From Anaerolineae bacterium (GTDB lineage Bacteria > Chloroflexota > Anaerolineae > UBA1429), in assembly GCA_963675785.1 (NCBI GenBank), contig OY776562.1, positions 320,001-384,000 of the forward strand: a stretch of DNA of 64,000 nucleotides. The letters are read 5' to 3'. The notes under the pieces were generated by a model that saw only the letters and a program-made list of their open reading frames with translations, was not told the origin of the DNA and did not search any database. The position numbers and the translations under genes are program-made. Positions within the stretch are counted from its first letter, which is position 1. The number at the start of each line of letters is the position of its first letter. Below are positions 1 through 64,000 of this stretch, one piece after another.

Positions 1-298
1 TATAAGCGCCGCCATGTAAATAAAGGATGACGCGCTCTTCGCAGGGCTTGCCCCTGGGCACCACCCAGTAACAACGGGGCTGCTCCAAAGAGCTTCGGCG
101 GATTTCACCACTTGTGGGAATGAGGTATTGCACAGTACTGCTGAGCTGTCGTTTGGTGCGGATCGAAGTGCTGGCCAGCGGCCGATAGAGATAACGCAAT
201 AAGGCATAGACGATGCGTGCCCTGAGACTGGGACGTAGGGCGCCAAGCGCCTCTAGCACAAACAACCCTAATCCAATGCGGGTAGCATAGCGCCCCAT
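1..298 (-). CDS. alpha/beta hydrolase (HSL-like esterase), N-terminal part; runs off the window edge
   Basis: Manual translation from ATG at 298 is open to the edge and ends ...ERVILYLHGGAY (HGG oxyanion-hole motif). Not in the ORF track. Confidence 0.75.
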   Translation of the reverse strand, partial: MGRYATRIGLGLFVLEALGALRPSLRARIVYALLRYLYRPLASTSIRTKRQLSSTVQYLIPTSGEIRRSSLEQPRCYWVVPRGKPCEERVILYLHGGAY

Positions 299-329
299 AT
301 CGGCAGAACGTCCCTCGGCCCCGGCGGCA

Positions 330-977
330 TTATCCAAGGCCATGGCGTATGGCGTAGAGTGCGGCCTGGACGCGGTCGCGCAGGCCTAGCTGGCTGAGGA
401 TGCTGGAAACGTGATTCTTGACGGTGCCTTCGCTCAAGTAAAGTTCTTGGGCGATCTCTTTGTTCGAGGCGCCGGTGCCCAGTAATCTCAACACCTGCAG
501 CTCGCGATCGGTAAGGCTTGTCGGAATGTCTTCAGGACGTTGATCACTGCTGGCTGGCGTCAATCTATCTATCAACATACCAGCGATAGAAGGGGCCAAC
601 TGGGAGATGCCCGCATAGGTGAGCCGCACAGCCTGGGCAAGCTCAGCAACGGGAATGTCTTTGAGAAGATAGCCGTTGGCTCCAGCGCGCAGAGAACGTA
701 CGATGTATTCCTCATCGTCGAACGTTGTCAGCATGAGGATTTTGCAATCGGGCAATATAACCTGGATGCGCTCTGTTGCCTGGATGCCATCCATTTTGGG
801 CATGCGAATATCCATCAGGATGACGTCGGGGCGTTGCTTTGCAGCTTGATTGACGGCTTGTTGACCATCCGCTGCTGTGCCAATGACACTGACGCCCTCT
901 TGGATATCCAAAAGGGAGGCAATGCCTTCGCGCACGAGCTGTTGATCGTCGACGATCAAAACACGGATGTCTGTCAT
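330..977 (-). CDS. NarL/LuxR-family response regulator
   Basis: Receiver domain (IVDD, DVILMDIRMP, GYLLK) plus LuxR HTH (LTDRELQVL...SNKEIAQELYLSEGTVKNHVS). Confidence 0.95.
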   Translation of the reverse strand: MTDIRVLIVDDQQLVREGIASLLDIQEGVSVIGTAADGQQAVNQAAKQRPDVILMDIRMPKMDGIQATERIQVILPDCKILMLTTFDDEEYIVRSLRAGANGYLLKDIPVAELAQAVRLTYAGISQLAPSIAGMLIDRLTPASSDQRPEDIPTSLTDRELQVLRLLGTGASNKEIAQELYLSEGTVKNHVSSILSQLGLRDRVQAALYAIRHGLG

Positions 978-999
978 GGTTTTCCCTGGGGGAATGTGG

Positions 1000-2247
1000 C
1001 TACGGATGAGTCACTCTGGGTATGGTGGCGGTGATTGTGCTGCCTTTGGGGGAACTCTGAATATCCAACTTACCCTGCAGCAATTCTACTCGCTCTTTGA
1101 TTCCTCGCAACCCAAAGCTACGATCCTGTGCACGCGCTTTTTGCGGATCAAAACCTTTGCCATCATCGGTAAGGCAGAGGTAGGCGTTTTCTTCGCCGAA
1201 TGTCACTGATAGAGAGATGTGATGAGCGTCGGCGTGTTTAAGGATGTTGGTAATGCCCTCTTGCGCCGCTCGGTAGAGCGTCATCAATACAGATTGGCTG
1301 TAGCGCGTTTCCTCACCTTTGATGGTAATCTGCGTGTCATATTGTTCCTGATCCAGAGCGCGCAACAGGTTCGTCAGCGATTCTTTGAAAGAGAATTGAT
1401 TTTCTGAATTACGCAGGGCACTCACGGATTCACGCACATCTTGCAACGCCTCCGATGCGGCCTGCCGGGCATCCTTGACAGCTTGCATAGCTTCGTCCAT
1501 ATCGCGATCTCGATAGACAAGGGCCTTTTCCAATTGGATGGAGATAGCTGTCAAATAGTGCCCCAGCGAATCGTGAATATCGCGAGCCATACGGTTTCGT
1601 TCTTCAGCAGCTGCCAACTCGACAACCTGTTCAGCATAGGCCTGCAAGGCCATGTTGGAGAGCTGCAGGTCATTGAGCAGGTGCTCGGTATAGCGTTGAT
1701 AGTGCTCGTTACGCTTGAGCAGATACCCCATCACCGTGGCAAAGCTCATGGCGTAGGCCAGGGTAATGAAATCGACAGGTGGCGGATTGAAGGATACTCC
1801 CAGTGTTGTGGCATAGATATACAGGTACCCCGCTGTCAGCAGGATGCCTGGGAGAAGACCGAGTGAAAAAACTGCTGAAAAAGGCACAATAGTCGCTAAA
1901 AAAAGCGAAGCGGTGCTCCCATCGAGAAATTGAATCACTTCGACGAAAATGATGCGTAACAAGAGATAACCCACACGTCCGCCAAAGGTAACACCATCAG
2001 GAGAGCGTTTGCGTTCATCGGTCTCAATGGCAACAAGGGGCACAAAGGCCAAAGCAAGGGCAATATCCCAAAGGATGCTTTCTTGGTTAATGGGGATGGT
2101 GACGTTTTGGATCATCGTAAGGAACCAGATGATGCCAATGATAGCCAGGGAGAACGCAAAACGAGTCGATCTGCCAAAAGAAGCTTTTCTATTCCACAAC
2201 AGGCGATTTTGTACTTTCATCCGTTCCGACCGATCTGCCATGCGCAC
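1000..2247 (-). CDS. membrane sensor histidine kinase (HisKA_3 type)
   Basis: N-terminal TM helices, ERNRMARDIHDSLGH H-box, EGITNILKHA N-box, DDGKGF and FGLRGIKER G-boxes. Start uncertain. Confidence 0.93.
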   Translation of the reverse strand: MRMADRSERMKVQNRLLWNRKASFGRSTRFAFSLAIIGIIWFLTMIQNVTIPINQESILWDIALALAFVPLVAIETDERKRSPDGVTFGGRVGYLLLRIIFVEVIQFLDGSTASLFLATIVPFSAVFSLGLLPGILLTAGYLYIYATTLGVSFNPPPVDFITLAYAMSFATVMGYLLKRNEHYQRYTEHLLNDLQLSNMALQAYAEQVVELAAAEERNRMARDIHDSLGHYLTAISIQLEKALVYRDRDMDEAMQAVKDARQAASEALQDVRESVSALRNSENQFSFKESLTNLLRALDQEQYDTQITIKGEETRYSQSVLMTLYRAAQEGITNILKHADAHHISLSVTFGEENAYLCLTDDGKGFDPQKARAQDRSFGLRGIKERVELLQGKLDIQSSPKGSTITATIPRVTHP

Positions 2248-2310
2248 ATAAACCCATTATCCAGAGTTTAGTCTTTTGAGACAAGTATTTTCAAGGGGGT
2301 GTGCCCCGAA

Positions 2311-2340
2311 CATGACTAAAGACACGTGTCTTGAGTCATG
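2311..2340. promoter_or_regulatory. 30-bp near-perfect palindrome, candidate operator
   Basis: CATGACTAAAGACACGTGTCTTGAGTCATG in the divergent intergenic region between the two-component genes and the acyltransferase. Confidence 0.5.
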
Positions 2341-2467
2341 AAGACAACTTGAGAACGTGACTCGACTGATGTCGATTGACACTATTGTTAAGGGCTCGGG
2401 TGCTTTATGCTTTGGGGGTGAGCGGTAACCGTTTTGTCCGGATCAAAGGACTGAAAGCAAGTTTGGA

Positions 2468-3208
2468 GTGAACATGACCGGAGAGGGTATGCTCTATCGC
2501 ATCACCAGAGTGTTAGCGAGGCTCTATACGCGCATCTTTCTCGATATGGATGTGGTTTGGGAAAGCAATGTTCCTCAGGGGCCGCGTATCTTTGTGGCTA
2601 ACCATCCCAGCACAACAGATCCCTTTTACCTGGCTATGTTGGTCAACAGCCCTTCCCATGTGTTGGTTTTCTCCAGCGCATTTGAGCTAAAATTCTGGGG
2701 CAAGCTCCTGCTCAAGTTGGGGCACATCCCGGTCTATAAAGATAACGGGCATGCGGCTTATGATGCTGCAATTCAGGCACTGAAACGAGGAGAGACCGTC
2801 ATTCTCTTCCCAGAAGGGCGTATCAGCCCCGTTGAGGGCGGCTTTTATTCATCCAAGAGCGGTGCGGCAAGAATGGCTCTCGAAACCGGCGCTCCGGTGA
2901 TCCCGGCAGGTATTGCTTTCCCTTGGGGAAATGTGCGTTCTTCACAGGCAGATATTGCGGGTACGTCATGTGAGGCCCGATTACTGCTTAAGGGGGCCTA
3001 CAACATGACCGTGGGGCAACCGCTTTATCTAAAGGGCAATGTGGATGACCGCGCTGATGTGGTTCGTGCCCGAGATGAGATTATGACACACATTGGGAGG
3101 CTCTCTGAGCAGAGCAGATGGCGCCTTGGCATGCGCCACATGCAGTGGGATGCCCTGCCCGGTGCCGAGTTCCTGCTTCGTTTTGTTACCAGACTTGCTT
3201 CACGCTAG
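2468..3208 (+). CDS. lysophospholipid (PlsC-like) acyltransferase
   Basis: NHPSTTD (HX4D) and FPEGR motifs. Confidence 0.9.
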   Translation: MNMTGEGMLYRITRVLARLYTRIFLDMDVVWESNVPQGPRIFVANHPSTTDPFYLAMLVNSPSHVLVFSSAFELKFWGKLLLKLGHIPVYKDNGHAAYDAAIQALKRGETVILFPEGRISPVEGGFYSSKSGAARMALETGAPVIPAGIAFPWGNVRSSQADIAGTSCEARLLLKGAYNMTVGQPLYLKGNVDDRADVVRARDEIMTHIGRLSEQSRWRLGMRHMQWDALPGAEFLLRFVTRLASR

Positions 3209-3217
3209 CTTATAAGC

Positions 3218-3251
3218 AAAAGAGCCGCCCCCAAAAGGGCGGCTCTTTTTT
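3218..3251. terminator. bidirectional intrinsic terminator
   Basis: AAAAGAGCCGCCC/GGGCGGCTCTTTTT between convergent genes. Confidence 0.85.
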
Positions 3252-3259
3252 GTTCTTGT

Positions 3260-4183
3260 CTATTTAAAGATGCTTTTGGGCATATAGAGGGAGACGCCAA
3301 AGTTGGGTGCATCTACAATCTGGCTGATCTTGAGATCAGCCGCCACGCTGCAAAGAGCATAGGCTTCGGCGGGTTCCAACTTGTGGTGCTCAACCAGATG
3401 ATCAATCATATATCGTACAGCATTCTGGGCTGCGGCAAAAAGGTCATTGCCGAGGGATGTCGTGCAATAATAACCAGCAGAGTCGGCTGCGGTCAGTGGC
3501 GAGGCGACTGTAAAACGCGGCTCGGCAAAATTAGCCTCTTTAAGAAGGGTGAACCTGAGTGTGACATCATAGTCAGATTCGATGCCTGTGCCACACACTT
3601 CGCCATCTCCTTGGGCAGCATGTGCATCACCGCAACAGAATAAGGCACCCTCTCTAAAAACAGGCAAATAGAGCGTTGAGCCCGCCTTGAGGCCGCGCGT
3701 ATCCAGATTGCCACCGTGCACATCAGGCACCGGTGTTGGCATAGGGCCATCGGTTGCTGGGGCGACGCCCATTTCGCCACAGAATGGTTCAACGGGTACG
3801 TGGATCCCCGACTTGAATTCGGTCCTTGCTCCACCCAGTTCCCAGATTTTGAGATAAGGATCGGCAAAGTCATCGGCCAACAAGCCAAAACCGGGAATAA
3901 TGCCGGTCCAGCCCCAGCCTTTATCGGCAAAACTCAGGATCTCGACCGCTAGTGCGTCACCTGGTTTGGCGCCTTTGACATAAACTGGGCCCGTTAGCGG
4001 GTTGACGCCAGCAAAGTCAAGTTTGCCAATCGCCTCTGCAGTATCCCCCGGTTTTACCTGGGCACCAGAGGCTTCGAGACATTCGATGGTCACCGTATCG
4101 CCTGGTTCAATTTCCAATCGTGGTTCATTGGCTGCATCCCAGGCATACTGCACTGTTTCTTTAGAGAGATAGTACTCGCTCAT
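3260..4183 (-). CDS. acetamidase/formamidase family protein
   Basis: NPLTGPVYV, HGGNLD and GDAHAAQGDGEVCGTGIE motifs. Start moved to ATG 4183 (MSEYYL), behind GGAGG. Confidence 0.92.
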   Translation of the reverse strand: MSEYYLSKETVQYAWDAANEPRLEIEPGDTVTIECLEASGAQVKPGDTAEAIGKLDFAGVNPLTGPVYVKGAKPGDALAVEILSFADKGWGWTGIIPGFGLLADDFADPYLKIWELGGARTEFKSGIHVPVEPFCGEMGVAPATDGPMPTPVPDVHGGNLDTRGLKAGSTLYLPVFREGALFCCGDAHAAQGDGEVCGTGIESDYDVTLRFTLLKEANFAEPRFTVASPLTAADSAGYYCTTSLGNDLFAAAQNAVRYMIDHLVEHHKLEPAEAYALCSVAADLKISQIVDAPNFGVSLYMPKSIFK

Positions 4184-4185
4184 TG

Positions 4186-5118
4186 TCAGTTTCCTCCCTG
4201 CTGAGCGCGAATTCGAGGATCTACTAGGCCCTGGATGATATCGAGCATGATGCTGCTGATAACCACAAGTAGAGCAGTAAAGATCACAGTCCCCATAATT
4301 AGGGGAATATCTACTTGCATGATGGCCTGAACCGCCATACGTCCAATACCTGGCCAGGCAAACACTTGCTCCACCAGCACCACGCCACCGACGAACCATG
4401 GGATATCCATGCAGGCCATGGTGATGATGGGGTTGAGTGCGTTAGGGATGACGTGTCGTAAAAGCACAACCCTTTTGGATAGGCCCTTGGCGTGTGCAGT
4501 GCGCACATAGTGCGCCGTGATCACATCCAGTGTACTGGATCGGGCCATTCTTGCATACCAGGCGGCACCTCCCAGCCCGGCTGTAATTGCGGGAAGGACC
4601 AAATGCAGCACGGTGCCGGCACCGCCAATAGGAAAGATGGGTATCTTGAATGAGAACCAGTAGATGAGCATCAATCCAAGCCAAAAGGAGGGTGCGGACA
4701 CACCCAGCAGTGCAAAGAACATGCCAGCTCGATCAAAAAAGGAGTACTGTTTGATGGCGCTGATCATGCCAATGGGCACGCCGATGAGAATCTCGACTAG
4801 GATACCCCCAAGTATTAGCTCCAGCGTATAGGGCAGTCGCTCCAAAATGGCCTGTGTGACCGGCATCTGTAAATCGTACGAAAAGCCCAGATCTCCCTGC
4901 AAAGCCCGGCCCACATATCGGATATACTGCTCCCAAAGTGGATCGTTCAACCCCAGTTCCTCACGAATACTGGCTACTGTTTCAACAGAGGCATTTGGCC
5001 CGGCATACATGCGGGCGGGATCGGCTGGCAGGTAGTAAATTAGTATGAATGTGAGTAACGAGATACCAAATAGTACGGGCACCGCCTGTAGCAGGCGGCG
5101 TGCGATGAGTTTAAACAT
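4186..5118 (-). CDS. peptide/nickel ABC transporter permease (DppB/OppB-like)
   Basis: PADPA N-terminus, GDLGFS, YVRTAHAKGLS EAA-like loop, DPRIR C-terminus. Confidence 0.93.
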   Translation of the reverse strand: MFKLIARRLLQAVPVLFGISLLTFILIYYLPADPARMYAGPNASVETVASIREELGLNDPLWEQYIRYVGRALQGDLGFSYDLQMPVTQAILERLPYTLELILGGILVEILIGVPIGMISAIKQYSFFDRAGMFFALLGVSAPSFWLGLMLIYWFSFKIPIFPIGGAGTVLHLVLPAITAGLGGAAWYARMARSSTLDVITAHYVRTAHAKGLSKRVVLLRHVIPNALNPIITMACMDIPWFVGGVVLVEQVFAWPGIGRMAVQAIMQVDIPLIMGTVIFTALLVVISSIMLDIIQGLVDPRIRAQQGGN

Positions 5119-5126
5119 GGCGCCTC

Positions 5127-6050
5127 CTACTTGCGCTGAATGGGGTCAAGGGCGTCTCGCAGCCCATCACCAACGAGGTTAAAAGCAAATACCGTGATCA
5201 TGATGGCGATGCCTGGAAACAGGATCATCCATGGAGCGTAGCGATAATACGGCTGTCCCTGTTGGATCATCTGTCCCCACGATGGCGTTGGCGGCTGAAC
5301 CCCGATTCCTAGATAGCTCAAAGATGCTTCGAGCATGACATTTGTAGCGATGCCCAACGTGCCCCATACGATCATGGTACTGATAAGATGAGGCATGATG
5401 TGCTTGATGAGGATTCTACCCTTGCGCGCACCCAAGGATATGGCAGCCAGAACATATTCTTGCTCTTTGAGGGCAAGAACCTGGCCATAGACCACGCGGG
5501 CTATCCACGTCCAATAGACCAATCCAATCACCAGAATGATGATCCAAAGGCTGGGGCTGAGAATAGCCACCAGCGCGATCGCCAGAAGCAGTGTGGGAAA
5601 AGCCATCATGATGTCGGTAAAGCGCATCAGAATGATTTCGATCCACCCGCCAAAGAACGCTGCGCTGGCACCAATCAGGGTGCCAATGGCTACTGCAACC
5701 AGGTTTGCCAGCACGCCAACCATAATGCTGACCCGTGCACCATAGATGATCCGGCTCAACAGATCTCGTCCAAGAGCATCGGTGCCGAGAATGAACTGGG
5801 TGCTTTCTGGCAGTGTGCTTGATAAGGGCAACCCCATCTCAGAAAGGCCTTCAATGTATTGAGTGGTAGGATCGTGTGGGGCAATGAGTGGCGCCAGGAT
5901 GGCTGTAAGGGTCAGGATGATGACAAGAAAGGCGCCTACAAGGGCCATTTTGTCGCGTTTGAAACGACGCCAGGCAATAGCGGTTTGTGATTGTTGCTGC
6001 CGTTTGATTTTTGAGAACTCGTCTAGCTCTTTTGTTTCTGCTGCTACCAT
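5127..6050 (-). CDS. peptide/nickel ABC transporter permease (DppC/OppC-like)
   Basis: LGTDALGRDLLSR, EASLSYLGIG and GDGLRDALDP motifs. Confidence 0.93.
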   Translation of the reverse strand: MVAAETKELDEFSKIKRQQQSQTAIAWRRFKRDKMALVGAFLVIILTLTAILAPLIAPHDPTTQYIEGLSEMGLPLSSTLPESTQFILGTDALGRDLLSRIIYGARVSIMVGVLANLVAVAIGTLIGASAAFFGGWIEIILMRFTDIMMAFPTLLLAIALVAILSPSLWIIILVIGLVYWTWIARVVYGQVLALKEQEYVLAAISLGARKGRILIKHIMPHLISTMIVWGTLGIATNVMLEASLSYLGIGVQPPTPSWGQMIQQGQPYYRYAPWMILFPGIAIMITVFAFNLVGDGLRDALDPIQRK

Positions 6051-6120
6051 ATATCACTCCAACTAGAACTAGAACGCGGGCGCCGTGGTGTTGATACGGC
6101 GCCCGCGCTTTGTGCGGCGT

Positions 6121-7830
6121 CTACTGACTCTTCCAGAGCCGCTCGTAGCGAATGGTGTGTTCCATATGAGCAAAGTCCGAGACTTCTCCACTCAATGATT
6201 CTGAATGAAGGATGTTATAGGTGCCGTTGTAAACGGGCACCCATACTGCATCGTCCATCAACTCACCAAATATGTTGGTGTATTCAGCCATGCGGGTTTC
6301 GCTATCCAGAATACCCAGGGCACTGATGGCGCGGTCATGGAGTTCTGTATTGCAGTACCAAGACCAGTTCCAACCACCAACGACGGCTGCATCACAGCCT
6401 AGAATTGGCGCGTAAAAATCGTCAGGATCAGGATAATCCTGAATCCAGGCTAGGCCGCCGGACCAAACCAGAGGTGCTGTGTTCGGCGTGCCGCCGTCTT
6501 CAATGACTGTTGAAGCTGCAACCTGCTTGATTTCGAGTTCGATGCCGACTTCGGCCAGATCCTGCTGGAACGATTCGCAAATCTTGGGCTCGGGATCGAT
6601 AGCGACACACTCGATGACAGTCGAAAAGCCATCAGGATAGCCAGCTTCTGCCAAGAGTTCACGAGCTTTTTCGGGATCATATTCGTAACCGGTAAAAGTA
6701 TCATCGTATCCCGGCATTTCTGGCGGGAGGATTTGATTGGCAGCTCGTACACGGCCATTGAGCAGTGTAACAATGCGATCTTTATTGATGGCATAGTTCA
6801 AGGCCTGGCGTACACGCACGTCATCAAAGGGGGCCATTTGTGTATTGATGGCGATATAGATGGTTGAAACCTGGGGTGCCTGAACCAACTGTCCTTCCCA
6901 TTCGGGATCCTGGAGGATGCTGACATAATCGGCTGCGGGAATTGGATCGCCCATCATGTCGATTTCGCCGCCTTCGAGGCGCAGGATCTGTACATCAGGG
7001 GTGACACCTACCTGGATGATAACGCCATCAAGATAGGGTAGTTCTTCGATAAAGTAATCGGCGTTCTTTTCGAATTCGATCTGCTGACCCGAATTCCATG
7101 ATTTGAATACAAAGGGCCCTGTGCCGACGGGGTGATGACCAAATTCGTCGCCCCATTCATCAACAGCTTCTTGAGGTACGATAAAGGCAAAGTTGAGGGC
7201 CATTTTGTTCAAAAAGGTAACGTCAGAGCTGACCAGCGTAAATTTGATAGTATAGGTGTCGATAACTTCAATGCCCGAAACAGAGTCTGCCTCGCCTGCC
7301 ATGAATGCTTCGGCGCCCAGAATGCCCGTGTAGAAACCAGCGCCGGGGCTCATAGTGGCAGGATCAAGCACACGCGTGATTGAGTATTCGACGTCAGAGG
7401 CAACAAGTTCGCGACCGTTATGGAATTTGACTCCCTGCCGCAGTGTAAAGGTGTACTCTGTGGCATCCTCGTTGATAACGGGCATCTCTGCCGCAAGCTG
7501 CGGCACGAGGTTTGTTGTGTCATCATAGTCGAGCAGCGCATCATAGAGCATCTTTTCCGCTGGCCAGTTAGTCCAGTCATAGCCAATGGCCGGGTCTAGC
7601 GTAGCTAGGTCATCATTGTAAGCGATGGTCATGATGCCGCCATACTGGGGCTCATCACTTGCAGTTTCGGTTGTAGGGGACGTAGACGCATCTGTCCCGG
7701 GCGTAGCAGTGGGATCAGGTGCAGTTGTGGGTGTGCCGCATCCGCTCAATACGAGCGAAGCCAGCATAACCGTCAATGCGGCCCATTTGGCTGCTCTGGA
7801 TAGAATACCGTGTGTGTGGGTGGTGTTCAT
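6121..7830 (-). CDS. ABC transporter family-5 substrate-binding lipoprotein
   Basis: Lipobox LSGC, PT-rich linker, LDPA, LRQGVKFHNG and GTGPF motifs. Start moved to ATG 7830, behind AGGAG. Confidence 0.93.
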   Translation of the reverse strand: MNTTHTHGILSRAAKWAALTVMLASLVLSGCGTPTTAPDPTATPGTDASTSPTTETASDEPQYGGIMTIAYNDDLATLDPAIGYDWTNWPAEKMLYDALLDYDDTTNLVPQLAAEMPVINEDATEYTFTLRQGVKFHNGRELVASDVEYSITRVLDPATMSPGAGFYTGILGAEAFMAGEADSVSGIEVIDTYTIKFTLVSSDVTFLNKMALNFAFIVPQEAVDEWGDEFGHHPVGTGPFVFKSWNSGQQIEFEKNADYFIEELPYLDGVIIQVGVTPDVQILRLEGGEIDMMGDPIPAADYVSILQDPEWEGQLVQAPQVSTIYIAINTQMAPFDDVRVRQALNYAINKDRIVTLLNGRVRAANQILPPEMPGYDDTFTGYEYDPEKARELLAEAGYPDGFSTVIECVAIDPEPKICESFQQDLAEVGIELEIKQVAASTVIEDGGTPNTAPLVWSGGLAWIQDYPDPDDFYAPILGCDAAVVGGWNWSWYCNTELHDRAISALGILDSETRMAEYTNIFGELMDDAVWVPVYNGTYNILHSESLSGEVSDFAHMEHTIRYERLWKSQ

Positions 7831-7876
7831 TCCAAATCTCCTGTGCCTAGAAAACGATAAACAACCCCCGGAGAAC

Positions 7877-7935
7877 AAAAAAACGGTGACCCCGGAGTAT
7901 CACTTGCATCACTGCAATCTCCGGCATCACCGCCG
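7877..7935 (-). promoter_or_regulatory. leader terminator with ANTAR-like twin hairpins
   Basis: Terminator CGGUGAUGCCGGAG/CUCCGGGGUCACCG followed by U7. It overlaps hexaloop hairpins CGGC-GGUGAU-GCCG and UUGC-AGUGAU-GCAA. Confidence 0.6.
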
Positions 7936-7976
7936 AAAGCTATCATAACTCTAAATATTAACACGCTTCTTCATCG

Positions 7977-8014
7977 GAGACTAGTGCAATCTGCACAAAA
8001 TATGCACTAGTCTC
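7977..8014. repeat. 12-bp inverted repeat downstream of the RIO kinase gene (terminator-like or operator)
   Basis: GAGACTAGTGCA...TGCACTAGTCTC. No clear U-tract. Confidence 0.5.
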
Positions 8015-8037
8015 ATTGTTCGTTTCTACAAGATCTC

Positions 8038-9024
8038 TTACTCGTTTGGGATGCCGATGTCGCCACTGATCACGGGTGTCTCAGTCTGGATGATATGCTT
8101 CTGCCACAACTCTTGAGCGAGTACTGCTGAATCCCTTTCAAGACCCTGCGAGGCAAAATACTCGCAGATGCGGGTAACATCTCTCTCAAAGAGCTGATAG
8201 GCTTGCCTGTTGTTGTAGCAATCCACCACTTGCGGAAAGTCAATCAACGTGATCTCTCCCCGCCAGTAGAGCACGTTATAGGCTGATAGATCGCCGTGAA
8301 TCATCTCCAGATCCAGCATGATGCGGATATTGCGTACGAGCTCTTCAAAGAGAAGTTCTACCTCTTTGTGTTCAAGATGCACACTGCGCAATATGGGAGC
8401 AGCGATTCCATCGTCGCCAATATAGTCCATGAGTATGACGTTCTCACTAACGGCCAGTGGTATTGGAACCGAGGCTCCCGCTTCATACAGGCGCTTTAGT
8501 GCATCGTATTCATGAGCTAGCCAGGAGACATGCCTCAGTTCTTCTCCAAAGGAGGTTTTCTTGCGTAAAGCCGTCTGGCTGCGTCGGTCATTCTCCTTAA
8601 TGGCCTCTCCCCCCAAATCGACGATGCTACGTCCCTCACGGTAGGCGGCATCGTTGCGTAGATTGCGAAACTGCTGGGGACGGTAGACTTTGGCGGCGAT
8701 GATGCGCCCGTTATGTGCAGGCCCGGCCACGCAACGATAAACCGAAGCCTCTTTTCCGCCCTTGATAACAGAAAGTACGTCGACAATGAGCTCTTCTTCG
8801 ATGAACCCGCGAAGCGATTCGCTCAGCCATTTGGCTTCGTAGAGCCCCGGCTGGTATGTGGTCACAAGAATGTCGAACTCGCGATCATTCTGTGGGTCGG
8901 CACTGATGGTCGCTTGAGGCTTTCTTTTATCATGGAGTTTGTGATGCGTTGGACGAAAACCCAACGCCTGGAGCTGTTCGTCTTCTTCGAGATAGTCAAG
9001 ATCATTCAAATAGTGGGTGTTCAA
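8038..9024 (-). CDS. RIO1-family atypical protein kinase
   Basis: KGGKEASVY, AAKVYR, IHGDLSAYNVL and IDFPQ motifs. Confidence 0.93.
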   Translation of the reverse strand: MNTHYLNDLDYLEEDEQLQALGFRPTHHKLHDKRKPQATISADPQNDREFDILVTTYQPGLYEAKWLSESLRGFIEEELIVDVLSVIKGGKEASVYRCVAGPAHNGRIIAAKVYRPQQFRNLRNDAAYREGRSIVDLGGEAIKENDRRSQTALRKKTSFGEELRHVSWLAHEYDALKRLYEAGASVPIPLAVSENVILMDYIGDDGIAAPILRSVHLEHKEVELLFEELVRNIRIMLDLEMIHGDLSAYNVLYWRGEITLIDFPQVVDCYNNRQAYQLFERDVTRICEYFASQGLERDSAVLAQELWQKHIIQTETPVISGDIGIPNE

Positions 9025-9071
9025 CTCGTTCTCCCAATTGAAAAGGATATTTCCAGAGTTTGGCGACCCAC

Positions 9072-9106
9072 AAAAAAAGGGTCGCAGGGCATGCGCCTTG
9101 CGACCC
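9072..9106 (-). terminator. attenuator terminator in the RIO kinase leader
   Basis: GGGUCGCA...UGCGACCC followed by U7, between the leader ORF and the RIO start. Confidence 0.8.
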
Positions 9107-9120
9107 GATCTCGAAAAGAA

Positions 9121-9174
9121 TCAGGATACCACAGGCAAGGCGCGATAAGCGATTTTTCTTACAATGGTTTGCAT
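9121..9174 (-). CDS. 17-aa leader peptide MQTIVRKIAYRALPVVS
   Basis: AAGGAGG RBS, ATG 9174, TGA 9121-9123. It contains the anti-terminator strand GCGCCUUGC. Confidence 0.7.
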   Translation of the reverse strand: MQTIVRKIAYRALPVVS

Positions 9175-9215
9175 GTTTACGCGCCTCCTTTCAGAGTAAT
9201 ATCCTTTGTGGCATT

Positions 9216-9244
9216 AGAATAATAGACCTGAGCCATGCTGTCAA
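9216..9244 (-). promoter_or_regulatory. sigma70-type promoter for the leader/RIO kinase transcript
   Basis: TTGACA-17 nt-TATTCT. Confidence 0.7.
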
Positions 9245-9363
9245 GTAGGAATGTCTACGAGCAGCTCATCTTTTCAGGATGGCTCGCTCTTATATACAAG
9301 AGCGTTGCACTTTGTACCTCAGAGGAATAAAATACTCTTTCCTGTCGAGGAGGGAAGAGTAAA

Positions 9364-10632
9364 ATGGATGATTTGAGTAACGAAAAAGAGCCCAAAGTAC
9401 CCCCTGAGAAGGGCTCACGTGGGATAGAAAAGGTCTTACAGTTCTTTGGCTTACAGAGGAACTTGGCAGCATTGCTGGCCATGGTGGTGTTGGTAGGTCT
9501 GGGCGAAAAGATGGCAGAACGCTTTCTTCCGCTCTACCTAGTAGCTTTGGGAGGTGGAACGCTCTCTGTGGGCCTCTTGAACGGCATGGATAATCTCTTG
9601 AGCGCTCTTTATTCATTCCCTGGAGGTTATCTCTCAGAGCGGCTGGGCTACAAAAAAGCACTCATCATTTTTAACCTTATCGCGTTATTTGGCTTTGCCA
9701 TCGTCATCATCTTTCCGTATTGGCAAATGGTGATTGTTGGCTCTGTTTTCTTTTTGTCTTGGACCGCCATATCTCTGCCGGCTACGATGGATATGGTCTC
9801 TAAAGCATTGCCCAAGAACAAGCGAACGATGGGCGTGTCAGTACATTCCTTAGTGCGGCGTATTCCCATGGCAGTTGGCCCCGTGCTCGGTGGCCTGTGT
9901 ATTGACCATTTCGGTTTGAACCTGGGCATCCGCATTGCCTTTGGGATTGCATTTGTTCTGGGCGTGGTTAGTTTGTTCCTACAGCAGGCCTTGATTGAGG
10001 ATGATGGCGCTGGCAAACAGGTTGCCGAAAAGAATCCCCTCAAGCAGTTCAAACTCATTACGCCCGATCTGCGAAATCTGTTGATCTCGGACATCCTGAT
10101 CCGCTTTTGTGAGCAGATTCCTTATGCTTTTATGGCCATCTGGGCCATTCAGACCATCCAGAATCCGATTACTTCGACCCAGTTTGGCCTTCTTACGACC
10201 ATTGAGATGGTAACCGCGATGTTGGTATACATCCCGGTGGCCTATTTTGCCGATAGGAATACCAAAAAGCCTTTTGTGGCGATGACATTTGTCTTTTTTA
10301 CACTATTCCCTCTCATACTTTTATTTAGTCAGTCCATGCCCATGTTGATTCTTGCCTTTATCATCCGCGGTCTCAAGGAATTTGGTGAGCCCACACGCAA
10401 GGCGTTGATCATGGATTTGGCACCAGAGGAACACAAGGCGGCAACTTTTGGTGTTTACTATCTCGTGCGTGATGTGATCGTTTCCATTGCGGCATTTGGC
10501 GGTGCTTTCCTCTGGAAGCTTTCCCCAGAAATCAACCTTCTTGTTGCCTTTGGTTTTGGCGTTCTGGGCACACTGGTATTCATCATCTTTGGCAAAGATC
10601 TTGGAGGACAAAAAGCAGCCTCCGAAGCTTAG
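9364..10632 (+). CDS. MFS transporter
   Basis: About 12 hydrophobic helices and the GGYLSERLGYKK motif A. Confidence 0.9.
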   Translation: MDDLSNEKEPKVPPEKGSRGIEKVLQFFGLQRNLAALLAMVVLVGLGEKMAERFLPLYLVALGGGTLSVGLLNGMDNLLSALYSFPGGYLSERLGYKKALIIFNLIALFGFAIVIIFPYWQMVIVGSVFFLSWTAISLPATMDMVSKALPKNKRTMGVSVHSLVRRIPMAVGPVLGGLCIDHFGLNLGIRIAFGIAFVLGVVSLFLQQALIEDDGAGKQVAEKNPLKQFKLITPDLRNLLISDILIRFCEQIPYAFMAIWAIQTIQNPITSTQFGLLTTIEMVTAMLVYIPVAYFADRNTKKPFVAMTFVFFTLFPLILLFSQSMPMLILAFIIRGLKEFGEPTRKALIMDLAPEEHKAATFGVYYLVRDVIVSIAAFGGAFLWKLSPEINLLVAFGFGVLGTLVFIIFGKDLGGQKAASEA

Positions 10633-10774
10633 GCTTTTGACTCGAGCATAATGCATGATTAGCAGGCTGCGATTTATCGTAGCCTGCTTTAACTTTTGGG
10701 GTTGTTTTGTTATGATGCCATCAGGCATCAGGGAGGATGTTCGCAGGCGCGTTAAGAAAGGCAAAGGAGCGTCT

Positions 10775-12100
10775 ATGGAAGGCCAACAGCAGCTCGTTCC
10801 GGATGTTACACAAAAGGCAGTCAAGGGTTGGGTTATGTACGATTGGGCCAACTCTGCATTTGCCACAACCATTATGGCAGCCGTGCTGCCTGTCTACTAT
10901 TCAAGTGTAGCTAGCAAGGGATTGGATTCAGCAGAGGCTACGGCGAACTGGGCTTTTACCACCACCATTGCACTGGTCCTGGTGGCCTTTTTATCTCCGG
11001 TTCTTGGCGCTATGGCAGATTATGCCGGCTCTAAGAAGCGTTTTCTCACTCTATTTGTTATTATTGGTGTCTTAGGTACAGGGTTACTCTATTTTGTTGG
11101 AGAAGGAGACTGGAAGCTCGCCTCACTGCTTTATATCGTGGGAAGTGTGGGCTTTTCCGGCTCTATTGTTTTTTATGATTCACTGTTGCCGCACATTACC
11201 ACATCAGAGAATATAGATCAGGTTTCCAGCCGAGGATATGCCCTGGGTTACCTGGGCGGTGGACTCATGCTGGCGGTCAATCTGGCTATGATCATGTTTG
11301 CCCCCGATAGTTTGACCGAACTCATGTCACGCATCTCTTTTGCGATGGTGGCGGTGTGGTGGCTTGTTTTCACGCTCCCCCTCTTGCGCAATGTACCCGA
11401 GCCGCTGCGTCGCATTCGCCAGAGTGAAGAGGGACTCAGCCCCATTCGCGCTAGCTTTAACCGGTTGGGCAATACCTTTGGTGAGCTTCGCAGATATCGT
11501 CAATTGCTCAAGTTCATTATTGCCTTTTGGCTTTATAACAATGGTATTGGCACCATCATCTATATGGCTACGATCTATGGCACAGAGTTGGGATTCAGCA
11601 GCACAACCACTATTGGCACATTGCTAATGGTGCAGTTTGTGGCCATCCCCTTTGCTTACTTGTTTGGCTGGCTGGCCAAAAAGATTGGCACCAAGACATC
11701 CATCCTTGTCAGCCTCGGCATCTATTCTGTGATCGCTATTGCAGGCTATTTTCTTTATGAAGAATGGCAGTTTTGGGCACTAGGCTTTGCCGTGGCCATG
11801 GTGCAGGGCGGCAGTCAGGCTCTCAGTCGCTCATTGTGTGGGCGCATGATGCCCAAAAGCAAGTCAGCCGAGTTCTTTGGCTTTTTCAGTGTCAGCGAAA
11901 AGATCGCAGGAACTGTTGGTCCGCTGGTATTCGGCCTGGTTAGCACGCTTATGGGCGGCAGTCGCCTCAGCATTGTTTCTCTGATCATCTTTTTCATCTC
12001 GGGCGCTCTGTTGTTGTTGACTGTCGATGAAAAGGAAGGCATTCGGGTGGCTCAACAAGAAGAAGCCGAATTTATGGCCTCTACCGAGCTGATTGCTTAA
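10775..12100 (+). CDS. MFS transporter, UMF1/ATG22-like family
   Basis: WVMYDWANSAF and GGSQALSRS motifs. Start moved to ATG 10775, behind AAGGAG. Confidence 0.9.
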   Translation: MEGQQQLVPDVTQKAVKGWVMYDWANSAFATTIMAAVLPVYYSSVASKGLDSAEATANWAFTTTIALVLVAFLSPVLGAMADYAGSKKRFLTLFVIIGVLGTGLLYFVGEGDWKLASLLYIVGSVGFSGSIVFYDSLLPHITTSENIDQVSSRGYALGYLGGGLMLAVNLAMIMFAPDSLTELMSRISFAMVAVWWLVFTLPLLRNVPEPLRRIRQSEEGLSPIRASFNRLGNTFGELRRYRQLLKFIIAFWLYNNGIGTIIYMATIYGTELGFSSTTTIGTLLMVQFVAIPFAYLFGWLAKKIGTKTSILVSLGIYSVIAIAGYFLYEEWQFWALGFAVAMVQGGSQALSRSLCGRMMPKSKSAEFFGFFSVSEKIAGTVGPLVFGLVSTLMGGSRLSIVSLIIFFISGALLLLTVDEKEGIRVAQQEEAEFMASTELIA

Positions 12101-12124
12101 TCTAGAGCGTTATTCGGAAAATGC

Positions 12125-12156
12125 CGAGTCCCCCTATTCTTGAATAGGGGGACTCG
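12125..12156. terminator. hairpin between convergent genes
   Basis: CGAGTCCCCCTATTC/GAATAGGGGGACTCG. Confidence 0.65.
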
Positions 12157-12197
12157 CGCAAGGAGGAAGGTTGTTGCTCAAAGCTAGGCGTTGGCTG

Positions 12198-13427
12198 TTA
12201 TTCGACTGGTGTCGCACCTAGCTCTAGGGAAATGGTCATTTCTTGAGAATCACGCAGGATCAAAAGCTCTATTTCGTCTCCGACCTGGGTTTCAGTCTCC
12301 AGGTAGAGGGTAAGATCCTCAAAGTCTTCGATGGGGGTGTCGTTGATCCCAATAATGATGTCGCCACCTACTATAAACTGATAGCCGCTGATGCTGATTC
12401 GTTGATCGCCGCCGAGTATGCCGGCTTCATCTGCAGGCCCACCGGCCACAATACTGCTAATCAAAAGGCCACTATCTACAGAGATATCTGCACCGGCCTC
12501 GTTCAGTACTTCGGTCAGCGATTCTGATAATGTGAGCATGCTCGCACCGATATATGGATGTTCATAGGTTCCTTCTTCAATCAGAACGGGCACTACGCGC
12601 TTGATAGTTGCCGAAGATACTGCAAACCCGATACCCGATGAAGAACCGCTCTCACTGATGATTTGTGAGTTGATGCCGATGACTTCGCCGCTCAGATTGA
12701 TCAAGGGTCCACCCGAGTTACCGGGATTGATGGCGGCATCTGTCTGGATAGCTTCACCGATAAAACGATCGTCTTCCGGACTTTCAATCACGCGCCCAAG
12801 AGCACTAATAATGCCGGTGGTTAGCGTCTGATCCAAGCCATACGGGTTGCCAATGGCCAAGACGGTCTGTCCAACGCGCAGATTGTCTGAATCGCCAATG
12901 ACCAATGGATCGGGTAGAGAATCGCCTGCATCAATGTACAGCACAGCCAGATCGTTCACGGCGTCATACCCTACAACCTCGGCGGTGTAGCTCTCACCAT
13001 CCGATAGCGTTACAATCACTTCATCAGCATCTTCAACGACATGATAGTTGGTAAGGATATGGCCTTCGGTGTCATATACAAAGCCAGAACCGGTACCTTC
13101 TTCTGCCGTGCTCCCCATGAAACGGTCATAGTAATAGATGGTGACACTGATGTTTACAACCGAAGGGCTGAGCTCGTCATATAGGCTGATAAGCTGCTCT
13201 TCCTGCGTCGATTCGATGACGACAGTTTGTTGTGAAGACTCCTCGGCATTGTTGGCAACAACAGCCGTGGCCGTTGGCTCTGCCGTGGCTGCCTCTGTTA
13301 CCGAGGTTGCAGAAGAGGCATCGGCAACAGGTGTTGTTGTCAGGTTGCTTAGTTGGGGCGTGCAGCCTACTACAAATGCAAGAGTTGCTATCCCAACAAT
13401 CGACATACGTACATAATTCTTTTTCAT
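12198..13427 (-). CDS. HtrA/DegP-like serine protease lipoprotein with PDZ domain
   Basis: GTGSGF, TNYHV, DLAVL and DAAINPGNSGGPL motifs, lipobox VVGC. Start ATG 13427. Confidence 0.93.
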   Translation of the reverse strand: MKKNYVRMSIVGIATLAFVVGCTPQLSNLTTTPVADASSATSVTEAATAEPTATAVVANNAEESSQQTVVIESTQEEQLISLYDELSPSVVNISVTIYYYDRFMGSTAEEGTGSGFVYDTEGHILTNYHVVEDADEVIVTLSDGESYTAEVVGYDAVNDLAVLYIDAGDSLPDPLVIGDSDNLRVGQTVLAIGNPYGLDQTLTTGIISALGRVIESPEDDRFIGEAIQTDAAINPGNSGGPLINLSGEVIGINSQIISESGSSSGIGFAVSSATIKRVVPVLIEEGTYEHPYIGASMLTLSESLTEVLNEAGADISVDSGLLISSIVAGGPADEAGILGGDQRISISGYQFIVGGDIIIGINDTPIEDFEDLTLYLETETQVGDEIELLILRDSQEMTISLELGATPVE

Positions 13428-13601
13428 GTCTTCCCTCCGCGCCATAACTGCGGTAATGCGTTGTAGATATGTTAATCTCAAACTGTTAAGAAGCAGTTGA
13501 AGTGCAAATAAAGTTCAATGCAATGAAGAGACGAGTTGAACGAACAATGGTTCGTGATGGACGAGTGAAACCGAGGCGCCTTGTCTTTTTAGGAGGAATT
13601 T

Positions 13602-15059
13602 TTGAGTAAGAACAGATGCTTTGCGCCACTGCTTTTGATACTCCCACTACTTATCAGCATTGTCTTTTTGCATTGCTTTCTTATGCCCACTGACCCGGAT
13701 TACTGGTGGCATGTGACAGCCGGTCGTACCATCATCGAAACCGGCTCTATTCCTCATACCGATCCATTTTCGTACACCTCTTTTGGTAAGGAATGGGTAG
13801 CGCACGAATGGTTCTCCGAAGTCGTCTTTTACGGTGTGGAGCAGGCTTTTGGCTATGTTGGCAATGTCGTTCTGTTCGGCCTGATTCTCTGTCTCATCTG
13901 GTACATCGTCTATCGCATAACACGCGATCGTGGCATTGGTGAACTGGGGGCGGCTTTTTGTGCCACAATCTGGTTTGTCATGGCTCGCGGCTCGCTGAAT
14001 GTTCGCCCTCAGGTTTGGACGGTACTCTTGTTCAGTTTGACGGTATTCATTCTGCAGCGCCGCCTGCTGGATCATCGCGGAAGCCTTTGGCCGCTCGCGC
14101 CGATCATGCTTCTCTGGGTCAACTTGCACGGCGGCTATGTCATTGGCCTGGGCACGATGGGCGTCGCATCCGTTTGTGCTTTTATCATGGCCCAGCCCGG
14201 CACAAGGTGGCCCAGTGCCCGACCTTTTGTGTATATTTTGCTTGCATGTTTGGCCGCTACTCTCCTTAACCCTAACGGTATTGACGCTTTGTTATACCCT
14301 TTTTCTTACGCTGGTACGGGCAATGCCTCAATGCAATATGTCCAGGAATGGCAGTCTCCAAACTTTCATAATTCGGCGCTGCTTGTTTCTGCCGTTTTGC
14401 TGGGAATTCTTGTTGCGCTGCCTGGTAAGACAACCTGGTGGGATGCACTGATGGTGGGAGGGCTGGCCGTTATGGCGTTGGTATCGGCCCGGCATTTGCC
14501 GTTGTTTGGCATTGTGGCGGTGAGCCTGTTGGCTTTTCGTATGGTGGGGTTATTACCGGGGCTGATAGCATCGATCAAGGCTTGGCCGACATTGCGCTTG
14601 CTTTGGGTTCTCTGTCTGGTCTGGCCAATCGTGGGGATCAATAACATCTATCGCACCGTGCAGGCAGAGCAGCCGCTTCAGGTGGGGCGCATGGCCACCA
14701 CCTATGGCTATCCCTATGAGGCCGTAGAATTCTTGCGCGGAATGGATTATCAGGGCAACATTCTGAACCAATACGACTGGGGCGGCTATTTGATCTATGC
14801 CGCCTATCCAGAATCAGCTCGTTATGTCTTTATAGATGGACGTGCCGATGTGCATGGCGATGCGCTGATGAGCGATTATATGTTGGCGGTAGGGGCAGAG
14901 CCAGGTTGGGCCGAGGTGCTAGATAAATACGGAATTGGCGTTGTGCTGCTGGGCCCCAACAACGCCCTTGTCTCTGTATTAGATGTCAGTTCTGACTGGT
15001 CGCAGGCGTTCACAGACGAGCTCTCGGTGATCTACATTCGCAGTGGAGTAAGTAACTGA
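13602..15059 (+). CDS. polytopic membrane protein, probable GT-C glycosyltransferase-like
   Basis: DPDYWWH after the first TM helix, WVNLHGG, and C-terminal YDWGGYL/FIDGR motifs. Confidence 0.65.
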   Translation: MSKNRCFAPLLLILPLLISIVFLHCFLMPTDPDYWWHVTAGRTIIETGSIPHTDPFSYTSFGKEWVAHEWFSEVVFYGVEQAFGYVGNVVLFGLILCLIWYIVYRITRDRGIGELGAAFCATIWFVMARGSLNVRPQVWTVLLFSLTVFILQRRLLDHRGSLWPLAPIMLLWVNLHGGYVIGLGTMGVASVCAFIMAQPGTRWPSARPFVYILLACLAATLLNPNGIDALLYPFSYAGTGNASMQYVQEWQSPNFHNSALLVSAVLLGILVALPGKTTWWDALMVGGLAVMALVSARHLPLFGIVAVSLLAFRMVGLLPGLIASIKAWPTLRLLWVLCLVWPIVGINNIYRTVQAEQPLQVGRMATTYGYPYEAVEFLRGMDYQGNILNQYDWGGYLIYAAYPESARYVFIDGRADVHGDALMSDYMLAVGAEPGWAEVLDKYGIGVVLLGPNNALVSVLDVSSDWSQAFTDELSVIYIRSGVSN

Positions 15060-15120
15060 TTCGTTTGCGAGATACAATCGCACTATTTAGAAATAGCTAT
15101 TCTGATAGGGCATCAATGTA

Positions 15121-15154
15121 AACGGGGGAGACATCAGCCGACGTCTCCCCCGTT
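15121..15154. terminator. hairpin between convergent genes
   Basis: AACGGGGGAGAC/GTCTCCCCCGTT. Confidence 0.7.
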
Positions 15155-15167
15155 TCATCTCTTTGCG

Positions 15168-16265
15168 CTAAATCTGATTGGCGATTCCCTCGCCCAGTTT
15201 GGCACTGGCGATGCGTGCCTTGCGAACCACATCAATGCCATATGGGCATCGTACTGCATTCGCTTCTTTGAGCAGGGCATCTGCATCAAACCCAGCGGCG
15301 GCATAGCGGCTCTTGGCCTCGTCAGCATAGTCGAACCAGCCACCCAGGCGTAGCCGTAAGGCATAATCCGCCGGATCATGTGGTAAATAGTCGATCATCT
15401 GCCGATCCAGATAACCCTCCAGGCGGAAAAGATGCATGAGCTCTTGGCTGCAGGCGCCGCACTGGCGGCAGACATAGTTGCCCAGTTCGGGCGCATTTTT
15501 CAGGATGGCGGCACGTTCTTCTGCGCTGGCCGGCCCCATTTCTAGGGCCTGAACGGCCTGCTGTACATGCTCTATCGTGTTCATGCCACAAACCATCACA
15601 TCGGCGCCAGAACCAAGGGCATAACGCATGGCCTGGATTGGCGAGCGGTAGAGGAATCCGTCGGCCAGAGGCTTCATGGCTGTGACGGTGACACCAGCAG
15701 CATGAGCCGCTGGAAAGACTTGCTCATGGAGTTCGGGAATCCACTGCTCTTCCAGATAGTTGCTCCAGGCGAGTATGAGCGACAGTGGCAAGCGGCGAAT
15801 ACCCTCCAGATAGAGCTCGGGTGGGCGATGAGTACTCAGCCCCATGCCGGTGATGACGCCCTGCTCTTTGGCTTCCAGTAGTGCTTCGAGAGCACCGCCA
15901 GAGCCCGAGATGGTGTCGAGATCATCCATAGTATTCACGCCGTGAAAAAAGTAGAAATCGATATGATCGGTCTGCAGGGCAGTCAGCGAGGCCTCTACAT
16001 CCCGCCGCATCTCATCGGCGGTGCGCGCGCTGCTTTTGCTGGCAAGCACTACCTGGTTGCGCCTTCCCTTGAGTAGGCGTCCCAACTTAACCTCTGAGGC
16101 ACCGCGTCCGTACGAACGAGCGGTTTCGATGTAATTGCCGCCAGCATTCACAAAGGTGTCTATCACTTGGGCAATAACGTCTGAGCTGATCTCTACCTGG
16201 TGAAAGCCGCCTAGTGCAAGCTGGCTGACACAAGTGCCCGTATTGCCGATTTCTATGCGTTTCAT
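15168..16265 (-). CDS. aldo/keto reductase with C-terminal Cys (Fe-S-like) motif
   Basis: NYIETARSYG, SLTALQTDHID, MKPLADG and CRQCGAC...CP motifs. Confidence 0.85.
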   Translation of the reverse strand: MKRIEIGNTGTCVSQLALGGFHQVEISSDVIAQVIDTFVNAGGNYIETARSYGRGASEVKLGRLLKGRRNQVVLASKSSARTADEMRRDVEASLTALQTDHIDFYFFHGVNTMDDLDTISGSGGALEALLEAKEQGVITGMGLSTHRPPELYLEGIRRLPLSLILAWSNYLEEQWIPELHEQVFPAAHAAGVTVTAMKPLADGFLYRSPIQAMRYALGSGADVMVCGMNTIEHVQQAVQALEMGPASAEERAAILKNAPELGNYVCRQCGACSQELMHLFRLEGYLDRQMIDYLPHDPADYALRLRLGGWFDYADEAKSRYAAAGFDADALLKEANAVRCPYGIDVVRKARIASAKLGEGIANQI

Positions 16266-16314
16266 GCTTCCTCCACTGTCGCCATTATGTTCGGACTCAT
16301 CTGAAGCACGTCCT

Positions 16315-17034
16315 TTAGTAGGTCAAGGCGTTGATATAGATTTCACCCTCACCTTCGAAATTGTGCGTTGATTCCATATCATCACTCTTGCCTGTGGCCA
16401 CAATGATGGGGTAGGTCTCTCCCAGCGCCAGAGGCTTGTCATATTCATCCCCCGAGTCTAAGGGGATCTGGAACTCGAGGGTTGTTACGCCATCCAGCTC
16501 AATAGCAGCATAGTTGATCAAGTCATTGGTACCACCGAGATCGACATCGGAAAGATGGGTGCGGCCCGTAGGTTCTGTACCATACTGGTCATCTATGGTG
16601 GGCCCGGCATCATCTACATAGGCAAAGATATAGTTGGCACCTTCCATGCGATCCACGGGGTCCAGACCCACGGCAAGCCAACCTTCTGTCTCGGCTTGTA
16701 GGGCCATGTAGAGATAGCTGCCATCGCTGCTCCAAACTATGCGTACCGTGCCGATTGTGGTCTCATAGTCATACTCATTCTCGGTGATCCAGCCATCGGC
16801 GACAAAAGTTGCCTCCTGAACGGGTGTCTCGGTTAGCTCGACTGTTGGTGCAGCAGTGGCTCCGTCGGGTGCCGCCTCTGTAGCCGTGGGTTCTGGTTCA
16901 TTGGTCGCAGTTGGCGCTGTAGTGGCAGCAGGGGTAGCCGTATCACTCTGGCAGCCAGCCACAATGATCATGGCCAACGAAAGGATCAAGACGGATATGA
17001 TGGATAGAATTCGGCTATTCTTGTATGTGTTCAT
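16315..17034 (-). CDS. DOMON-domain lipoprotein
   Basis: Lipobox VAGC, PT linker, GWLAVG...MEGANYI and a C-terminal His. Confidence 0.75.
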   Translation of the reverse strand: MNTYKNSRILSIISVLILSLAMIIVAGCQSDTATPAATTAPTATNEPEPTATEAAPDGATAAPTVELTETPVQEATFVADGWITENEYDYETTIGTVRIVWSSDGSYLYMALQAETEGWLAVGLDPVDRMEGANYIFAYVDDAGPTIDDQYGTEPTGRTHLSDVDLGGTNDLINYAAIELDGVTTLEFQIPLDSGDEYDKPLALGETYPIIVATGKSDDMESTHNFEGEGEIYINALTY

Positions 17035-17278
17035 GGTGTTCTCCCAAAATTGCTAATCTACATGGTTGCCCACAGCAACCACAATGTCATGCTTGCTGTT
17101 TCTACGTTATGACGATTATCAGGTGGGTGGCTCATCAAAAGGAATCACTTCTATCGTAATTGAGGGTGGTAACACAGTCAATGTGCTTTATGGCCAATCT
17201 ATTAGCAAAAAGGCCGGAGCAAGATTTTGCCCCGACCCTTTATTATGCCACTCATACAGAGTGGCAGGTATAGATACC

Positions 17279-19744
17279 TCAGCCCCGTGTGTAAAGCGGA
17301 CGGATGTCTGCTTTACGTAGCAAGTTGGCATTGGTGACGACAGTGATGCTGCTAAAGGCCATGGCTGTCTCTGCCAAGATGGGGTGCATCCAGCCGATAA
17401 AGGCCAACGGCATCATGATCAGGTTGTAGAAAAAGGCCCAGAATAGATTTTGGCGAATCTTTTTGAACGTTGCCTGGCTCAGATTGATAGCCTCAATGAC
17501 GCCGCGCAGTTCACTGTGCACAATGGTCACATCGGCCGATTCGATGGCAATATCGGTGCCTGCACCAATGGCAATACCCACATCGGCTTGCTTGAGAGCC
17601 GGGGCGTCGTTGATGCCGTCACCTACAAAAGCGATCTTGCCGAATTCAGCCTGTAATCGCTTGATCTCGGTGACCTTGCCCTCGGGCATAACACCCGCCA
17701 CCACATGATCGATACCCACTTTGCGGCCGATAGCTTCGGCAGTGGTTTGGTTGTCACCGGTAAGCATGGCTGTGGCAATGCCCATTCTTTGCAGCTCGTG
17801 TATAGCGTTGGCTGCATTGTCTTTGATCGCGTCGAGAAGGCCAATGGCAGCGGCGGCTGTTCCGTCTACTGCGATAACCATGATGCTCATGCCCCGGTTC
17901 TTGATGCTCTCGACAGATGTGGCAATATTGCCCAGATCGATGCCTTCCATGGTCATAAAATCCACTGATCCCACGATGACGCGCTTATTTTCTATAACCG
18001 TACGTACGCCTCGGCCACTTATGGCTTCAAAGCTCGATGGCGTGATGAGTTCGATCGAATTGGCCTTTGCCCGTTCGACGATGGCCCGTCCCAATGGGTG
18101 TTCAGATCCTGCTTCAGCACTCGCAGCGAGCTCGAGTATTTCGGCTATAGTCCATTCGGATTCAGGCATGATCTCAGCAACTTCGGGTTTTCCTTTGGTC
18201 AAAGTGCCGGTTTTATCAAATACTACCAGTTTGACGTCTTTGAGAACCTCGATGGCACGGCCAGAACGCAAGAGCACACCGCGTTCGGCACCCATGCCGA
18301 TACCTACCATCAGTGCTGTAGGTGTGGCTAGGCCCAACGCACAGGGGCAAGCAATAACTAAAATAGAAACGATTGACATAATAATAGCACTTGCACCAGT
18401 GACGTTTGTCGAAACCCAGGGCAAAAAGTTACCAGCATTGCGCAGGTTTACCATGGTCTCTGGAAAGATCAGCCAAGCTAACAAGGCAATGCCAGCCAAC
18501 CCCAGCACTATGGGTACAAACACGGCTGTCACACGGTCGGCCAGCTTTTGCACCGGCACGCGTGAGGCCTGTGCTTCTTCGACCAGACGGATGATCTGGG
18601 CGAGAAAAGTGTCTTTGCCGACATGCGTGGCCTCGATTTTGAGCAGGCCGTCATAGTTGATGGTGGCTCCCAGTACATCGTCTCCGGGCTGTTTGAGTAC
18701 GGGCACGCTTTCGCCAGTGGCCACAGATTCATCGATGCTGCCTAAGCCTGAGAGCACGCGCCCATCGGTGGGAATCTTTTCTCCGGGTCGGACGGTCATC
18801 ACATCGCCAAGGCGTATTTCAGAGGCGGATATTTCAAGTTCCTGGCCGTTTCGTTCAATGTGGGCGGTTTTGGCTCCCAGTTCGACCAGCTTTTTGACGG
18901 CTTGTGAGGCATTGCCACGCGCTTTGGCTTCGATATAGCGTCCTGTTAGGTGAATGGCCATGATCATGCCGGCAACGCCAGCGTAACTGGCTACCGACAT
19001 GAAAAAGGACAATGGGCCGGTGACAAAGGCTGTTATCGAACCCATCATGATCAGGCTGTCCATGTTGGCATTGCCGCTCCACAGTGCCTTCCAGCCACTC
19101 TTGAGCGTGGGCCAGCCGGGCCAGAACAACACGGGGACGGCCAGAACGATCATGCCGATTTCATAGATGACGCTGCTGACGATTTCTACGCCAAAGACCA
19201 TGCGTAACAGCATCCACAGCATGGCAGGGCCGCCAAAGGCCCAGGCGATCCACATTCTGCGCTTGGCTTCCTGCAATTGCTGTTCTGTGCGGGTGTAACG
19301 GTCTGGGGATGTAATGGTCTCAGCCGCTTGAAGCGTGGCTGAATAGCCGGCTGTTTCTACGGCGGCGAGAAGATCCTGCACTTTTACTATTTCAGCGATG
19401 GCTGTTACCTGGGCCGAATTGGCAGCCAGGTTGACCACGGCATCCATCACGCCGCCTACTTCCATCAACGCTGCCTGAACGTGTGCTGAGCACATGGCGC
19501 AGTGCATGCCGTCGATATTGAGCATGATGGTTTCAGTTGGCACATCATAACCGGCGTGCTGCACGGCCTCAATAATATCTTTGGCGACGAGTTTGTCGGT
19601 GGTGAGATCGACCTGAGCCGTGTTGGTGGCCAGATTCACGGTTACTTCACCTATGCCGCCGATTTCTGTAAGCGCATGTTCCACATGTAGGGCACATGCC
19701 GCACAGTGCATACCCGAGATGGGAATAGCAACCTTTTTAGGCAT
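17279..19744 (-). CDS. copA: copper-translocating P1B-type ATPase
   Basis: Two GMHCxxC HMA domains, [24 protein letters not shown] and YN/MxxSS Cu(I) signature. Confidence 0.93.
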
Positions 19745-19791
19745 ATTAGCTCCTCCGGATGTTTCCGGCCGATATATCGATTAGAGACTTT

Positions 19792-19815
19792 GGCATACCT
19801 CTTAGGGGGTATGCC
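19792..19815. promoter_or_regulatory. CsoR-type operator upstream of copA
   Basis: GGCATACCTCTTAGGGGGTATGCC (TACC...GGGGGTA pseudo-palindrome), next to a minus-strand TATAAT at 19819-19824. Confidence 0.7.
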
Positions 19816-20041
19816 TATATTATATACCATCCTGCAAATTTCTGTTTCTGACGTTTATGATATCAACAGAAACAAAGTGGCGGATATTTTGAGTGTGTGC
19901 AACCTACAAAGCCCGAGGTGTCTTGAAGGGTGGCGAGCCGGCTGTATATAATAGTTTCCTCGATTGGCGCTCTTGCTGGGATCTGTTTTGTATTAGGTGT
20001 CGGGAAAACCGCAATGACCGCGTTATTTGCCTTGGTAGGGC

Positions 20042-20980
20042 TCAATCGCCGAAATTGGGTCGATCCGCTGAGCGGCTCATGCTACAGGTCTCGCCCACAT
20101 ACTCGACTTCGACGGTAGCATGGGAAAAGCCATGTTTTTGGGCAATATCTCGGGCGTCGCATTTGATATCGACCATCTGCTGGCGGCCAATACTTGAGTC
20201 GGCTACAAGATGCGTGGTAAAGACATTCTGTTCACCGTCCAGCGACCATACATGAGTATGGTGAACGTCCTGAACTGAGGGGATGGCACGCAGCTCGGCT
20301 TCCAGTTCATTGATGCTGATTTCATCGGGAACTGCCTGCAAAAAGAGCTGGCCGGTCTTGCGTAGAGCATGGTAAACGTTGTACAGTACCCAGGCTGTAA
20401 TACCCAACGAGAGTATGGGGTCGAGGATGGGAATGTCCCAGATGAGCAGGATGATGCTGACAATCAATACAGCCACCCAGCCAACGGCATCTTCCATCAG
20501 ATGGAGCATGGCCGTACGAGCGTTCAGACCGGATTCGCCGCGCAACCTGAGCACAGCAGCTCCGTTGACAGCCACACCAACGAGAGCCAACACAAGCATA
20601 CCGTTGGCGTTTGGGGGTGTGGGATTGGACAGAGCTGGTATGGCGCGATAGAGTACGAAAACTGAACCGCCCAACAATACCAGTAGATTGAGCAGGGCGC
20701 CCAGTAGCGAAAAGCGGCGATAACCGTACGAGTAGCGCGTATCGCCTTCGCGTTCGGCGAAATGCTGCAAATACCAGGATACGCCCAGCGAAAGACTATC
20801 GCCCAGGTCGTGTACGGCATCAGATATGATGGCAAGGCTGCCAGTCCACAATCCGCCGATGATCTCGATGATGGTAAAGCCGAGATTCAGGAAAAAGGCG
20901 GTTTGCAAGTTGCCCGAGGCGCCGTGGGCATGGCTATGCTCGTGTGTATGGTTGTGGTCGTGATGATGGTCATGTGTCAT
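20042..20980 (-). CDS. cation diffusion facilitator (CzcD/ZitB-like)
   Basis: His-rich N-terminus, SDAVHDLGD and HLMED motifs. Start moved to ATG 20980, behind AGGAG. Confidence 0.92.
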   Translation of the reverse strand: MTHDHHHDHNHTHEHSHAHGASGNLQTAFFLNLGFTIIEIIGGLWTGSLAIISDAVHDLGDSLSLGVSWYLQHFAEREGDTRYSYGYRRFSLLGALLNLLVLLGGSVFVLYRAIPALSNPTPPNANGMLVLALVGVAVNGAAVLRLRGESGLNARTAMLHLMEDAVGWVAVLIVSIILLIWDIPILDPILSLGITAWVLYNVYHALRKTGQLFLQAVPDEISINELEAELRAIPSVQDVHHTHVWSLDGEQNVFTTHLVADSSIGRQQMVDIKCDARDIAQKHGFSHATVEVEYVGETCSMSRSADRPNFGD

Positions 20981-21070
20981 AATGCTATCTCCTAGCGGTG
21001 TTACAGTCATTGTAAACAGGGTTTAGTACGGCGCAAGTTTTCTTTCAATCAAATTGTAGAGGAGAACGAA

Positions 21071-21484
21071 ATGATCAAGGGAATTGCACATGCCTGTTAC
21101 ACAGTAAGTAACATGGATGCGACTCTGGCTTTTTATAGCAAGGGTTTGGGTCTGCCAATAGCCTTTGACTATCGTGACGAGCAGGACCACCTTTACGGCG
21201 CCTATGTGCACGTAGGGGCACGCACTTTTGTCGAGTTCTTTGAGGGACAGTTGGTAGAAAAGGCCGAAAAGCAGGCTTACAGCCACCTCTGCCTGGAAGT
21301 GGATGATCTGGAGGCTACAGTGGTCGAGCTAGAGGCCAAGGGCATCAGTACCACACCTATCAAGCGGGGTAAGGATCACAGCTATCAGTCATGGATCAAT
21401 GACCCCGATGGCAACCGCATCGAGCTGCATCAGTATACGCCAGAGAGCAAGCAAACACTTCATCTCAACTCGGTTGGCAAGTAA
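21071..21484 (+). CDS. VOC/glyoxalase family protein
   Basis: HACYTV, HLCLEVDD and DPDGNRIEL motifs. Confidence 0.9.
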   Translation: MIKGIAHACYTVSNMDATLAFYSKGLGLPIAFDYRDEQDHLYGAYVHVGARTFVEFFEGQLVEKAEKQAYSHLCLEVDDLEATVVELEAKGISTTPIKRGKDHSYQSWINDPDGNRIELHQYTPESKQTLHLNSVGK

Positions 21485-21491
21485 GAGAACA

Positions 21492-21523
21492 AAAGGCCCG
21501 CGGTACAAGCTGCGGGCCTTTTT
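21492..21523. terminator. bidirectional terminator
   Basis: AAAGGCCCGCGG/CTGCGGGCCTTTTT. Confidence 0.8.
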
Positions 21524-21524
21524 C

Positions 21525-22997
21525 TTATTCTGGTAATACACTTTGGGCCTTGAGCTCCTCGTAAGGAGCGGGGCCGTGGGTAATGGGCGCTGGAGGCGTC
21601 GCCGCACCCTCTCGGGTGTAACCGCGGTCCCGATAGTCGATAAGCAGGGACATCAAATGGGCCACCATGTCAGGGCGTGTGGCCCAAAGATTATGCTCTT
21701 CTAGTGGATCACTCGCCAGGTTGTAAAGTTGTCCTTCAGGGCCGCCGGGAGTTGTTTCTATCCATACGGGGGCAGTGAATCCACCTGAGCCCAGGCCAGC
21801 GATCATCTTCCAAGAGCCCTCGCGCACGGCGTACATGCCTTCACCCGAATGGTGCACAAGCGTGTTGCGGCCAGGGGCTATCTGCGGACCGAGCAGTGCG
21901 GGCAGGATGTTGTAACTGTCAGGTGCGGCCTCTGGTGGCAGATCAAAGTCGGTGATGGCGGCCCATGTGGCCATCATGTCTACCAGGCTAACCAGGGCGT
22001 CGCACTGCCCACCGGCGGTGATTCTTGCCGGCCAGCGCATGATCAAGGGTTCGCGGTGTCCGCCATCCCAGATGTCGGCCTTTTGCCCGCGCAGGTTGCC
22101 ACAAGATTTATGTCCGTAATCCTTGCCATCGTAATCGGTGGCTCGGGCGCCATTGTCGCTGGTGATGATCAGCAGGGTGTTATCGGCGACGCCGTGGCGC
22201 TGCAGAGCTTCGTCTACTTGGCCCACCATCCAATCCACCATAGCCACCATATCGCCACGAGCACCGGCTAGGCTCTTGCCGCGCATGAATTCGGGAGGCA
22301 CACATGGGCGGTGGGGCGCCGAGGGCGTCAGATAGAGGAAAAAGGGCGTTTCGGGATCGGCGGCTTGCTGTTCGATAAAGGCTACGGCTTTTTCAGTAAA
22401 GCGGACGTCTACCTGATCGTCGCGCCAATCGGGCACCATCAGCCCTTTGCGCTGTTGCGGATAGTAAGGGTACTTTTCCAACGAGGGGATGCTCAAGGTA
22501 TGTTCATCTTTGATAAAGCAATAGGGTGCCATATCCAGGCTACCGGTGATGATGAAACAGGTATCAAAGCCATGATCCAGCGGACCGTCGCTGATGGGCG
22601 CCGCATAATCAATGTTCGAGCCATCGGGCAAGGGATCGAGACCATCGGAGGTAGTCCAACCCAGGCCCACATGCCATTTGCCTACCGCGGCTGTGGCATA
22701 GCCCTGATCCCGGAGCATATCGGCGATGGTCAGTTGGCCGCTTTCCAGCAGGGGATCTTCGAATCCCCATAATACCCACTTTTTGAGACGCGTACGCCAG
22801 CAATAGCGGCCGGTGAGCACACTGTAGCGACTGGGAGTACACACGGCTGAGGAAGAGTGAGCATCGGTAAAACGCAATCCTTGGCTGGCGATGCGATCGA
22901 TGTTGGGAGTGGGGATCTTGGTGGCACCATAGCAGCCCAAATCGCCATAGCCCATATCGTCGGCCATGATGTAGACGATGTTTGGTAGTACGCTCAT
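21525..22997 (-). CDS. arylsulfatase (Cys-type, formylglycine-dependent)
   Basis: PNIVYIMADDMG, CTPSRYSVLTGR and GKWH motifs. ATGA overlap with the upstream gene at 22994-22997. Confidence 0.93.
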   Translation of the reverse strand: MSVLPNIVYIMADDMGYGDLGCYGATKIPTPNIDRIASQGLRFTDAHSSSAVCTPSRYSVLTGRYCWRTRLKKWVLWGFEDPLLESGQLTIADMLRDQGYATAAVGKWHVGLGWTTSDGLDPLPDGSNIDYAAPISDGPLDHGFDTCFIITGSLDMAPYCFIKDEHTLSIPSLEKYPYYPQQRKGLMVPDWRDDQVDVRFTEKAVAFIEQQAADPETPFFLYLTPSAPHRPCVPPEFMRGKSLAGARGDMVAMVDWMVGQVDEALQRHGVADNTLLIITSDNGARATDYDGKDYGHKSCGNLRGQKADIWDGGHREPLIMRWPARITAGGQCDALVSLVDMMATWAAITDFDLPPEAAPDSYNILPALLGPQIAPGRNTLVHHSGEGMYAVREGSWKMIAGLGSGGFTAPVWIETTPGGPEGQLYNLASDPLEEHNLWATRPDMVAHLMSLLIDYRDRGYTREGAATPPAPITHGPAPYEELKAQSVLPE

Positions 22998-23740
22998 TTG
23001 TCTGCTCCTTGCTTGCGACAAGCAGGAAAAAGTTCTTGAAAAAAGAGTCCCTCGCCATCCCCCAAATGCTCGACGTGTCCATCAGGCCAGCCCCAGGCCG
23101 AATTACCCTTGAACCCTTCGTTCCCTTGCCCCTTGATCTGGTTGGCCAGGATGCCATAGCAGTGATTGGCCTTGCAGATGTCGCCAAAGACGGTGAATGA
23201 AGTAGCGTCGTCATCACCAGCGATGAGGATAAAAAGGTCGAGATTTTCGCCGTTATAGACACTCCACCGGTCGGTTTTAGCGGTTTTGCAGATCATGAGC
23301 GCTGTGCGACCAAAAGGACTCGAAAAGACGCCCGGTTTGCCGGCCAAAGTCCAGGCCTCTTCGGCCAGAGAAGGCACGATCTTGTGTTGCTCGCGCAAGA
23401 GGGCACCGTTGGCTCCGAAAAAGAGGCCGGTGTTCCAAACCGGTCTCTGAATATCACCCGAGGGTTGACGCAGGCCAATGACTAGATTAATGTCCAGCTC
23501 GGCAGCCAACGCAGAAAAACGCTGCTTTAGGGCATCATAGTGTTCGGCTAGATCGCTCATCGTGACGCCGTTTTGCTCCCAGGGTTCATAACGGTAAAAG
23601 CAGGTTTCTGGCGCTACCACTAGCCATGCGCCTTGGCTTGCGGCCTGGCGCACGGCCTCTTCGATGATATCGGGATCACGCCCCAATGTATCGGGGTCTT
23701 GAACTCGATGTTGGATGAGGGCAACGCGTGTTGAAATCAT
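22994..23740 (-). CDS. carbon-nitrogen hydrolase (nitrilase superfamily)
   Basis: Glu (APET), Lys (QHK) and Cys (MICK) catalytic triad positions. Confidence 0.8.
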   Translation of the reverse strand: MISTRVALIQHRVQDPDTLGRDPDIIEEAVRQAASQGAWLVVAPETCFYRYEPWEQNGVTMSDLAEHYDALKQRFSALAAELDINLVIGLRQPSGDIQRPVWNTGLFFGANGALLREQHKIVPSLAEEAWTLAGKPGVFSSPFGRTALMICKTAKTDRWSVYNGENLDLFILIAGDDDATSFTVFGDICKANHCYGILANQIKGQGNEGFKGNSAWGWPDGHVEHLGDGEGLFFQELFPACRKQGADK

Positions 23741-26304
23741 TCACCAGTCTCCGGTGTAACTATCTTTCCGCCGACGGTGATGAGAACGGGCGCTATAGCA
23801 TAGGCGCAAAGCTCGGGCTGGCGTCGTACGAGAACTGCTCGACCCTTGAAAGTGATATCCCCCACCGTAACCGGACCAGTACCTTCTTCACACAAGATAA
23901 AGGTATCATCCATAGTCTCGTTGAAAACGTGCAACACGGTGGTGTTCTCATCGGACAAGAGCCGCTCGACGCTGGGGTAATCGCTCTGACCTGGGGTCAG
24001 AGGGTAGAGCACGGCATCCATGTGCGCTGGTAGGGTGGTCTCTGTTTTGAGGTTGGCCTCCCAGGCGGGATACTCGCCCTTGATACCCCACCAACCAGCG
24101 GCTGGCAACACCTCGCCCTTGTGCAGGCTTATTTGCAAAGGGCTATCGGCGAGGGGCAGGATGGCGAGGTTGCCCATACCAGCATCCGTGGTAACGATTG
24201 CTCTTTCATCGACTTTTATCTGCCCGGCGGTGTAAGGCGCCTCGGCCGTGGGTGTATCCAGCGGAGCGATATGGAAGATCTGTTCCAGCGTATGCCGAAC
24301 ATCATCACCACCCTTGATCAGGTCGCAAAGGATCCAATACCCTGGCTTGACGTAAAAAATGGCCCGGCGCTGGCTGAGACTGCTGTCGATCTCGTCGGCT
24401 GAGGCAACTTTGCCAAAGGGATCGCGAACATAGCCTTCCAGGTATTCGCTGCTGACGAAATCAAAGTGTGGTGCACTGACCCATTCGTTGCGACCGGTAC
24501 GATGGAGCTTAGCCTCTGGCAAAAAACGCCGAGCCTGTCCGCGGCCGTCGATTAATATGTCGTTGTGGGCCTGCGTCGAGCGGAAATAGTGGGTGAGTTC
24601 GGTGGCCGAATAGGAATAGATGTTGGGATCACCGATGAGCTGGCGTTCCTGGGCGTAGAGGCAGAAATTGAGCTTATCCTCGTGCTGGTGCGATGCACCC
24701 CAGGCTGCGCCATCAAAGAGCAAGTATTCGCCGTCCTCGCCCCATTTATCGCGCATCAAATAGTAACCAGCCGAAGGCCAGATATGAGAGCTATGATCGG
24801 GCTTGGTGCCCTCTGCGCCATAGGTGGCTCCCCACAGCAAATCCTGTCGGTCAAAGGTTTTGGCGGCAGCAGAGAGGTAACCTGCAGCATCTATGGGGTA
24901 GGGGTTGCTGTCGTTGAAGGTTGGCAAATAGTGGTCGGGCATGGCTGCATAGAGATACATCTCGTTGGCTTTGGCCACTACATCGACAAAATCTTGCGGC
25001 AGAGACACGCCGCGAGCTCGAGCCGTTTCCGCTGTACCGAACATGGCTGTGGTGGGGAACATGTGATAGCCGTGGGTCAGCTCGAACTGCTGGCCGTCAT
25101 CGTAATAGGCAAAGCTGTTGATCCAGCGCAGGCGGCGCATGGCTACCCGCAGGTAGGCATCAGCCTGGCGCAACTCGGGAGAAAAGAGGGCGGCTGTAGC
25201 CAAGCCAGCAGCTTCGACCTGATACCAGTTGTTGGGGCCGCCACAAAAGGCCGTGGCAAAACGCATGTGCTCCAAACGCGAGTGGGCTAACATTTCGTGG
25301 ATTTGAGGGCTGAAACTGGCCGACTTGCCCGCGGCGGCAATGATGGCCGGCCATTTGATTGCCTGGCGGTTACCTACTTCTAGGGTGCGCCAGGGGCCTA
25401 CAGGCTGACGGTGGTTGGGCACAGGCGCAAGTTTGCAAAAAGATTCCAATAGTCGAGCCGCACTCTCGGCGTATTTCTCCAGGCCGGTTTCAGCATAGGC
25501 TGCGGCCAAATTGGCGATAAAGGGTTGTGCCCCTAGACTGACTGTCGATTCGAGATCATCGAACAGTCGCAGGTTCCAATCGATCTCGGCGCCAAACTGA
25601 TGACGGACGAGCATGTGGGCATGAAAAGCGATCAGGTTATCGCAAGCCTCATCAGCTTCTTTTATGTTTAGATCCAGGCGTGCTTCAGGCATGTCGATAT
25701 CATATTGCCAATCGCGGTTGCGCAGCGTCTCGCCCAGATCGACAGCTTGAGCAGGATCGATCATGTGCTTGGGATAGTCTTTAGCGGGGACATGTAATCT
25801 TTCCGCCCGTGAATGATCAACGAGGCGACCCCACATGCGTTCTTGCAGAGTGAGCAGATCGGCGCAGATAGGCATCTGACGTTCCTGTGCTATGTCGCAC
25901 AAGGCCTTGACACAATCGGCTACAGGCAAGTCAGAAAGCGAGGCCTTACGCCAGTGGGCCTGACTGGCCACACGGGCACAGCCAGTGACGCGCCAAAGCT
26001 CTGCCTCGGGATGGTAGCCCTCGCAAAGGTAGCCGCAAATGGCTAGCGCAGCGCCATTCAACAATAGACCATCCGAAGGAGCAGGGGTGATGCTGTAGCT
26101 GCCACTGCAAAAGGTGAGCAAATAGTCTGCCACTTCGTACAAGCGTGGGCCGGGCTGCTCCCCCTCGGCTAAGAGCCCAAGGGCGATGCGTGCCGCACCT
26201 TCCAGGCTCCAAATATCGTTCGGGTTCCAAGGCAGAATGTCAGGTGGCGATCCGGCGGGTACAGAGGCGGCATATTTCTCGAGTGTTTCAATCTCTACAA
26301 CCAT
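23737..26304 (-). CDS. heparinase II/III-family polysaccharide lyase
   Basis: WRTLEVG, NNWYQ, DGQQFE...YH, HQHEDKLNF and STQAHN motifs. Confidence 0.85.
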   Translation of the reverse strand: MVVEIETLEKYAASVPAGSPPDILPWNPNDIWSLEGAARIALGLLAEGEQPGPRLYEVADYLLTFCSGSYSITPAPSDGLLLNGAALAICGYLCEGYHPEAELWRVTGCARVASQAHWRKASLSDLPVADCVKALCDIAQERQMPICADLLTLQERMWGRLVDHSRAERLHVPAKDYPKHMIDPAQAVDLGETLRNRDWQYDIDMPEARLDLNIKEADEACDNLIAFHAHMLVRHQFGAEIDWNLRLFDDLESTVSLGAQPFIANLAAAYAETGLEKYAESAARLLESFCKLAPVPNHRQPVGPWRTLEVGNRQAIKWPAIIAAAGKSASFSPQIHEMLAHSRLEHMRFATAFCGGPNNWYQVEAAGLATAALFSPELRQADAYLRVAMRRLRWINSFAYYDDGQQFELTHGYHMFPTTAMFGTAETARARGVSLPQDFVDVVAKANEMYLYAAMPDHYLPTFNDSNPYPIDAAGYLSAAAKTFDRQDLLWGATYGAEGTKPDHSSHIWPSAGYYLMRDKWGEDGEYLLFDGAAWGASHQHEDKLNFCLYAQERQLIGDPNIYSYSATELTHYFRSTQAHNDILIDGRGQARRFLPEAKLHRTGRNEWVSAPHFDFVSSEYLEGYVRDPFGKVASADEIDSSLSQRRAIFYVKPGYWILCDLIKGGDDVRHTLEQIFHIAPLDTPTAEAPYTAGQIKVDERAIVTTDAGMGNLAILPLADSPLQISLHKGEVLPAAGWWGIKGEYPAWEANLKTETTLPAHMDAVLYPLTPGQSDYPSVERLLSDENTTVLHVFNETMDDTFILCEEGTGPVTVGDITFKGRAVLVRRQPELCAYAIAPVLITVGGKIVTPETGE

Positions 26305-26678
26305 GCGTAATTCTCCTCATATGTCCTCACACTGGCACAAGCCTAGTTTGCAGTAGCGTGTCTGTCAATGATCCCAGAAGGGGTTTCTTTATCAATCAGC
26401 AATTTCGCAGGCACGAAACAAAGCCATCTTTTGAAATGCAAAAGGTATTTGGCGCGCAAAATGGCGCAACGGGGTTGTCTTGCTTTTGTTTTGTTCTGAT
26501 TCCGCCTATCATGTCACGGGATTTGTTGATCCAGCCAGGCACGAGAGCCGTAAATGCCTCAACTCAAAGCACAAGTTTTTTGTAGATGACTATCGGGCAC
26601 AGGTTTGGGAATGTGTTGGGGGACAAGGGATACTAGCAATTCGTTCGGGCTGTTTTTATCTAGCGTGTGGAGAAGAGC

Positions 26679-28565
26679 ATGGAACTGACTTATTCGGATT
26701 ATCTCGACAAAATTCTTGGTGGCTGGATAGGCAAATGCGCTGGTGGTGCCATAGGTGCGCGGTTTGAGGGCAACAAGAGCTGGATTGAGATCGCACCGGA
26801 GGAGATGTTTCCCGAGGTGATGCCGCCTAACGACGATCTCGACCTGCAGATCCTCTGGCTCAAAGTGCTGGAGGAAAAGGGCGCTGCCATCACCTCCGAC
26901 GACATGGCCCAGGCCTGGTTGGAGGGCTGCTGGTATCCTTTTAATGAGTACGGCATTTTTCGGCAGAACTGGCAATTGGGCATTCATCCGCCCATGAGCG
27001 GGCGCTATGCCAATCAGTTTTGGGAGACGGGAGAGGGTTGTCCCATCCGCTCCGAGATTTGGGGCTATGCGTTTCCTGGCGCGCCCGACTTGGCTGCCTA
27101 TTACGCTTCGCTCGATGGCACGCTGGACCACACCGAGCAGTCGGTAGGTGCCGAAATGATGCTGGCGGCTATGGCCTCAATGGCCTTTTTCGTGCCCGAT
27201 GTGCGTCGTCTGACCGAAATGTTTATCCATTACCTGCCCGAAGCCTCGCCCATCGAGCGGATGACCCGCGCGGCTTTTGATTTGTATGATCGCGGCGTGC
27301 CATTGCGCAAAGCCCGTGAGCGCATCATGCTGATGGCTGGCTACCCTGAAGCCTGCGATTCTCAGATCAATATTCCCTTTACCTTCTTGGGGTTGCTCTA
27401 TGGTGAAGGCGATATCGTCGAGACCATGCTGACGGCACTGCGTTGCGGCTATGATACCGACTGCACTCTGGCTACTGCTGCCGCGTTGGTGGGACAGATT
27501 TTGGGCGCCAGCCGCATTCCAGAGAGCATCAAGCGCGCTGTGGGTGAAGAGCTGGTGATGGGCATTCAGTACACACGCCCCGAGATGACCATTTCAGCCC
27601 TGGCCCGCGATACAGCCCGTATGGGCGTGCTGCTCAGTGAGCAATCTGAGACCGGTGTGGTGATTGTGGGTGCTCCCGTCTTTGAGCCTCTGCCTGAGGT
27701 GGAGGTAACGCCTGCTATTTCCATCGAGTACGATGACCTGCCGGCTGCTGCGCCAGGTGATATTGTGGGGATAACCGTCGTCATCGAAGGCGCCAAGGGA
27801 CGCGTGGCAACCCTTGCTGTGCCTGAGGGCTGGACGGCCATCCCTGCGCAATTTGCTGTGGATTGCGATTCGCTGGCCAAGCAGGTGTTGCTTTGTGCCG
27901 ATGCTGAGGCTACTGTGTGGCCCAAGCGTCACCTCTTTAAAGTGCGAGTCGATGATTGCGATCCCTATGCTTTTGGTATCGCCGGGGCCGACCTGTGGGC
28001 TCTGCTGGGCGTTGGTTATGATGCCGTGCCGCCTGAGGGGGATATAGTAGCCGAACAGCGCCGCTTCAATCAGCATTATATCTCGCTAAAGCGCGAATAC
28101 CTGGCCGAGCCGGTAACTGATATCGTCGCCAAGTTTGCGGACATGTCCGAGCGCTTGGGTATGCCCGCTCTTGTGCCTTCTTACGAGCGTGAAGTTGATC
28201 CCAGCGTAGCTGTTGGCTTGCGAGGGCCGCTGGTAGCCTACCTAGCGCGTACGGTGATCTCGCCTGACGAGCGCGACGTGTTCATAGGGGTGGGCAACAC
28301 CGATGGCTATCGCCTCTGGGTGAACGGTGAGCTAGTCGGCGAGGCCAATGAGACCGTGTGGTGGACGCCATTTAATGGTCAACATGCCGCTCATTTTGTG
28401 GCCGGCGACAACGAGATTGTGCTCAAGATGATGCGTCCGCGGGATGAGGTGCAGTTTACCTTGGCCATTCGCGAGGACAACCGCGCCTCGGACACCCCCT
28501 TCGCCAAGGGCTTTAACGCCGCCGATTGGTGTGTGGATTTGGCTGACCGCGTGCCGGGCAAGTAA
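26679..28565 (+). CDS. ADP-ribosylglycohydrolase-family protein with C-terminal beta-sandwich domains
   Basis: GGWIGKCAGGAIGA, NDDLD and GYDTDC motifs. Confidence 0.8.
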   Translation: MELTYSDYLDKILGGWIGKCAGGAIGARFEGNKSWIEIAPEEMFPEVMPPNDDLDLQILWLKVLEEKGAAITSDDMAQAWLEGCWYPFNEYGIFRQNWQLGIHPPMSGRYANQFWETGEGCPIRSEIWGYAFPGAPDLAAYYASLDGTLDHTEQSVGAEMMLAAMASMAFFVPDVRRLTEMFIHYLPEASPIERMTRAAFDLYDRGVPLRKARERIMLMAGYPEACDSQINIPFTFLGLLYGEGDIVETMLTALRCGYDTDCTLATAAALVGQILGASRIPESIKRAVGEELVMGIQYTRPEMTISALARDTARMGVLLSEQSETGVVIVGAPVFEPLPEVEVTPAISIEYDDLPAAAPGDIVGITVVIEGAKGRVATLAVPEGWTAIPAQFAVDCDSLAKQVLLCADAEATVWPKRHLFKVRVDDCDPYAFGIAGADLWALLGVGYDAVPPEGDIVAEQRRFNQHYISLKREYLAEPVTDIVAKFADMSERLGMPALVPSYEREVDPSVAVGLRGPLVAYLARTVISPDERDVFIGVGNTDGYRLWVNGELVGEANETVWWTPFNGQHAAHFVAGDNEIVLKMMRPRDEVQFTLAIREDNRASDTPFAKGFNAADWCVDLADRVPGK

Positions 28566-28581
28566 AGACCACTAATATTGA

Positions 28582-28634
28582 CAACAGGCTCCGTATTCTG
28601 GGATTGGCTTTGCCTCCAGAATGCGGAGCCTGTT
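28582..28634. terminator. hairpin between convergent genes
   Basis: AACAGGCTCCGTATTCTGG/CCAGAATGCGGAGCCTGTT. Confidence 0.7.
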
Positions 28635-28660
28635 CTTGCTTTGGGATCTGGTTGTTTGAG

Positions 28661-29449
28661 CTAGATGCAGTCGATGACCCAACCAAGTCGCACCAAACGC
28701 TGTTTGAGTATCTCTAGCACTTTGGAACTCAGACCAAGCTCGTCTTCAATATTCTCCAGATCTTCTATGGTGCCATAGCCTCCTAAAAAGGCGTTAACAC
28801 GCATGACAGCCGTAGAGTTGATATAGTCCTGCAAATCAGGATAGATGGCCATGAATTCTGCATCTACAGGTCCTAGGTTTCGCAAACGGAACTTTTGGTG
28901 ATAACCCTCGGCCAGGTAAAAATGATCTAGTGGTTCGATAGCTGTGGCAAAGGATGCGCCTCGTAGCTCTTCTTGAGCCGCTAGGCTGTCCTTAGCAATT
29001 TGTCGCTGTTCCTCGTTAGAATAGAGGATGGCCGAGCGATATTGCACCGAACCGCTGGCGACAGTAGGGTCGTGCCCTTGCCAGAATACGTCCAGCAATT
29101 CCTCATAACTGATGACCGTCGGATCATAATCGATCTGGATCGTCTCCGAGTGATCCCCCAGGCTGTAATAAGTGGGGTCGATTGTTGTGCCGCCTGCATA
29201 GCCGACGCGCGTGCGGATGACCCCGTCGAGACTCCCGAACCGGGAGTCAGGCCCCCAGAATCAACCCATAGAAAAAGTAGCTGTCTCGTAATCAGCAGGC
29301 ATGTTACGATCGATTTCAGGTATTTCTCGTTCCGTATTCACTGATATCAACTCCTCATTAGACGAACAGCCACCAAGTGCCAGAGATGATATACCAAGGG
29401 CTGCAATGATGGCGATGATGTACCAGGGAAAACGTACTATGGATGCCAT
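28661..29449 (-). CDS. msrA: selenocysteine-containing peptide methionine sulfoxide reductase A, lipoprotein (262 aa, Sec63)
   Basis: Track ORFs 29261..29449 and 28661..29098 are one frame joined at TGA 29261-29263. This gives FSMG-U-FWGPD...TRVGYAGG...AEGYHQK, so Sec replaces the catalytic Cys of GCFWG. Confidence 0.92.
29230..29248 (-). promoter_or_regulatory. SECIS element of msrA
   Basis: GACUCCCG-GUU-CGGGAGUC hairpin starting 12 nt after the UGA. Confidence 0.8.
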
Positions 29450-29829
29450 ATCTCACCTCACTATCGGTATGGACTATCAAGTCTATTATTTTAATGATAC
29501 CACAGCTTGACATAAAAGTGAAGTAAGAATTTAGAGCGAAACTGAACAGACGCTTAACAAGACAGTGACTCAGCTTGAACTAGCCTGACCTACAATAATC
29601 GTGTGGGGTACTAGAGATTCGTGGAGAACTCGGTCGTGATTATAGATGTTGGTAGCGTGTATCTTTCGAGTCGACACGGTGAGATGCGCACAGTCTTGTT
29701 GTTGTCCTCGGCTGCCTTGGCTTGACACTCTTGCAGATATCGGCATTTTTGGGGATATCATGCGGTCAAACAAGCATTGCGGCTAGATCCGATTACCGCG
29801 CTGGGTTATAAATGGGGAGGAGGGTATAT

Positions 29830-30324
29830 ATGAAGAGACGGGTCGTTGTTATTGCTATTTGTATAATTGTTATTTTATTGGGTTTTTCTGCCTATTTTTT
29901 ATACGCCGATCTAATTTTTGGCGAATTGGGCACCACATCAACAACGACCGAGTTTTCCGACCTGGCCAAGTTAGCCTATGGTACTGTAGCACTGGGAGAG
30001 ACCGAGTACGCTGTAACCACAAAAGATGCCCAGAGTCTGCTAAATCTTTGGGAAATGACACAGGTACTTGCCTCGGATGACACAACAACTGAGGCCGAGA
30101 TTGAGGTAATGTGTCAATCGATCGAGTCGGCAATGACGGAAGAACAGCTGGCTGCTATTGAGGTTCTCAAGCTGGATTCTAGCACAGCTCAAGATTACAT
30201 CTTGAGTAATGGAACCACTGATACGAATGATCTTTTAGATGAAGAGAGTGCTGATTCGCAAGCTGTGAGTACTGTTATCTCTTACCTTCAAGGTATTCTG
30301 AGCATGGAAACTACGACTCCATAG
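29830..30324 (+). CDS. hypothetical membrane-anchored acidic protein
   Basis: N-terminal TM helix and GGAGG upstream. No family recognised. Confidence 0.7.
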   Translation: MKRRVVVIAICIIVILLGFSAYFLYADLIFGELGTTSTTTEFSDLAKLAYGTVALGETEYAVTTKDAQSLLNLWEMTQVLASDDTTTEAEIEVMCQSIESAMTEEQLAAIEVLKLDSSTAQDYILSNGTTDTNDLLDEESADSQAVSTVISYLQGILSMETTTP

Positions 30325-30488
30325 GAGAGCACCACGACCTATGCAGTGTGGCGATATAGCTTTATTAGGGAAAAAGTATTGCGATGGGCTGGTGGCATAA
30401 TTATGCCGAAATGCCAGCAAATTCGTTGTTTTTATGCGAGAACAAAATTGTGGGATTGTGGCCCGGCGACGTTGCCGGGCCGAGGAGA

Positions 30489-30527
30489 AAAGAGGAGCAG
30501 CACCTTGCCAGATGCTGCTCCTCTTTT
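30489..30527 (-). terminator. amtB terminator
   Basis: AAAGAGGAGCAGCA/TGCTGCTCCTCTTT. Confidence 0.8.
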
Positions 30528-30530
30528 GTA

Positions 30531-31832
30531 CTATTCAACAAATTCGGGGTAAGACTCAATGCCGTGGTAGGCAATGTCGATACCGGATTCCTCAACCTCG
30601 GGGGCCACACGCAGGCGCATGGTCTTTTTGATGATGTAGAACATGAGGAAAGAGACCGGTAGTACAAAGCCCATGGCGGAGACGACGCCCAGTGCCTGGA
30701 CACCGAGCTGGTGCCAGCCGCCACCGTAAAATAGGCCGGTTTCAGTGTGGAAAAGGCCGATAGACAATGTTCCTAAAATGCCGTTGAGACCGTGAACTGG
30801 AAATGCGCCAACAGGATCGTCGACCTTGATGACTTCCATAAGTTGTACACCATAGTAGACAACAAAACCAGACATCACGCCGATGAGCAGAGATACTGCA
30901 GGGGTGACAAAGGCGCAGGGTGCGGTGATAGCAACCAGGCCAGCTAGAGAACCATTGAAGGCCATGCTAACATCCCACTTTTTGGTAAAGATGTAAGAGA
31001 GGAAAATGGCCGTAATAGCGCCCGTTGTCGCTGCAAAGTCCGTGTTGAGCGTAACCAAGGCGATGGCGTAGGGATCGTCTGCGCTGAGTGTGCTACCCGG
31101 GTTAAAGCCGAACCATCCGAGCCAGAGAATGAATGTGCCCAGTGCCGCGATGGTAATATTGTGACCTTTGATAGTTTCGCCAAAGACCTTATCCTTGCGC
31201 TTGCCGAGCATGATGGAACCGGCAAGGCCAATACAAGCACCGACGAGGTGAACGACTGTGGAACCGGCAAAGTCGAGCATGCCCAGCTCGGCAAGCCATC
31301 CACCATTACCCCAGATCCAGTGTCCGACGATTGGATAGATGAATGCACCTGTGACCAAACTGTAAACGAGGTCGGCTTTAAAGTCGGTACGTTCTGCCAT
31401 GAGACCAGAGGCGATAGTTGATGCTGCTGCCGAAAAAGCGAACTGGAAAAAGAAAAAGGCATAAGCGGGGAGACCGGAAACTTGTTCGGGCATACCTTGC
31501 AAGAAGAACCACTGATGGCCAGCGAAACCTGAACCTGCACTGAACATAATGCCAAACCCCACGGCCCAAAAGCCGATGGTGGTCATGGTCGTATCCAAAA
31601 AGTTCTCAGCCATAATGTTCACAGTGTTCTTGGAGCGCACGAATCCGGCTTCGAGAAAACCGAATCCACATTGCATAAAGAACACCAAGAACCCCGCGAT
31701 GATCACCCACACGGTGCTTATAGATAAGGACACATCAGCGAGCTCTGTCGCTGCACTTACTGCTAGGGGATTTAACATGGTAATAATCCCCATTATCAAA
31801 AGTGTGCGTTTCAGCCATGGCTTGTTTTTCAT
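30531..31832 (-). CDS. amtB: ammonium transporter
   Basis: FFMQCGFGFLEAG, DFAGSTVVH, WFGFNPGS and DDPVGAFPVH motifs. Confidence 0.95.
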   Translation of the reverse strand: MKNKPWLKRTLLIMGIITMLNPLAVSAATELADVSLSISTVWVIIAGFLVFFMQCGFGFLEAGFVRSKNTVNIMAENFLDTTMTTIGFWAVGFGIMFSAGSGFAGHQWFFLQGMPEQVSGLPAYAFFFFQFAFSAAASTIASGLMAERTDFKADLVYSLVTGAFIYPIVGHWIWGNGGWLAELGMLDFAGSTVVHLVGACIGLAGSIMLGKRKDKVFGETIKGHNITIAALGTFILWLGWFGFNPGSTLSADDPYAIALVTLNTDFAATTGAITAIFLSYIFTKKWDVSMAFNGSLAGLVAITAPCAFVTPAVSLLIGVMSGFVVYYGVQLMEVIKVDDPVGAFPVHGLNGILGTLSIGLFHTETGLFYGGGWHQLGVQALGVVSAMGFVLPVSFLMFYIIKKTMRLRVAPEVEESGIDIAYHGIESYPEFVE

Positions 31833-32057
31833 TCTGCGGCTCCTGTTTCTGATACCAACTGACAATCATCCGAGTTTTTTGGCGCCGTTGCCGCATTGAA
31901 CTGAACGCGGCGTTGATGCAGGACAAACATCCTGCGCCCAACGCCGCGCCCAGTTCACGTCTCTATGAACTACACGTTACCATAGTGTAGTTCCAGCCTG
32001 GCTTCATTAAGCACACTGCACATGAACGTTTTGGATCGAGTGTGCACCCTTAATAAG

Positions 32058-32092
32058 AAAGGCAGGTTCACAATAGACGTGAACCTGCCTTT
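32058..32092 (-). terminator. selD operon terminator
   Basis: AAAGGCAGGTTCAC/GTGAACCTGCCTTT. Confidence 0.75.
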
Positions 32093-32111
32093 GAATCCAA
32101 ACCGGTTATCC

Positions 32112-33161
32112 TTAGGGAATGACTCTGACGCCGCACCCTTTGTAAGCGCTACCTACCACCCAGAAAGATTGTCCTTCTTCATCAAGCGCTTTTGCAAGCG
32201 CATTGGCACGGTCAGGGGCTACAGCAATGAGCAAGCCTCCCGATGTTTCGGGTGTAAACAGCAGAGTGCGCATTTCCGCCGAGATGGATTCATCAAAAGT
32301 GACATGTTTTGTGTAAAAGTTCTCATTGCGGCAGGCCCCGCCGGGGAAGAGCATGTCGTCTGCATACTGAATGGCCCCTGAAATGAAAGGTAGCTTGGAG
32401 AACTCGAACTCCAAGCCGATATTGCCCTTTTCGGCCATCTCCCAGGAATGCCCCAGCAGGGCAAAGCCGGTGATATCGGTTACGGCGTGCACGCCAACTC
32501 TACGAATGGCCTGAGCAGCTTGTTTGTTCAGGCGTTTCATGCTTTCGGTGGCTTCGGCAATGTGTTCTTCGGCGGCCAGCTGGGCTTTGGCAGCCGTGTT
32601 GATAACACCCACGCCCAATGGTTTGGTGAGGAGAAGAATGTCGCCTGGTTTTGCGCCGCCCTTGGTAAATATCCTGTCGGGGTGAACTGTGCCCATCACT
32701 GATAGGCCATACTTGGGCTCTTTATCGTCAACGGTGTGTCCGCCAGCAAGAACGCCACCTGCTTCACGTACCTTTTCCCCGCCGCCCCTGAGGATTTCCG
32801 AGGCAACTTCTGTAGGCATATCTTTGGGGAAGCAGAACACGTTGAGCGCAAGCACGACCTCACCGCCCATTGCATAGATGTCACTTAGCGCATTGGCAGC
32901 AGCGATCGCGCCATAGTCATAAGGGTCATCTACTATGGGTGTGAAAAAGTCCAGCGTTTGAACGATGGCCAGCTCGTCACTGATTTTGTAGACGGCAGCA
33001 TCATCCGACACACGCAGCCCAACCAACAGGTTGGGGTAGTCTTCAGCTTGGAAAAGAGCTTGCAAGGGACGCAGTACCTGCGCCAGGGTCTCAGGACCCG
33101 TCTTGGCCGCTCAACCTGCTGCAGTTGTCATGGCGGTAAGGCGAATTCGCTTATCATCCAT
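32112..33161 (-). CDS. selD: selenide, water dikinase (selenophosphate synthetase), selenoprotein (349 aa, Sec17)
   Basis: ATG 33161 behind GGGGGAG gives MDDKRIRLTAMTTAAG-U-AAKTGP. TGA 33111-33113 is in frame with the track ORF (DDAAV, DFFTP, DITGFALLGH, ETSGGLL). Confidence 0.95.
33068..33099 (-). promoter_or_regulatory. SECIS region of selD (two hairpins)
   Basis: GGGUC-CUGA-GACCC and GGCGCAG-GUA-CUGCGUC downstream of the UGA. The second resembles the GCAGGUCUGC tip of the E. coli fdhF SECIS. Confidence 0.7.
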
Positions 33162-33201
33162 GTGTTCTCCCCCTTTCGAATACAGTGTTGCCCTGGTCAC
33201 C

Positions 33202-33423
33202 CTACAGATCGTGGATCCCCTCTATCTCTAGCTTTTGCTTGGTCAATTCTGCCAGCGCTCTCTCTTTATCATCCGTGGCAATGCTCACGCAAATGCCGCA
33301 TTCAGAGGAGAGTGTTCTGGGGACGGGTATCAAGCGACAAGGTATTCTTACTCGCGTGAGCAGATGTTCTGCCCGCACGGCATAATTCGTACCATATACC
33401 AAAATGACGGTCTGCTTGATCAT
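33202..33423 (-). CDS. DUF3343-like small protein (selenium/sulfur-associated)
   Basis: PVPRTLSSECG motif. Located between the desulfurase and selD. Confidence 0.8.
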   Translation of the reverse strand: MIKQTVILVYGTNYAVRAEHLLTRVRIPCRLIPVPRTLSSECGICVSIATDDKERALAELTKQKLEIEGIHDL

Positions 33424-34580
33424 CGCCTAGAGGCCTCCTGGGCAAGCGACCGCACGGCGTTCAGTGTTTCCAATATCTCTTGCTCTGTGGTTAGGGCGCT
33501 CATGCCCAAGCGGACTGTGCCCTCTGGGAAAGTACCCATGGTGTGATGTGCTGCTGGAGAACAATGTAGCCCGACACGGCAGGCGATGCCAAATTCCGTA
33601 TCAAGGCGTAACCCCACCTCTGAACAGGGCATGTTAACGATGTTGAACGACACGGTTGCCGTTTGGCATGTTGCATCATGCGTGCCATAGACCTGAATAT
33701 ATGGCATATCGTACAGGCCTTGGATGAGCAGTTGTGTGAGCTGCATTTCGTGAGCACGGATACTATCGATTCCCCTATCAAGCAGCCAGTCGATCCCTGC
33801 TACAAGCCCGGCTAGCCCCACCACATTGAGCGTGCCACTCTCGTACTTGTCGGGGCAACGGGTGGGCTGGAATTCCTCTTCTGATCGACTTCCCGTGCCG
33901 CCGCGTTTGAGCGGCTCAAATTCATCAATGTCAACACGAGGGCCAATAACGAGACCGCCAGTGCCCATAGGTCCGCATAGGGCTTTGTGGCCGGTAAAGG
34001 CGAGCAAATCAATGCTGCTGGTTTGCATATCGATGGGAACGGAGCCAGCAGTTTGGGCTGTATCGACCACAAAAAGAGCCTGGGTGCTGCGCACGATTTG
34101 ACCGATTTCGTCGATAGGCTGAATGGTGCCCACCACATTCGAAGCGTGATTGACGATGACGAGACGGGTGTTGGAGCGAATAGCCTGGCGAATGGCTTCA
34201 GAGGCGACGAGGCCTTCTGGCGTGCAAGGAACGACGGTCAGCTCTATGCCCTGGCTTTCCACATAGCGCAAAGGCCGCATGACGGCATTATGCTCCATGC
34301 CTGTTGTAACAACGTGATCCCCAGGCTTGAGCAGACCATGGATAGTCAAGTTCAAGGCCTCGGTAATATTGGCTCCAAAAACCACGCGCATGGGATCTGG
34401 GGCTCCAAAAACCCTGGCAATGCTCTCCCGTGTGCGGTAAATGAGGCGCCCCGACTCAATGGCGTTGTGATGTGCAGCACGCCCTGGATTGGCCCCGACG
34501 TTCTTGATAAACTCGCACATTGCCTCAGCTACGCCGGGAGGCTTGGGCCACATGGTTGCCGCGTTATCCAAATAGATCAA
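33420..34580 (-). CDS. cysteine desulfurase / selenocysteine lyase-like PLP enzyme
   Basis: YLDNAAT, HASNVVG, DTAQTAG, FTGHK and RVGLHC motifs. Start moved to TTG 34580, behind AGGAG. Confidence 0.9.
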   Translation of the reverse strand: MIYLDNAATMWPKPPGVAEAMCEFIKNVGANPGRAAHHNAIESGRLIYRTRESIARVFGAPDPMRVVFGANITEALNLTIHGLLKPGDHVVTTGMEHNAVMRPLRYVESQGIELTVVPCTPEGLVASEAIRQAIRSNTRLVIVNHASNVVGTIQPIDEIGQIVRSTQALFVVDTAQTAGSVPIDMQTSSIDLLAFTGHKALCGPMGTGGLVIGPRVDIDEFEPLKRGGTGSRSEEEFQPTRCPDKYESGTLNVVGLAGLVAGIDWLLDRGIDSIRAHEMQLTQLLIQGLYDMPYIQVYGTHDATCQTATVSFNIVNMPCSEVGLRLDTEFGIACRVGLHCSPAAHHTMGTFPEGTVRLGMSALTTEQEILETLNAVRSLAQEASRR

Positions 34581-34592
34581 GAAACTTCTCCT

Positions 34593-34645
34593 ATCGGGGC
34601 GAGCTCCTGGAGGAATTTTCCCCTCCTCCAGGAGCTCGCCCCCGA
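34593..34645. repeat. perfect 22-bp inverted repeat inside the selenium operon
   Basis: ATCGGGGCGAGCTCCTGGAGGA / TCCTCCAGGAGCTCGCCCCGAT with a 9-nt loop. Confidence 0.9.
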
Positions 34646-34648
34646 TCT

Positions 34649-34855
34649 CTACTTGCTGATAGTCAGTGCAAATCCATCGTTCTGTTCGATGGCAGAGACG
34701 ATGCAACCCTGTTTTTCAGCGATGCGGCGGACATTCTCTCGTGAAGTTACTGTATCGACGAGAACGACAAATGGAAACTCACCTTCATCAATCGCTTTGC
34801 GTGTAAGGATAACGGGTTGAGGGCAAGAGAGGCCCTGTGCATCTACCGTTTTCAT
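34649..34855 (-). CDS. TusA/SirA/YedF-like S/Se carrier protein
   Basis: MKTVDAQGLSCPQP motif. ATGA overlap with the yedE stop. Confidence 0.88.
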   Translation of the reverse strand: MKTVDAQGLSCPQPVILTRKAIDEGEFPFVVLVDTVTSRENVRRIAEKQGCIVSAIEQNDGFALTISK

Positions 34856-35982
34856 GCTTCTACCCTCCCGGGTTTTTCTCTCATTGTAAAACCAATAATC
34901 AGGCATATGGCAATGCCTACAAATACTGCGATCATGCCCCAAGTGGAGATGCCACCGACTTTGACTATGCCATCGACGACCGAGTCGGGCGAAGCAGCCA
35001 AGCTAAAGTTGTGCGCAAAAGCAGCGCCGGCGATCATTCCCAGTACAAAAGTAGCTGCATCGCTATCACCTTCACCCGAAAGGATGAGTTGCCGTCCTGG
35101 GCAACCGCCAGCCAGAGAAAATGCTAAACCAGCGAGTACCATGCCAGCAAAGTTCCAGAGCGTGTTGCTGTGAGCAATAGGCTGACCAGCAAAGCCGAGA
35201 TTGAACTGTCCGAGGATAAGGTTCATGAGGAACGCGACCACGACAAGGGATCCGAGACCACTGATAAGGTGCGTATCGCCCATGAGGATAACATCACGGA
35301 TGGATCCCATGGTGCAGAAACGGGTACGCTGGGCCAAAAAGCCAATGAGCAGACCAGCAGCAAGGGATATGGCGATAGGTGCGGCCATCGAGCCCGGCCC
35401 TGATTCGCTGGAAAAAATGGCACCGCCTTCGGAGAATTGCGGTTGCCAAATAGCCAGAATGAGCAGAAACACCATGATGGAAGGCATGATCCAGCCTACA
35501 GTGGCGCGTTGTGTATGCGCTCGCCCCAGAGTATAACCGTGCTTGAGGAACCACACGCCACCGGCAATGCCAACTGCTAGGCCGACAAGACCGACGATGG
35601 CGTTCATATCTCCGCCAGCCAGACGCAGCAGTGCTCGCCAGGGGCAGCCGAGAAAGACGAGGGCACCGATCATGGCCAGCATACCCAGGATAAAGCGGAT
35701 GATGGGGGCAGAACCACCGCGTGCTTTCCACTCTCTAAAGAGCAATGCGGCGATAACGGAGCCAAGAACAAAGCCCATAATCTCAGGGCGCAAGTATTGC
35801 ACAACACTGGCCCTGTGAAGTCCCAATGCTCCGGCGATATCGCGCTCAAAGCAAGCTACACAGATGCCCATATTGGGCGGATTGCCCCAGTACTGGAGTA
35901 GGGAAGCGAGAATGCCGATGACTGCACCGGCAACGATGATCCCCCATCGAGAGGCGAAAAAGCGAGTCAGTCGTTGGCGCAT
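34852..35982 (-). CDS. yedE: YedE/YeeE-family putative selenium transporter
   Basis: GNPPNMGICVACFERD, GCPWR, RFCTMG and GGCPGRQL motifs. Context with selD. Confidence 0.9.
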   Translation of the reverse strand: MRQRLTRFFASRWGIIVAGAVIGILASLLQYWGNPPNMGICVACFERDIAGALGLHRASVVQYLRPEIMGFVLGSVIAALLFREWKARGGSAPIIRFILGMLAMIGALVFLGCPWRALLRLAGGDMNAIVGLVGLAVGIAGGVWFLKHGYTLGRAHTQRATVGWIMPSIMVFLLILAIWQPQFSEGGAIFSSESGPGSMAAPIAISLAAGLLIGFLAQRTRFCTMGSIRDVILMGDTHLISGLGSLVVVAFLMNLILGQFNLGFAGQPIAHSNTLWNFAGMVLAGLAFSLAGGCPGRQLILSGEGDSDAATFVLGMIAGAAFAHNFSLAASPDSVVDGIVKVGGISTWGMIAVFVGIAICLIIGFTMREKPGRVEA

Positions 35983-35987
35983 GGGTT

Positions 35988-36069
35988 CCTCCTGTGCATG
36001 TTGGGCTGCGCTGGAATGACAGCCCGTTGTGCACGAGGAGACTATTTGAGCAGGGAAGGGTCATTCCAG
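35988..36069 (-). promoter_or_regulatory. alternative RBS-sequestering / anti-sequestering hairpins
   Basis: CUCCU(C)GUGCA pairs with UGCACAGGAG, covering the yedE RBS. CUGGAAUGAC (36060-36069) pairs with GUCAUUCCAG (36011-36020) in a mutually exclusive way. Confidence 0.7.
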
Positions 36070-36152
36070 AGGAGCCGTTTGATTTGGTGAGAGCAGAGAG
36101 TGCCGTCCGGCACCCGATTTTTCCGCTCTCAGATTCGATGTTGAATTGGCAT
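36042..36152 (-). CDS. candidate selenocysteine leader peptide MPIQHRI-U-ERKNRVPDGTLCSHQIKRLLWNDPSLLK
   Basis: AGGAGG at 36159-36164, ATG 36152, in-frame TGA 36129-36131, SECIS-like hairpin 36098-36115, TAG 36042-36044. Confidence 0.7.
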
Positions 36153-36207
36153 CACGATCCTCCTAGCGACATGTTGCCAGTATACTCCAAGTGTCAAGAG
36201 TCATAAA

Positions 36208-38130
36208 GGAAAGAAGAGGGGGGGGCAAGCTTACGCTTGCCCCCCCCTCGGTCATGCCAAGTTCTAGTAGTTACAAAAGATCAGGGGGAAAGCAATAGTC
36301 GTCGTCGGAGTTCGAAGGGGCTGGTAACTATAGTTACCAAAGGTAGCGCTGCCAGAATCACCATCCAGTAGCTCGACAGAGACAGAAGATTCAGTCGTGC
36401 AGGTCAGGCTACTAGGCGTGACCTCGACGATGCGATAGTTACCGGCACCCAGGCCAGCGATTCGCCAAGAGCCATCTGCGCCGGTCTTGGTGGTAGCCAC
36501 GAGATCTTCCTGGCCGGTTTCCGGATTAACAGCATAGACCTGGATTGTGAGGCCAGCGATACCGGCCTCATTCTGGTCCTGGGCACCGTTCTTGTTGCTA
36601 TCGTTAAAAGCCGTGCCCGAGAGAGAGCCAGGGAAAGAGCAGCCAAAGGAGACATCTGCGGCGATGCCGTCGGCGACAGAGATGTCCTGATAGAGGAGAT
36701 CACAGGTAACGCCGTCGGGGAAATCGGGCACGACGCGGTAGTCGCCGTCGGCCAGGCCGCCGAACTGATAGACACCGGCTGCGCTGGTGGTAGACGTGGT
36801 GATGAGCTCATCATCGCCAGTACCCAGGAGGCCATCAGAGCCAGGGCCATAGATACTGACAAGAATACCAGCCAGAGGAGTCTCGCCATAGTCAGGGAGA
36901 TCATCCTGATCGGCATCATCCCAGATAACGCCAGTGGTTTTGCAAGTCATGGTATCGCCAAAGTTAATGATACTGGGTGTTTTGGTGTTGACCGTAACCT
37001 CGACCTGGCCAGGAGTTGTGCTGACATGACCTTCAGGGTCGATCTCGACGAGAGCGAAACTGGCATAGCCCATGTTATCAAAGACATAGGTACCGAGTTC
37101 AAGCTGAGAGAAACTGTAGAAGCCGTCCTCGTCGGTAATACCTTCAACGAGAAGGAGATCAGCGTTGGGAGAGACGACCTCACTGCGGGCATAGACCTGG
37201 ATGAGGACACCGGCGATACCCTGTTCGGTAGCATCCTGGAGGCCATTGGCATTGGCGTCTTCAAAGACAGTACCAGCGATAGTACCGGTAGGCTGAGCGC
37301 CGACAGAGATAGAGCTGGCGCCGTCGCTACCGATATAGACATCGCGTGTGAGAGGCGATTCGCCGACATAGCCATCGGGATAGTCGATGATGATGCGATA
37401 GTAACCCTCGGGGAGATCACCGAGAGAGACATTGCCGTCCTCATCGGTGGTCAACTCGGTGATGAGGACATCGTCATCGGTACCGAGGATGCCGTCGGGA
37501 CCAGCGGAGATAACGGTGACGGAGGCTCCCGGGAGAGGCTCGTTGTCATCATTCGGCTTATCGCCGAGTTGAGGATCGATACAGGTATGGACATAGAGGG
37601 TGCCTGTTTTGAGATAGCCAAAGGCAGGCTGGGTCATAGATTGACCTTCGCTGATAGAGATTTGGCGTTGAGCGACACCGCTCATAGCGTAGCCATCGAC
37701 ATTGGCAGCGCAGACCATATAGCTACCGTCGGCAAGGCCGGTAAAGACATAGGCACCGTCGGCTTCGGTAGAGCCTGAGGCAACGACGACATCGTCAGCA
37801 GTACCAAAGCGGGCGTCGGCACCGGGTCTGAGGAGAGAAAGGGACACATCGGCCAGTGGGGAGCCGCTTTCCGCGTCCTGCCCCACATAGGCCTTGACGC
37901 GGAGCTGAGCGATGGACTGACAGCCAAAGTTCTTGGAGAGCACGTTACCGGCGATGACATTGACGGTAGCCGGGTTGGCGGTGGTCACGGTACTGCCAGT
38001 GGGAGCAGTGACCTGGATAAGATATGTGCCAGCGAGCAGATCTTCAAAGGCATAGGAGCCGTCGGCTGCAGTCGTGAGAGAACTCAAAGTAGCATCATCG
38101 GCTGTGTAGGCGATGCCGTCGGAGCCTAAA
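36208..38130. repeat. copy 1 of a ~1.9 kb near-identical repeat (3' end and terminator of giant gene)
   Basis: Matches 43547-45471 at an offset of about 7341 bp. The spurious ORFs in the track are also identical between copies. Confidence 0.95.
36216..36249 (-). terminator. terminator of giant gene 1
   Basis: GAGGGGGGGGCAAGC/GCTTGCCCCCCCCTC followed by a U-rich tract on the minus strand. Confidence 0.8.
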
Positions 38131-41100
38131 GAGACTAGCTTGACCGAAGCATTTGCTACAGCAGCTTCATCAGTCCCCAACTTGCCGTTTCCATTAGTGT
38201 CTGTATAGATCACACCACTGATATCGCCTGTGGTGGGAGCCGGCGTAGGAGTTGCTTGAGGCGGGACGGTGGGCACCGGTGTAACAGCAGGATTGGGCGT
38301 AGGTGTAGTAACGGCACGATTACTCTCGATAGAGAGGGTAACGGTACAAGTATCGGTGAGGCCGCCCAGATCGACGACGGTATAGGTAAAGGCGTCGTGA
38401 GTAGTGACGGCATAGCTAGCCGAGTAGGCGATGGTGTCGTCGTCTAGGAGAGAGACAGAGCCATAAGTAGAGTCGCCGACGGAAGCGATGGCGAGGTCAC
38501 CGACTTCGATATCTGTATCATTGGCGAGAACGTCGATGATGACCTGTTCACCAGCGCGCACCTCAGCTTCATCCTCCACGGCATCAGGTGAGTCGTTTAC
38601 GGCTATAACGGTCATGCTGATGGTATGGCTGTCACTCAAAGGAGTTCCCGTGCCAGAGTGCCCCAGATCATTTACATCAAGACTGATTGATTCAGGACCC
38701 TCATAGTTGAGATTTCCTTGATAGTAAAGTCCGCTATCGAGCAGAGCGTTGAGGTCTTGGAGACTATCTGTAATGGTTAGTGTACTAGCAGCGTCGATAT
38801 CATTTGTCCCAAGTGTTCCATGTTCTACACTGGCTACCAGTTCAAGATTCTCAGAACCCGAATCGACATCGCTCAATTGAATAGCCAAGGCATCCACGAG
38901 ATTGAGCGTTTCATCTTCATTGACTGAAGCATTTGCAGGAGCCGTGACGACAGGGCTATCGTTGATGGGTGTGATGCTGATGTTGATTGTGCCTGTTACG
39001 ACACCACCCCTACCGTCTGAGACGGTATACACCAATGCATCAGTCCCCGAATCGCCAGGAACAGGATAGTTTGTTGCAGGCGTGTAGACGACTGCTGTTT
39101 TGTCATTCGATACAGCGGCTACGCCATGTTGTGCTGTTGTGACAGAGATAATGATCAGTACTTCATCATCATCTACGTCGCTGTCATTGGACAGAGCAGA
39201 AAATGTATTGCCCACTGAGTCTTCATCAACGGTATAGTCGTCGTCGACCACAACCGGATCATCGTTCACTTCAGTGATAGTAATAGTCAGACTATATGGT
39301 GAAGCAGAGTCTCTACCGCCATTGCTGGTACCACCATCGTCCTTTAGAACGACAGCAACGCGTGTCGTACCATAGGCATTGAGTGCAGGTGTAAAGGTCA
39401 GTGTGCCATCGGCCGATACGGAGGGTTGTTCAGAGAACAGGGCAGTGTCTTCGGCAGTGGCTTCAAAGTGCAGCTCTTGATCGCTTTCATCACTGGGGCC
39501 GGTGGAGAGGTTCGTAGCCCAATTGGCGACGGTTTGAGCGGAAGCATCCTCCAACAGAGTCTGGTCTTCACCGGCATCAAAAGAAGGAGTATCGTTCACG
39601 GGTGTGATATTGATGGTAAAGGTAATAGCATCTGACTCGTCATCACCACCATTAGCAGTGCCGCCGTTATCAGAAAGTATCACTGTAACAGTAGCCGTGC
39701 CATTCATATTGGCTGCTGGCCGATAGGTGAGAGCACCAGTTGATGAGATGGCTGGCTGAGAGCTAAAGAGCGTCGAGTTATTGCTAGAGACCTCAAAGGA
39801 GACGCTTTGGCCACTCTCATCACTGGGACCGGCGGAGAGGTTAGTAGCCCAATTGGCGACGGTTTGAGCGGAAACATCCTCCAACACGGTCTGGTTTGCG
39901 CCAGGGGTGAAGGACGGCGTATCGTTCACGGGTGTGACATTGATGGTAAAGGTAATAGCATCTGTCTCGTCATCACCACCGTTGGCAGTGCCACCGTTGT
40001 CAGAGAGAGTAACAGTAACAGTGGCCGTCCCATTCATGTTAGCAGCAGGCGTAAAGGTGAGCGTGCCGTTGGAAGAAATAGCAGGCTGAGAGCTAAAGAG
40101 TGCCGAGTTATTGCTAGAGACCTCAAAGGAGACGCTTTGGTCACTCTCATCACTGGGGCCGGTGGAGAGGTTCGTAGCCCAATTGGCGACGGTTTGAGCG
40201 GAAGCATCCTCCAACACGGTCTGGTTTGCACCAAGGGTGAAAGAAGGCGTATCGTTCACGGCTGTGACATTGATGGTAAAGGTAATAGCATCTGCCTCGT
40301 CATCACCACCGTTGGCGGTGCCACCGTTGTCAGAGAGAGTAACAGTAACAGTGGCCGTGCCATTCATATTGGCTGCTGGCCGATAGGTGAGCGCACCAGT
40401 TGATGAGATGGCTGGCTGGACGCTAAAGAGTGTCGTGTTGTCATTGGATACGACAAAGGAAACCGTTTGGCCGCTCTCGTCACTGGGGCCTTTGGAGATA
40501 TCTGTGGCCCAGGTAACAGATTGTGAGACTGCATCTTCTAGCACCGTCTGGTTAGCGCCTGGCGTGAAAGAGGGCTCGTCGTTGACTGCGGTTACAATAA
40601 TAGACCATGTTGCTGGTGCACTCCACAATTCGCCATCATAGAGCGAAAAGGTAAAGGAGGTAGAGCCATTCCAGTCTACATCAGGAGCCAGTCGGACATC
40701 GTCAAAATCGGTGTAGGCATAAGCTTGGGATTCATCAACAGCCTCATCATTTCCAAACAAAAGACGGGCGTTAGCGGGCAAGGTGTCGATACGTACAGAG
40801 ACGAGGGCATCTCCGCTATCTGGATCGGAAAAGACGCCGGTGAAATCGCTGCCAGCCAGACCGAAGAAGGTATCCTCCAGTGTTGTTTTTGAAATGCCGG
40901 ACGCGGAGGGTTGCTCGTTGGCATCTATGATGCTGATTGTGAACGTGTGATCATAGTAGAGCCCGCCAGCATCGGTGGAACGCACAGTCACCGAGTAGCT
41001 GTTGTCAGCTTCGTAGTTGAATACAGTTGCTGCTTTTAACGAGTTTCCAGAGATGCTAAAGGCAGAGGTGTCGCCGCCAACTATTGAGTAAGTGAAGCTA

Positions 41101-43193
41101 TCACTGCTGTCTGGGTCAGTACTGCTCAAAGTACCAATTGTAATGTCCAAAGTCTGGTTTTCAACTATAGAGCTGTTTGTAATGCTCAAAGCAGTAGGTG
41201 CTTCGTTGACGTTGGTGACACTGATGGTGAACGCACGGTCATAGTAAAGACCGCCAACATCGGTGGAACGCACGGTCACCAAATAGCTGTTGTCGGTCTC
41301 GTAATTGAACACGGCCGCTGTCTTGAGCGAGCTGCCCGAAATGCTAAAGGCAGAAGTATCTCCACCAACTATTGAGTAAGTGAAGCTATCTCCAGAATCT
41401 GGATCAGTGGTTGACAGCGTGCCAACTGTAGTGCCAGATGATACATTTTCTGCTACGGCATTGTTGGACAAAGCGATCGCCGTGGGTGTCTCGTTGGCAT
41501 TTGTGATACTGATAGTAAAGGCACGGTCATAGTAGAGGCCGGCCGCGTCGGTGGCACGAATAGTGATGGAATAGCTGTTATCAGACTCATAATTGAAGGA
41601 AGTTTCCGTGAGTAGCGTACTCCCCGAGATACTAAAAGCCGAGGTATCGCCACTGACGAGCAAATAGCTAATGGTATCATCGCTATCAGGATCGACGCTG
41701 CTTAGCGTGCCTACTGGCGTTCCAGAAGTCTGATTTTCAGCTAAAGATGTATTTGAAAGAGTAACGGTTGTGGGTGCTTCGTTTAAATCGGTAACGCTGA
41801 TAACATATGTTCGATCAAAATAGAGACCGCCGGCATCGGTAGAACGCACGGTGACCGAGTAGCTGTTATCAGCCTCATAGTTTAATACAGATGAAGTGCG
41901 TAACGTGCTACCAGAGATGTTAAAGTAACCAGTATCTCCACTAACGAGTGAATAGGTAAATGTATCGCTACTATCCGGGTCGGTTGTGGAGAGCGTGCCT
42001 ACTGTGGTGTTTGCAGAGGCGTTTTCTGCTACAGAGTTGTTGGACAGGCTCATCGCCGTTGGCGACTCGTTTACATTTAGGATGGGCACAGTGAGCCATT
42101 CACTGTAGGTATTGGCGTAGCTGTCGGTGGCTTGAATCTGTACCTGATAAGAAGAGATTTGTTCATAGTCAAAGCTTGAACCTAAAGCCGTCACGAGAGA
42201 ATAGGTACCTTCGGATTCGGTGATGGCAAACTGACCGTCAGCATCATTGAGCAGGATAAAGGTATGTGTATCGTTGAGGTCAGCATCTGTGGCGGCCAAG
42301 GGGCCGATTTCTGTGCCAGGAGCGCTATTTTCAGGCAGGCCTACTTGCCAATCAGAGACTTGGCCATCATGCACGAGCCAAAGCCAGACGCCCGCATGAT
42401 CGATATTGGTAGCATCCGAGGCGGTATCGAGAGCCAACATGGCGGCGTTGTCGCCAGATTGAGGCAACTCGGAATAGTTGGTCTGGTCGCCAGCGGTCCA
42501 ACCTGCGGTTGCCGTAGTCGATGTGTCAGTGAGAATCCATTCAATAGCTTCATAGCGGATTTCGATGGCAAAGTCACCACCGCCGATATCCCAGAGGCGA
42601 ATCTGGAAGGCGTTGGACTTGTCATTGTGTGAAGAGTAATAGCCGGTGTCATCAAAAGTGATGGTGACACAGTCATTGACGGTATCGATGTCGTACCAGA
42701 TTTGGTTACTGCCTTGCGAGTTACCCGTTGTATCGTAGGTAATGCTGGAAGCACGAGTATCGACATCGCCAAAGTAAGCGGCGATCATGGGAACGGTGGA
42801 ACCGGCGATACCCCAGGGACTGTAAGAGCTAGAGCCTTCACCAAAAGTGACATAGCCGTTACGTCCAATAAAGAACTCAGTAGCGGCGTCGTAAGGGGTC
42901 TCTCTAAAGTAGTTGAGGCCATTCTCAAAAACGGCAGAGATATCGACTTGCTGATAGCCATCGTCTCCTTTGGAGACACTGCCCTCACCAAAGCCATAGG
43001 TACCACCGAGACCATTGACGAGATAGTGACCGGATTCGATGTATAGACTACCGTTGCCGCTTGTGGAGAGGCCGAACTTGATTTTAGTAGGTGCTACGCC
43101 TTCGGCGGATACGGTTGGCACAAGTCCTAGCAAGGCCGTGGCTAGAAGCAAGAATGCTGCAAGAATGAGAGTAAGTCGATGTGGCGATTGCAT
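36264..43193 (-). CDS. giant secreted surface/adhesin protein (nidogen-like, cadherin/Ig-like repeats, PT linker, SdrD-B-like repeats)
   Basis: Signal peptide, NGYVTF...IAAYFGDVD, STTDPD...FNYE...VRSTD cadherin units, VNDxPSF repeats and GTVFEDANANG-type repeats. Confidence 0.85.
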   Translation of the reverse strand: MQSPHRLTLILAAFLLLATALLGLVPTVSAEGVAPTKIKFGLSTSGNGSLYIESGHYLVNGLGGTYGFGEGSVSKGDDGYQQVDISAVFENGLNYFRETPYDAATEFFIGRNGYVTFGEGSSSYSPWGIAGSTVPMIAAYFGDVDTRASSITYDTTGNSQGSNQIWYDIDTVNDCVTITFDDTGYYSSHNDKSNAFQIRLWDIGGGDFAIEIRYEAIEWILTDTSTTATAGWTAGDQTNYSELPQSGDNAAMLALDTASDATNIDHAGVWLWLVHDGQVSDWQVGLPENSAPGTEIGPLAATDADLNDTHTFILLNDADGQFAITESEGTYSLVTALGSSFDYEQISSYQVQIQATDSYANTYSEWLTVPILNVNESPTAMSLSNNSVAENASANTTVGTLSTTDPDSSDTFTYSLVSGDTGYFNISGSTLRTSSVLNYEADNSYSVTVRSTDAGGLYFDRTYVISVTDLNEAPTTVTLSNTSLAENQTSGTPVGTLSSVDPDSDDTISYLLVSGDTSAFSISGSTLLTETSFNYESDNSYSITIRATDAAGLYYDRAFTISITNANETPTAIALSNNAVAENVSSGTTVGTLSTTDPDSGDSFTYSIVGGDTSAFSISGSSLKTAAVFNYETDNSYLVTVRSTDVGGLYYDRAFTISVTNVNEAPTALSITNSSIVENQTLDITIGTLSSTDPDSSDSFTYSIVGGDTSAFSISGNSLKAATVFNYEADNSYSVTVRSTDAGGLYYDHTFTISIIDANEQPSASGISKTTLEDTFFGLAGSDFTGVFSDPDSGDALVSVRIDTLPANARLLFGNDEAVDESQAYAYTDFDDVRLAPDVDWNGSTSFTFSLYDGELWSAPATWSIIVTAVNDEPSFTPGANQTVLEDAVSQSVTWATDISKGPSDESGQTVSFVVSNDNTTLFSVQPAISSTGALTYRPAANMNGTATVTVTLSDNGGTANGGDDEADAITFTINVTAVNDTPSFTLGANQTVLEDASAQTVANWATNLSTGPSDESDQSVSFEVSSNNSALFSSQPAISSNGTLTFTPAANMNGTATVTVTLSDNGGTANGGDDETDAITFTINVTPVNDTPSFTPGANQTVLEDVSAQTVANWATNLSAGPSDESGQSVSFEVSSNNSTLFSSQPAISSTGALTYRPAANMNGTATVTVILSDNGGTANGGDDESDAITFTINITPVNDTPSFDAGEDQTLLEDASAQTVANWATNLSTGPSDESDQELHFEATAEDTALFSEQPSVSADGTLTFTPALNAYGTTRVAVVLKDDGGTSNGGRDSASPYSLTITITEVNDDPVVVDDDYTVDEDSVGNTFSALSNDSDVDDDEVLIIISVTTAQHGVAAVSNDKTAVVYTPATNYPVPGDSGTDALVYTVSDGRGGVVTGTINISITPINDSPVVTAPANASVNEDETLNLVDALAIQLSDVDSGSENLELVASVEHGTLGTNDIDAASTLTITDSLQDLNALLDSGLYYQGNLNYEGPESISLDVNDLGHSGTGTPLSDSHTISMTVIAVNDSPDAVEDEAEVRAGEQVIIDVLANDTDIEVGDLAIASVGDSTYGSVSLLDDDTIAYSASYAVTTHDAFTYTVVDLGGLTDTCTVTLSIESNRAVTTPTPNPAVTPVPTVPPQATPTPAPTTGDISGVIYTDTNGNGKLGTDEAAVANASVKLVSLGSDGIAYTADDATLSSLTTAADGSYAFEDLLAGTYLIQVTAPTGSTVTTANPATVNVIAGNVLSKNFGCQSIAQLRVKAYVGQDAESGSPLADVSLSLLRPGADARFGTADDVVVASGSTEADGAYVFTGLADGSYMVCAANVDGYAMSGVAQRQISISEGQSMTQPAFGYLKTGTLYVHTCIDPQLGDKPNDDNEPLPGASVTVISAGPDGILGTDDDVLITELTTDEDGNVSLGDLPEGYYRIIIDYPDGYVGESPLTRDVYIGSDGASSISVGAQPTGTIAGTVFEDANANGLQDATEQGIAGVLIQVYARSEVVSPNADLLLVEGITDEDGFYSFSQLELGTYVFDNMGYASFALVEIDPEGHVSTTPGQVEVTVNTKTPSIINFGDTMTCKTTGVIWDDADQDDLPDYGETPLAGILVSIYGPGSDGLLGTGDDELITTSTTSAAGVYQFGGLADGDYRVVPDFPDGVTCDLLYQDISVADGIAADVSFGCSFPGSLSGTAFNDSNKNGAQDQNEAGIAGLTIQVYAVNPETGQEDLVATTKTGADGSWRIAGLGAGNYRIVEVTPSSLTCTTESSVSVELLDGDSGSATFGNYSYQPLRTPTTTIAFPLIFCNY

Positions 43194-43546
43194 AGAGCTT
43201 TTCCCTCCGAATGATTGGATAATTATCTATTCTCAACCTACTGGTGAATGATTTTCAATTGGCTATTACATAAAGTCTAGACGGGCAAAAGCGAAGAGAC
43301 ATAAAGAAAACGTAAGTTAGCCTCTTGTATAAAAGGTTGATTGGAGTTGATGGAGGCTTGTTTTCATGTGGACTGTACCGAAAGAGTTGACGGCTGGATT
43401 TGGGGCGTCTTAGAGGTTATATCCCTGTATAAACACAAATTTATCTGATAGTTGTACCCGTTAGTTCAAGAGATAATGATTTTCTTATCTCACATCAGAT
43501 GTGGCTCAACAGGGGATTGTCTTGCTGGATTAAAGGTCTTTTCTTA

Positions 43547-45471
43547 GGAAAGAAGAAGGGGGGGGCAAGCTTACGCTTGCCCCCCCCTTCGGTCATGCCA
43601 AGTTCTAGTAATTACAAAAGATCAGGGGGAAAGCAATAGTCGTCGTCGGAGCTTGAAGGGGCTGGTAACTATAGTTACCAAAGGTAGCGCCGCCAGAATC
43701 ACCATCCAGTAGCTCGACAGAGACAGAAGATTCAGTCGTGCAGGTCAGGCTACTAGGCGTGACCTCGACGATGCGATAGTTACCGGCACCCAGGCCAGCG
43801 ATTCGCCAAGAGCCATCTGCGCCGGTCTTGGTGGTAGCCACGAGATCTTCCTGGCCGGTTTCCGGATTAACAGCATAGACCTGGATTGTGAGGCCAGCGA
43901 TACCGGCCTCATTCTGGTCCTGGGCACCGTTCTTGTTGCTATCGTTAAAAGCCGTGCCCGAGAGAGAGCCAGGGAGAGAGCAGCCAAAGGAGACATCTGC
44001 GGCGATGCCGTCGGCGACAGAGATGTCCTGATAGAGGAGATCACAGGTAACGCCGTCGGGGAAATCGGGCACGACGCGGTAGTCGCCGTCGGCCAGGCCG
44101 CCGAACTGATAGACACCGGCTGCGCTGGTGGTAGACGTGGTGATGAGCTCATCATCGCCAGTACCCAGGAGGCCATCAGAGCCAGGGCCATAGATACTGA
44201 CAAGAATACCAGCCAGAGGAGTCTCGCCATAGTCAGGGAGATCATCCTGATCGGCATCATCCCAGATAACGCCAGTGGTTTTGCAAGTCATGGTATCGCC
44301 AAAGTTAATGATACTGGGTGTTTTGGTGTTGACCGTAACCTCGACCTGGCCAGGAGTTGTGCTGACATGACCTTCAGGGTCGATCTCGACGAGAGCGAAA
44401 CTGGCATAGCCCATGTTATCAAAGACATAGGTACCGAGTTCAAGCTGAGAGAAACTGTAGAAGCCGTCCTCGTCGGTAATACCTTCAACGAGAAGGAGAT
44501 CAGCGTTGGGAGAGACGACCTCACTGCGGGCATAGACCTGGATGAGGACACCGGCGATACCCTGTTCGGTAGCATCCTGGAGGCCATTGGCATTGGCGTC
44601 TTCAAAGACAGTACCAGCGATAGTACCGGTAGGCTGAGCGCCGACAGAGATAGAGCTGGCGCCGTCGCTACCGATATAGACATCGCGTGTGAGAGGCGAT
44701 TCGCCGACATAGCCATCGGGATAGTCGATGATGATGCGATAGTAACCCTCGGGGAGATCACCGAGAGAGACATTGCCGTCCTCATCGGTGGTCAACTCGG
44801 TGATGAGGACATCGTCATCGGTACCGAGGATGCCGTCGGGACCAGCGGAGATAACGGTGACGGAGGCTCCCGGGAGAGGCTCGTTGTCATCATTCGGCTT
44901 ATCGCCGAGTTGAGGATCGATACAGGTATGGACATAGAGGGTGCCTGTTTTGAGATAGCCAAAGGCAGGCTGGGTCATGGATTGACCTTCGCTGATAGAG
45001 ATTTGGCGTTGAGCGACACCGCTCATAGCGTAGCCATCGACATTGGCAGCGCAGACCATATAGCTACCGTCGGCAAGGCCGGTAAAGACATAGGCACCGT
45101 CGGCTTCGGTAGAGCCTGAGGCAACGACGACATCGTCAGCAGTACCAAAACGGGCGTCGGCACCGGGTCTGAGGAGAGAAAGGGACACATCGGCCAGTGG
45201 GGAGCCGCTTTCCGCGTCCTGCCCCACATAGGCCTTGACGCGGAGCTGAGCGATGGACTGACAGCCAAAGTTCTTGGAGAGCACGTTACCGGCGATGACA
45301 TTGACGGTAGCCGGGTTGGCGGTGGTCACGGTACTGCCAGTGGGAGCAGTGACTTGGATAAGATATGTGCCAGCGAGCAGATCTTCAAAGGCATAGGAGC
45401 CGTCGGCTGCAGTCGTGAGAGAACTCAAAGTAGCATCATCGGCTGTGTGGGCGATGCCGTCGGAGCCCAGA
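43547..45471. repeat. copy 2 of the ~1.9 kb near-identical repeat
   Basis: Matches 36208-38130. Confidence 0.95.
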
Positions 45472-48400
45472 GAGACGAGCTTGACCAAAGCACCGGATAC
45501 GGGAGCTTCAGTTGAGCCCTTTTTGTTATTGCAGTCGGCATCCATATAGATCACACCACTGATATCGCCTGTGGTGGGAGCCGGCGTAGGAGTTGCTTGA
45601 GGCGGGACGGTAGGAGCAGGTGTTAAATCAGGATTGGGCGTAGGTGTAGTAACGGCACGGCTGCTATCAATTGTGATGGAAACCTCGCAAGTATCTGTCA
45701 AACCACCTTGGTCAGTGACAGTATAAGTAAAGCTATCATGCGTGGTAATGACATAGCTAGCTTCGTACAAAATTGTGTCGTCATCTAGGAGAGAGACAGA
45801 GCCATAGGTTGATTCGCCAACGGCAGCGACAGCGAGATTACCAGGCTCGATATCTGTATCATTGGCGAGAACGTCGATGATGACCTGTTCACCAGCGCGC
45901 ACCTCAGCTTCATCCTCCACGGCATCAGGTGAGTCGTTTACGGCTGTTACATTAATGGTAAAGGTAACGGGATCAGCCTCATCATCACCACCATTAGCTG
46001 TGCCCCCGTCATCCGAAAGCGTCACGGTGACGATAGCTGAACCGTTTATATCGGCGGCCGGCGTAAAGGTCAGTGTGCCAACAGAGGAAATGGCTGGTTG
46101 AGCGCTAAAGAGCGTTGTGTTGTTGTTGATTACGTCAAAGGAGACGCTCTGGCTGCTCTCGTTACTGGGGCCAGCGGAGAGGTTAGTAGCCCAATTGGTG
46201 ACCGTCTGAGCTAATGCGTCCTCCAATACAGTTTGGTTGCTACCTGCGGTAAAGGAAGGCTCATCATTGACAGTTGTAACTGAAACCGACCATGTTGCCG
46301 GATCACTCCAAAGTTCGCCATCAGAGAAAGAGAAAGTGAAAGATGTTTGGCCGTTCCAGTCGGCGTTGGGAACGAATTGAGCATCAAATGCTGAGATATC
46401 GTAGGCTTGTGATTGAACAACTGCCTGTTCATCGGCGAACAAGAGTTGTGCGTTCGCAGGTAGGCTATCTATGCGAATCTGCTCGAGCTCATCACCTGCA
46501 TCAGGATCTGAAAAAGCATTGTTGATATCTGTGCTGCTCAGATTGAGCGGTGTATCCTCATTAGTCGACTTGGAGACATTGGCAGCACTTGGTGCCTCGT
46601 TTATCGATTGAACTTGGATGTTGAACGTTTCTTCGATGGTGTTACCACCAGCGTCGGTTGAGCGAACAGTGATCGTATAAGTGTCTTTGACATCTGCGTT
46701 AAACACGGCTGCCGAACGGAGCGTGCTTCCAGAGATACTAAAGGCACTGGTATCTCCACTTACAAGAGCATAGCTAAAAGTTTCGGCATTGTCGGGGTCC
46801 GTTGTGGTAAATGTGCCCACGGTAGTGCCTGAAGCTTCTTTTTCAAGAATCGTATCGTTGGACAGAGTCAGGCTGGTTGGTGCTTCGTTGACATTGGCAA
46901 CAGGCACGTCTAGCCATTGGGTATAGATATTGCCATAGCTGTCGACTGCTTGAACCTGCACTTGATAAGAAGAGGTCTGTTCATAGTCAAAGCTGGATTC
47001 TGGCGCTGAGACCAGCGTGTAGACGCCTTCCGATTCACTGATTGCAAACTGGCCATCGGCATCATCGAGCAGAGTAAAGGTATGGGTATCGTTGAGATCG
47101 TCATCGATGGCAGTCAAGGGACCAACCTCGGTGCCAGCAGGGCTGTTCTCGGGGATACTGGCTGACCACTCTTCAACCTGGCCACCGTGCACGAGCCAAA
47201 GCCATACACCTGCATGATCGATATTGGTCGCCTCACTATCTGTATCGAGGGCCAACATAGCAGCGTTATTGCCGGATTGAGGCAGCTCAGAATAGTTAAC
47301 CTGATCGCCAGCCGTCCAACCGGCGGTAGCGGAGGTAGAAGTATCGGTCAGGATCCATTCGATAGCTTCGTAGCGGATTTCGATGGCAAAGTCACCACCG
47401 CCAATATCCCAGAGGCGAATCTGGAAGGCGTTGGACTTGTCATTGTGCTGGGAAAAATAGCCGGTGTCATCAAAAGTGATGGTGACACAGTCATTGACGG
47501 TATCGATGTCGTACCAGATCTGGTTGCTGCCTTGGGAGTTACCCGTTGTATCGTAGGTGATACTTGAAGCGCGGGTATCGACATCACCATAATAGGCGGC
47601 AATCATGGGGACGGTAGAGCCGGCTATACCTTCAGGCATGTAAGAGCCAGAGCCCTCACCGAAGGTGACATAACCATTGCGTCCGATAAAAAACTCGGTG
47701 GCAGCGTCGTAAGGGGTGTCACTAAAGTAGTTGAGGCCATTCTCAAAAACGGCAGAGATATCGACTTGTTGATAGCCGTCGTCTTCTTTGGAGACGCTTC
47801 CCTCACCAAAGCCATAGGTACCACCGAGGCCATTGACGAGATAGTGACCGGACTCGATATAGAGATTACCATTACCGCTTGTAGAGAGACCGAATTTGAT
47901 CTCTGAGGCGGCTGAGCCGTCGTCTATATCGTTAACCGTGATGGTAAAGTCTTTTTCTGTGTAAAGCTCTCCTGCGTCAGTAGAGCGCACGGTGATTGTG
48001 TAGCTGCTCGTCGTTTCGTAATCGAACTTGGCAGCGGTTATGAGCGAATCGCCAGAAATATTAAATGCGGATGTAGCACCACCTACGAGTGTATATGTAT
48101 GCGTATCACCCGTATCGACATCTGTTGTGCTCAGGGCGCCTACTGTTGCGCCGATATCCAAGCCTTCATCTATCGTGCTTGAAGATAGCGAGATATCCGT
48201 TGGCGCGCTGTTCGAAGATGCACCACCCAGATCGCCGCCATCGACAGTTACCTCTTGCCAAGAACTCCACGATGAACCATCGGAGAACTTGACGCGGGCG
48301 TAATAGTCTGTGCCAGCTTCAAGCTCTTCGCCCTCATAAGTGACACTGGTCTCTTCACCATATCCCACGGGCGGGTCCCAAAGGATTTCGCCTGTACCGC

Positions 48401-50468
48401 TCGGTTGGGTCCAGACTTCGACTTCGTATGCTACCTGAGGATCTCCCTCGGTATCATAGTAAGTCCAACTGATTTGCCCATCTCCTGCTGTAGGTTCACT
48501 ACCTTCAGGGCTTGTTGGTGGAATGTTGACTTCGAGATCTGTAAACGTGTATTGGGTGAAGCGGTCTCGCCGATACCCCGTACCACCGCTAGCTGTATCT
48601 TCAGAATAGTATGGACCATAATCGTAAGAGAAGTAGACATCGTCCGAGCTTTGGACTTGGGTAAGAATGCTGGTGCCGTCTCGGACATCAATGGCACTAC
48701 TGAGGGTGCCTGCAGATGAGCCAACGCTAAAGCCAGCATAGTCAATTTGGGCGGGTTCGTACTGATAATCCTGCCAAACGCGTATTTTGTATTCACCATC
48801 TGGGTCGGGCAAGAACAGAGAAAGATCAAAGTCATGTGTTTCGTCCGTTCCGGGGAAAGTAAATCCATCCCTCATGACCCACTGGTCGCCATCCCAGGTA
48901 TAAACAAAGTATGTGCTGCTCTTGGGGATATAATATCCTTCACTCTCAAACAAGAACTCACGGACAGGGAGTGTCTGCTCAGGGACATCAAAGGTCATGG
49001 CGTACTTTTCGCCTGTATCCATCTGCACATAGACATCATCGGCTGTGGCGAGTTCAGAGAGAACATCAACTGTTTCATTAAAGACAGCTGTTGAGGGCGC
49101 AATAGAATTGACGATAAACTCTGGTTGGGCGCCAGCATACAGAGCTACATAGTCAATCTCATGGTATTTGATCGAGTGGGAAATGCAGCTAAGGCGCACT
49201 TTGAGATCACCCTCATGATCAGGCAGATAAGATGAAAGATCAAAAGCGGCCACCGAGTATTCGTAACGCGGATCAATACGGCCAACTTCAAACCAGTCGC
49301 CGTTTTCATCCTGAATATTGACCACAATGGCTGGCGGGCCGATGTAGGGCATCTCTTCGCCCTCTCCAACAAGGTAGCCATGTACCCGAAGGTACAGTAC
49401 GGCTCCTTGCGAAACGTCCAGGCTGCTGCTGAAATCCAAATCGATATAGTCTTCGCTATATGCTTCTACGCCGGAATCATCCAGCGTACTCAGATCAGCG
49501 ATGACATTTTCACCATCATCTGTAACGGCTGTGATAGGGCCAACCAGTTCATCTACAACAAAAGAAGAGATATTACCATCCGAGTCTGGAGCAATGCCGA
49601 CACCTTCTTCATGGTCTACGGTGATAAGCCCCACCATATCTGTCCATGATATTTCGGACTCTACTTCTCGCACTTCGAGTGGATAGACGCCATCCTGTTC
49701 GACAAGCGTCTCTTGTAACAGATACCAGTCATGCTGCTCTTGATGGGCGTATCGAGCCACCGAGTAGATATCATTATCTCGCACGTACTCTGTACCATTC
49801 CAGGTGTAGATCCACGGGCAAGATGCGTAAGAACTGGCATCCTCTTGAGCTTCAAAAGTGAAAATCTTGGAATCGCCAGGAGAGTCGTAAACGGTGATAG
49901 CGACGTCGTCGATATAAAAGCCGGGATCTGGAGCGCCATAGGAGGTATAATTGGAAATGTAACAGCGCCATTTGAGATAGATATCGCCGCCAGCATAATC
50001 AGATACATCGAACTCGTACAGCTGCCAGCCACCATCCATTTCACTGAACAATTGGGCGAGGGATTGCCAATCGGTGCCGTTAGAAGAAACAAAGAATTCA
50101 CCACGGCTGTACATCCATGGGATCTGGATCCAACCATAGAAACGGACACGAGCGACTTGACCTTCTGACAAGGCGGGGATTGAGATGGCTGAGGAAGTCA
50201 AATAGCCTTCCTTGTTCTGTAATTCGCCATCCAGATCGGTTCCCCAGCACATGGAACCGGAATGTGCTGAATCGGGGCCTACAGTAGTGGGGGTTCCCCA
50301 TTCCCACAGTGCGGTCCCATCGACGGTATAGCCTCCGTCTCCTGTCTCAAAGCCGATTGAGTAGATGACGGTTTCATCGGCTGAAACAGCTGGGGCTAAC
50401 CCCAGCCAACTCGTAACCAAAAGCATGAGTGCGATAAGAGCGAGTGTGCTTTTGTGTGGCGAATGCAT
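43605..50468 (-). CDS. giant secreted surface/adhesin protein, paralog with a different N-terminal half
   Basis: Signal peptide MHSPHK, jelly-roll-like domain (WEWGTP...GFYIDDV), unique region, cadherin, nidogen-like domain, same C-terminus as gene 1. Start chosen by similarity to the paralog MQSPHR. Confidence 0.85.
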   Translation of the reverse strand: MHSPHKSTLALIALMLLVTSWLGLAPAVSADETVIYSIGFETGDGGYTVDGTALWEWGTPTTVGPDSAHSGSMCWGTDLDGELQNKEGYLTSSAISIPALSEGQVARVRFYGWIQIPWMYSRGEFFVSSNGTDWQSLAQLFSEMDGGWQLYEFDVSDYAGGDIYLKWRCYISNYTSYGAPDPGFYIDDVAITVYDSPGDSKIFTFEAQEDASSYASCPWIYTWNGTEYVRDNDIYSVARYAHQEQHDWYLLQETLVEQDGVYPLEVREVESEISWTDMVGLITVDHEEGVGIAPDSDGNISSFVVDELVGPITAVTDDGENVIADLSTLDDSGVEAYSEDYIDLDFSSSLDVSQGAVLYLRVHGYLVGEGEEMPYIGPPAIVVNIQDENGDWFEVGRIDPRYEYSVAAFDLSSYLPDHEGDLKVRLSCISHSIKYHEIDYVALYAGAQPEFIVNSIAPSTAVFNETVDVLSELATADDVYVQMDTGEKYAMTFDVPEQTLPVREFLFESEGYYIPKSSTYFVYTWDGDQWVMRDGFTFPGTDETHDFDLSLFLPDPDGEYKIRVWQDYQYEPAQIDYAGFSVGSSAGTLSSAIDVRDGTSILTQVQSSDDVYFSYDYGPYYSEDTASGGTGYRRDRFTQYTFTDLEVNIPPTSPEGSEPTAGDGQISWTYYDTEGDPQVAYEVEVWTQPSGTGEILWDPPVGYGEETSVTYEGEELEAGTDYYARVKFSDGSSWSSWQEVTVDGGDLGGASSNSAPTDISLSSSTIDEGLDIGATVGALSTTDVDTGDTHTYTLVGGATSAFNISGDSLITAAKFDYETTSSYTITVRSTDAGELYTEKDFTITVNDIDDGSAASEIKFGLSTSGNGNLYIESGHYLVNGLGGTYGFGEGSVSKEDDGYQQVDISAVFENGLNYFSDTPYDAATEFFIGRNGYVTFGEGSGSYMPEGIAGSTVPMIAAYYGDVDTRASSITYDTTGNSQGSNQIWYDIDTVNDCVTITFDDTGYFSQHNDKSNAFQIRLWDIGGGDFAIEIRYEAIEWILTDTSTSATAGWTAGDQVNYSELPQSGNNAAMLALDTDSEATNIDHAGVWLWLVHGGQVEEWSASIPENSPAGTEVGPLTAIDDDLNDTHTFTLLDDADGQFAISESEGVYTLVSAPESSFDYEQTSSYQVQVQAVDSYGNIYTQWLDVPVANVNEAPTSLTLSNDTILEKEASGTTVGTFTTTDPDNAETFSYALVSGDTSAFSISGSTLRSAAVFNADVKDTYTITVRSTDAGGNTIEETFNIQVQSINEAPSAANVSKSTNEDTPLNLSSTDINNAFSDPDAGDELEQIRIDSLPANAQLLFADEQAVVQSQAYDISAFDAQFVPNADWNGQTSFTFSFSDGELWSDPATWSVSVTTVNDEPSFTAGSNQTVLEDALAQTVTNWATNLSAGPSNESSQSVSFDVINNNTTLFSAQPAISSVGTLTFTPAADINGSAIVTVTLSDDGGTANGGDDEADPVTFTINVTAVNDSPDAVEDEAEVRAGEQVIIDVLANDTDIEPGNLAVAAVGESTYGSVSLLDDDTILYEASYVITTHDSFTYTVTDQGGLTDTCEVSITIDSSRAVTTPTPNPDLTPAPTVPPQATPTPAPTTGDISGVIYMDADCNNKKGSTEAPVSGALVKLVSLGSDGIAHTADDATLSSLTTAADGSYAFEDLLAGTYLIQVTAPTGSTVTTANPATVNVIAGNVLSKNFGCQSIAQLRVKAYVGQDAESGSPLADVSLSLLRPGADARFGTADDVVVASGSTEADGAYVFTGLADGSYMVCAANVDGYAMSGVAQRQISISEGQSMTQPAFGYLKTGTLYVHTCIDPQLGDKPNDDNEPLPGASVTVISAGPDGILGTDDDVLITELTTDEDGNVSLGDLPEGYYRIIIDYPDGYVGESPLTRDVYIGSDGASSISVGAQPTGTIAGTVFEDANANGLQDATEQGIAGVLIQVYARSEVVSPNADLLLVEGITDEDGFYSFSQLELGTYVFDNMGYASFALVEIDPEGHVSTTPGQVEVTVNTKTPSIINFGDTMTCKTTGVIWDDADQDDLPDYGETPLAGILVSIYGPGSDGLLGTGDDELITTSTTSAAGVYQFGGLADGDYRVVPDFPDGVTCDLLYQDISVADGIAADVSFGCSLPGSLSGTAFNDSNKNGAQDQNEAGIAGLTIQVYAVNPETGQEDLVATTKTGADGSWRIAGLGAGNYRIVEVTPSSLTCTTESSVSVELLDGDSGGATFGNYSYQPLQAPTTTIAFPLIFCNY

Positions 50469-50673
50469 AGATCTTTTCCTCCCAGTAGTCTTCACAGTTA
50501 TCTAGTCTTAGCCAGCAGGGCCTATCATTACATGTTGGTTCTATGTCGAGTCTAAACTCTTGAGAGAAAAGAACCATAAAGAAAGCGTAAGTATGGCGGA
50601 GTGGAATAGCAATCCTTGACCGTAGATGGGCAGTTCTATAGAATGCAATGGAATTCTGAAAGAGAAGGCAAGG

Positions 50674-51774
50674 ATGCGCTACAAATCTGCGTTACTTGGT
50701 GCAATTCTCCTCGCAAATACGGTGTGTGTTGGTTTTGGCCCCGCTGTTCTAACCAATGCAGATGTGCCCACTTCGGTAGTTGCTCCAGAGCAGATTCAGC
50801 TTCCTGTGGGTGTGCCCTGCCTCGAGCTGACGGCGGCTGCCTGGATTCTCGTGGACGAACCAACGGGACAGATACTTTGTGCCAATAACGAGCATGAACA
50901 ACGAGCGCAGGCCAGCCTGGTCAAGTTAGCTACTGCCCTCGTTGCGCTTGAGCGCGGCAATCTGGATGACAAGCTCACAGTGGCCTGGGCGGATCTCACG
51001 GTGGGCACCAGCGTTCCCATTGTTCAGAATGAAGAGTATTCTTTGTATGAGCTACTGGTGGCGCTGCTTATGGCTTCAGACAATGCTGCTGGCGTTACGA
51101 TTGCCCGGAGTCTTGCCGGTGATGAGACTTTGTTCGTAGAGTGGATGAACGAGTTTGTCTCTGGTTTGGGGCTGCAAGATACCCATTATGCCAATGCCCA
51201 CGGCCTGGATGAAGATGGTGGCTACTCTAGCGCCTACGATACGGCCATTTTGACGCGATACGCCATGCAGAACGAGATTTTTGCTGGCATTGTGGCCAAA
51301 CAAAATGCCGCTGTAGGTGACTATCTTGCCTTTACTACGAATGAGCTTTTTACCGAATATCCCGGTGTAATAGGCGTTAAAACAGGCACAACAGACAATG
51401 CGGGGGATTGTCTAGTGGCTATGGTGGATCGAGCTCAGGGTCGAGCCCTTACCGTGGTGTTAGGTTCTGAGGATCGTTATGCCGATACGCGGCAACTGCT
51501 GGATTATTATTACGGGAGTTATGCTGAACTCGATGTTTCGTTGGCTGTCAACGATTTAAACCGTTACCAGGACGAATACGGCGAGTGGCACACGCTTTAC
51601 ACGCAAGACGAGGCTATTTTGTTACTCCCGGTAACAAAAGTGCGAGATATCAAGATTTTCCGGAATTTAACGAACCCTATTCCAAATCCCAATTCGACGA
51701 CCCCTGTAGGTACGCTTGATGTATACCTCGGGGGAGAACTCTATATGCAGGTGCCCATGTATGCCCACCAATAA
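50674..51774 (+). CDS. D-alanyl-D-alanine carboxypeptidase (peptidase S11)
   Basis: ASLVK (SxxK), SDN and KTG motifs. Confidence 0.92.
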   Translation: MRYKSALLGAILLANTVCVGFGPAVLTNADVPTSVVAPEQIQLPVGVPCLELTAAAWILVDEPTGQILCANNEHEQRAQASLVKLATALVALERGNLDDKLTVAWADLTVGTSVPIVQNEEYSLYELLVALLMASDNAAGVTIARSLAGDETLFVEWMNEFVSGLGLQDTHYANAHGLDEDGGYSSAYDTAILTRYAMQNEIFAGIVAKQNAAVGDYLAFTTNELFTEYPGVIGVKTGTTDNAGDCLVAMVDRAQGRALTVVLGSEDRYADTRQLLDYYYGSYAELDVSLAVNDLNRYQDEYGEWHTLYTQDEAILLLPVTKVRDIKIFRNLTNPIPNPNSTTPVGTLDVYLGGELYMQVPMYAHQ

Positions 51775-52531
51775 TGAGAATACTAGCCTGGAGCGCTTGC
51801 AAAAGTATCTTGCTCGCTCGGGCGTAGCTTCGCGTCGTGCTTCTGAAGAACTTATTAGCCAGGGCAAAGTCACGGTTAATGGCAACATTGTTCGGGAGAT
51901 GGGTTTTCAAGTAAACCCTGATACGGACCGCGTAGCCGTGGGCGGTAGGCTCATCGAGCCGGTGCAATATGAATACTGGGCTGTTTACAAGCCCATAGGT
52001 TATGTTTCTACTACAAGTGATACGCACGGTCGACCGACAGTGGTGCAACTTGTCAAGGGAAACACTCGTCTCTACCCTGTAGGGCGCCTTGATGCTGACA
52101 GCGAAGGGTTGATGCTGCTTACGAACGATGGGCCCCTCGCTCAAAAACTGATGCATCCAAGTTTTCAGCATGAAAAGGAATATCTGGTGCTGATTCGCGG
52201 TGACCTGACCAATGCTGCTATACGGATGCTAGAACGCGGCGTGCAGTTGGAGGGGGAAGAAACGCGTGCCAGAGCCCAGGTTGAACGGTCGCCGCGAGAT
52301 TGGGCCTGGCGCAGGCATCGACCTGTGCGGGGCGATATCTGGGCACGATTTGTGCTACAGCAAGGGCAAAAGAGGCAAATTCGGCGTATGCTGAACATGG
52401 TTCATTGTCATGTGCAGCGTATTGTGCGCGTTCGTATTGGCACACTGGAAATAGGCAACCTGGTATCCGGCGAGGCCCGGCGTCTTTCTGCAGATGAGAT
52501 CATCGCTTTGCGAGAATTGGCCGGTCTTTAG
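51761..52531 (+). CDS. rluB: RsuA/RluB-family pseudouridine synthase
   Basis: S4 domain (ERLQKYLARSGVASRR) and YPVGRLD motif. Located upstream of cmk. Confidence 0.85.
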   Translation: MPTNNENTSLERLQKYLARSGVASRRASEELISQGKVTVNGNIVREMGFQVNPDTDRVAVGGRLIEPVQYEYWAVYKPIGYVSTTSDTHGRPTVVQLVKGNTRLYPVGRLDADSEGLMLLTNDGPLAQKLMHPSFQHEKEYLVLIRGDLTNAAIRMLERGVQLEGEETRARAQVERSPRDWAWRRHRPVRGDIWARFVLQQGQKRQIRRMLNMVHCHVQRIVRVRIGTLEIGNLVSGEARRLSADEIIALRELAGL

Positions 52532-52546
52532 TCAAGGGGTTATGTT

Positions 52547-53242
52547 TTGAAGAATCTTTGCATCGCGATTGATGGCCCAGCTGCATCCGGCAAGAGCACG
52601 GTGGGTTCCAAGTTGGCCGACCGATTGGGCTTTTTGTTTTTTGATACGGGCGTCATGTACCGCGCGGTGACCTGGGCAGCTCTGGATCGGGGGATCGCCA
52701 TCGCCAATGAAGAGGCGGTTTCTGAACTAGCCGCGATGATCAAAATCGAGGTCACCAAGCCCGAGATAGAGGATGGCCGCCAATACACAGTGTGGGTGGA
52801 TCATCAGGATGTAACATGGCAACTGCGCAGCAACGCTGTTAATGGCGGTGTCTCACCTGTATCCACCTATGCCGGTGTTCGCCGTGCGCTTACAGAACAA
52901 CAGAGGCGCATCGCTGATTCTGGGGCAATAGTGATGGTGGGGCGAGATATTGGCTCGGTTGTCGTGCCGAATGCCGATGTCAAAGTGTATTTAGATGCCA
53001 CCATCGAAGAACGCGCTCGCCGCCGCTTGGTGGATATGCAGGCTCGTGGTCAAAAGGCAGATATGGATGCCGTGGTAGAAAACCTCTGTTCTCGCGACCG
53101 TATTGATAGTACTCGCAAGGTGGCCCCCCTTAGCATCCCCGTGGGGGCTACAATTATCGATTCTACCGAGCTCTCTATCGATCAGGTCGTGGACAAGATC
53201 GTGACTCTGGTAGCGACTGCGCAAGAAAAGGCCGATTGCTGA
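52547..53242 (+). CDS. cmk: cytidylate kinase
   Basis: IAIDGPAASGKST, DTGVMYRA and GRDIG motifs. Confidence 0.96.
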   Translation: MKNLCIAIDGPAASGKSTVGSKLADRLGFLFFDTGVMYRAVTWAALDRGIAIANEEAVSELAAMIKIEVTKPEIEDGRQYTVWVDHQDVTWQLRSNAVNGGVSPVSTYAGVRRALTEQQRRIADSGAIVMVGRDIGSVVVPNADVKVYLDATIEERARRRLVDMQARGQKADMDAVVENLCSRDRIDSTRKVAPLSIPVGATIIDSTELSIDQVVDKIVTLVATAQEKADC

Positions 53243-54558
53243 TGGACTGCCCTCATGGCGGTGTGATCAAGGATGTTGCGTCGGGGAGTCTTGGCGAAGA
53301 AATCGGCATAGAACCAGGGGATATTCTACGTTCTATCAATGGGCATTGTTTGCGGGATGTGATCGACTACCAGTTCTATAGCGACGACGAGGAACTCGAA
53401 CTGGTTTTGGAGCGTTCTGGCAAACAGCACGTAATAGAGGTCGAGCGCGATTTAGACGAGCCTCTGGGCCTCGATTTTACAGAACTCGTTTTTGATGGCA
53501 TGCGCCTTTGCCGCAACCGCTGCGAGTTTTGTTTTGTAGCCCAATTACGACCCGGTTTGCGCCGTTCACTGTATGTGCGCGATGATGACTATCGCTATTC
53601 TTTTCTTTCGGCCAGCTATGTTACCCTCACCAATCTTACGCAGGATGACTGGGATCGGCTTGAAGAACAGCGTCTTTCGCCGCTTTACATCTCGGTGCAT
53701 GCCACCAATCTGACTGTACGGCGGCAATTATTGGGGCGTCCAGATGCGCCAGACATCATGGAGCAGCTCAAGCGCTTGAGAGAACTGAGTATCCAGGTGC
53801 ATTGCCAGATTGTCATATGTCCGGGACGTAACGATGGAGAGGTACTCAAACGCTCTATTCGCGATCTGGCCTCGCTTTGGCCCACCGTACAGACTTTGGC
53901 ACTTGTCCCCGTCGGCCTGACACGTTTTCATCAGGGAGATGTGCGCCGTGTGGATGTGACTGAGGCAAAGGAGATCATCACCGCGACTGATTGTGCCGCA
54001 CAGGATATCCGGCATCTCATTGGCAGAACTTGGGTTTATCCTTCAGATGAGCTTTATCTTTTGGCAGGGGTAGATATACCATCACAGACGTTCTATGATG
54101 ATGATGCTCAGTATGGCAACGGCGTTGGCATGGTACGCGATTTGCTGGAAGACTGGGCGGATGCCAGACCAGCTCTGGAGAACAAGAACTCTCGCTTCAC
54201 GCGAGTGGTTATTGTAACAGGAGAACTGGTTGCTCCCATTTTGGCCAAGGTGGCTGCCGAAGCAGCACGTCTGCTGGATATTGATCTGATGGTGTTGCCC
54301 GTCACCAATCATTTTATGGGTGAGATGGTTACCGTCGCTGGATTGCTCACTGGCGTGGATGTGCTGAGCGCGCTGGCAGATGTGGATGCCGAAGCGGTGT
54401 TTCTCCCGCGTTCCATGTTCGACCAGGATGGCGTATTGACGCTGGATGGTATGACCTGGGATCAGTTAGTTGAGGCAATTGGTCGTCCCACATTCTGCGG
54501 GAGAGGCTTTTCCGGCATCGTTGCACAGCTTGTCAAGGAGGATGCGATCGAACAATAA
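53241..54558 (+). CDS. PDZ / radical-SAM-like DUF512 protein
   Basis: CRNRCEFC (CxxxCxxC), DDDYRYSF and VPVGLT motifs. Start approximate (53236-53242). Confidence 0.85.
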
Positions 54559-54571
54559 GGATACTGGGGAG

Positions 54572-54776
54572 TATAGCGCAAGGCCTGCCATTGTGGCAGG
54601 ATACGAGGAGGAGGTTCCTCGCTGCAAAGCGAGGTTAATTCCGCCCACCCGGGTGGGAGAAAATCGACAGATCTGCGGATGCCTCCAAGAGTGCGCACCA
54701 CTCTTTACTTCCCCTCCAAGAGGACCATGTCAAAACCCGCCGGTAACGGCGCGACAGCACATGGCGCCAGTGCACG
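54572..54776 (+). ncRNA. glmS ribozyme (GlcN6P-activated), variant
   Basis: A^GCGCA cleavage site (54575/54576), P1, ACGAGG, GGAGGUU, AUCGA, GCGGAUGCCUCC, P3 and CAAAAC...GGUAAC P4, directly upstream of glmS. Confidence 0.88.
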
Positions 54777-54863
54777 AATCATTCTGTTACATCATCATTT
54801 TTCGGTCGTGTTCGCACGGCTGTGGTTGTGCGCATGTGTGCGTGCGACCTTGGAGGGAGTGTT

Positions 54864-56711
54864 ATGTGTGGAATCGTTGGTTATGTGGGTTACAAACAGG
54901 CCGCTGATGTCGTTGTCAAGGGCTTGCAACGCCTTGAATATCGTGGGTATGACTCGGCTGGTTTAGCCGTCGTCATACCTGATGGCAGCATAGAGCGCCG
55001 CCGCAGCGTCGGCAAGCTCATCAACCTCATGGACAGGATGGAACAGGAACCCGTTGAAGGTACTGTGGGTATGGGCCATACGCGTTGGGCTACCCATGGA
55101 GGTGTGACCGAGGCTAACTGCCACCCTCATGTGGATGCCAGTGGTCAGGTTGTGGTCATTCAGAACGGCATCGTTGAAAATTATCTCGAGCTCAAACAAG
55201 AACTGGAGCAAGAGGGTGTAGTATTCTCCTCTCAGACCGATACCGAAGTTATTGCCCAACTCATTGGGCGCATCTATGACGGTGGAAAATGTGACTTGGC
55301 GGAGGCAGTGAGGGAAGCAATGCAGCAGCTAGAGGGCGCCAGTGCCATTGTGGTGCTCAGCGCACTCCAGCCGGATCGCTTGGTGGCAGCACGGTTGGGC
55401 AATGCCGGGGGCATCGTCATCGGTGTCGGTGAGGGAGAAATGTTTATCGCCTCGGATATGCCGGCCATCCTCGATCACACGCAAGAGATGATTTTTGTAA
55501 AAGACCACGAGATAGCTGTAGTTACGGCAAATGGTGTCGAGATCGAAACTTTCGATCGAATGCCTGTCGAACTTGAGATAACGCATGTGGCCTGGAACCC
55601 GGTGTTGGCTGCCAAGGATGGCTACAAGCATTTTATGCTCAAAGAGATCCACGAGCAATCCCGCTCGGTGACAGACGCTATTCGCGGTCGGGTGGATTTT
55701 GACAGCGCTCGAGTCATCTTGCAGGATTTGGATTCGATCAAGCCCGTTATCCCGCATTTGCGCCGCATTCATGCTGTGGCCTGCGGAACTGCATGGCATG
55801 CCTGCCTGCTGGCCAAATTCCTCATCGAGGATTTGGCCAAGATTCCGGTTGAGGTTGACTATGCCAGCGAATTTCGCTATCGCCAACCCCTGCTCGAACC
55901 GGGCAGTATTGTGCTGGTCATCACCCAATCGGGCGAGACGGTGGATACGCTGGCGGCGATGGAAGAGGCCCGCGATCATGGCATGCAGTCTATTGCCCTG
56001 GTAAATGTGGTGGGCAGCCAAGCGGCCCGTGTGGCTGATGGCGTCATCTATCTCAATGCCGGACCGGAGATCGGCGTAGCCTCGACCAAAGCCTTTACCT
56101 CCCAGGTAGTGGCGGCATATCTATTGGCTTTATATCTGGCACAGGAGCGAGGCACGTTATCTTTTGAGCAGCGGCGCACGTTGCTGCGTGAACTCGCTGA
56201 ACTACCGGCCCGTGTGGGAACTGTGCTCAAGAATGGTAACGACTATGAAGCCATTGCTCGCAAATACATGAATTGCCGGGATTTTCTTTTCCTTGGCCGC
56301 GGCATTAACTATCCCGTGGCGCTCGAAGGGGCTCTCAAACTCAAAGAGATTTCCTACATTCATGCTGAGGGATATCCCGCCGGTGAGATGAAGCATGGTC
56401 CCATCGCCCTCATCGATGAAAAGATGCCGGTGGTGGCCATTTGCCCACAGGATCATGTGCGTGACAAGATGCTTAGCAACATCGAACAGGTACGCGCTCG
56501 CGGTGGGCGCGTAATCGCTGTGGCGACTGCTGGGGATGAGCAAGTTGCTCAAAAGGCAGATGATGTCATCTTTGTGCCTCAGGCATCCCATTACCTAACG
56601 CCCATTCTTTGCGTGATCCCCTTGCAACTGCTGGCGTATCACATCGCCGTATTGCGCGGCTGCGATGTGGATCAACCACGTAACCTGGCCAAGAGCGTCA
56701 CAGTAGAATAA
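54864..56711 (+). CDS. glmS: glutamine--fructose-6-phosphate aminotransferase
   Basis: MCGIVGY start, GHTRWATHG, SQ/TQSGET-type SIS motif and PRNLAKSVTVE end. Confidence 0.98.
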   Translation: MCGIVGYVGYKQAADVVVKGLQRLEYRGYDSAGLAVVIPDGSIERRRSVGKLINLMDRMEQEPVEGTVGMGHTRWATHGGVTEANCHPHVDASGQVVVIQNGIVENYLELKQELEQEGVVFSSQTDTEVIAQLIGRIYDGGKCDLAEAVREAMQQLEGASAIVVLSALQPDRLVAARLGNAGGIVIGVGEGEMFIASDMPAILDHTQEMIFVKDHEIAVVTANGVEIETFDRMPVELEITHVAWNPVLAAKDGYKHFMLKEIHEQSRSVTDAIRGRVDFDSARVILQDLDSIKPVIPHLRRIHAVACGTAWHACLLAKFLIEDLAKIPVEVDYASEFRYRQPLLEPGSIVLVITQSGETVDTLAAMEEARDHGMQSIALVNVVGSQAARVADGVIYLNAGPEIGVASTKAFTSQVVAAYLLALYLAQERGTLSFEQRRTLLRELAELPARVGTVLKNGNDYEAIARKYMNCRDFLFLGRGINYPVALEGALKLKEISYIHAEGYPAGEMKHGPIALIDEKMPVVAICPQDHVRDKMLSNIEQVRARGGRVIAVATAGDEQVAQKADDVIFVPQASHYLTPILCVIPLQLLAYHIAVLRGCDVDQPRNLAKSVTVE

Positions 56712-56732
56712 GCACCAGATGAGGTAGAACGA

Positions 56733-56781
56733 GTGACGGGCTTTTTCGATCTGGCATTTGCCAGAGCGAAAAAGCCCGTCA
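56733..56781. terminator. hairpin between convergent genes
   Basis: TGACGGGCTTTTTCG/CGAAAAAGCCCGTCA. Confidence 0.7.
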
Positions 56782-56815
56782 TGGTATATAGGATAGCATT
56801 GTATAAGGATTGAGC

Positions 56816-57538
56816 CTATCGACCAGCGCAGCTCAGCGGAAGCTCTAATCCACAAGCTTCCATGGTGGCTTTGTCTCGCAGAATACTTTGGGCATCTCCA
56901 TCGGCAAAGAGGGATCCGTTCTGCAGCACAATGACGCGATCGCATAAATCCAGTGCCATGTCTAAATCATGGGTGGCAATGACTTTGGTCAGCTTGAGCC
57001 CTGCCAAAAGCGCAATGATGTTGCGACGTGCCCGGGGATCAAGAAAAGAGGAAGGCTCGTCTAGCAGCATGATTGAGGGCCGCATGGATAGAACACTGCC
57101 GAATGCGGCAATACGCTTTTCCCCCCCAGATAATTTGTGGGGCATTTTGTTCCTGAGGTGCTCGGCATTCAACACTTGAAGCACTTCGGAGACGCGCTCC
57201 TCCACCTCTTGCTCAGAAAGGCCATAGTTTCTTGGTCCAAAGGCGATATCGTCATATACATTGGGCATAAAGAGTTGATCATCTGGATTTTGGAATACCA
57301 TCCCCATTTGTGCCCTTATCTCGGGCAAGTTGTCCTTTTTCACTTCCAGGCCGTTAACCTGCAGCTTGCCACTGGCTGGCGCGATGATGCCCAAAAACGC
57401 CAAAAGCAGGGTAGACTTTCCTGCTCCGTTAGCACCCACGATGGCTACACTTTGCCCATCATCGATCCGAAAGCTCAGATCATGAATCGCTCGAGTGCCA
57501 TCTGGATAGGTTATGCCGAGTTCTTCAACCTCTATCAA
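56816..57538 (-). CDS. cbiO: ECF Ni/Co transporter ATPase (CbiO/NikO)
   Basis: GANGAGKST, FQNPDDQLF, LSGGEK and LLDEP motifs. Start TTG 57538. Confidence 0.92.
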   Translation of the reverse strand: MIEVEELGITYPDGTRAIHDLSFRIDDGQSVAIVGANGAGKSTLLLAFLGIIAPASGKLQVNGLEVKKDNLPEIRAQMGMVFQNPDDQLFMPNVYDDIAFGPRNYGLSEQEVEERVSEVLQVLNAEHLRNKMPHKLSGGEKRIAAFGSVLSMRPSIMLLDEPSSFLDPRARRNIIALLAGLKLTKVIATHDLDMALDLCDRVIVLQNGSLFADGDAQSILRDKATMEACGLELPLSCAGR

Positions 57539-57548
57539 AAATTCCCCC

Positions 57549-58319
57549 TCAGACAAACATCTGCCCCAATAATTGGCTGAGATCAAAGAATCGAAAGCCA
57601 ATGACAAGTAGACAAAAAAAGACCGCATAGACGAAATCGGTAATTTGAAGGCTATGCTTTTGAGCAAAGCCCATCGCGCCGTGAAAACCTCTGCATTTCA
57701 TAGCGTAATAGACGCGTTCAGTGCGGTCGATGCTTCGCAATAAGAGTTCCCCTATAAAACTGCCCATATGATGCAGCTGAATCCCCTTGTTCCGTGGGGA
57801 GCGAAGCAGGTATGCGGTATACATGGTAGACGCCTCGTTCAGCAGAATGCTGAGATAGCGGTATGTCATTGTGATTTGCATCACGAGAATGGGCGGGATT
57901 TTGAACCTTATGAGTTGGTTGGAAAGATCTCGCAATGGGGTGGTGGAAACGAGGATCAACACAGCCATGACGGTAAGGTATGTCTTTAGAAGGATCGTAA
58001 AAAGCGAAAGTACGCCAGCGCTTATGGCAATTCCACCAATAACAAAAGCTGTCTCTGTATCAAAAATGATGTTCGATACACCTGCCAGCAAACTAAAAGG
58101 AAGTGCTAGCACGAGTCGTTTGAGAAGTTGGTTGTAAGGCGTTTCGGAGACAGCCATAGCCACAAAAGGGTAAAAAAGATATGGAAAGAGCTTGCTCAGA
58201 GCGTAACGATCAAAGGATATGACGACTATTAGATAGACAAAAGTTGCCAAGAGCTTGACAGATGGGTGAATACGATGAATCGCAGTATCCCCATTGGCAA
58301 GCTCTTCCAACGTATACAT
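57549..58319 (-). CDS. cbiQ: ECF Ni/Co transporter T component (CbiQ/NikQ)
   Basis: HRIHPSVK, YRYL and AMKCRGF motifs. Confidence 0.92.
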   Translation of the reverse strand: MYTLEELANGDTAIHRIHPSVKLLATFVYLIVVISFDRYALSKLFPYLFYPFVAMAVSETPYNQLLKRLVLALPFSLLAGVSNIIFDTETAFVIGGIAISAGVLSLFTILLKTYLTVMAVLILVSTTPLRDLSNQLIRFKIPPILVMQITMTYRYLSILLNEASTMYTAYLLRSPRNKGIQLHHMGSFIGELLLRSIDRTERVYYAMKCRGFHGAMGFAQKHSLQITDFVYAVFFCLLVIGFRFFDLSQLLGQMFV

Positions 58320-58430
58320 ATCGGAAAGACTACTCGTTATGTTAGCGATCTTGTTCCCCCATTGCTACACAAAACTTGCAGCAACCCCTACGCGCTGTAG
58401 AGGCTGCTGCATTTTGAGTCCCCAGTCCTT

Positions 58431-59450
58431 CTATGCGCTGGCTTCTGTTCGGCGCTTCTTTTTTGTGGCTGATATAACCAAGCCAGTTGCACCAGCCAAT
58501 GCAAAAGTGAGTGTCCCCCCCACAATTCCGGCTACAGAGGTGCCAACTGCAGAACCTTCCTCTCCATCAGAGGCAAAGGTGTAATCAGGCATGAATGCAG
58601 TTGTTTCTTGTACAGAGGCGGCCGTGTCATAGACACTGCCCTCCGCCTCTAGCTCTGTCGTCCCGCTAACGCCCTCCATAGACCATTCAAGGCCGTCAGG
58701 ATATGAGGAGGCAAAGAGCGAAAGCCCACCACCCACCACCAGCGTGGCAACGATGAGAACGGTGAGCACCTTTTTGGTCGAGATGCCCCCCATTTTAGTC
58801 CTGTTGTATGAGCTAGCCAGAATCTCGGGGCGTGCTGAATACACGTAATAAAGAACGCCTGCTGTAACGATACCCTCCACAAGACCAATAGCTAGGTGGA
58901 TAGGCTGCATAAGAGCAACAAATGCACCAAAAGGTAGTTCGGTAATACCCGATGCCAGGGTCTCTAGTACGACAGAAAATGCACCTGCCTGCAAACCAAT
59001 AACGACAGATGCGATAGAAGCAATGGAAATAGTTTGAAGATTGAGCCCCTTTTTGATCAGCGGTTTAAAGATGAGCGGATAAGACAAGAAGCAAGAGATA
59101 AAGCCCATATTAAAGATGTTACAACCTAGGGCCAGCAGTCCTCCATCGGCAAAGAATAACGCTTGAATAATGAGGACTGCCGTAATAGTGAGAAAGGCGG
59201 GGAATTCTCCAAGGAGGGCGGCGAGTAGGATGCCGCCACCAATATGGCCGCTAGAACCTGTGCCAGGGATAGTAAAGTTGATCATCTGAGCTGCAAAGAC
59301 AAAGGCGCCCATGATGCCCATGAGCGGTATTTTTTTCTCGTCCAGCTCGTCCTTTTTGATTTGTGCTACGGAATAGGCTACGGCGCCAGCGCTGACGGCA
59401 TACATCACGCCACCGACTGCAGGAGACAATAAAGCATCTGCCATGTGCAT
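58431..59450 (-). CDS. cbiM: ECF Ni/Co S component fused to a PDGLE domain (CbiM/NikMN)
   Basis: MHMADALLS N-terminus, GSSGH and PDGLE motifs. Confidence 0.92.
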   Translation of the reverse strand: MHMADALLSPAVGGVMYAVSAGAVAYSVAQIKKDELDEKKIPLMGIMGAFVFAAQMINFTIPGTGSSGHIGGGILLAALLGEFPAFLTITAVLIIQALFFADGGLLALGCNIFNMGFISCFLSYPLIFKPLIKKGLNLQTISIASIASVVIGLQAGAFSVVLETLASGITELPFGAFVALMQPIHLAIGLVEGIVTAGVLYYVYSARPEILASSYNRTKMGGISTKKVLTVLIVATLVVGGGLSLFASSYPDGLEWSMEGVSGTTELEAEGSVYDTAASVQETTAFMPDYTFASDGEEGSAVGTSVAGIVGGTLTFALAGATGLVISATKKKRRTEASA

Positions 59451-59517
59451 AGTTTGTGCTCTCCCTTATGAGTCACAAAGACATGTTCATCTCCAGATGT
59501 CGGCCGTCATCTAGGAG

Positions 59518-59545
59518 GTATGGTGTCAGAAAGCGAGTGTCATGC
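59518..59545. promoter_or_regulatory. NikR-like operator
   Basis: GTATGG-N16-TCATGC versus the E. coli NikR consensus GTATGA-N16-TCATAC. Confidence 0.6.
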
Positions 59546-59573
59546 ATGTCTCTGTAACGTCAAATCCGGGCAA

Positions 59574-59602
59574 ACTATAATGCGCATAATGAAATTTGTC
59601 AA
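59574..59602 (-). promoter_or_regulatory. sigma70-type promoter of the cbiMQO/nik operon
   Basis: TTGACA-17 nt-TATAGT. Confidence 0.7.
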
Positions 59603-59689
59603 TGTTATTGCGAATATTTGCAATAACATTGACAGGCAACAATATGATATGCTTGATTTTGTGCTGGGCGTGTTCGACTGAGAGCTCTC

Positions 59690-61978
59690 TTAGAATTGAC
59701 CTAACCCCGGCAGTTGTTTTTCCAGCGCCTGCTTGACCAGCCCTTTCATCTTGTTCATGCTGGTTTCGCTTTCGCCTTCAAAACGGAGAGATAATTTGGG
59801 CGAAGTGTTGGAAGCGCGGATGAGCGCCCAGTCGTGTTGGCCAAAATAGATGCGGGCCCCGTCAATATCAATGACGCGATAGTCGGGAGCAAACTCATCG
59901 CGCACGGCATTCACTATATCTGCCTTTAGATAATCAGGGCAGTCTATGCGCAGCTCTGGCGAACTGACATAAGCAGGCAGACCGTCTACCAGTTCTTTGA
60001 GCATCTGGCTAAAGGGAACTCCGTGGTTATCCAAATAGCTGAGCAGTAAGGCGCCGGCATATAGAGCATCGTCATATTCGATGGGTGGATCATTGAAAAA
60101 GACGTGGCCGCTCAATTCGCCGCCAATGACGGCTCGCTCATGGCGCATACGCGGCAAGATTGAAGTATTGCCGCAACGCGCCATCACCGGAATGCCGCCG
60201 TATTTGCGTACACCATCAAAGAGCGATTCGGAGCAGCGCACCTCAAAAACGGCTTTACCTGGGCCGTTGCGCAGCGCTTCGCGCGCATATAGCAGCAGCA
60301 TCGTGTCAATAGGGACGATGCTGCCGGTTTCATCCACCAGGCCAATGCGGTCACCGTCGCCATCAAAGGCGACTCCTGCTGCACATTTGTGCTCTACAAC
60401 CGTCTGGCAGAGATCGAGCATGTTCTCTTCTTCGGCAGGATCGGGCTGATGGTTGGGAAAGGTGCCGTCCGGTTCACAATAGAGAGGGATAACCTCGCAG
60501 CCTAACTCGCGGAAGAGTTTGAGTGCCAGCGGCCCGGCGGAGCCGTTACCAGCGTCGATGGCGATCTTGAGCGGTTTACTGAGGCGAATGCGATGGGTGA
60601 TATAGTTCAGATAAGGATAGATCACATCTCGTGCCAAGCGGCGGCCTTCCCCGCTGGCAAAGAGACCGCTGGCGATGAGACGTTCCACCTTTTGCAGTTC
60701 TTCTCCAGCCAAGGCTTCTGTGCCCACCTGAAGTTTGAGGCCGTTGAATTCGGTGGGGTTGTGGCTGGCCGTTACCTGAACGGCACCATCCACCCAAAAA
60801 TGATTAAGGGCAAAGCTGGCCAACGGCGTGGGTACCTGGCCAATATCGATGACCTCACAGCCTGTGGCGATGAGTCCCTTGGTGACAGCCTGGGCAAAGG
60901 CCGCTGAACTGGGCCGAACATCGCGCCCCAGGACGATTTGATTGCGGCCGGTTCTGCGCTGCATATAGGTGCCAAAAGCTCTACCCATGCTTTCTAGGGC
61001 GGTGGCTGTGAGCTCCGATCCTACCATGCCGCGGATATCATACTCTCGAAAAATGGCGCGGCTCACCGAAAGCTGTTCTTGCAAGGCGTAATCGTGCAAT
61101 ACGGCCCTCAGCAACCGCCCCAGTTTGTCGGGATCGTGGCGGATGACAATACGCTCCTGATCGGTCACACGATCTATTTCCAGTACTTCGGTAGCCAGGC
61201 TCTGGCGGATGAGAATGGCGCCTTCAACCAATTCCATTTCCTGAGGTGTGCCCGGGAAAATGACCACGTGCGAATCGTCATCATGTACAATCTCTGGTTC
61301 AACGATGCCAGCAAGACTATCTCGGTAGCGCTGCAGCACGGAATCGCTAAAGGAGCCATTTTGATGGACCAGTACATAATCAAGACGAAAGCCGCAATGC
61401 CGCTGGATGACGCGCACGTGGTCTGCAATGGTATAGCCCACGGTCTGGTTTGGCTGGGTCATCAGGTTACAGACAAAGATCTTGCGAGCTTTGCTCTTGC
61501 GAATGGCCTCGTTGATCTCTTTGATTAGCAGTGCGGGGATAAGGTTTGTGTAGAGGGACCCGGGGCCAATGACGATGGCGTCGGCTCGGGCTAGGGCATC
61601 AAGTACTTCTGGGGTAGGTCTGAAATCTATTGTTGCCTGAGTTGCATCATCAGAAACTGCGTCTTCTGCCGTAAGAAATACACGTTCTAATGTGGTACCG
61701 GCTGGGGCCAGTGAGATGGCCCGCTCTCCCACCAGCGTTTCACCGGCCGAAGTAACAGCACAAACTTGCACCCGATCCAGTGTTGGGATGAGTACTTCGT
61801 CGGCACTAACGCCCATGATGCTGTGTAGTTGGGCAAAAGCGGCACCAGCGTTAGCGGGTGGAACAACGCCGATGGTGTCCCAGGGTTCGTCGCGGCAAGC
61901 GTTTAGCAACATGCCCAATCCCAGTGTTCCGGCAAATGCAACGACAGTAGACTTGTGAGTTGTGATATTATCTGACAT
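59690..61978 (-). CDS. fusion of a YvcK/GlmR (UPF0052)-like domain and a PMM/PGM phosphohexomutase
   Basis: N-terminus: ADAIVIGPGSLYT, NLMTQP, IRHDP. C-terminus: IFREYDIRG, TASHNP, FDGDGDR, GELSGH, RASNT. Confidence 0.88.
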   Translation of the reverse strand: MSDNITTHKSTVVAFAGTLGLGMLLNACRDEPWDTIGVVPPANAGAAFAQLHSIMGVSADEVLIPTLDRVQVCAVTSAGETLVGERAISLAPAGTTLERVFLTAEDAVSDDATQATIDFRPTPEVLDALARADAIVIGPGSLYTNLIPALLIKEINEAIRKSKARKIFVCNLMTQPNQTVGYTIADHVRVIQRHCGFRLDYVLVHQNGSFSDSVLQRYRDSLAGIVEPEIVHDDDSHVVIFPGTPQEMELVEGAILIRQSLATEVLEIDRVTDQERIVIRHDPDKLGRLLRAVLHDYALQEQLSVSRAIFREYDIRGMVGSELTATALESMGRAFGTYMQRRTGRNQIVLGRDVRPSSAAFAQAVTKGLIATGCEVIDIGQVPTPLASFALNHFWVDGAVQVTASHNPTEFNGLKLQVGTEALAGEELQKVERLIASGLFASGEGRRLARDVIYPYLNYITHRIRLSKPLKIAIDAGNGSAGPLALKLFRELGCEVIPLYCEPDGTFPNHQPDPAEEENMLDLCQTVVEHKCAAGVAFDGDGDRIGLVDETGSIVPIDTMLLLYAREALRNGPGKAVFEVRCSESLFDGVRKYGGIPVMARCGNTSILPRMRHERAVIGGELSGHVFFNDPPIEYDDALYAGALLLSYLDNHGVPFSQMLKELVDGLPAYVSSPELRIDCPDYLKADIVNAVRDEFAPDYRVIDIDGARIYFGQHDWALIRASNTSPKLSLRFEGESETSMNKMKGLVKQALEKQLPGLGQF

Positions 61979-62414
61979 TCATTACCTCTTGCATGTTCAA
62001 GTCTGGTCTATCTTGTCATCGTCGACGACTTGAGCGGTACATCTTATGGTCAAAGGTTGAGGTCAACCTTTGCTTTCTGCAGTGGTTTGTATATTAGTTC
62101 ACAGAACTATAACATTGGCTTGATAAAGGGTCAACGTTCATGGATATGGTTTTTATAACAGAAGGCATAGATGGATAAAAAAGCAATGCTTCGGGAACTG
62201 TTCATACGGGTATCAGTGACGACTATTTTTGTGGCTATTGCCATTATCTTTCTTCATGCAGATCTCTGGCTGCTGATCTTCCCGGTGGTCATTGGCCTGA
62301 CAATTTGGCTCAAATACCGCACGGGGGATGTTGACTGATTTTCACGCCGTTTTGATGTTCAGATGCTCAGCGTACGTTACACTATCCTCAGAATCCCCGT
62401 CTGAGGAGTGTTGT

Positions 62415-63197
62415 GTGCGCCTGACATACCGAGCTATAGTGACCAGCTTTATAATGATCCTGGGGGTGGTTCTGGCCAACTCTTTGGTCGAGGCTGCGCC
62501 TGTACCCAATACCATAGTGATCCCCTTGGTGTTGAACGTGGGGCCTCAGTGGATTTATCCTCAGGAAACATTTGAGACATTGCCGGTTGAATCTGCGCCA
62601 ACCGATCGACCTGCTGAAGATCATGCCGATCTCAATCTGTCCCTTCGTTCCTATGAAGAGACCCAGGCTTATATAGGTCTGGTAAACTATAACGGCGGTG
62701 TAGATGGTAACGCCCCTGATTTGCGTGGGTTATTGGCGGGCTTTGCAATACCTTCTTTTACAAGCATATACCGCGTGTATGATTGGAATTGGGATACCAA
62801 CAGCTGTGGTGAGCTTATCACGTATCCCGATGTAACCTTGTTGGGCTTGGCCGTAGATCCAGGGGCTGCTGTTTTTGTACCACCCTCAGGCTATTCCATC
62901 AGCGGCGATTATGGGTTCGAGGTGTTAGTACTCTATGCTTCTGAATCTCGCATCACACTGAAATACACGGGCGAAGACAATGTCGTGAGCGGCTATACGC
63001 TGCATATTGAGAATGTGGCGGTGCACCCTGATTTGCTGGCGTTGTATGAAGCGTGTAATGCAGAGGGAAGAGAAACACTGCCGGCACTGAGGGAAGGCCA
63101 ATGTTTTGGCGTGGCGAACGGAGACGAACTGGGTATAGCCATACGAGATAGCGGCACTTTTATGGATCCGCGTTCACTCAAGGACTGGTGGCAATAA
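62415..63197 (+). CDS. secreted hypothetical protein
   Basis: GAGGAG RBS, GTG start, signal peptide, IVIPLVL motif and FMDPRSLKDWW end. Confidence 0.7.
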   Translation: MRLTYRAIVTSFIMILGVVLANSLVEAAPVPNTIVIPLVLNVGPQWIYPQETFETLPVESAPTDRPAEDHADLNLSLRSYEETQAYIGLVNYNGGVDGNAPDLRGLLAGFAIPSFTSIYRVYDWNWDTNSCGELITYPDVTLLGLAVDPGAAVFVPPSGYSISGDYGFEVLVLYASESRITLKYTGEDNVVSGYTLHIENVAVHPDLLALYEACNAEGRETLPALREGQCFGVANGDELGIAIRDSGTFMDPRSLKDWWQ

Positions 63198-63209
63198 ATC
63201 CCCGCGACT

Positions 63210-63821
63210 TTAAAGTAGCTCTGGCTGCCTGGATACCTCTTGACCCTTTCCCCAATAGTTGAGTACCATCGCTGGAATTTTGTGCTTTTGGCTCAATTGG
63301 CGCACGCGTGTCGCGTCGCTTTCGAGCTCCTTGTAAGCAACAATCACCAGATACACAAGCGGTGCCCCCTGGCTTTGAACCAGTCTCGTCAATGACTCGA
63401 GGTCTGTTTCAACTTTGAATGTGCGGCTGACCTGAATGATGGCCGCTGTTTCTGCGTTTGCCTCAGCATTGCTGGGGTTTAGAGAATGAGGAACCAACAA
63501 GGCGACATCTGCGCGGAAGGATCGGGGATGCTTTGTTCCTTTGGCTTGGGGAAACGGGGGAAGAGCTACCTGTATTTGGCTGTGTACTGCGCTGGCAGCA
63601 ATGCCGTGTTGTGGCAAATCCTGCCGCAATACAGAAAAGAGCAGGCATTGCAAATCGGTTTGCGATAGCCAGGCACGAGGGTCTTGTCTACATACCTCAA
63701 AGAGGCGTTCAATGCTTTCTCTGATGAGCACATCAACCACACGCCTTTCGGGCCATCCGGGCAGTTCTGGCATGTTCCCAAAGGCAGCAATAGAGGAACT
63801 CACATCAGGAAAGTCGGACAT
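63210..63821 (-). CDS. hypothetical protein (possible PD-(D/E)xK-like fold)
   Basis: Open 203 aa frame with an upstream AAGGGG RBS and a TTGACA-16-TAGAAT promoter-like sequence. Confidence 0.6.
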   Translation of the reverse strand: MSDFPDVSSSIAAFGNMPELPGWPERRVVDVLIRESIERLFEVCRQDPRAWLSQTDLQCLLFSVLRQDLPQHGIAASAVHSQIQVALPPFPQAKGTKHPRSFRADVALLVPHSLNPSNAEANAETAAIIQVSRTFKVETDLESLTRLVQSQGAPLVYLVIVAYKELESDATRVRQLSQKHKIPAMVLNYWGKGQEVSRQPELL

Positions 63822-63968
63822 ACGTTTCCCCTTATCCTAGACACTTGATATTCTACCTTGCCTGTCAAGACTGTCAATCATATTGCCCCCAAGATTGGGG
63901 TTGCTCTATCGGATACTTTGGGATTATTATGGATCAGGTCATTGTATGAACGAACCCGGGAGGACACC

Positions 63969-64000
63969 TTGGAACTGCTCGATCAATCGAACAAGATCAA
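63969..64000 (+). CDS. possible start of a gene running off the window
   Basis: GGGAGG followed by TTG, with the frame open to the edge. Too short to identify. Confidence 0.3.
   Translation, partial: MELLDQSNKI

Follow-up and report, generated by a model that had tools for sequence, protein, structure and literature searches.

The selenium operon yedE-tusA-csd-DUF3343-selD of an Anaerolineae bacterium is preceded by a leader that, judged by comparative sequence analysis and RNA folding, is very probably a ribosome-mediated attenuator dependent on the decoding of selenocysteine (Sec). The UGA at 36131-36129 in a short upstream open reading frame (uORF) is proposed to be the Sec sensing codon, and scarcity of Sec would likely turn the operon on. 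With this sign included, the whole statement, a Sec-UGA leader-peptide attenuator of the selenium operon, is one we consider probable. The leader lies on the minus strand of the window, the stretch of 64,000 nucleotides that was analysed, and consists in this order of an AGGAGG, a uORF of seven codons with an in-frame UGA, a SECIS-type hairpin, a read-through frame of 28 codons and a hairpin over the yedE ribosome binding site (RBS). The features of the leader, its upstream flank and the operon are:

36216-36249, minus strand: intrinsic terminator of the upstream 2309-aa repeat-protein gene (terminator scan; 15-bp stem, then TTCTTTCCTT)
36179-36207, minus strand: possible promoter region, uncertain; TTGACA 36197-36192 and TATACT 36184-36179, 7 nt apart (read from the sequence)
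36159-36164, minus strand: uORF Shine-Dalgarno sequence (SD) AGGAGG, with the ATG 6 nt downstream (read from the sequence)
36129-36152, minus strand: leader uORF; ATG 36152-36150, codons M P I Q H R I, in-frame UGA 36131-36129; homologous to the ..H-R-R-T/I-UGA leaders of relatives
36088-36131, minus strand: SECIS-type hairpin (RNAfold), in geometry like the SECIS hairpins that this genome has in msrA and the peroxiredoxin-like frame
36042-36128, minus strand: read-through part of the leader frame, 28 codons, UAG stop at 36044-36042 (translation of the sequence)
36060-36076, minus strand: predicted anti-sequestrator, 5' strand GGCU.C.CUGGAAUGAC, inside the read-through frame (constrained and truncated folds)
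36004-36020, minus strand: predicted anti-sequestrator, 3' strand, which is the loop and 3' arm of the sequestrator's inner hairpin (constrained and truncated folds)
35988-36040, minus strand: predicted SD-sequestering hairpin, -26.8 kcal/mol; outer CUCCU/AGGAG and GUGCA/UGCAC, inner GGGCUG/CAGCCC (RNAfold)
34852-35982, minus strand: yedE, putative selenium transporter, first gene of the operon (TIGR04112 seleno_YedE, 492.8 bits, cut-off 200; Pfam Sulf_transp)
34649-34942, minus strand: TusA-like sulfurtransferase resembling the YedF N-terminal domain (Pfam TusA; TIGR03527, 49.5 bits, under the cut-off of 110)
33420-34706, minus strand: class-V aminotransferase/cysteine desulfurase family protein, SclA-like (Pfam Aminotran_5; TIGR01977, 458.3 bits)
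33202-33423, minus strand: Se/S carrier-like small protein of the DUF3343 family, Se_S_carrier (Pfam PF11823)
32112-33161, minus strand: selD, selenophosphate synthetase (TIGR00476, 391.8 bits)

The coordinates of the RBS, ATG, seven codons, UGA, SECIS-like hairpin, 10-bp lower stem, 36-aa read-through peptide and SD hairpin, all claimed in the original prediction, were confirmed. A spacer of 13 nt separates the UGA from the 7-bp apical stem (GGGUGCC 36115-36109, loop GGAC, GGCACUC 36104-36098; as a whole 36098-36115), and the lower stem of 10 bp pairs 36131-36122 with 36097-36088 and contains the UGA. The loop has a G at position 2 and no GU. Folded with RNAfold, the 226-nt leader forms the SD hairpin as well as the extended SECIS-like one; its energy of -75.6 kcal/mol (z = -3.15) is matched by one of 200 shuffles. 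The upstream terminator apparently marks off leader and operon as a separate transcription unit; Rfam returned terminator-like matches only at 36207-36267, with the match at this terminator below threshold. No promoter passed the consensus scan between the terminator (36249-36216) and the uORF, and the alternative -35 element in the window is a weak TTTATG (36207-36202). Among 88 leaders from relatives, 38 have sigma-70-like sites, at a median of 41.5 nt ahead of the uORF start.

The family profile matches agree with the operon as it had been claimed (yedE-tusA-csd-selD). The SclA model gives the product of 33420-34706 a score of 372.9 bits, under its cut-off. The first gene has its SD, AGGAGG, at 35988-35993 and its ATG at 35982, and the last gene, selD, itself encodes a selenoprotein with the Sec codon at 33113-33111 (translation with TGA read as U gives ..TAAGUAAK..). 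By its gene content the host genome is one that decodes Sec: it contains tRNA-Sec, a SelB wing domain inside a 640-aa frame and SelD, and Sec codons are present in selD, msrA and a peroxiredoxin-like frame. The SECIS hairpins of the latter two have spacers of 11-12 nt and loops GGUUC/GGUC. A likeness of the leader hairpin to the msrA SECIS in the window had been pointed out before, and it holds: this MsrA carries Sec in a GUFWG motif, and a hairpin with a GGUUC loop follows 12 nt past the UGA.

The leader is conserved. Of 27 evaluable loci of relatives, 25 show the arrangement of SD, start codon, short uORF, UGA and hairpin ahead of yedE, where a short uORF ending in ..Y/H-H-R-R-T/I-UGA is followed about 11 nt later by a 7-bp hairpin with a G-U loop; the genomes compared are akin, and such counts are non-independent events. 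A covariance model, R1, was trained on 75 leaders including the one from the window. At E<=0.01 it matched 31 of 80 genome loci, 54 of 80 metagenome loci and 13 of the 20 loci L003-L022, and it had matches in 24 of 151 genomes of the class, while 150 other genomes sampled from the phylum gave none at E<=0.001. In its own genome the leader, which was part of the training set, is the only match at E<=0.01 (31.2 bits, E 4e-4). Two further matches there (E 0.29 and 0.62) were treated as noise. In matches outside the training set, too, the frame begins nine codons ahead of the UGA, at an in-frame ATG or GTG. Fourteen of the 25 matches from other genomes precede yedE, and strong matches were also located before selD (L201, L197), before csd (L206) and, in one case, directly after selB (G078). 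The conservation of the RBS-uORF-UGA-SECIS layout that the original prediction expected upstream of yedE/selD operons is thereby borne out, and the leader appears to be tied to selenium genes and not to yedE alone. SelB is present in 22 of the 24 leader-bearing genomes, with no SelB match in the other two, but since 133 of the 151 genomes of the class have SelB this co-occurrence is uninformative. Neither the heuristic uORF/hairpin filter nor R1 revealed a convincing leader of the uORF-UGA-SECIS type at the yedE loci labelled Desulfobacterota.

The composition of the alignments has to be considered when reading these numbers. In a MAFFT alignment mixing both subgroups of leaders (A1) the hairpins were out of register and the pair counts weak, and the subgroups were therefore aligned separately. 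One subgroup, L022-L031, is not detected by R1, and the downstream part of its alignment (A5) was too divergent for covariation. L008, L009, L022-L031, L087, L124, L131, L132, L148, L165, L166, L169, L187 and L188 were left out of alignment A4. The heuristic filter gave some false or misplaced calls, and L132, L148, L165, L169 and L188 were doubtful by eye; R1 set the true element of L148 and L187 elsewhere than the filter had, and did match L165. Before the folding count of 69 leaders, L132, L148, L165, L169, L188, L124, L131, L030, L087, L141, L166, L170 and L187 were dropped.

In E. coli a spacing of 11 nt between UGA and SECIS is the rule. In a bacterial SECIS, SelB reads exposed G/U bases of the apical loop. 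The loop of the leader hairpin begins 18 nt past the UGA in 63 of the 75 non-redundant leaders, the spacer is 11 nt in 44 of them, 66 have GU within the loop and 70 have a G at loop position 2. The stem covaries, with 88% of cells paired and double changes at 10 of 11 pairs. We infer that SelB would bind this hairpin and that in vivo the leader UGA would be read as Sec. All 75 aligned leaders have the UGA, but this invariance is not an independent finding, since the filter used to select them demanded TGA. Five leaders contain a second in-frame UGA; ..U-I-U variants recur, and other leaders have the Cys codon UGU at the same position. These recurrent two-UGA leaders look like the tandem regulatory codons of amino acid attenuators.

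Several observations suggest that the frame is translated on both sides of the UGA. An unconserved peptide had been expected, but instead the residues just ahead of the UGA are conserved, with the consensus L-Y/H-H-R-R-T/I: Arg is found at -3 in 56 of the 75 leaders, encoded by CGC, CGA, CGG and CGT, Thr or Ile at -1 in 64, and L024 uses AGA for Arg at -2. Past the UGA, the read-through stop falls into a common alignment column in 21 of 34 sequences. The read-through length varies all the same (24-38 codons, with 20 as the lowest length noted), and thus the indels preserve the frame.

In most relatives the output seems to be transcription termination. A GC hairpin with a U-run follows the read-through stop in 35 of 51 leaders (two of them doubtful) in one set and in 50 of 55 in another, and in 69 non-redundant leaders this terminator lies 16-51 nt past the stop. 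Its helices covary (95% and 89% paired). An antiterminator helix is formed between the read-through frame and the loop and top of the terminator; here 88% of cells are paired and double changes occur at 8 of 9 pairs, slid alignments reach 31-51% for the whole structure, and none of 500 shuffles attains the observed value. Covariation of the stems, which the original prediction had demanded, is hence seen for SECIS stem, terminator and antiterminator alike. A pairing of the uORF with the downstream strand has moderate support (71.6% paired, compared with 37-62% when slid).

The position of the ribosome changes the predicted folding. Ribosome-free, the 69 leaders have a median terminator probability of 0.86; placing a ribosome on the UGA lowers the median to 0.23, and placing it on the read-through stop raises it to 0.98. 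With the ribosome on the UGA the probability is below 0.5 in 40 of the 69 leaders, yet above 0.9 in 18; with the ribosome on the stop it exceeds 0.9 in 66 and is below 0.5 in none. The 5' strand of the antiterminator falls within the read-through frame in every one of the 69 terminator-type leaders, and the stop of that frame leaves the terminator free. The folding model therefore describes the leader as a three-state switch set by the position of the ribosome.

The window copy appears to have an SD-sequestering hairpin in place of the terminator of its relatives. This hairpin (36040-35988) encloses the yedE AGGAGG at 35993-35988, and the terminator search found neither U-run nor terminator there. 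Masking of the SD, the output first proposed, is thus supported by folding for the window, whereas most relatives use termination. The perfect 10-bp alternative pairing that had also been proposed is present, between CUGGAAUGAC (36069-36060) and GUCAUUCCAG (36020-36011), and a perfect complement of at least 10 nt between the read-through region and the SD hairpin arises in 2 of 5000 shuffles. The anti-sequestrator fold is 2.6-2.9 kcal/mol above the minimum free energy (MFE) fold; it is the MFE fold for transcripts cut at 151-168 nt, before the SD strand exists. Sequestrator and anti-sequestrator are predictions from a single sequence, as the metagenome scan, which might have supplied others for covariation, contained no relative above 79% YedE identity. 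Folding with ribosome masking had been suggested at the outset. By it, the terminator of the relatives is disfavoured with a ribosome on the UGA. The SD in the window stays paired in this state (unpaired probability 0.05, as in the ribosome-free state) and opens, to 0.59, only when the ribosome occupies the read-through UAG, a stop at 1 nt from the sequestrator arm.

We propose the following mechanism. On the yedE-tusA-csd-DUF3343-selD mRNA, the 5'-terminal uORF would be translated up to the in-frame UGA. With Sec-tRNA(Sec) and SelB present, the ribosome would insert Sec and go on through the ~25-38 read-through codons, which hold the 5' strand of the anti-structure, and translating them would melt it. 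The downstream hairpin, a terminator in most relatives and SD-sequestering in the window, could then form and the operon would be turned down. If Sec-tRNA is scarce, the ribosome would halt on the UGA, covering the uORF and leaving the anti-strand free, so that the anti-structure forms and the operon is expressed. This sign has a physiological precedent, since yedE mRNA of Methanococcus maripaludis rises 5.28 log2-fold on selenium depletion (PMC11097638). RF2 has to be taken into account, because the sensing codon is a stop codon: fast release at the UGA would lead to the ribosome-free fold, in which the terminator is favoured, and the sign would therefore invert. We also infer that the ribosome stays on the UGA for a sufficient time although RF2 competes. 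The sign for the translational variant of the window is the weakest step of the model.

The alternative that survives best keeps the element and reverses its sign, with Sec decoding turning the operon on, and we consider it rather unlikely. In translational forms the read-through ribosome would physically unmask the yedE RBS; in terminator forms a long SelB-dependent pause at the UGA would favour the antiterminator, and without Sec-tRNA rapid release by RF2 would result in the off fold. SelD, with its own Sec codon, and its partners would be made only if Sec can be decoded. The original prediction had already warned that the sign might be reversed, and this caveat stands. The SD of the window opens solely with the ribosome on the UAG. 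In addition, the yedE SD and start of L022-L031 pair with sequence inside the read-through frame, and read-through should therefore unmask the SD there. The preference for the terminator in the ribosome-free state and the pairing of the uORF with the downstream strand also speak for it, and in Treponema primitia selenium raises full-length transcription of the Sec-encoding fdhF (PMC3892789). However, the read-through frames of all 69 terminator-type leaders span the antiterminator strand and end before the terminator at a conserved stop, which is what termination upon read-through predicts and what the opposite sign would not select for. Positive feedback on an uptake operon for a trace element would be physiologically odd, and the induction of yedE in M. 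maripaludis likewise argues for scarcity as the inducing state.

Two further explanations are both very unlikely. The uORF and its read-through part might be a real gene for a small selenoprotein (~30-45 aa) that has its own function, for instance in handling selenium, and the hairpin an ordinary intergenic terminator or RBS structure. The maintained frame with its conserved stop, the conserved motif N-terminal of Sec and the location among selenium genes would fit, but past the UGA conservation tracks RNA pairing and not the peptide: antiterminator strand and terminator loop change in compensation, altering the encoded residues, and the length of the read-through varies. Moreover, a terminator that separates a promoter-proximal 30-aa gene from its operon, combined with an antiterminator within the gene, is how an attenuator is built. 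Gene and attenuator do not wholly exclude one another. Just as improbable is an operator like the one in the E. coli selAB 5' UTR, where SelB-GTP-Sec-tRNA would bind the hairpin and repress without any need for uORF translation. For a SECIS-type hairpin in a selenium-gene 5' leader, selAB is a precedent, as summarised in bioRxiv 10.64898/2026.03.03.709296 and listed among the references of PMC3892789. Conservation of the SD, the in-frame start, the UGA at a fixed distance from the hairpin and the read-through frame argues against it, as do the location of the antiterminator strand within that frame and the distance of 100 nt or more between hairpin and regulated SD, compared with the 3 nt given for selAB. 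A chance origin of the leader was rejected on the grounds of conservation and covariation.

The proposed Sec-dependent attenuator resembles the trpL/hisL/pheL/thrL type in having a short translated leader ORF with codons for the sensed amino acid, in some members tandem ones (here the U-I-U variants), and in mutually exclusive antiterminator and terminator helices between which the ribosome position selects. The outcomes predicted by folding agree as well: termination without a ribosome, antitermination with a ribosome at the regulatory codon and termination upon read-through, and the downstream genes serve to provide the sensed amino acid (here YedE and SelD). It differs in that its regulatory codon is a stop codon requiring a SECIS in cis and a dedicated elongation factor, and for this reason the hungry-codon state competes with RF2 release and is not a simple stall. 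Furthermore, the residues ahead of the regulatory codon are conserved, and the window copy would act on the SD and not on a terminator. In the tnaC leader, tryptophan inhibits RF2 release at a UGA, and the in-frame UGA of prfB senses the RF2 level. In these systems, too, the fate of the ribosome at the UGA of a short frame sets downstream expression, with a conserved C-terminal peptide context, but free tryptophan or the RF2 level is sensed, not a charged tRNA delivered by a SECIS-binding factor, and they have no SECIS.

Systems in which Sec or reassigned codons control expression have been described. The selAB mRNA of E. coli contains a SECIS-like element 3 nt from the SD that is bound by SelB and represses translation (bioRxiv 10.64898/2026.03.03.709296; Thanbichler and Bock 2002 as summarised there). 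The Sec leader would likewise use a SECIS-type hairpin in front of selenium genes to feed the status of SelB and Sec-tRNA back to expression, but it has its hairpin at SECIS distance from the UGA of a translated uORF, and the selAB summary describes neither a uORF nor UGA decoding. The Sec leader would act via alternative RNA folds at a distance of at least 100 nt, and in the window its hairpin lies ~95 nt from the yedE SD and not directly adjoining it. In T. primitia, selenium controls fdhF(Sec) transcription by translational coupling, with Sec at codon 145 and the SECIS proposed as a barrier (PMC3892789). There, too, decoding at UGA and SECIS decides whether transcription continues downstream; the Sec codon is located inside the enzyme gene there, with no leader ORF, antiterminator or terminator, and selenium gives more full-length transcript. 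An engineered attenuator by Liu et al., which responds to incorporation of an unnatural amino acid, shares the control of attenuation by decoding of a reassigned codon in a leader but is synthetic, and a natural counterpart is stated there to be unreported as of 2013 (PMC3892789). The original prediction knew of no Sec-codon attenuator of this form. Rfam (release 15, leader families included; 30000-40000 scanned) gave no match within 35980-36164 at E<=10, and full-text searches of the main texts of openly accessible papers yielded no description of a Sec-codon leader or attenuator upstream of yedE/selD.

More tentatively, these leaders might form a natural attenuator family, widespread at the level of the class, with a recoded stop as its hungry codon; SelB and Sec-tRNA(Sec) would be gauged by the race between Sec insertion and release. 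The nascent ..L-Y/H-H-R-R-T/I would serve as an arrest or anti-release context, holding the ribosome on the UGA until the antiterminator or anti-sequestrator has formed, and one sensor would have two outputs, termination and SD masking, in related genomes.

A comparative study describes the regulation of selenium homeostasis as incompletely understood and proposes only a LysR-type factor (PMC5322559). If our interpretation is true, the translating ribosome would provide a direct, protein-free read-out of charged Sec-tRNA, and the principle of attenuation would come to cover the 21st amino acid as well as a stop codon. The assignment of YedE, YedF, csd and DUF3343 to selenium supply is supported, since the leader also precedes selD and csd. 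Genome annotators should bear in mind that a short selenopeptide frame in front of selenium genes may have a regulatory role. The element might be used as a compact natural genetic switch responding to selenium, or as a natural reporter for the efficiency of Sec decoding relative to termination by RF2. For the cell, the ability to decode Sec would most likely be the gauge by which the acquisition of selenium is tuned.

The leader of yedE lies on the minus strand, just downstream of a gene for a large repeat protein that is probably a surface adhesin. The original prediction had described a ribosome binding site, a uORF with an in-frame UGA, a SECIS-type hairpin, a read-through frame and a hairpin over the yedE Shine-Dalgarno sequence (SD), and every observed element was found on this strand as stated:

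36264-43193, minus strand, gene for the 2309-aa repeat protein (cadherin-like, Big_9, SdrD_B, SpaA, CarboxypepD_reg), ending just upstream of the leader
36249-36216, minus strand, strong intrinsic terminator of this gene, 15-bp stem
36164-36159, minus strand, SD of the uORF (AGGAGG), about 50 nt past the upstream terminator
36152, minus strand, ATG of the uORF, 6 nt past the SD, followed by codons for P I Q H R I
36131-36129, minus strand, in-frame UGA of the uORF
36115-36098, minus strand, 7-bp hairpin with GGAC loop, 13 nt past the UGA
36044-36042, minus strand, stop codon UAG of the read-through frame, which has 28 codons past the UGA
36040-35988, minus strand, 53-nt hairpin (-26.8 kcal/mol) starting 1 nt past the UAG, its 3' arm being the yedE AGGAGG
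35982, minus strand, ATG of yedE

A 10-bp lower stem lengthens the GGAC-loop hairpin and contains the UGA itself. Both leader hairpins were returned by RNAfold, and the leader is more stable than its own shuffles (z = -3.15). A consensus scan did not place a promoter convincingly: the TTGACA and TATACT hexamers at 36179-36197 (minus strand) are separated by only 7 nt, whereas in many relatives hexamers with a spacing of 16-18 nt are present upstream of the uORF. The selenium operon expected downstream is there, in the order yedE, a tusA-like gene, a class-V aminotransferase/cysteine desulfurase gene, a Se/S-carrier gene and selD.

The genome holds tRNA-Sec and SelB, and three further frames carry a Sec codon followed by a hairpin:

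32112-33161, minus strand, selD, last gene of the operon; Sec codon 33113-33111, small hairpin 11 nt past the UGA
28664-29452, minus strand, msrA selenoprotein gene (Pfam PMSR), Sec in a GUFWG motif; UGA 29263-29261, GGUUC-loop hairpin 12 nt past the UGA
C1:276363, minus strand, on a contig of the same genome outside the window, peroxiredoxin-like frame with Sec in ..FTFVUPTE..; GGUC-loop hairpin 11 nt past the UGA

The likeness noticed earlier between the leader hairpin and the msrA SECIS is thus borne out. On C1 a hairpin scan also returned, at about 1,075,300-1,081,030 and outside the window, a regular series of the palindromic unit TCCCCAC GGGT GTGGGGA, a pattern resembling a CRISPR array.

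To follow the leader in relatives, yedE orthologues were fetched from 60 related genomes (37 of the 61 genomes searched had a match, the own genome counted), and the 320 nt upstream of each were read. Two of the 29 non-own yedE loci were cut by contig ends and two (L014, L020) have yedE inside an operon; all remaining 25 showed an SD, a start codon and a short frame that runs up to a UGA, with a hairpin soon after; L008 and L009 are atypical. A scan with a YedE alignment, using one genome per species, added 80 loci and a metagenome scan another 80. The first-pass filter demanded an SD, a start codon and a hairpin, so that these features are not independent within the filtered set, and since the compared genomes are related, fewer independent events underlie the data than the counts suggest.

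Alignment A4, with 75 non-redundant cores, served to train a covariance model of the leader core (R1). With a cut-off of E<=0.01, R1 recovers 31 of 80 genome loci (Chloroflexota lineage labels in 29), 54 of 80 loci from the metagenome scan and 13 of the 20 loci L003-L022; training sequences match by construction, and matches outside the training set are L041, L066, L050, L038, L136, L178, L180 and most of the class-level ones. In 151 genomes sampled from the class without a yedE-based search, 24 were matched at the same cut-off, and none of 150 other genomes in a phylum-level sample. The sole match in the own genome is the leader itself, a training-set sequence. Of the lines of evidence, the matches outside the training set and the analyses of covariation and frame are the more independent.

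The hairpin resembles a SECIS in its sequence behaviour. In E. coli the SECIS needs an 11-nt spacing, and SelB recognises the loop G/U. Among the 75 cores the loop starts 18 nt past the UGA in 63, 11 nt separate the UGA from the contiguous stem in 44, and a 7-bp stem is present in 48; 49 have a GGUU, AGUU or GGUC loop, and GU occurs within the loop in 66. Covariation is seen in the stem, with 88% of cells paired and double changes in 10 of 11 pairs. Conservation of the layout with a covarying stem is thus what comparison of orthologous upstream regions, proposed with the original prediction, has yielded. The copy in the window (13-nt spacer, GGAC loop, 31.2 bits) belongs to the more divergent members.

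The leader peptide had been expected to be unconserved, but the residues before the UGA follow the consensus L-Y/H-H-R-R-T/I in the 75 cores. Position -3 is Arg in 56 of them, encoded by four different CGN codons; position -2 is Arg in 37, Cys in 7, Leu in 6, Gln in 6 and UGA in 5, and position -1 is Thr in 46 and Ile in 18. Some of this codon conservation may lie in the RNA: codons of the uORF can pair with a downstream GGCGGUG-type strand (71.6% paired versus 37-62% when slid), which gives moderate support. Two in-frame UGAs one codon apart are found in L006, L008, L069, L139, L155, L164, L182/L184, L199 and L205, where other leaders have the Cys codon UGU; these recall the tandem regulatory codons of classical attenuators. 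The read-through stop occupies a common column of the alignment in 21 of 34 terminator-type leaders although the read-through part varies from 24 to 38 codons, and thus insertions keep the frame. Such a frame suggests translation beyond the UGA, which would not always terminate, since otherwise nothing would maintain the frame behind it.

In most relatives the output is apparently transcription termination. A GC-rich hairpin with a U-run follows in 35 of 51 leaders in one search, where L030 and L087 are doubtful, and in 50 of 55 in another; in 69 non-redundant leaders it lies 16-51 nt past the read-through stop. The RNAalifold consensus of alignment A3 (34 leaders) contains the SECIS stem as well as the terminator, whose helices are 95% and 89% paired. 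A strand of the read-through frame about 45-55 nt past the UGA (consensus GCAUACGYC) forms a 9-bp antiterminator helix with the loop and top of the terminator; 88% of its cells are paired, and 8 of its 9 pairs show double changes. For the SECIS stem and this helix jointly, slid controls gave 31-51%, and the observed values were reached by 0 of 500 shuffles. In full folds the helix extends and sequesters the 5' arm of the terminator.

Equilibrium probability of the terminator, P(terminator), under ribosome masks in 69 non-redundant terminator-type leaders
No ribosome: median 0.86; below 0.5 in 29/69
Ribosome on the UGA: median 0.23; below 0.5 in 40/69, above 0.9 in 18/69
Ribosome on the read-through stop: median 0.98; above 0.9 in 66/69, below 0.5 in none

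This matches the logic of the trp attenuator, in which the antiterminator is favoured only by a ribosome parked on the regulatory codon.

A terminator search found no U-run past the downstream hairpin of the window leader; the hairpin contains the yedE SD instead. Within the read-through frame, the strand GGCU.C.CUGGAAUGAC (36076-36060) can form a helix with 36020-36004, the loop and 3' arm of the inner hairpin, and the 10-nt perfect core of this anti-sequestrator was reached in 2 of 5000 shuffles. When it is enforced, the leader folds at -62.3 kcal/mol versus an MFE of -64.9, and at -43.4 versus -46.3 kcal/mol with a ribosome on the UGA. In transcripts ending at 151-168 nt it is the MFE structure, and the sequestrator wins only after the AGGAGG strand has been made. 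According to these folds, the window variant would be the antiterminator design of the relatives with SD masking as output. A divergent subgroup (L022-L031; same family, YedE 60-65% identical), which R1 does not match, likewise has no U-run terminator, and its yedE SD pairs with sequence of the read-through frame. Its peptide reads ..H-R-R-T-UGA, the hairpin is of the AUGCAC..GUGCAU type with the loop about 20 nt past the UGA, and H/Y/N/Q-R-x-T is kept with varying codons (CGC, CGT, CGA at -3; CGN, AGA, CAA, CAG, AAG at -2).

The leader is associated with selenium genes, not only with yedE, as judged from its genomic neighbours. In the class sample 14 of 25 non-own R1 matches stand 5' of yedE. 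Six other strong matches (L195, L196, L197, L201, L206 and L219) have different neighbours. In L201 the leader directly precedes selD in a genome with no YedE at E<=1e-20; in L197 a short fragment lies between leader and selD, and in L206 a class-V aminotransferase gene follows. Other neighbours are a 99-aa frame without Pfam match (L196) and, behind a strong copy with terminator (L219, about 1884-1966 of its contig), a gene of the 2-hydroxyglutaryl-CoA dehydratase D-component family (HGD-D; L219:70-1344, minus strand), which is not a known selenium gene. In L195 the leader stands just past selB and is followed by inserted nucleotidyltransferase and chorismate mutase genes and a second copy (L218) before yedE, about 2.7 kb away on the same contig, an arrangement that looks like a locus interrupted by an insertion. 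Two copies were also found in L107 (R1 matches 871-953 and 2253-2332) and in genome G173, here on different contigs. A weak match, L213 (E 2.9e-4), has UCA in place of UGA 5' of a class-V aminotransferase gene and may be a degenerate or Sec-independent copy.

At the level of sequence the leader has the hallmarks of a leader-peptide attenuator and would work like one, differing from classical members in using, as regulatory codon, a recoded stop that has a SECIS. The SelB operator of E. coli selAB is of another type: as summarised in a preprint, it is separated from the SD by 3 nt and works through binding of SelB (bioRxiv 10.64898/2026.03.03.709296). The Sec codon of Treponema primitia fdhF lies within the enzyme gene, whereas here it is in a dedicated uORF; the same study describes an attenuator on a reassigned codon as engineered, with no natural case reported (PMC3892789). 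No Rfam family matches the leader, and a Sec-codon leader is not described in the accessible full-text literature, including a comparative genomics study of yedE/selD (PMC5322559, 2015) and a review of the prokaryotic selenoproteome (PMC13188914, 2026); subscription papers and supplements fall largely outside this body of text, and earlier publication is possible.

On computational evidence, we consider it very likely that Sec decoding at the leader UGA, by SelB and Sec-tRNA, would decide which fold forms. The direction of the response is less certain than this core reading. That Sec decoding switches the operon on is the unlikelier direction. Release by RF2 at the UGA would return the RNA to the terminator-prone ribosome-free state, and one might speculate that the conserved peptide before the UGA slows release. 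A read-through ribosome would also physically unmask the yedE SD, both in the window and in L022-L031: in the window the equilibrium unpaired probability of this SD is 0.05 both without a ribosome and with one on the UGA, and 0.59 while a ribosome occupies the UAG adjacent to the sequestrator arm. Against this direction, the anti-strand lies in every case within the read-through frame, whose end always precedes the terminator.

The same geometry, found in all 69 leaders, and the conserved stop position argue for scarcity of Sec turning the operon on, which we regard as rather probable. In Methanococcus maripaludis yedE mRNA increases 5.28 log2-fold upon selenium depletion (PMC11097638). Negative feedback of this kind would fit an operon for uptake and activation of selenium. 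SelD, the enzyme making the selenium donor, is itself a selenoprotein in translation (..TAAGUAAK..); its own synthesis therefore needs Sec and would be coupled to the action of the leader.
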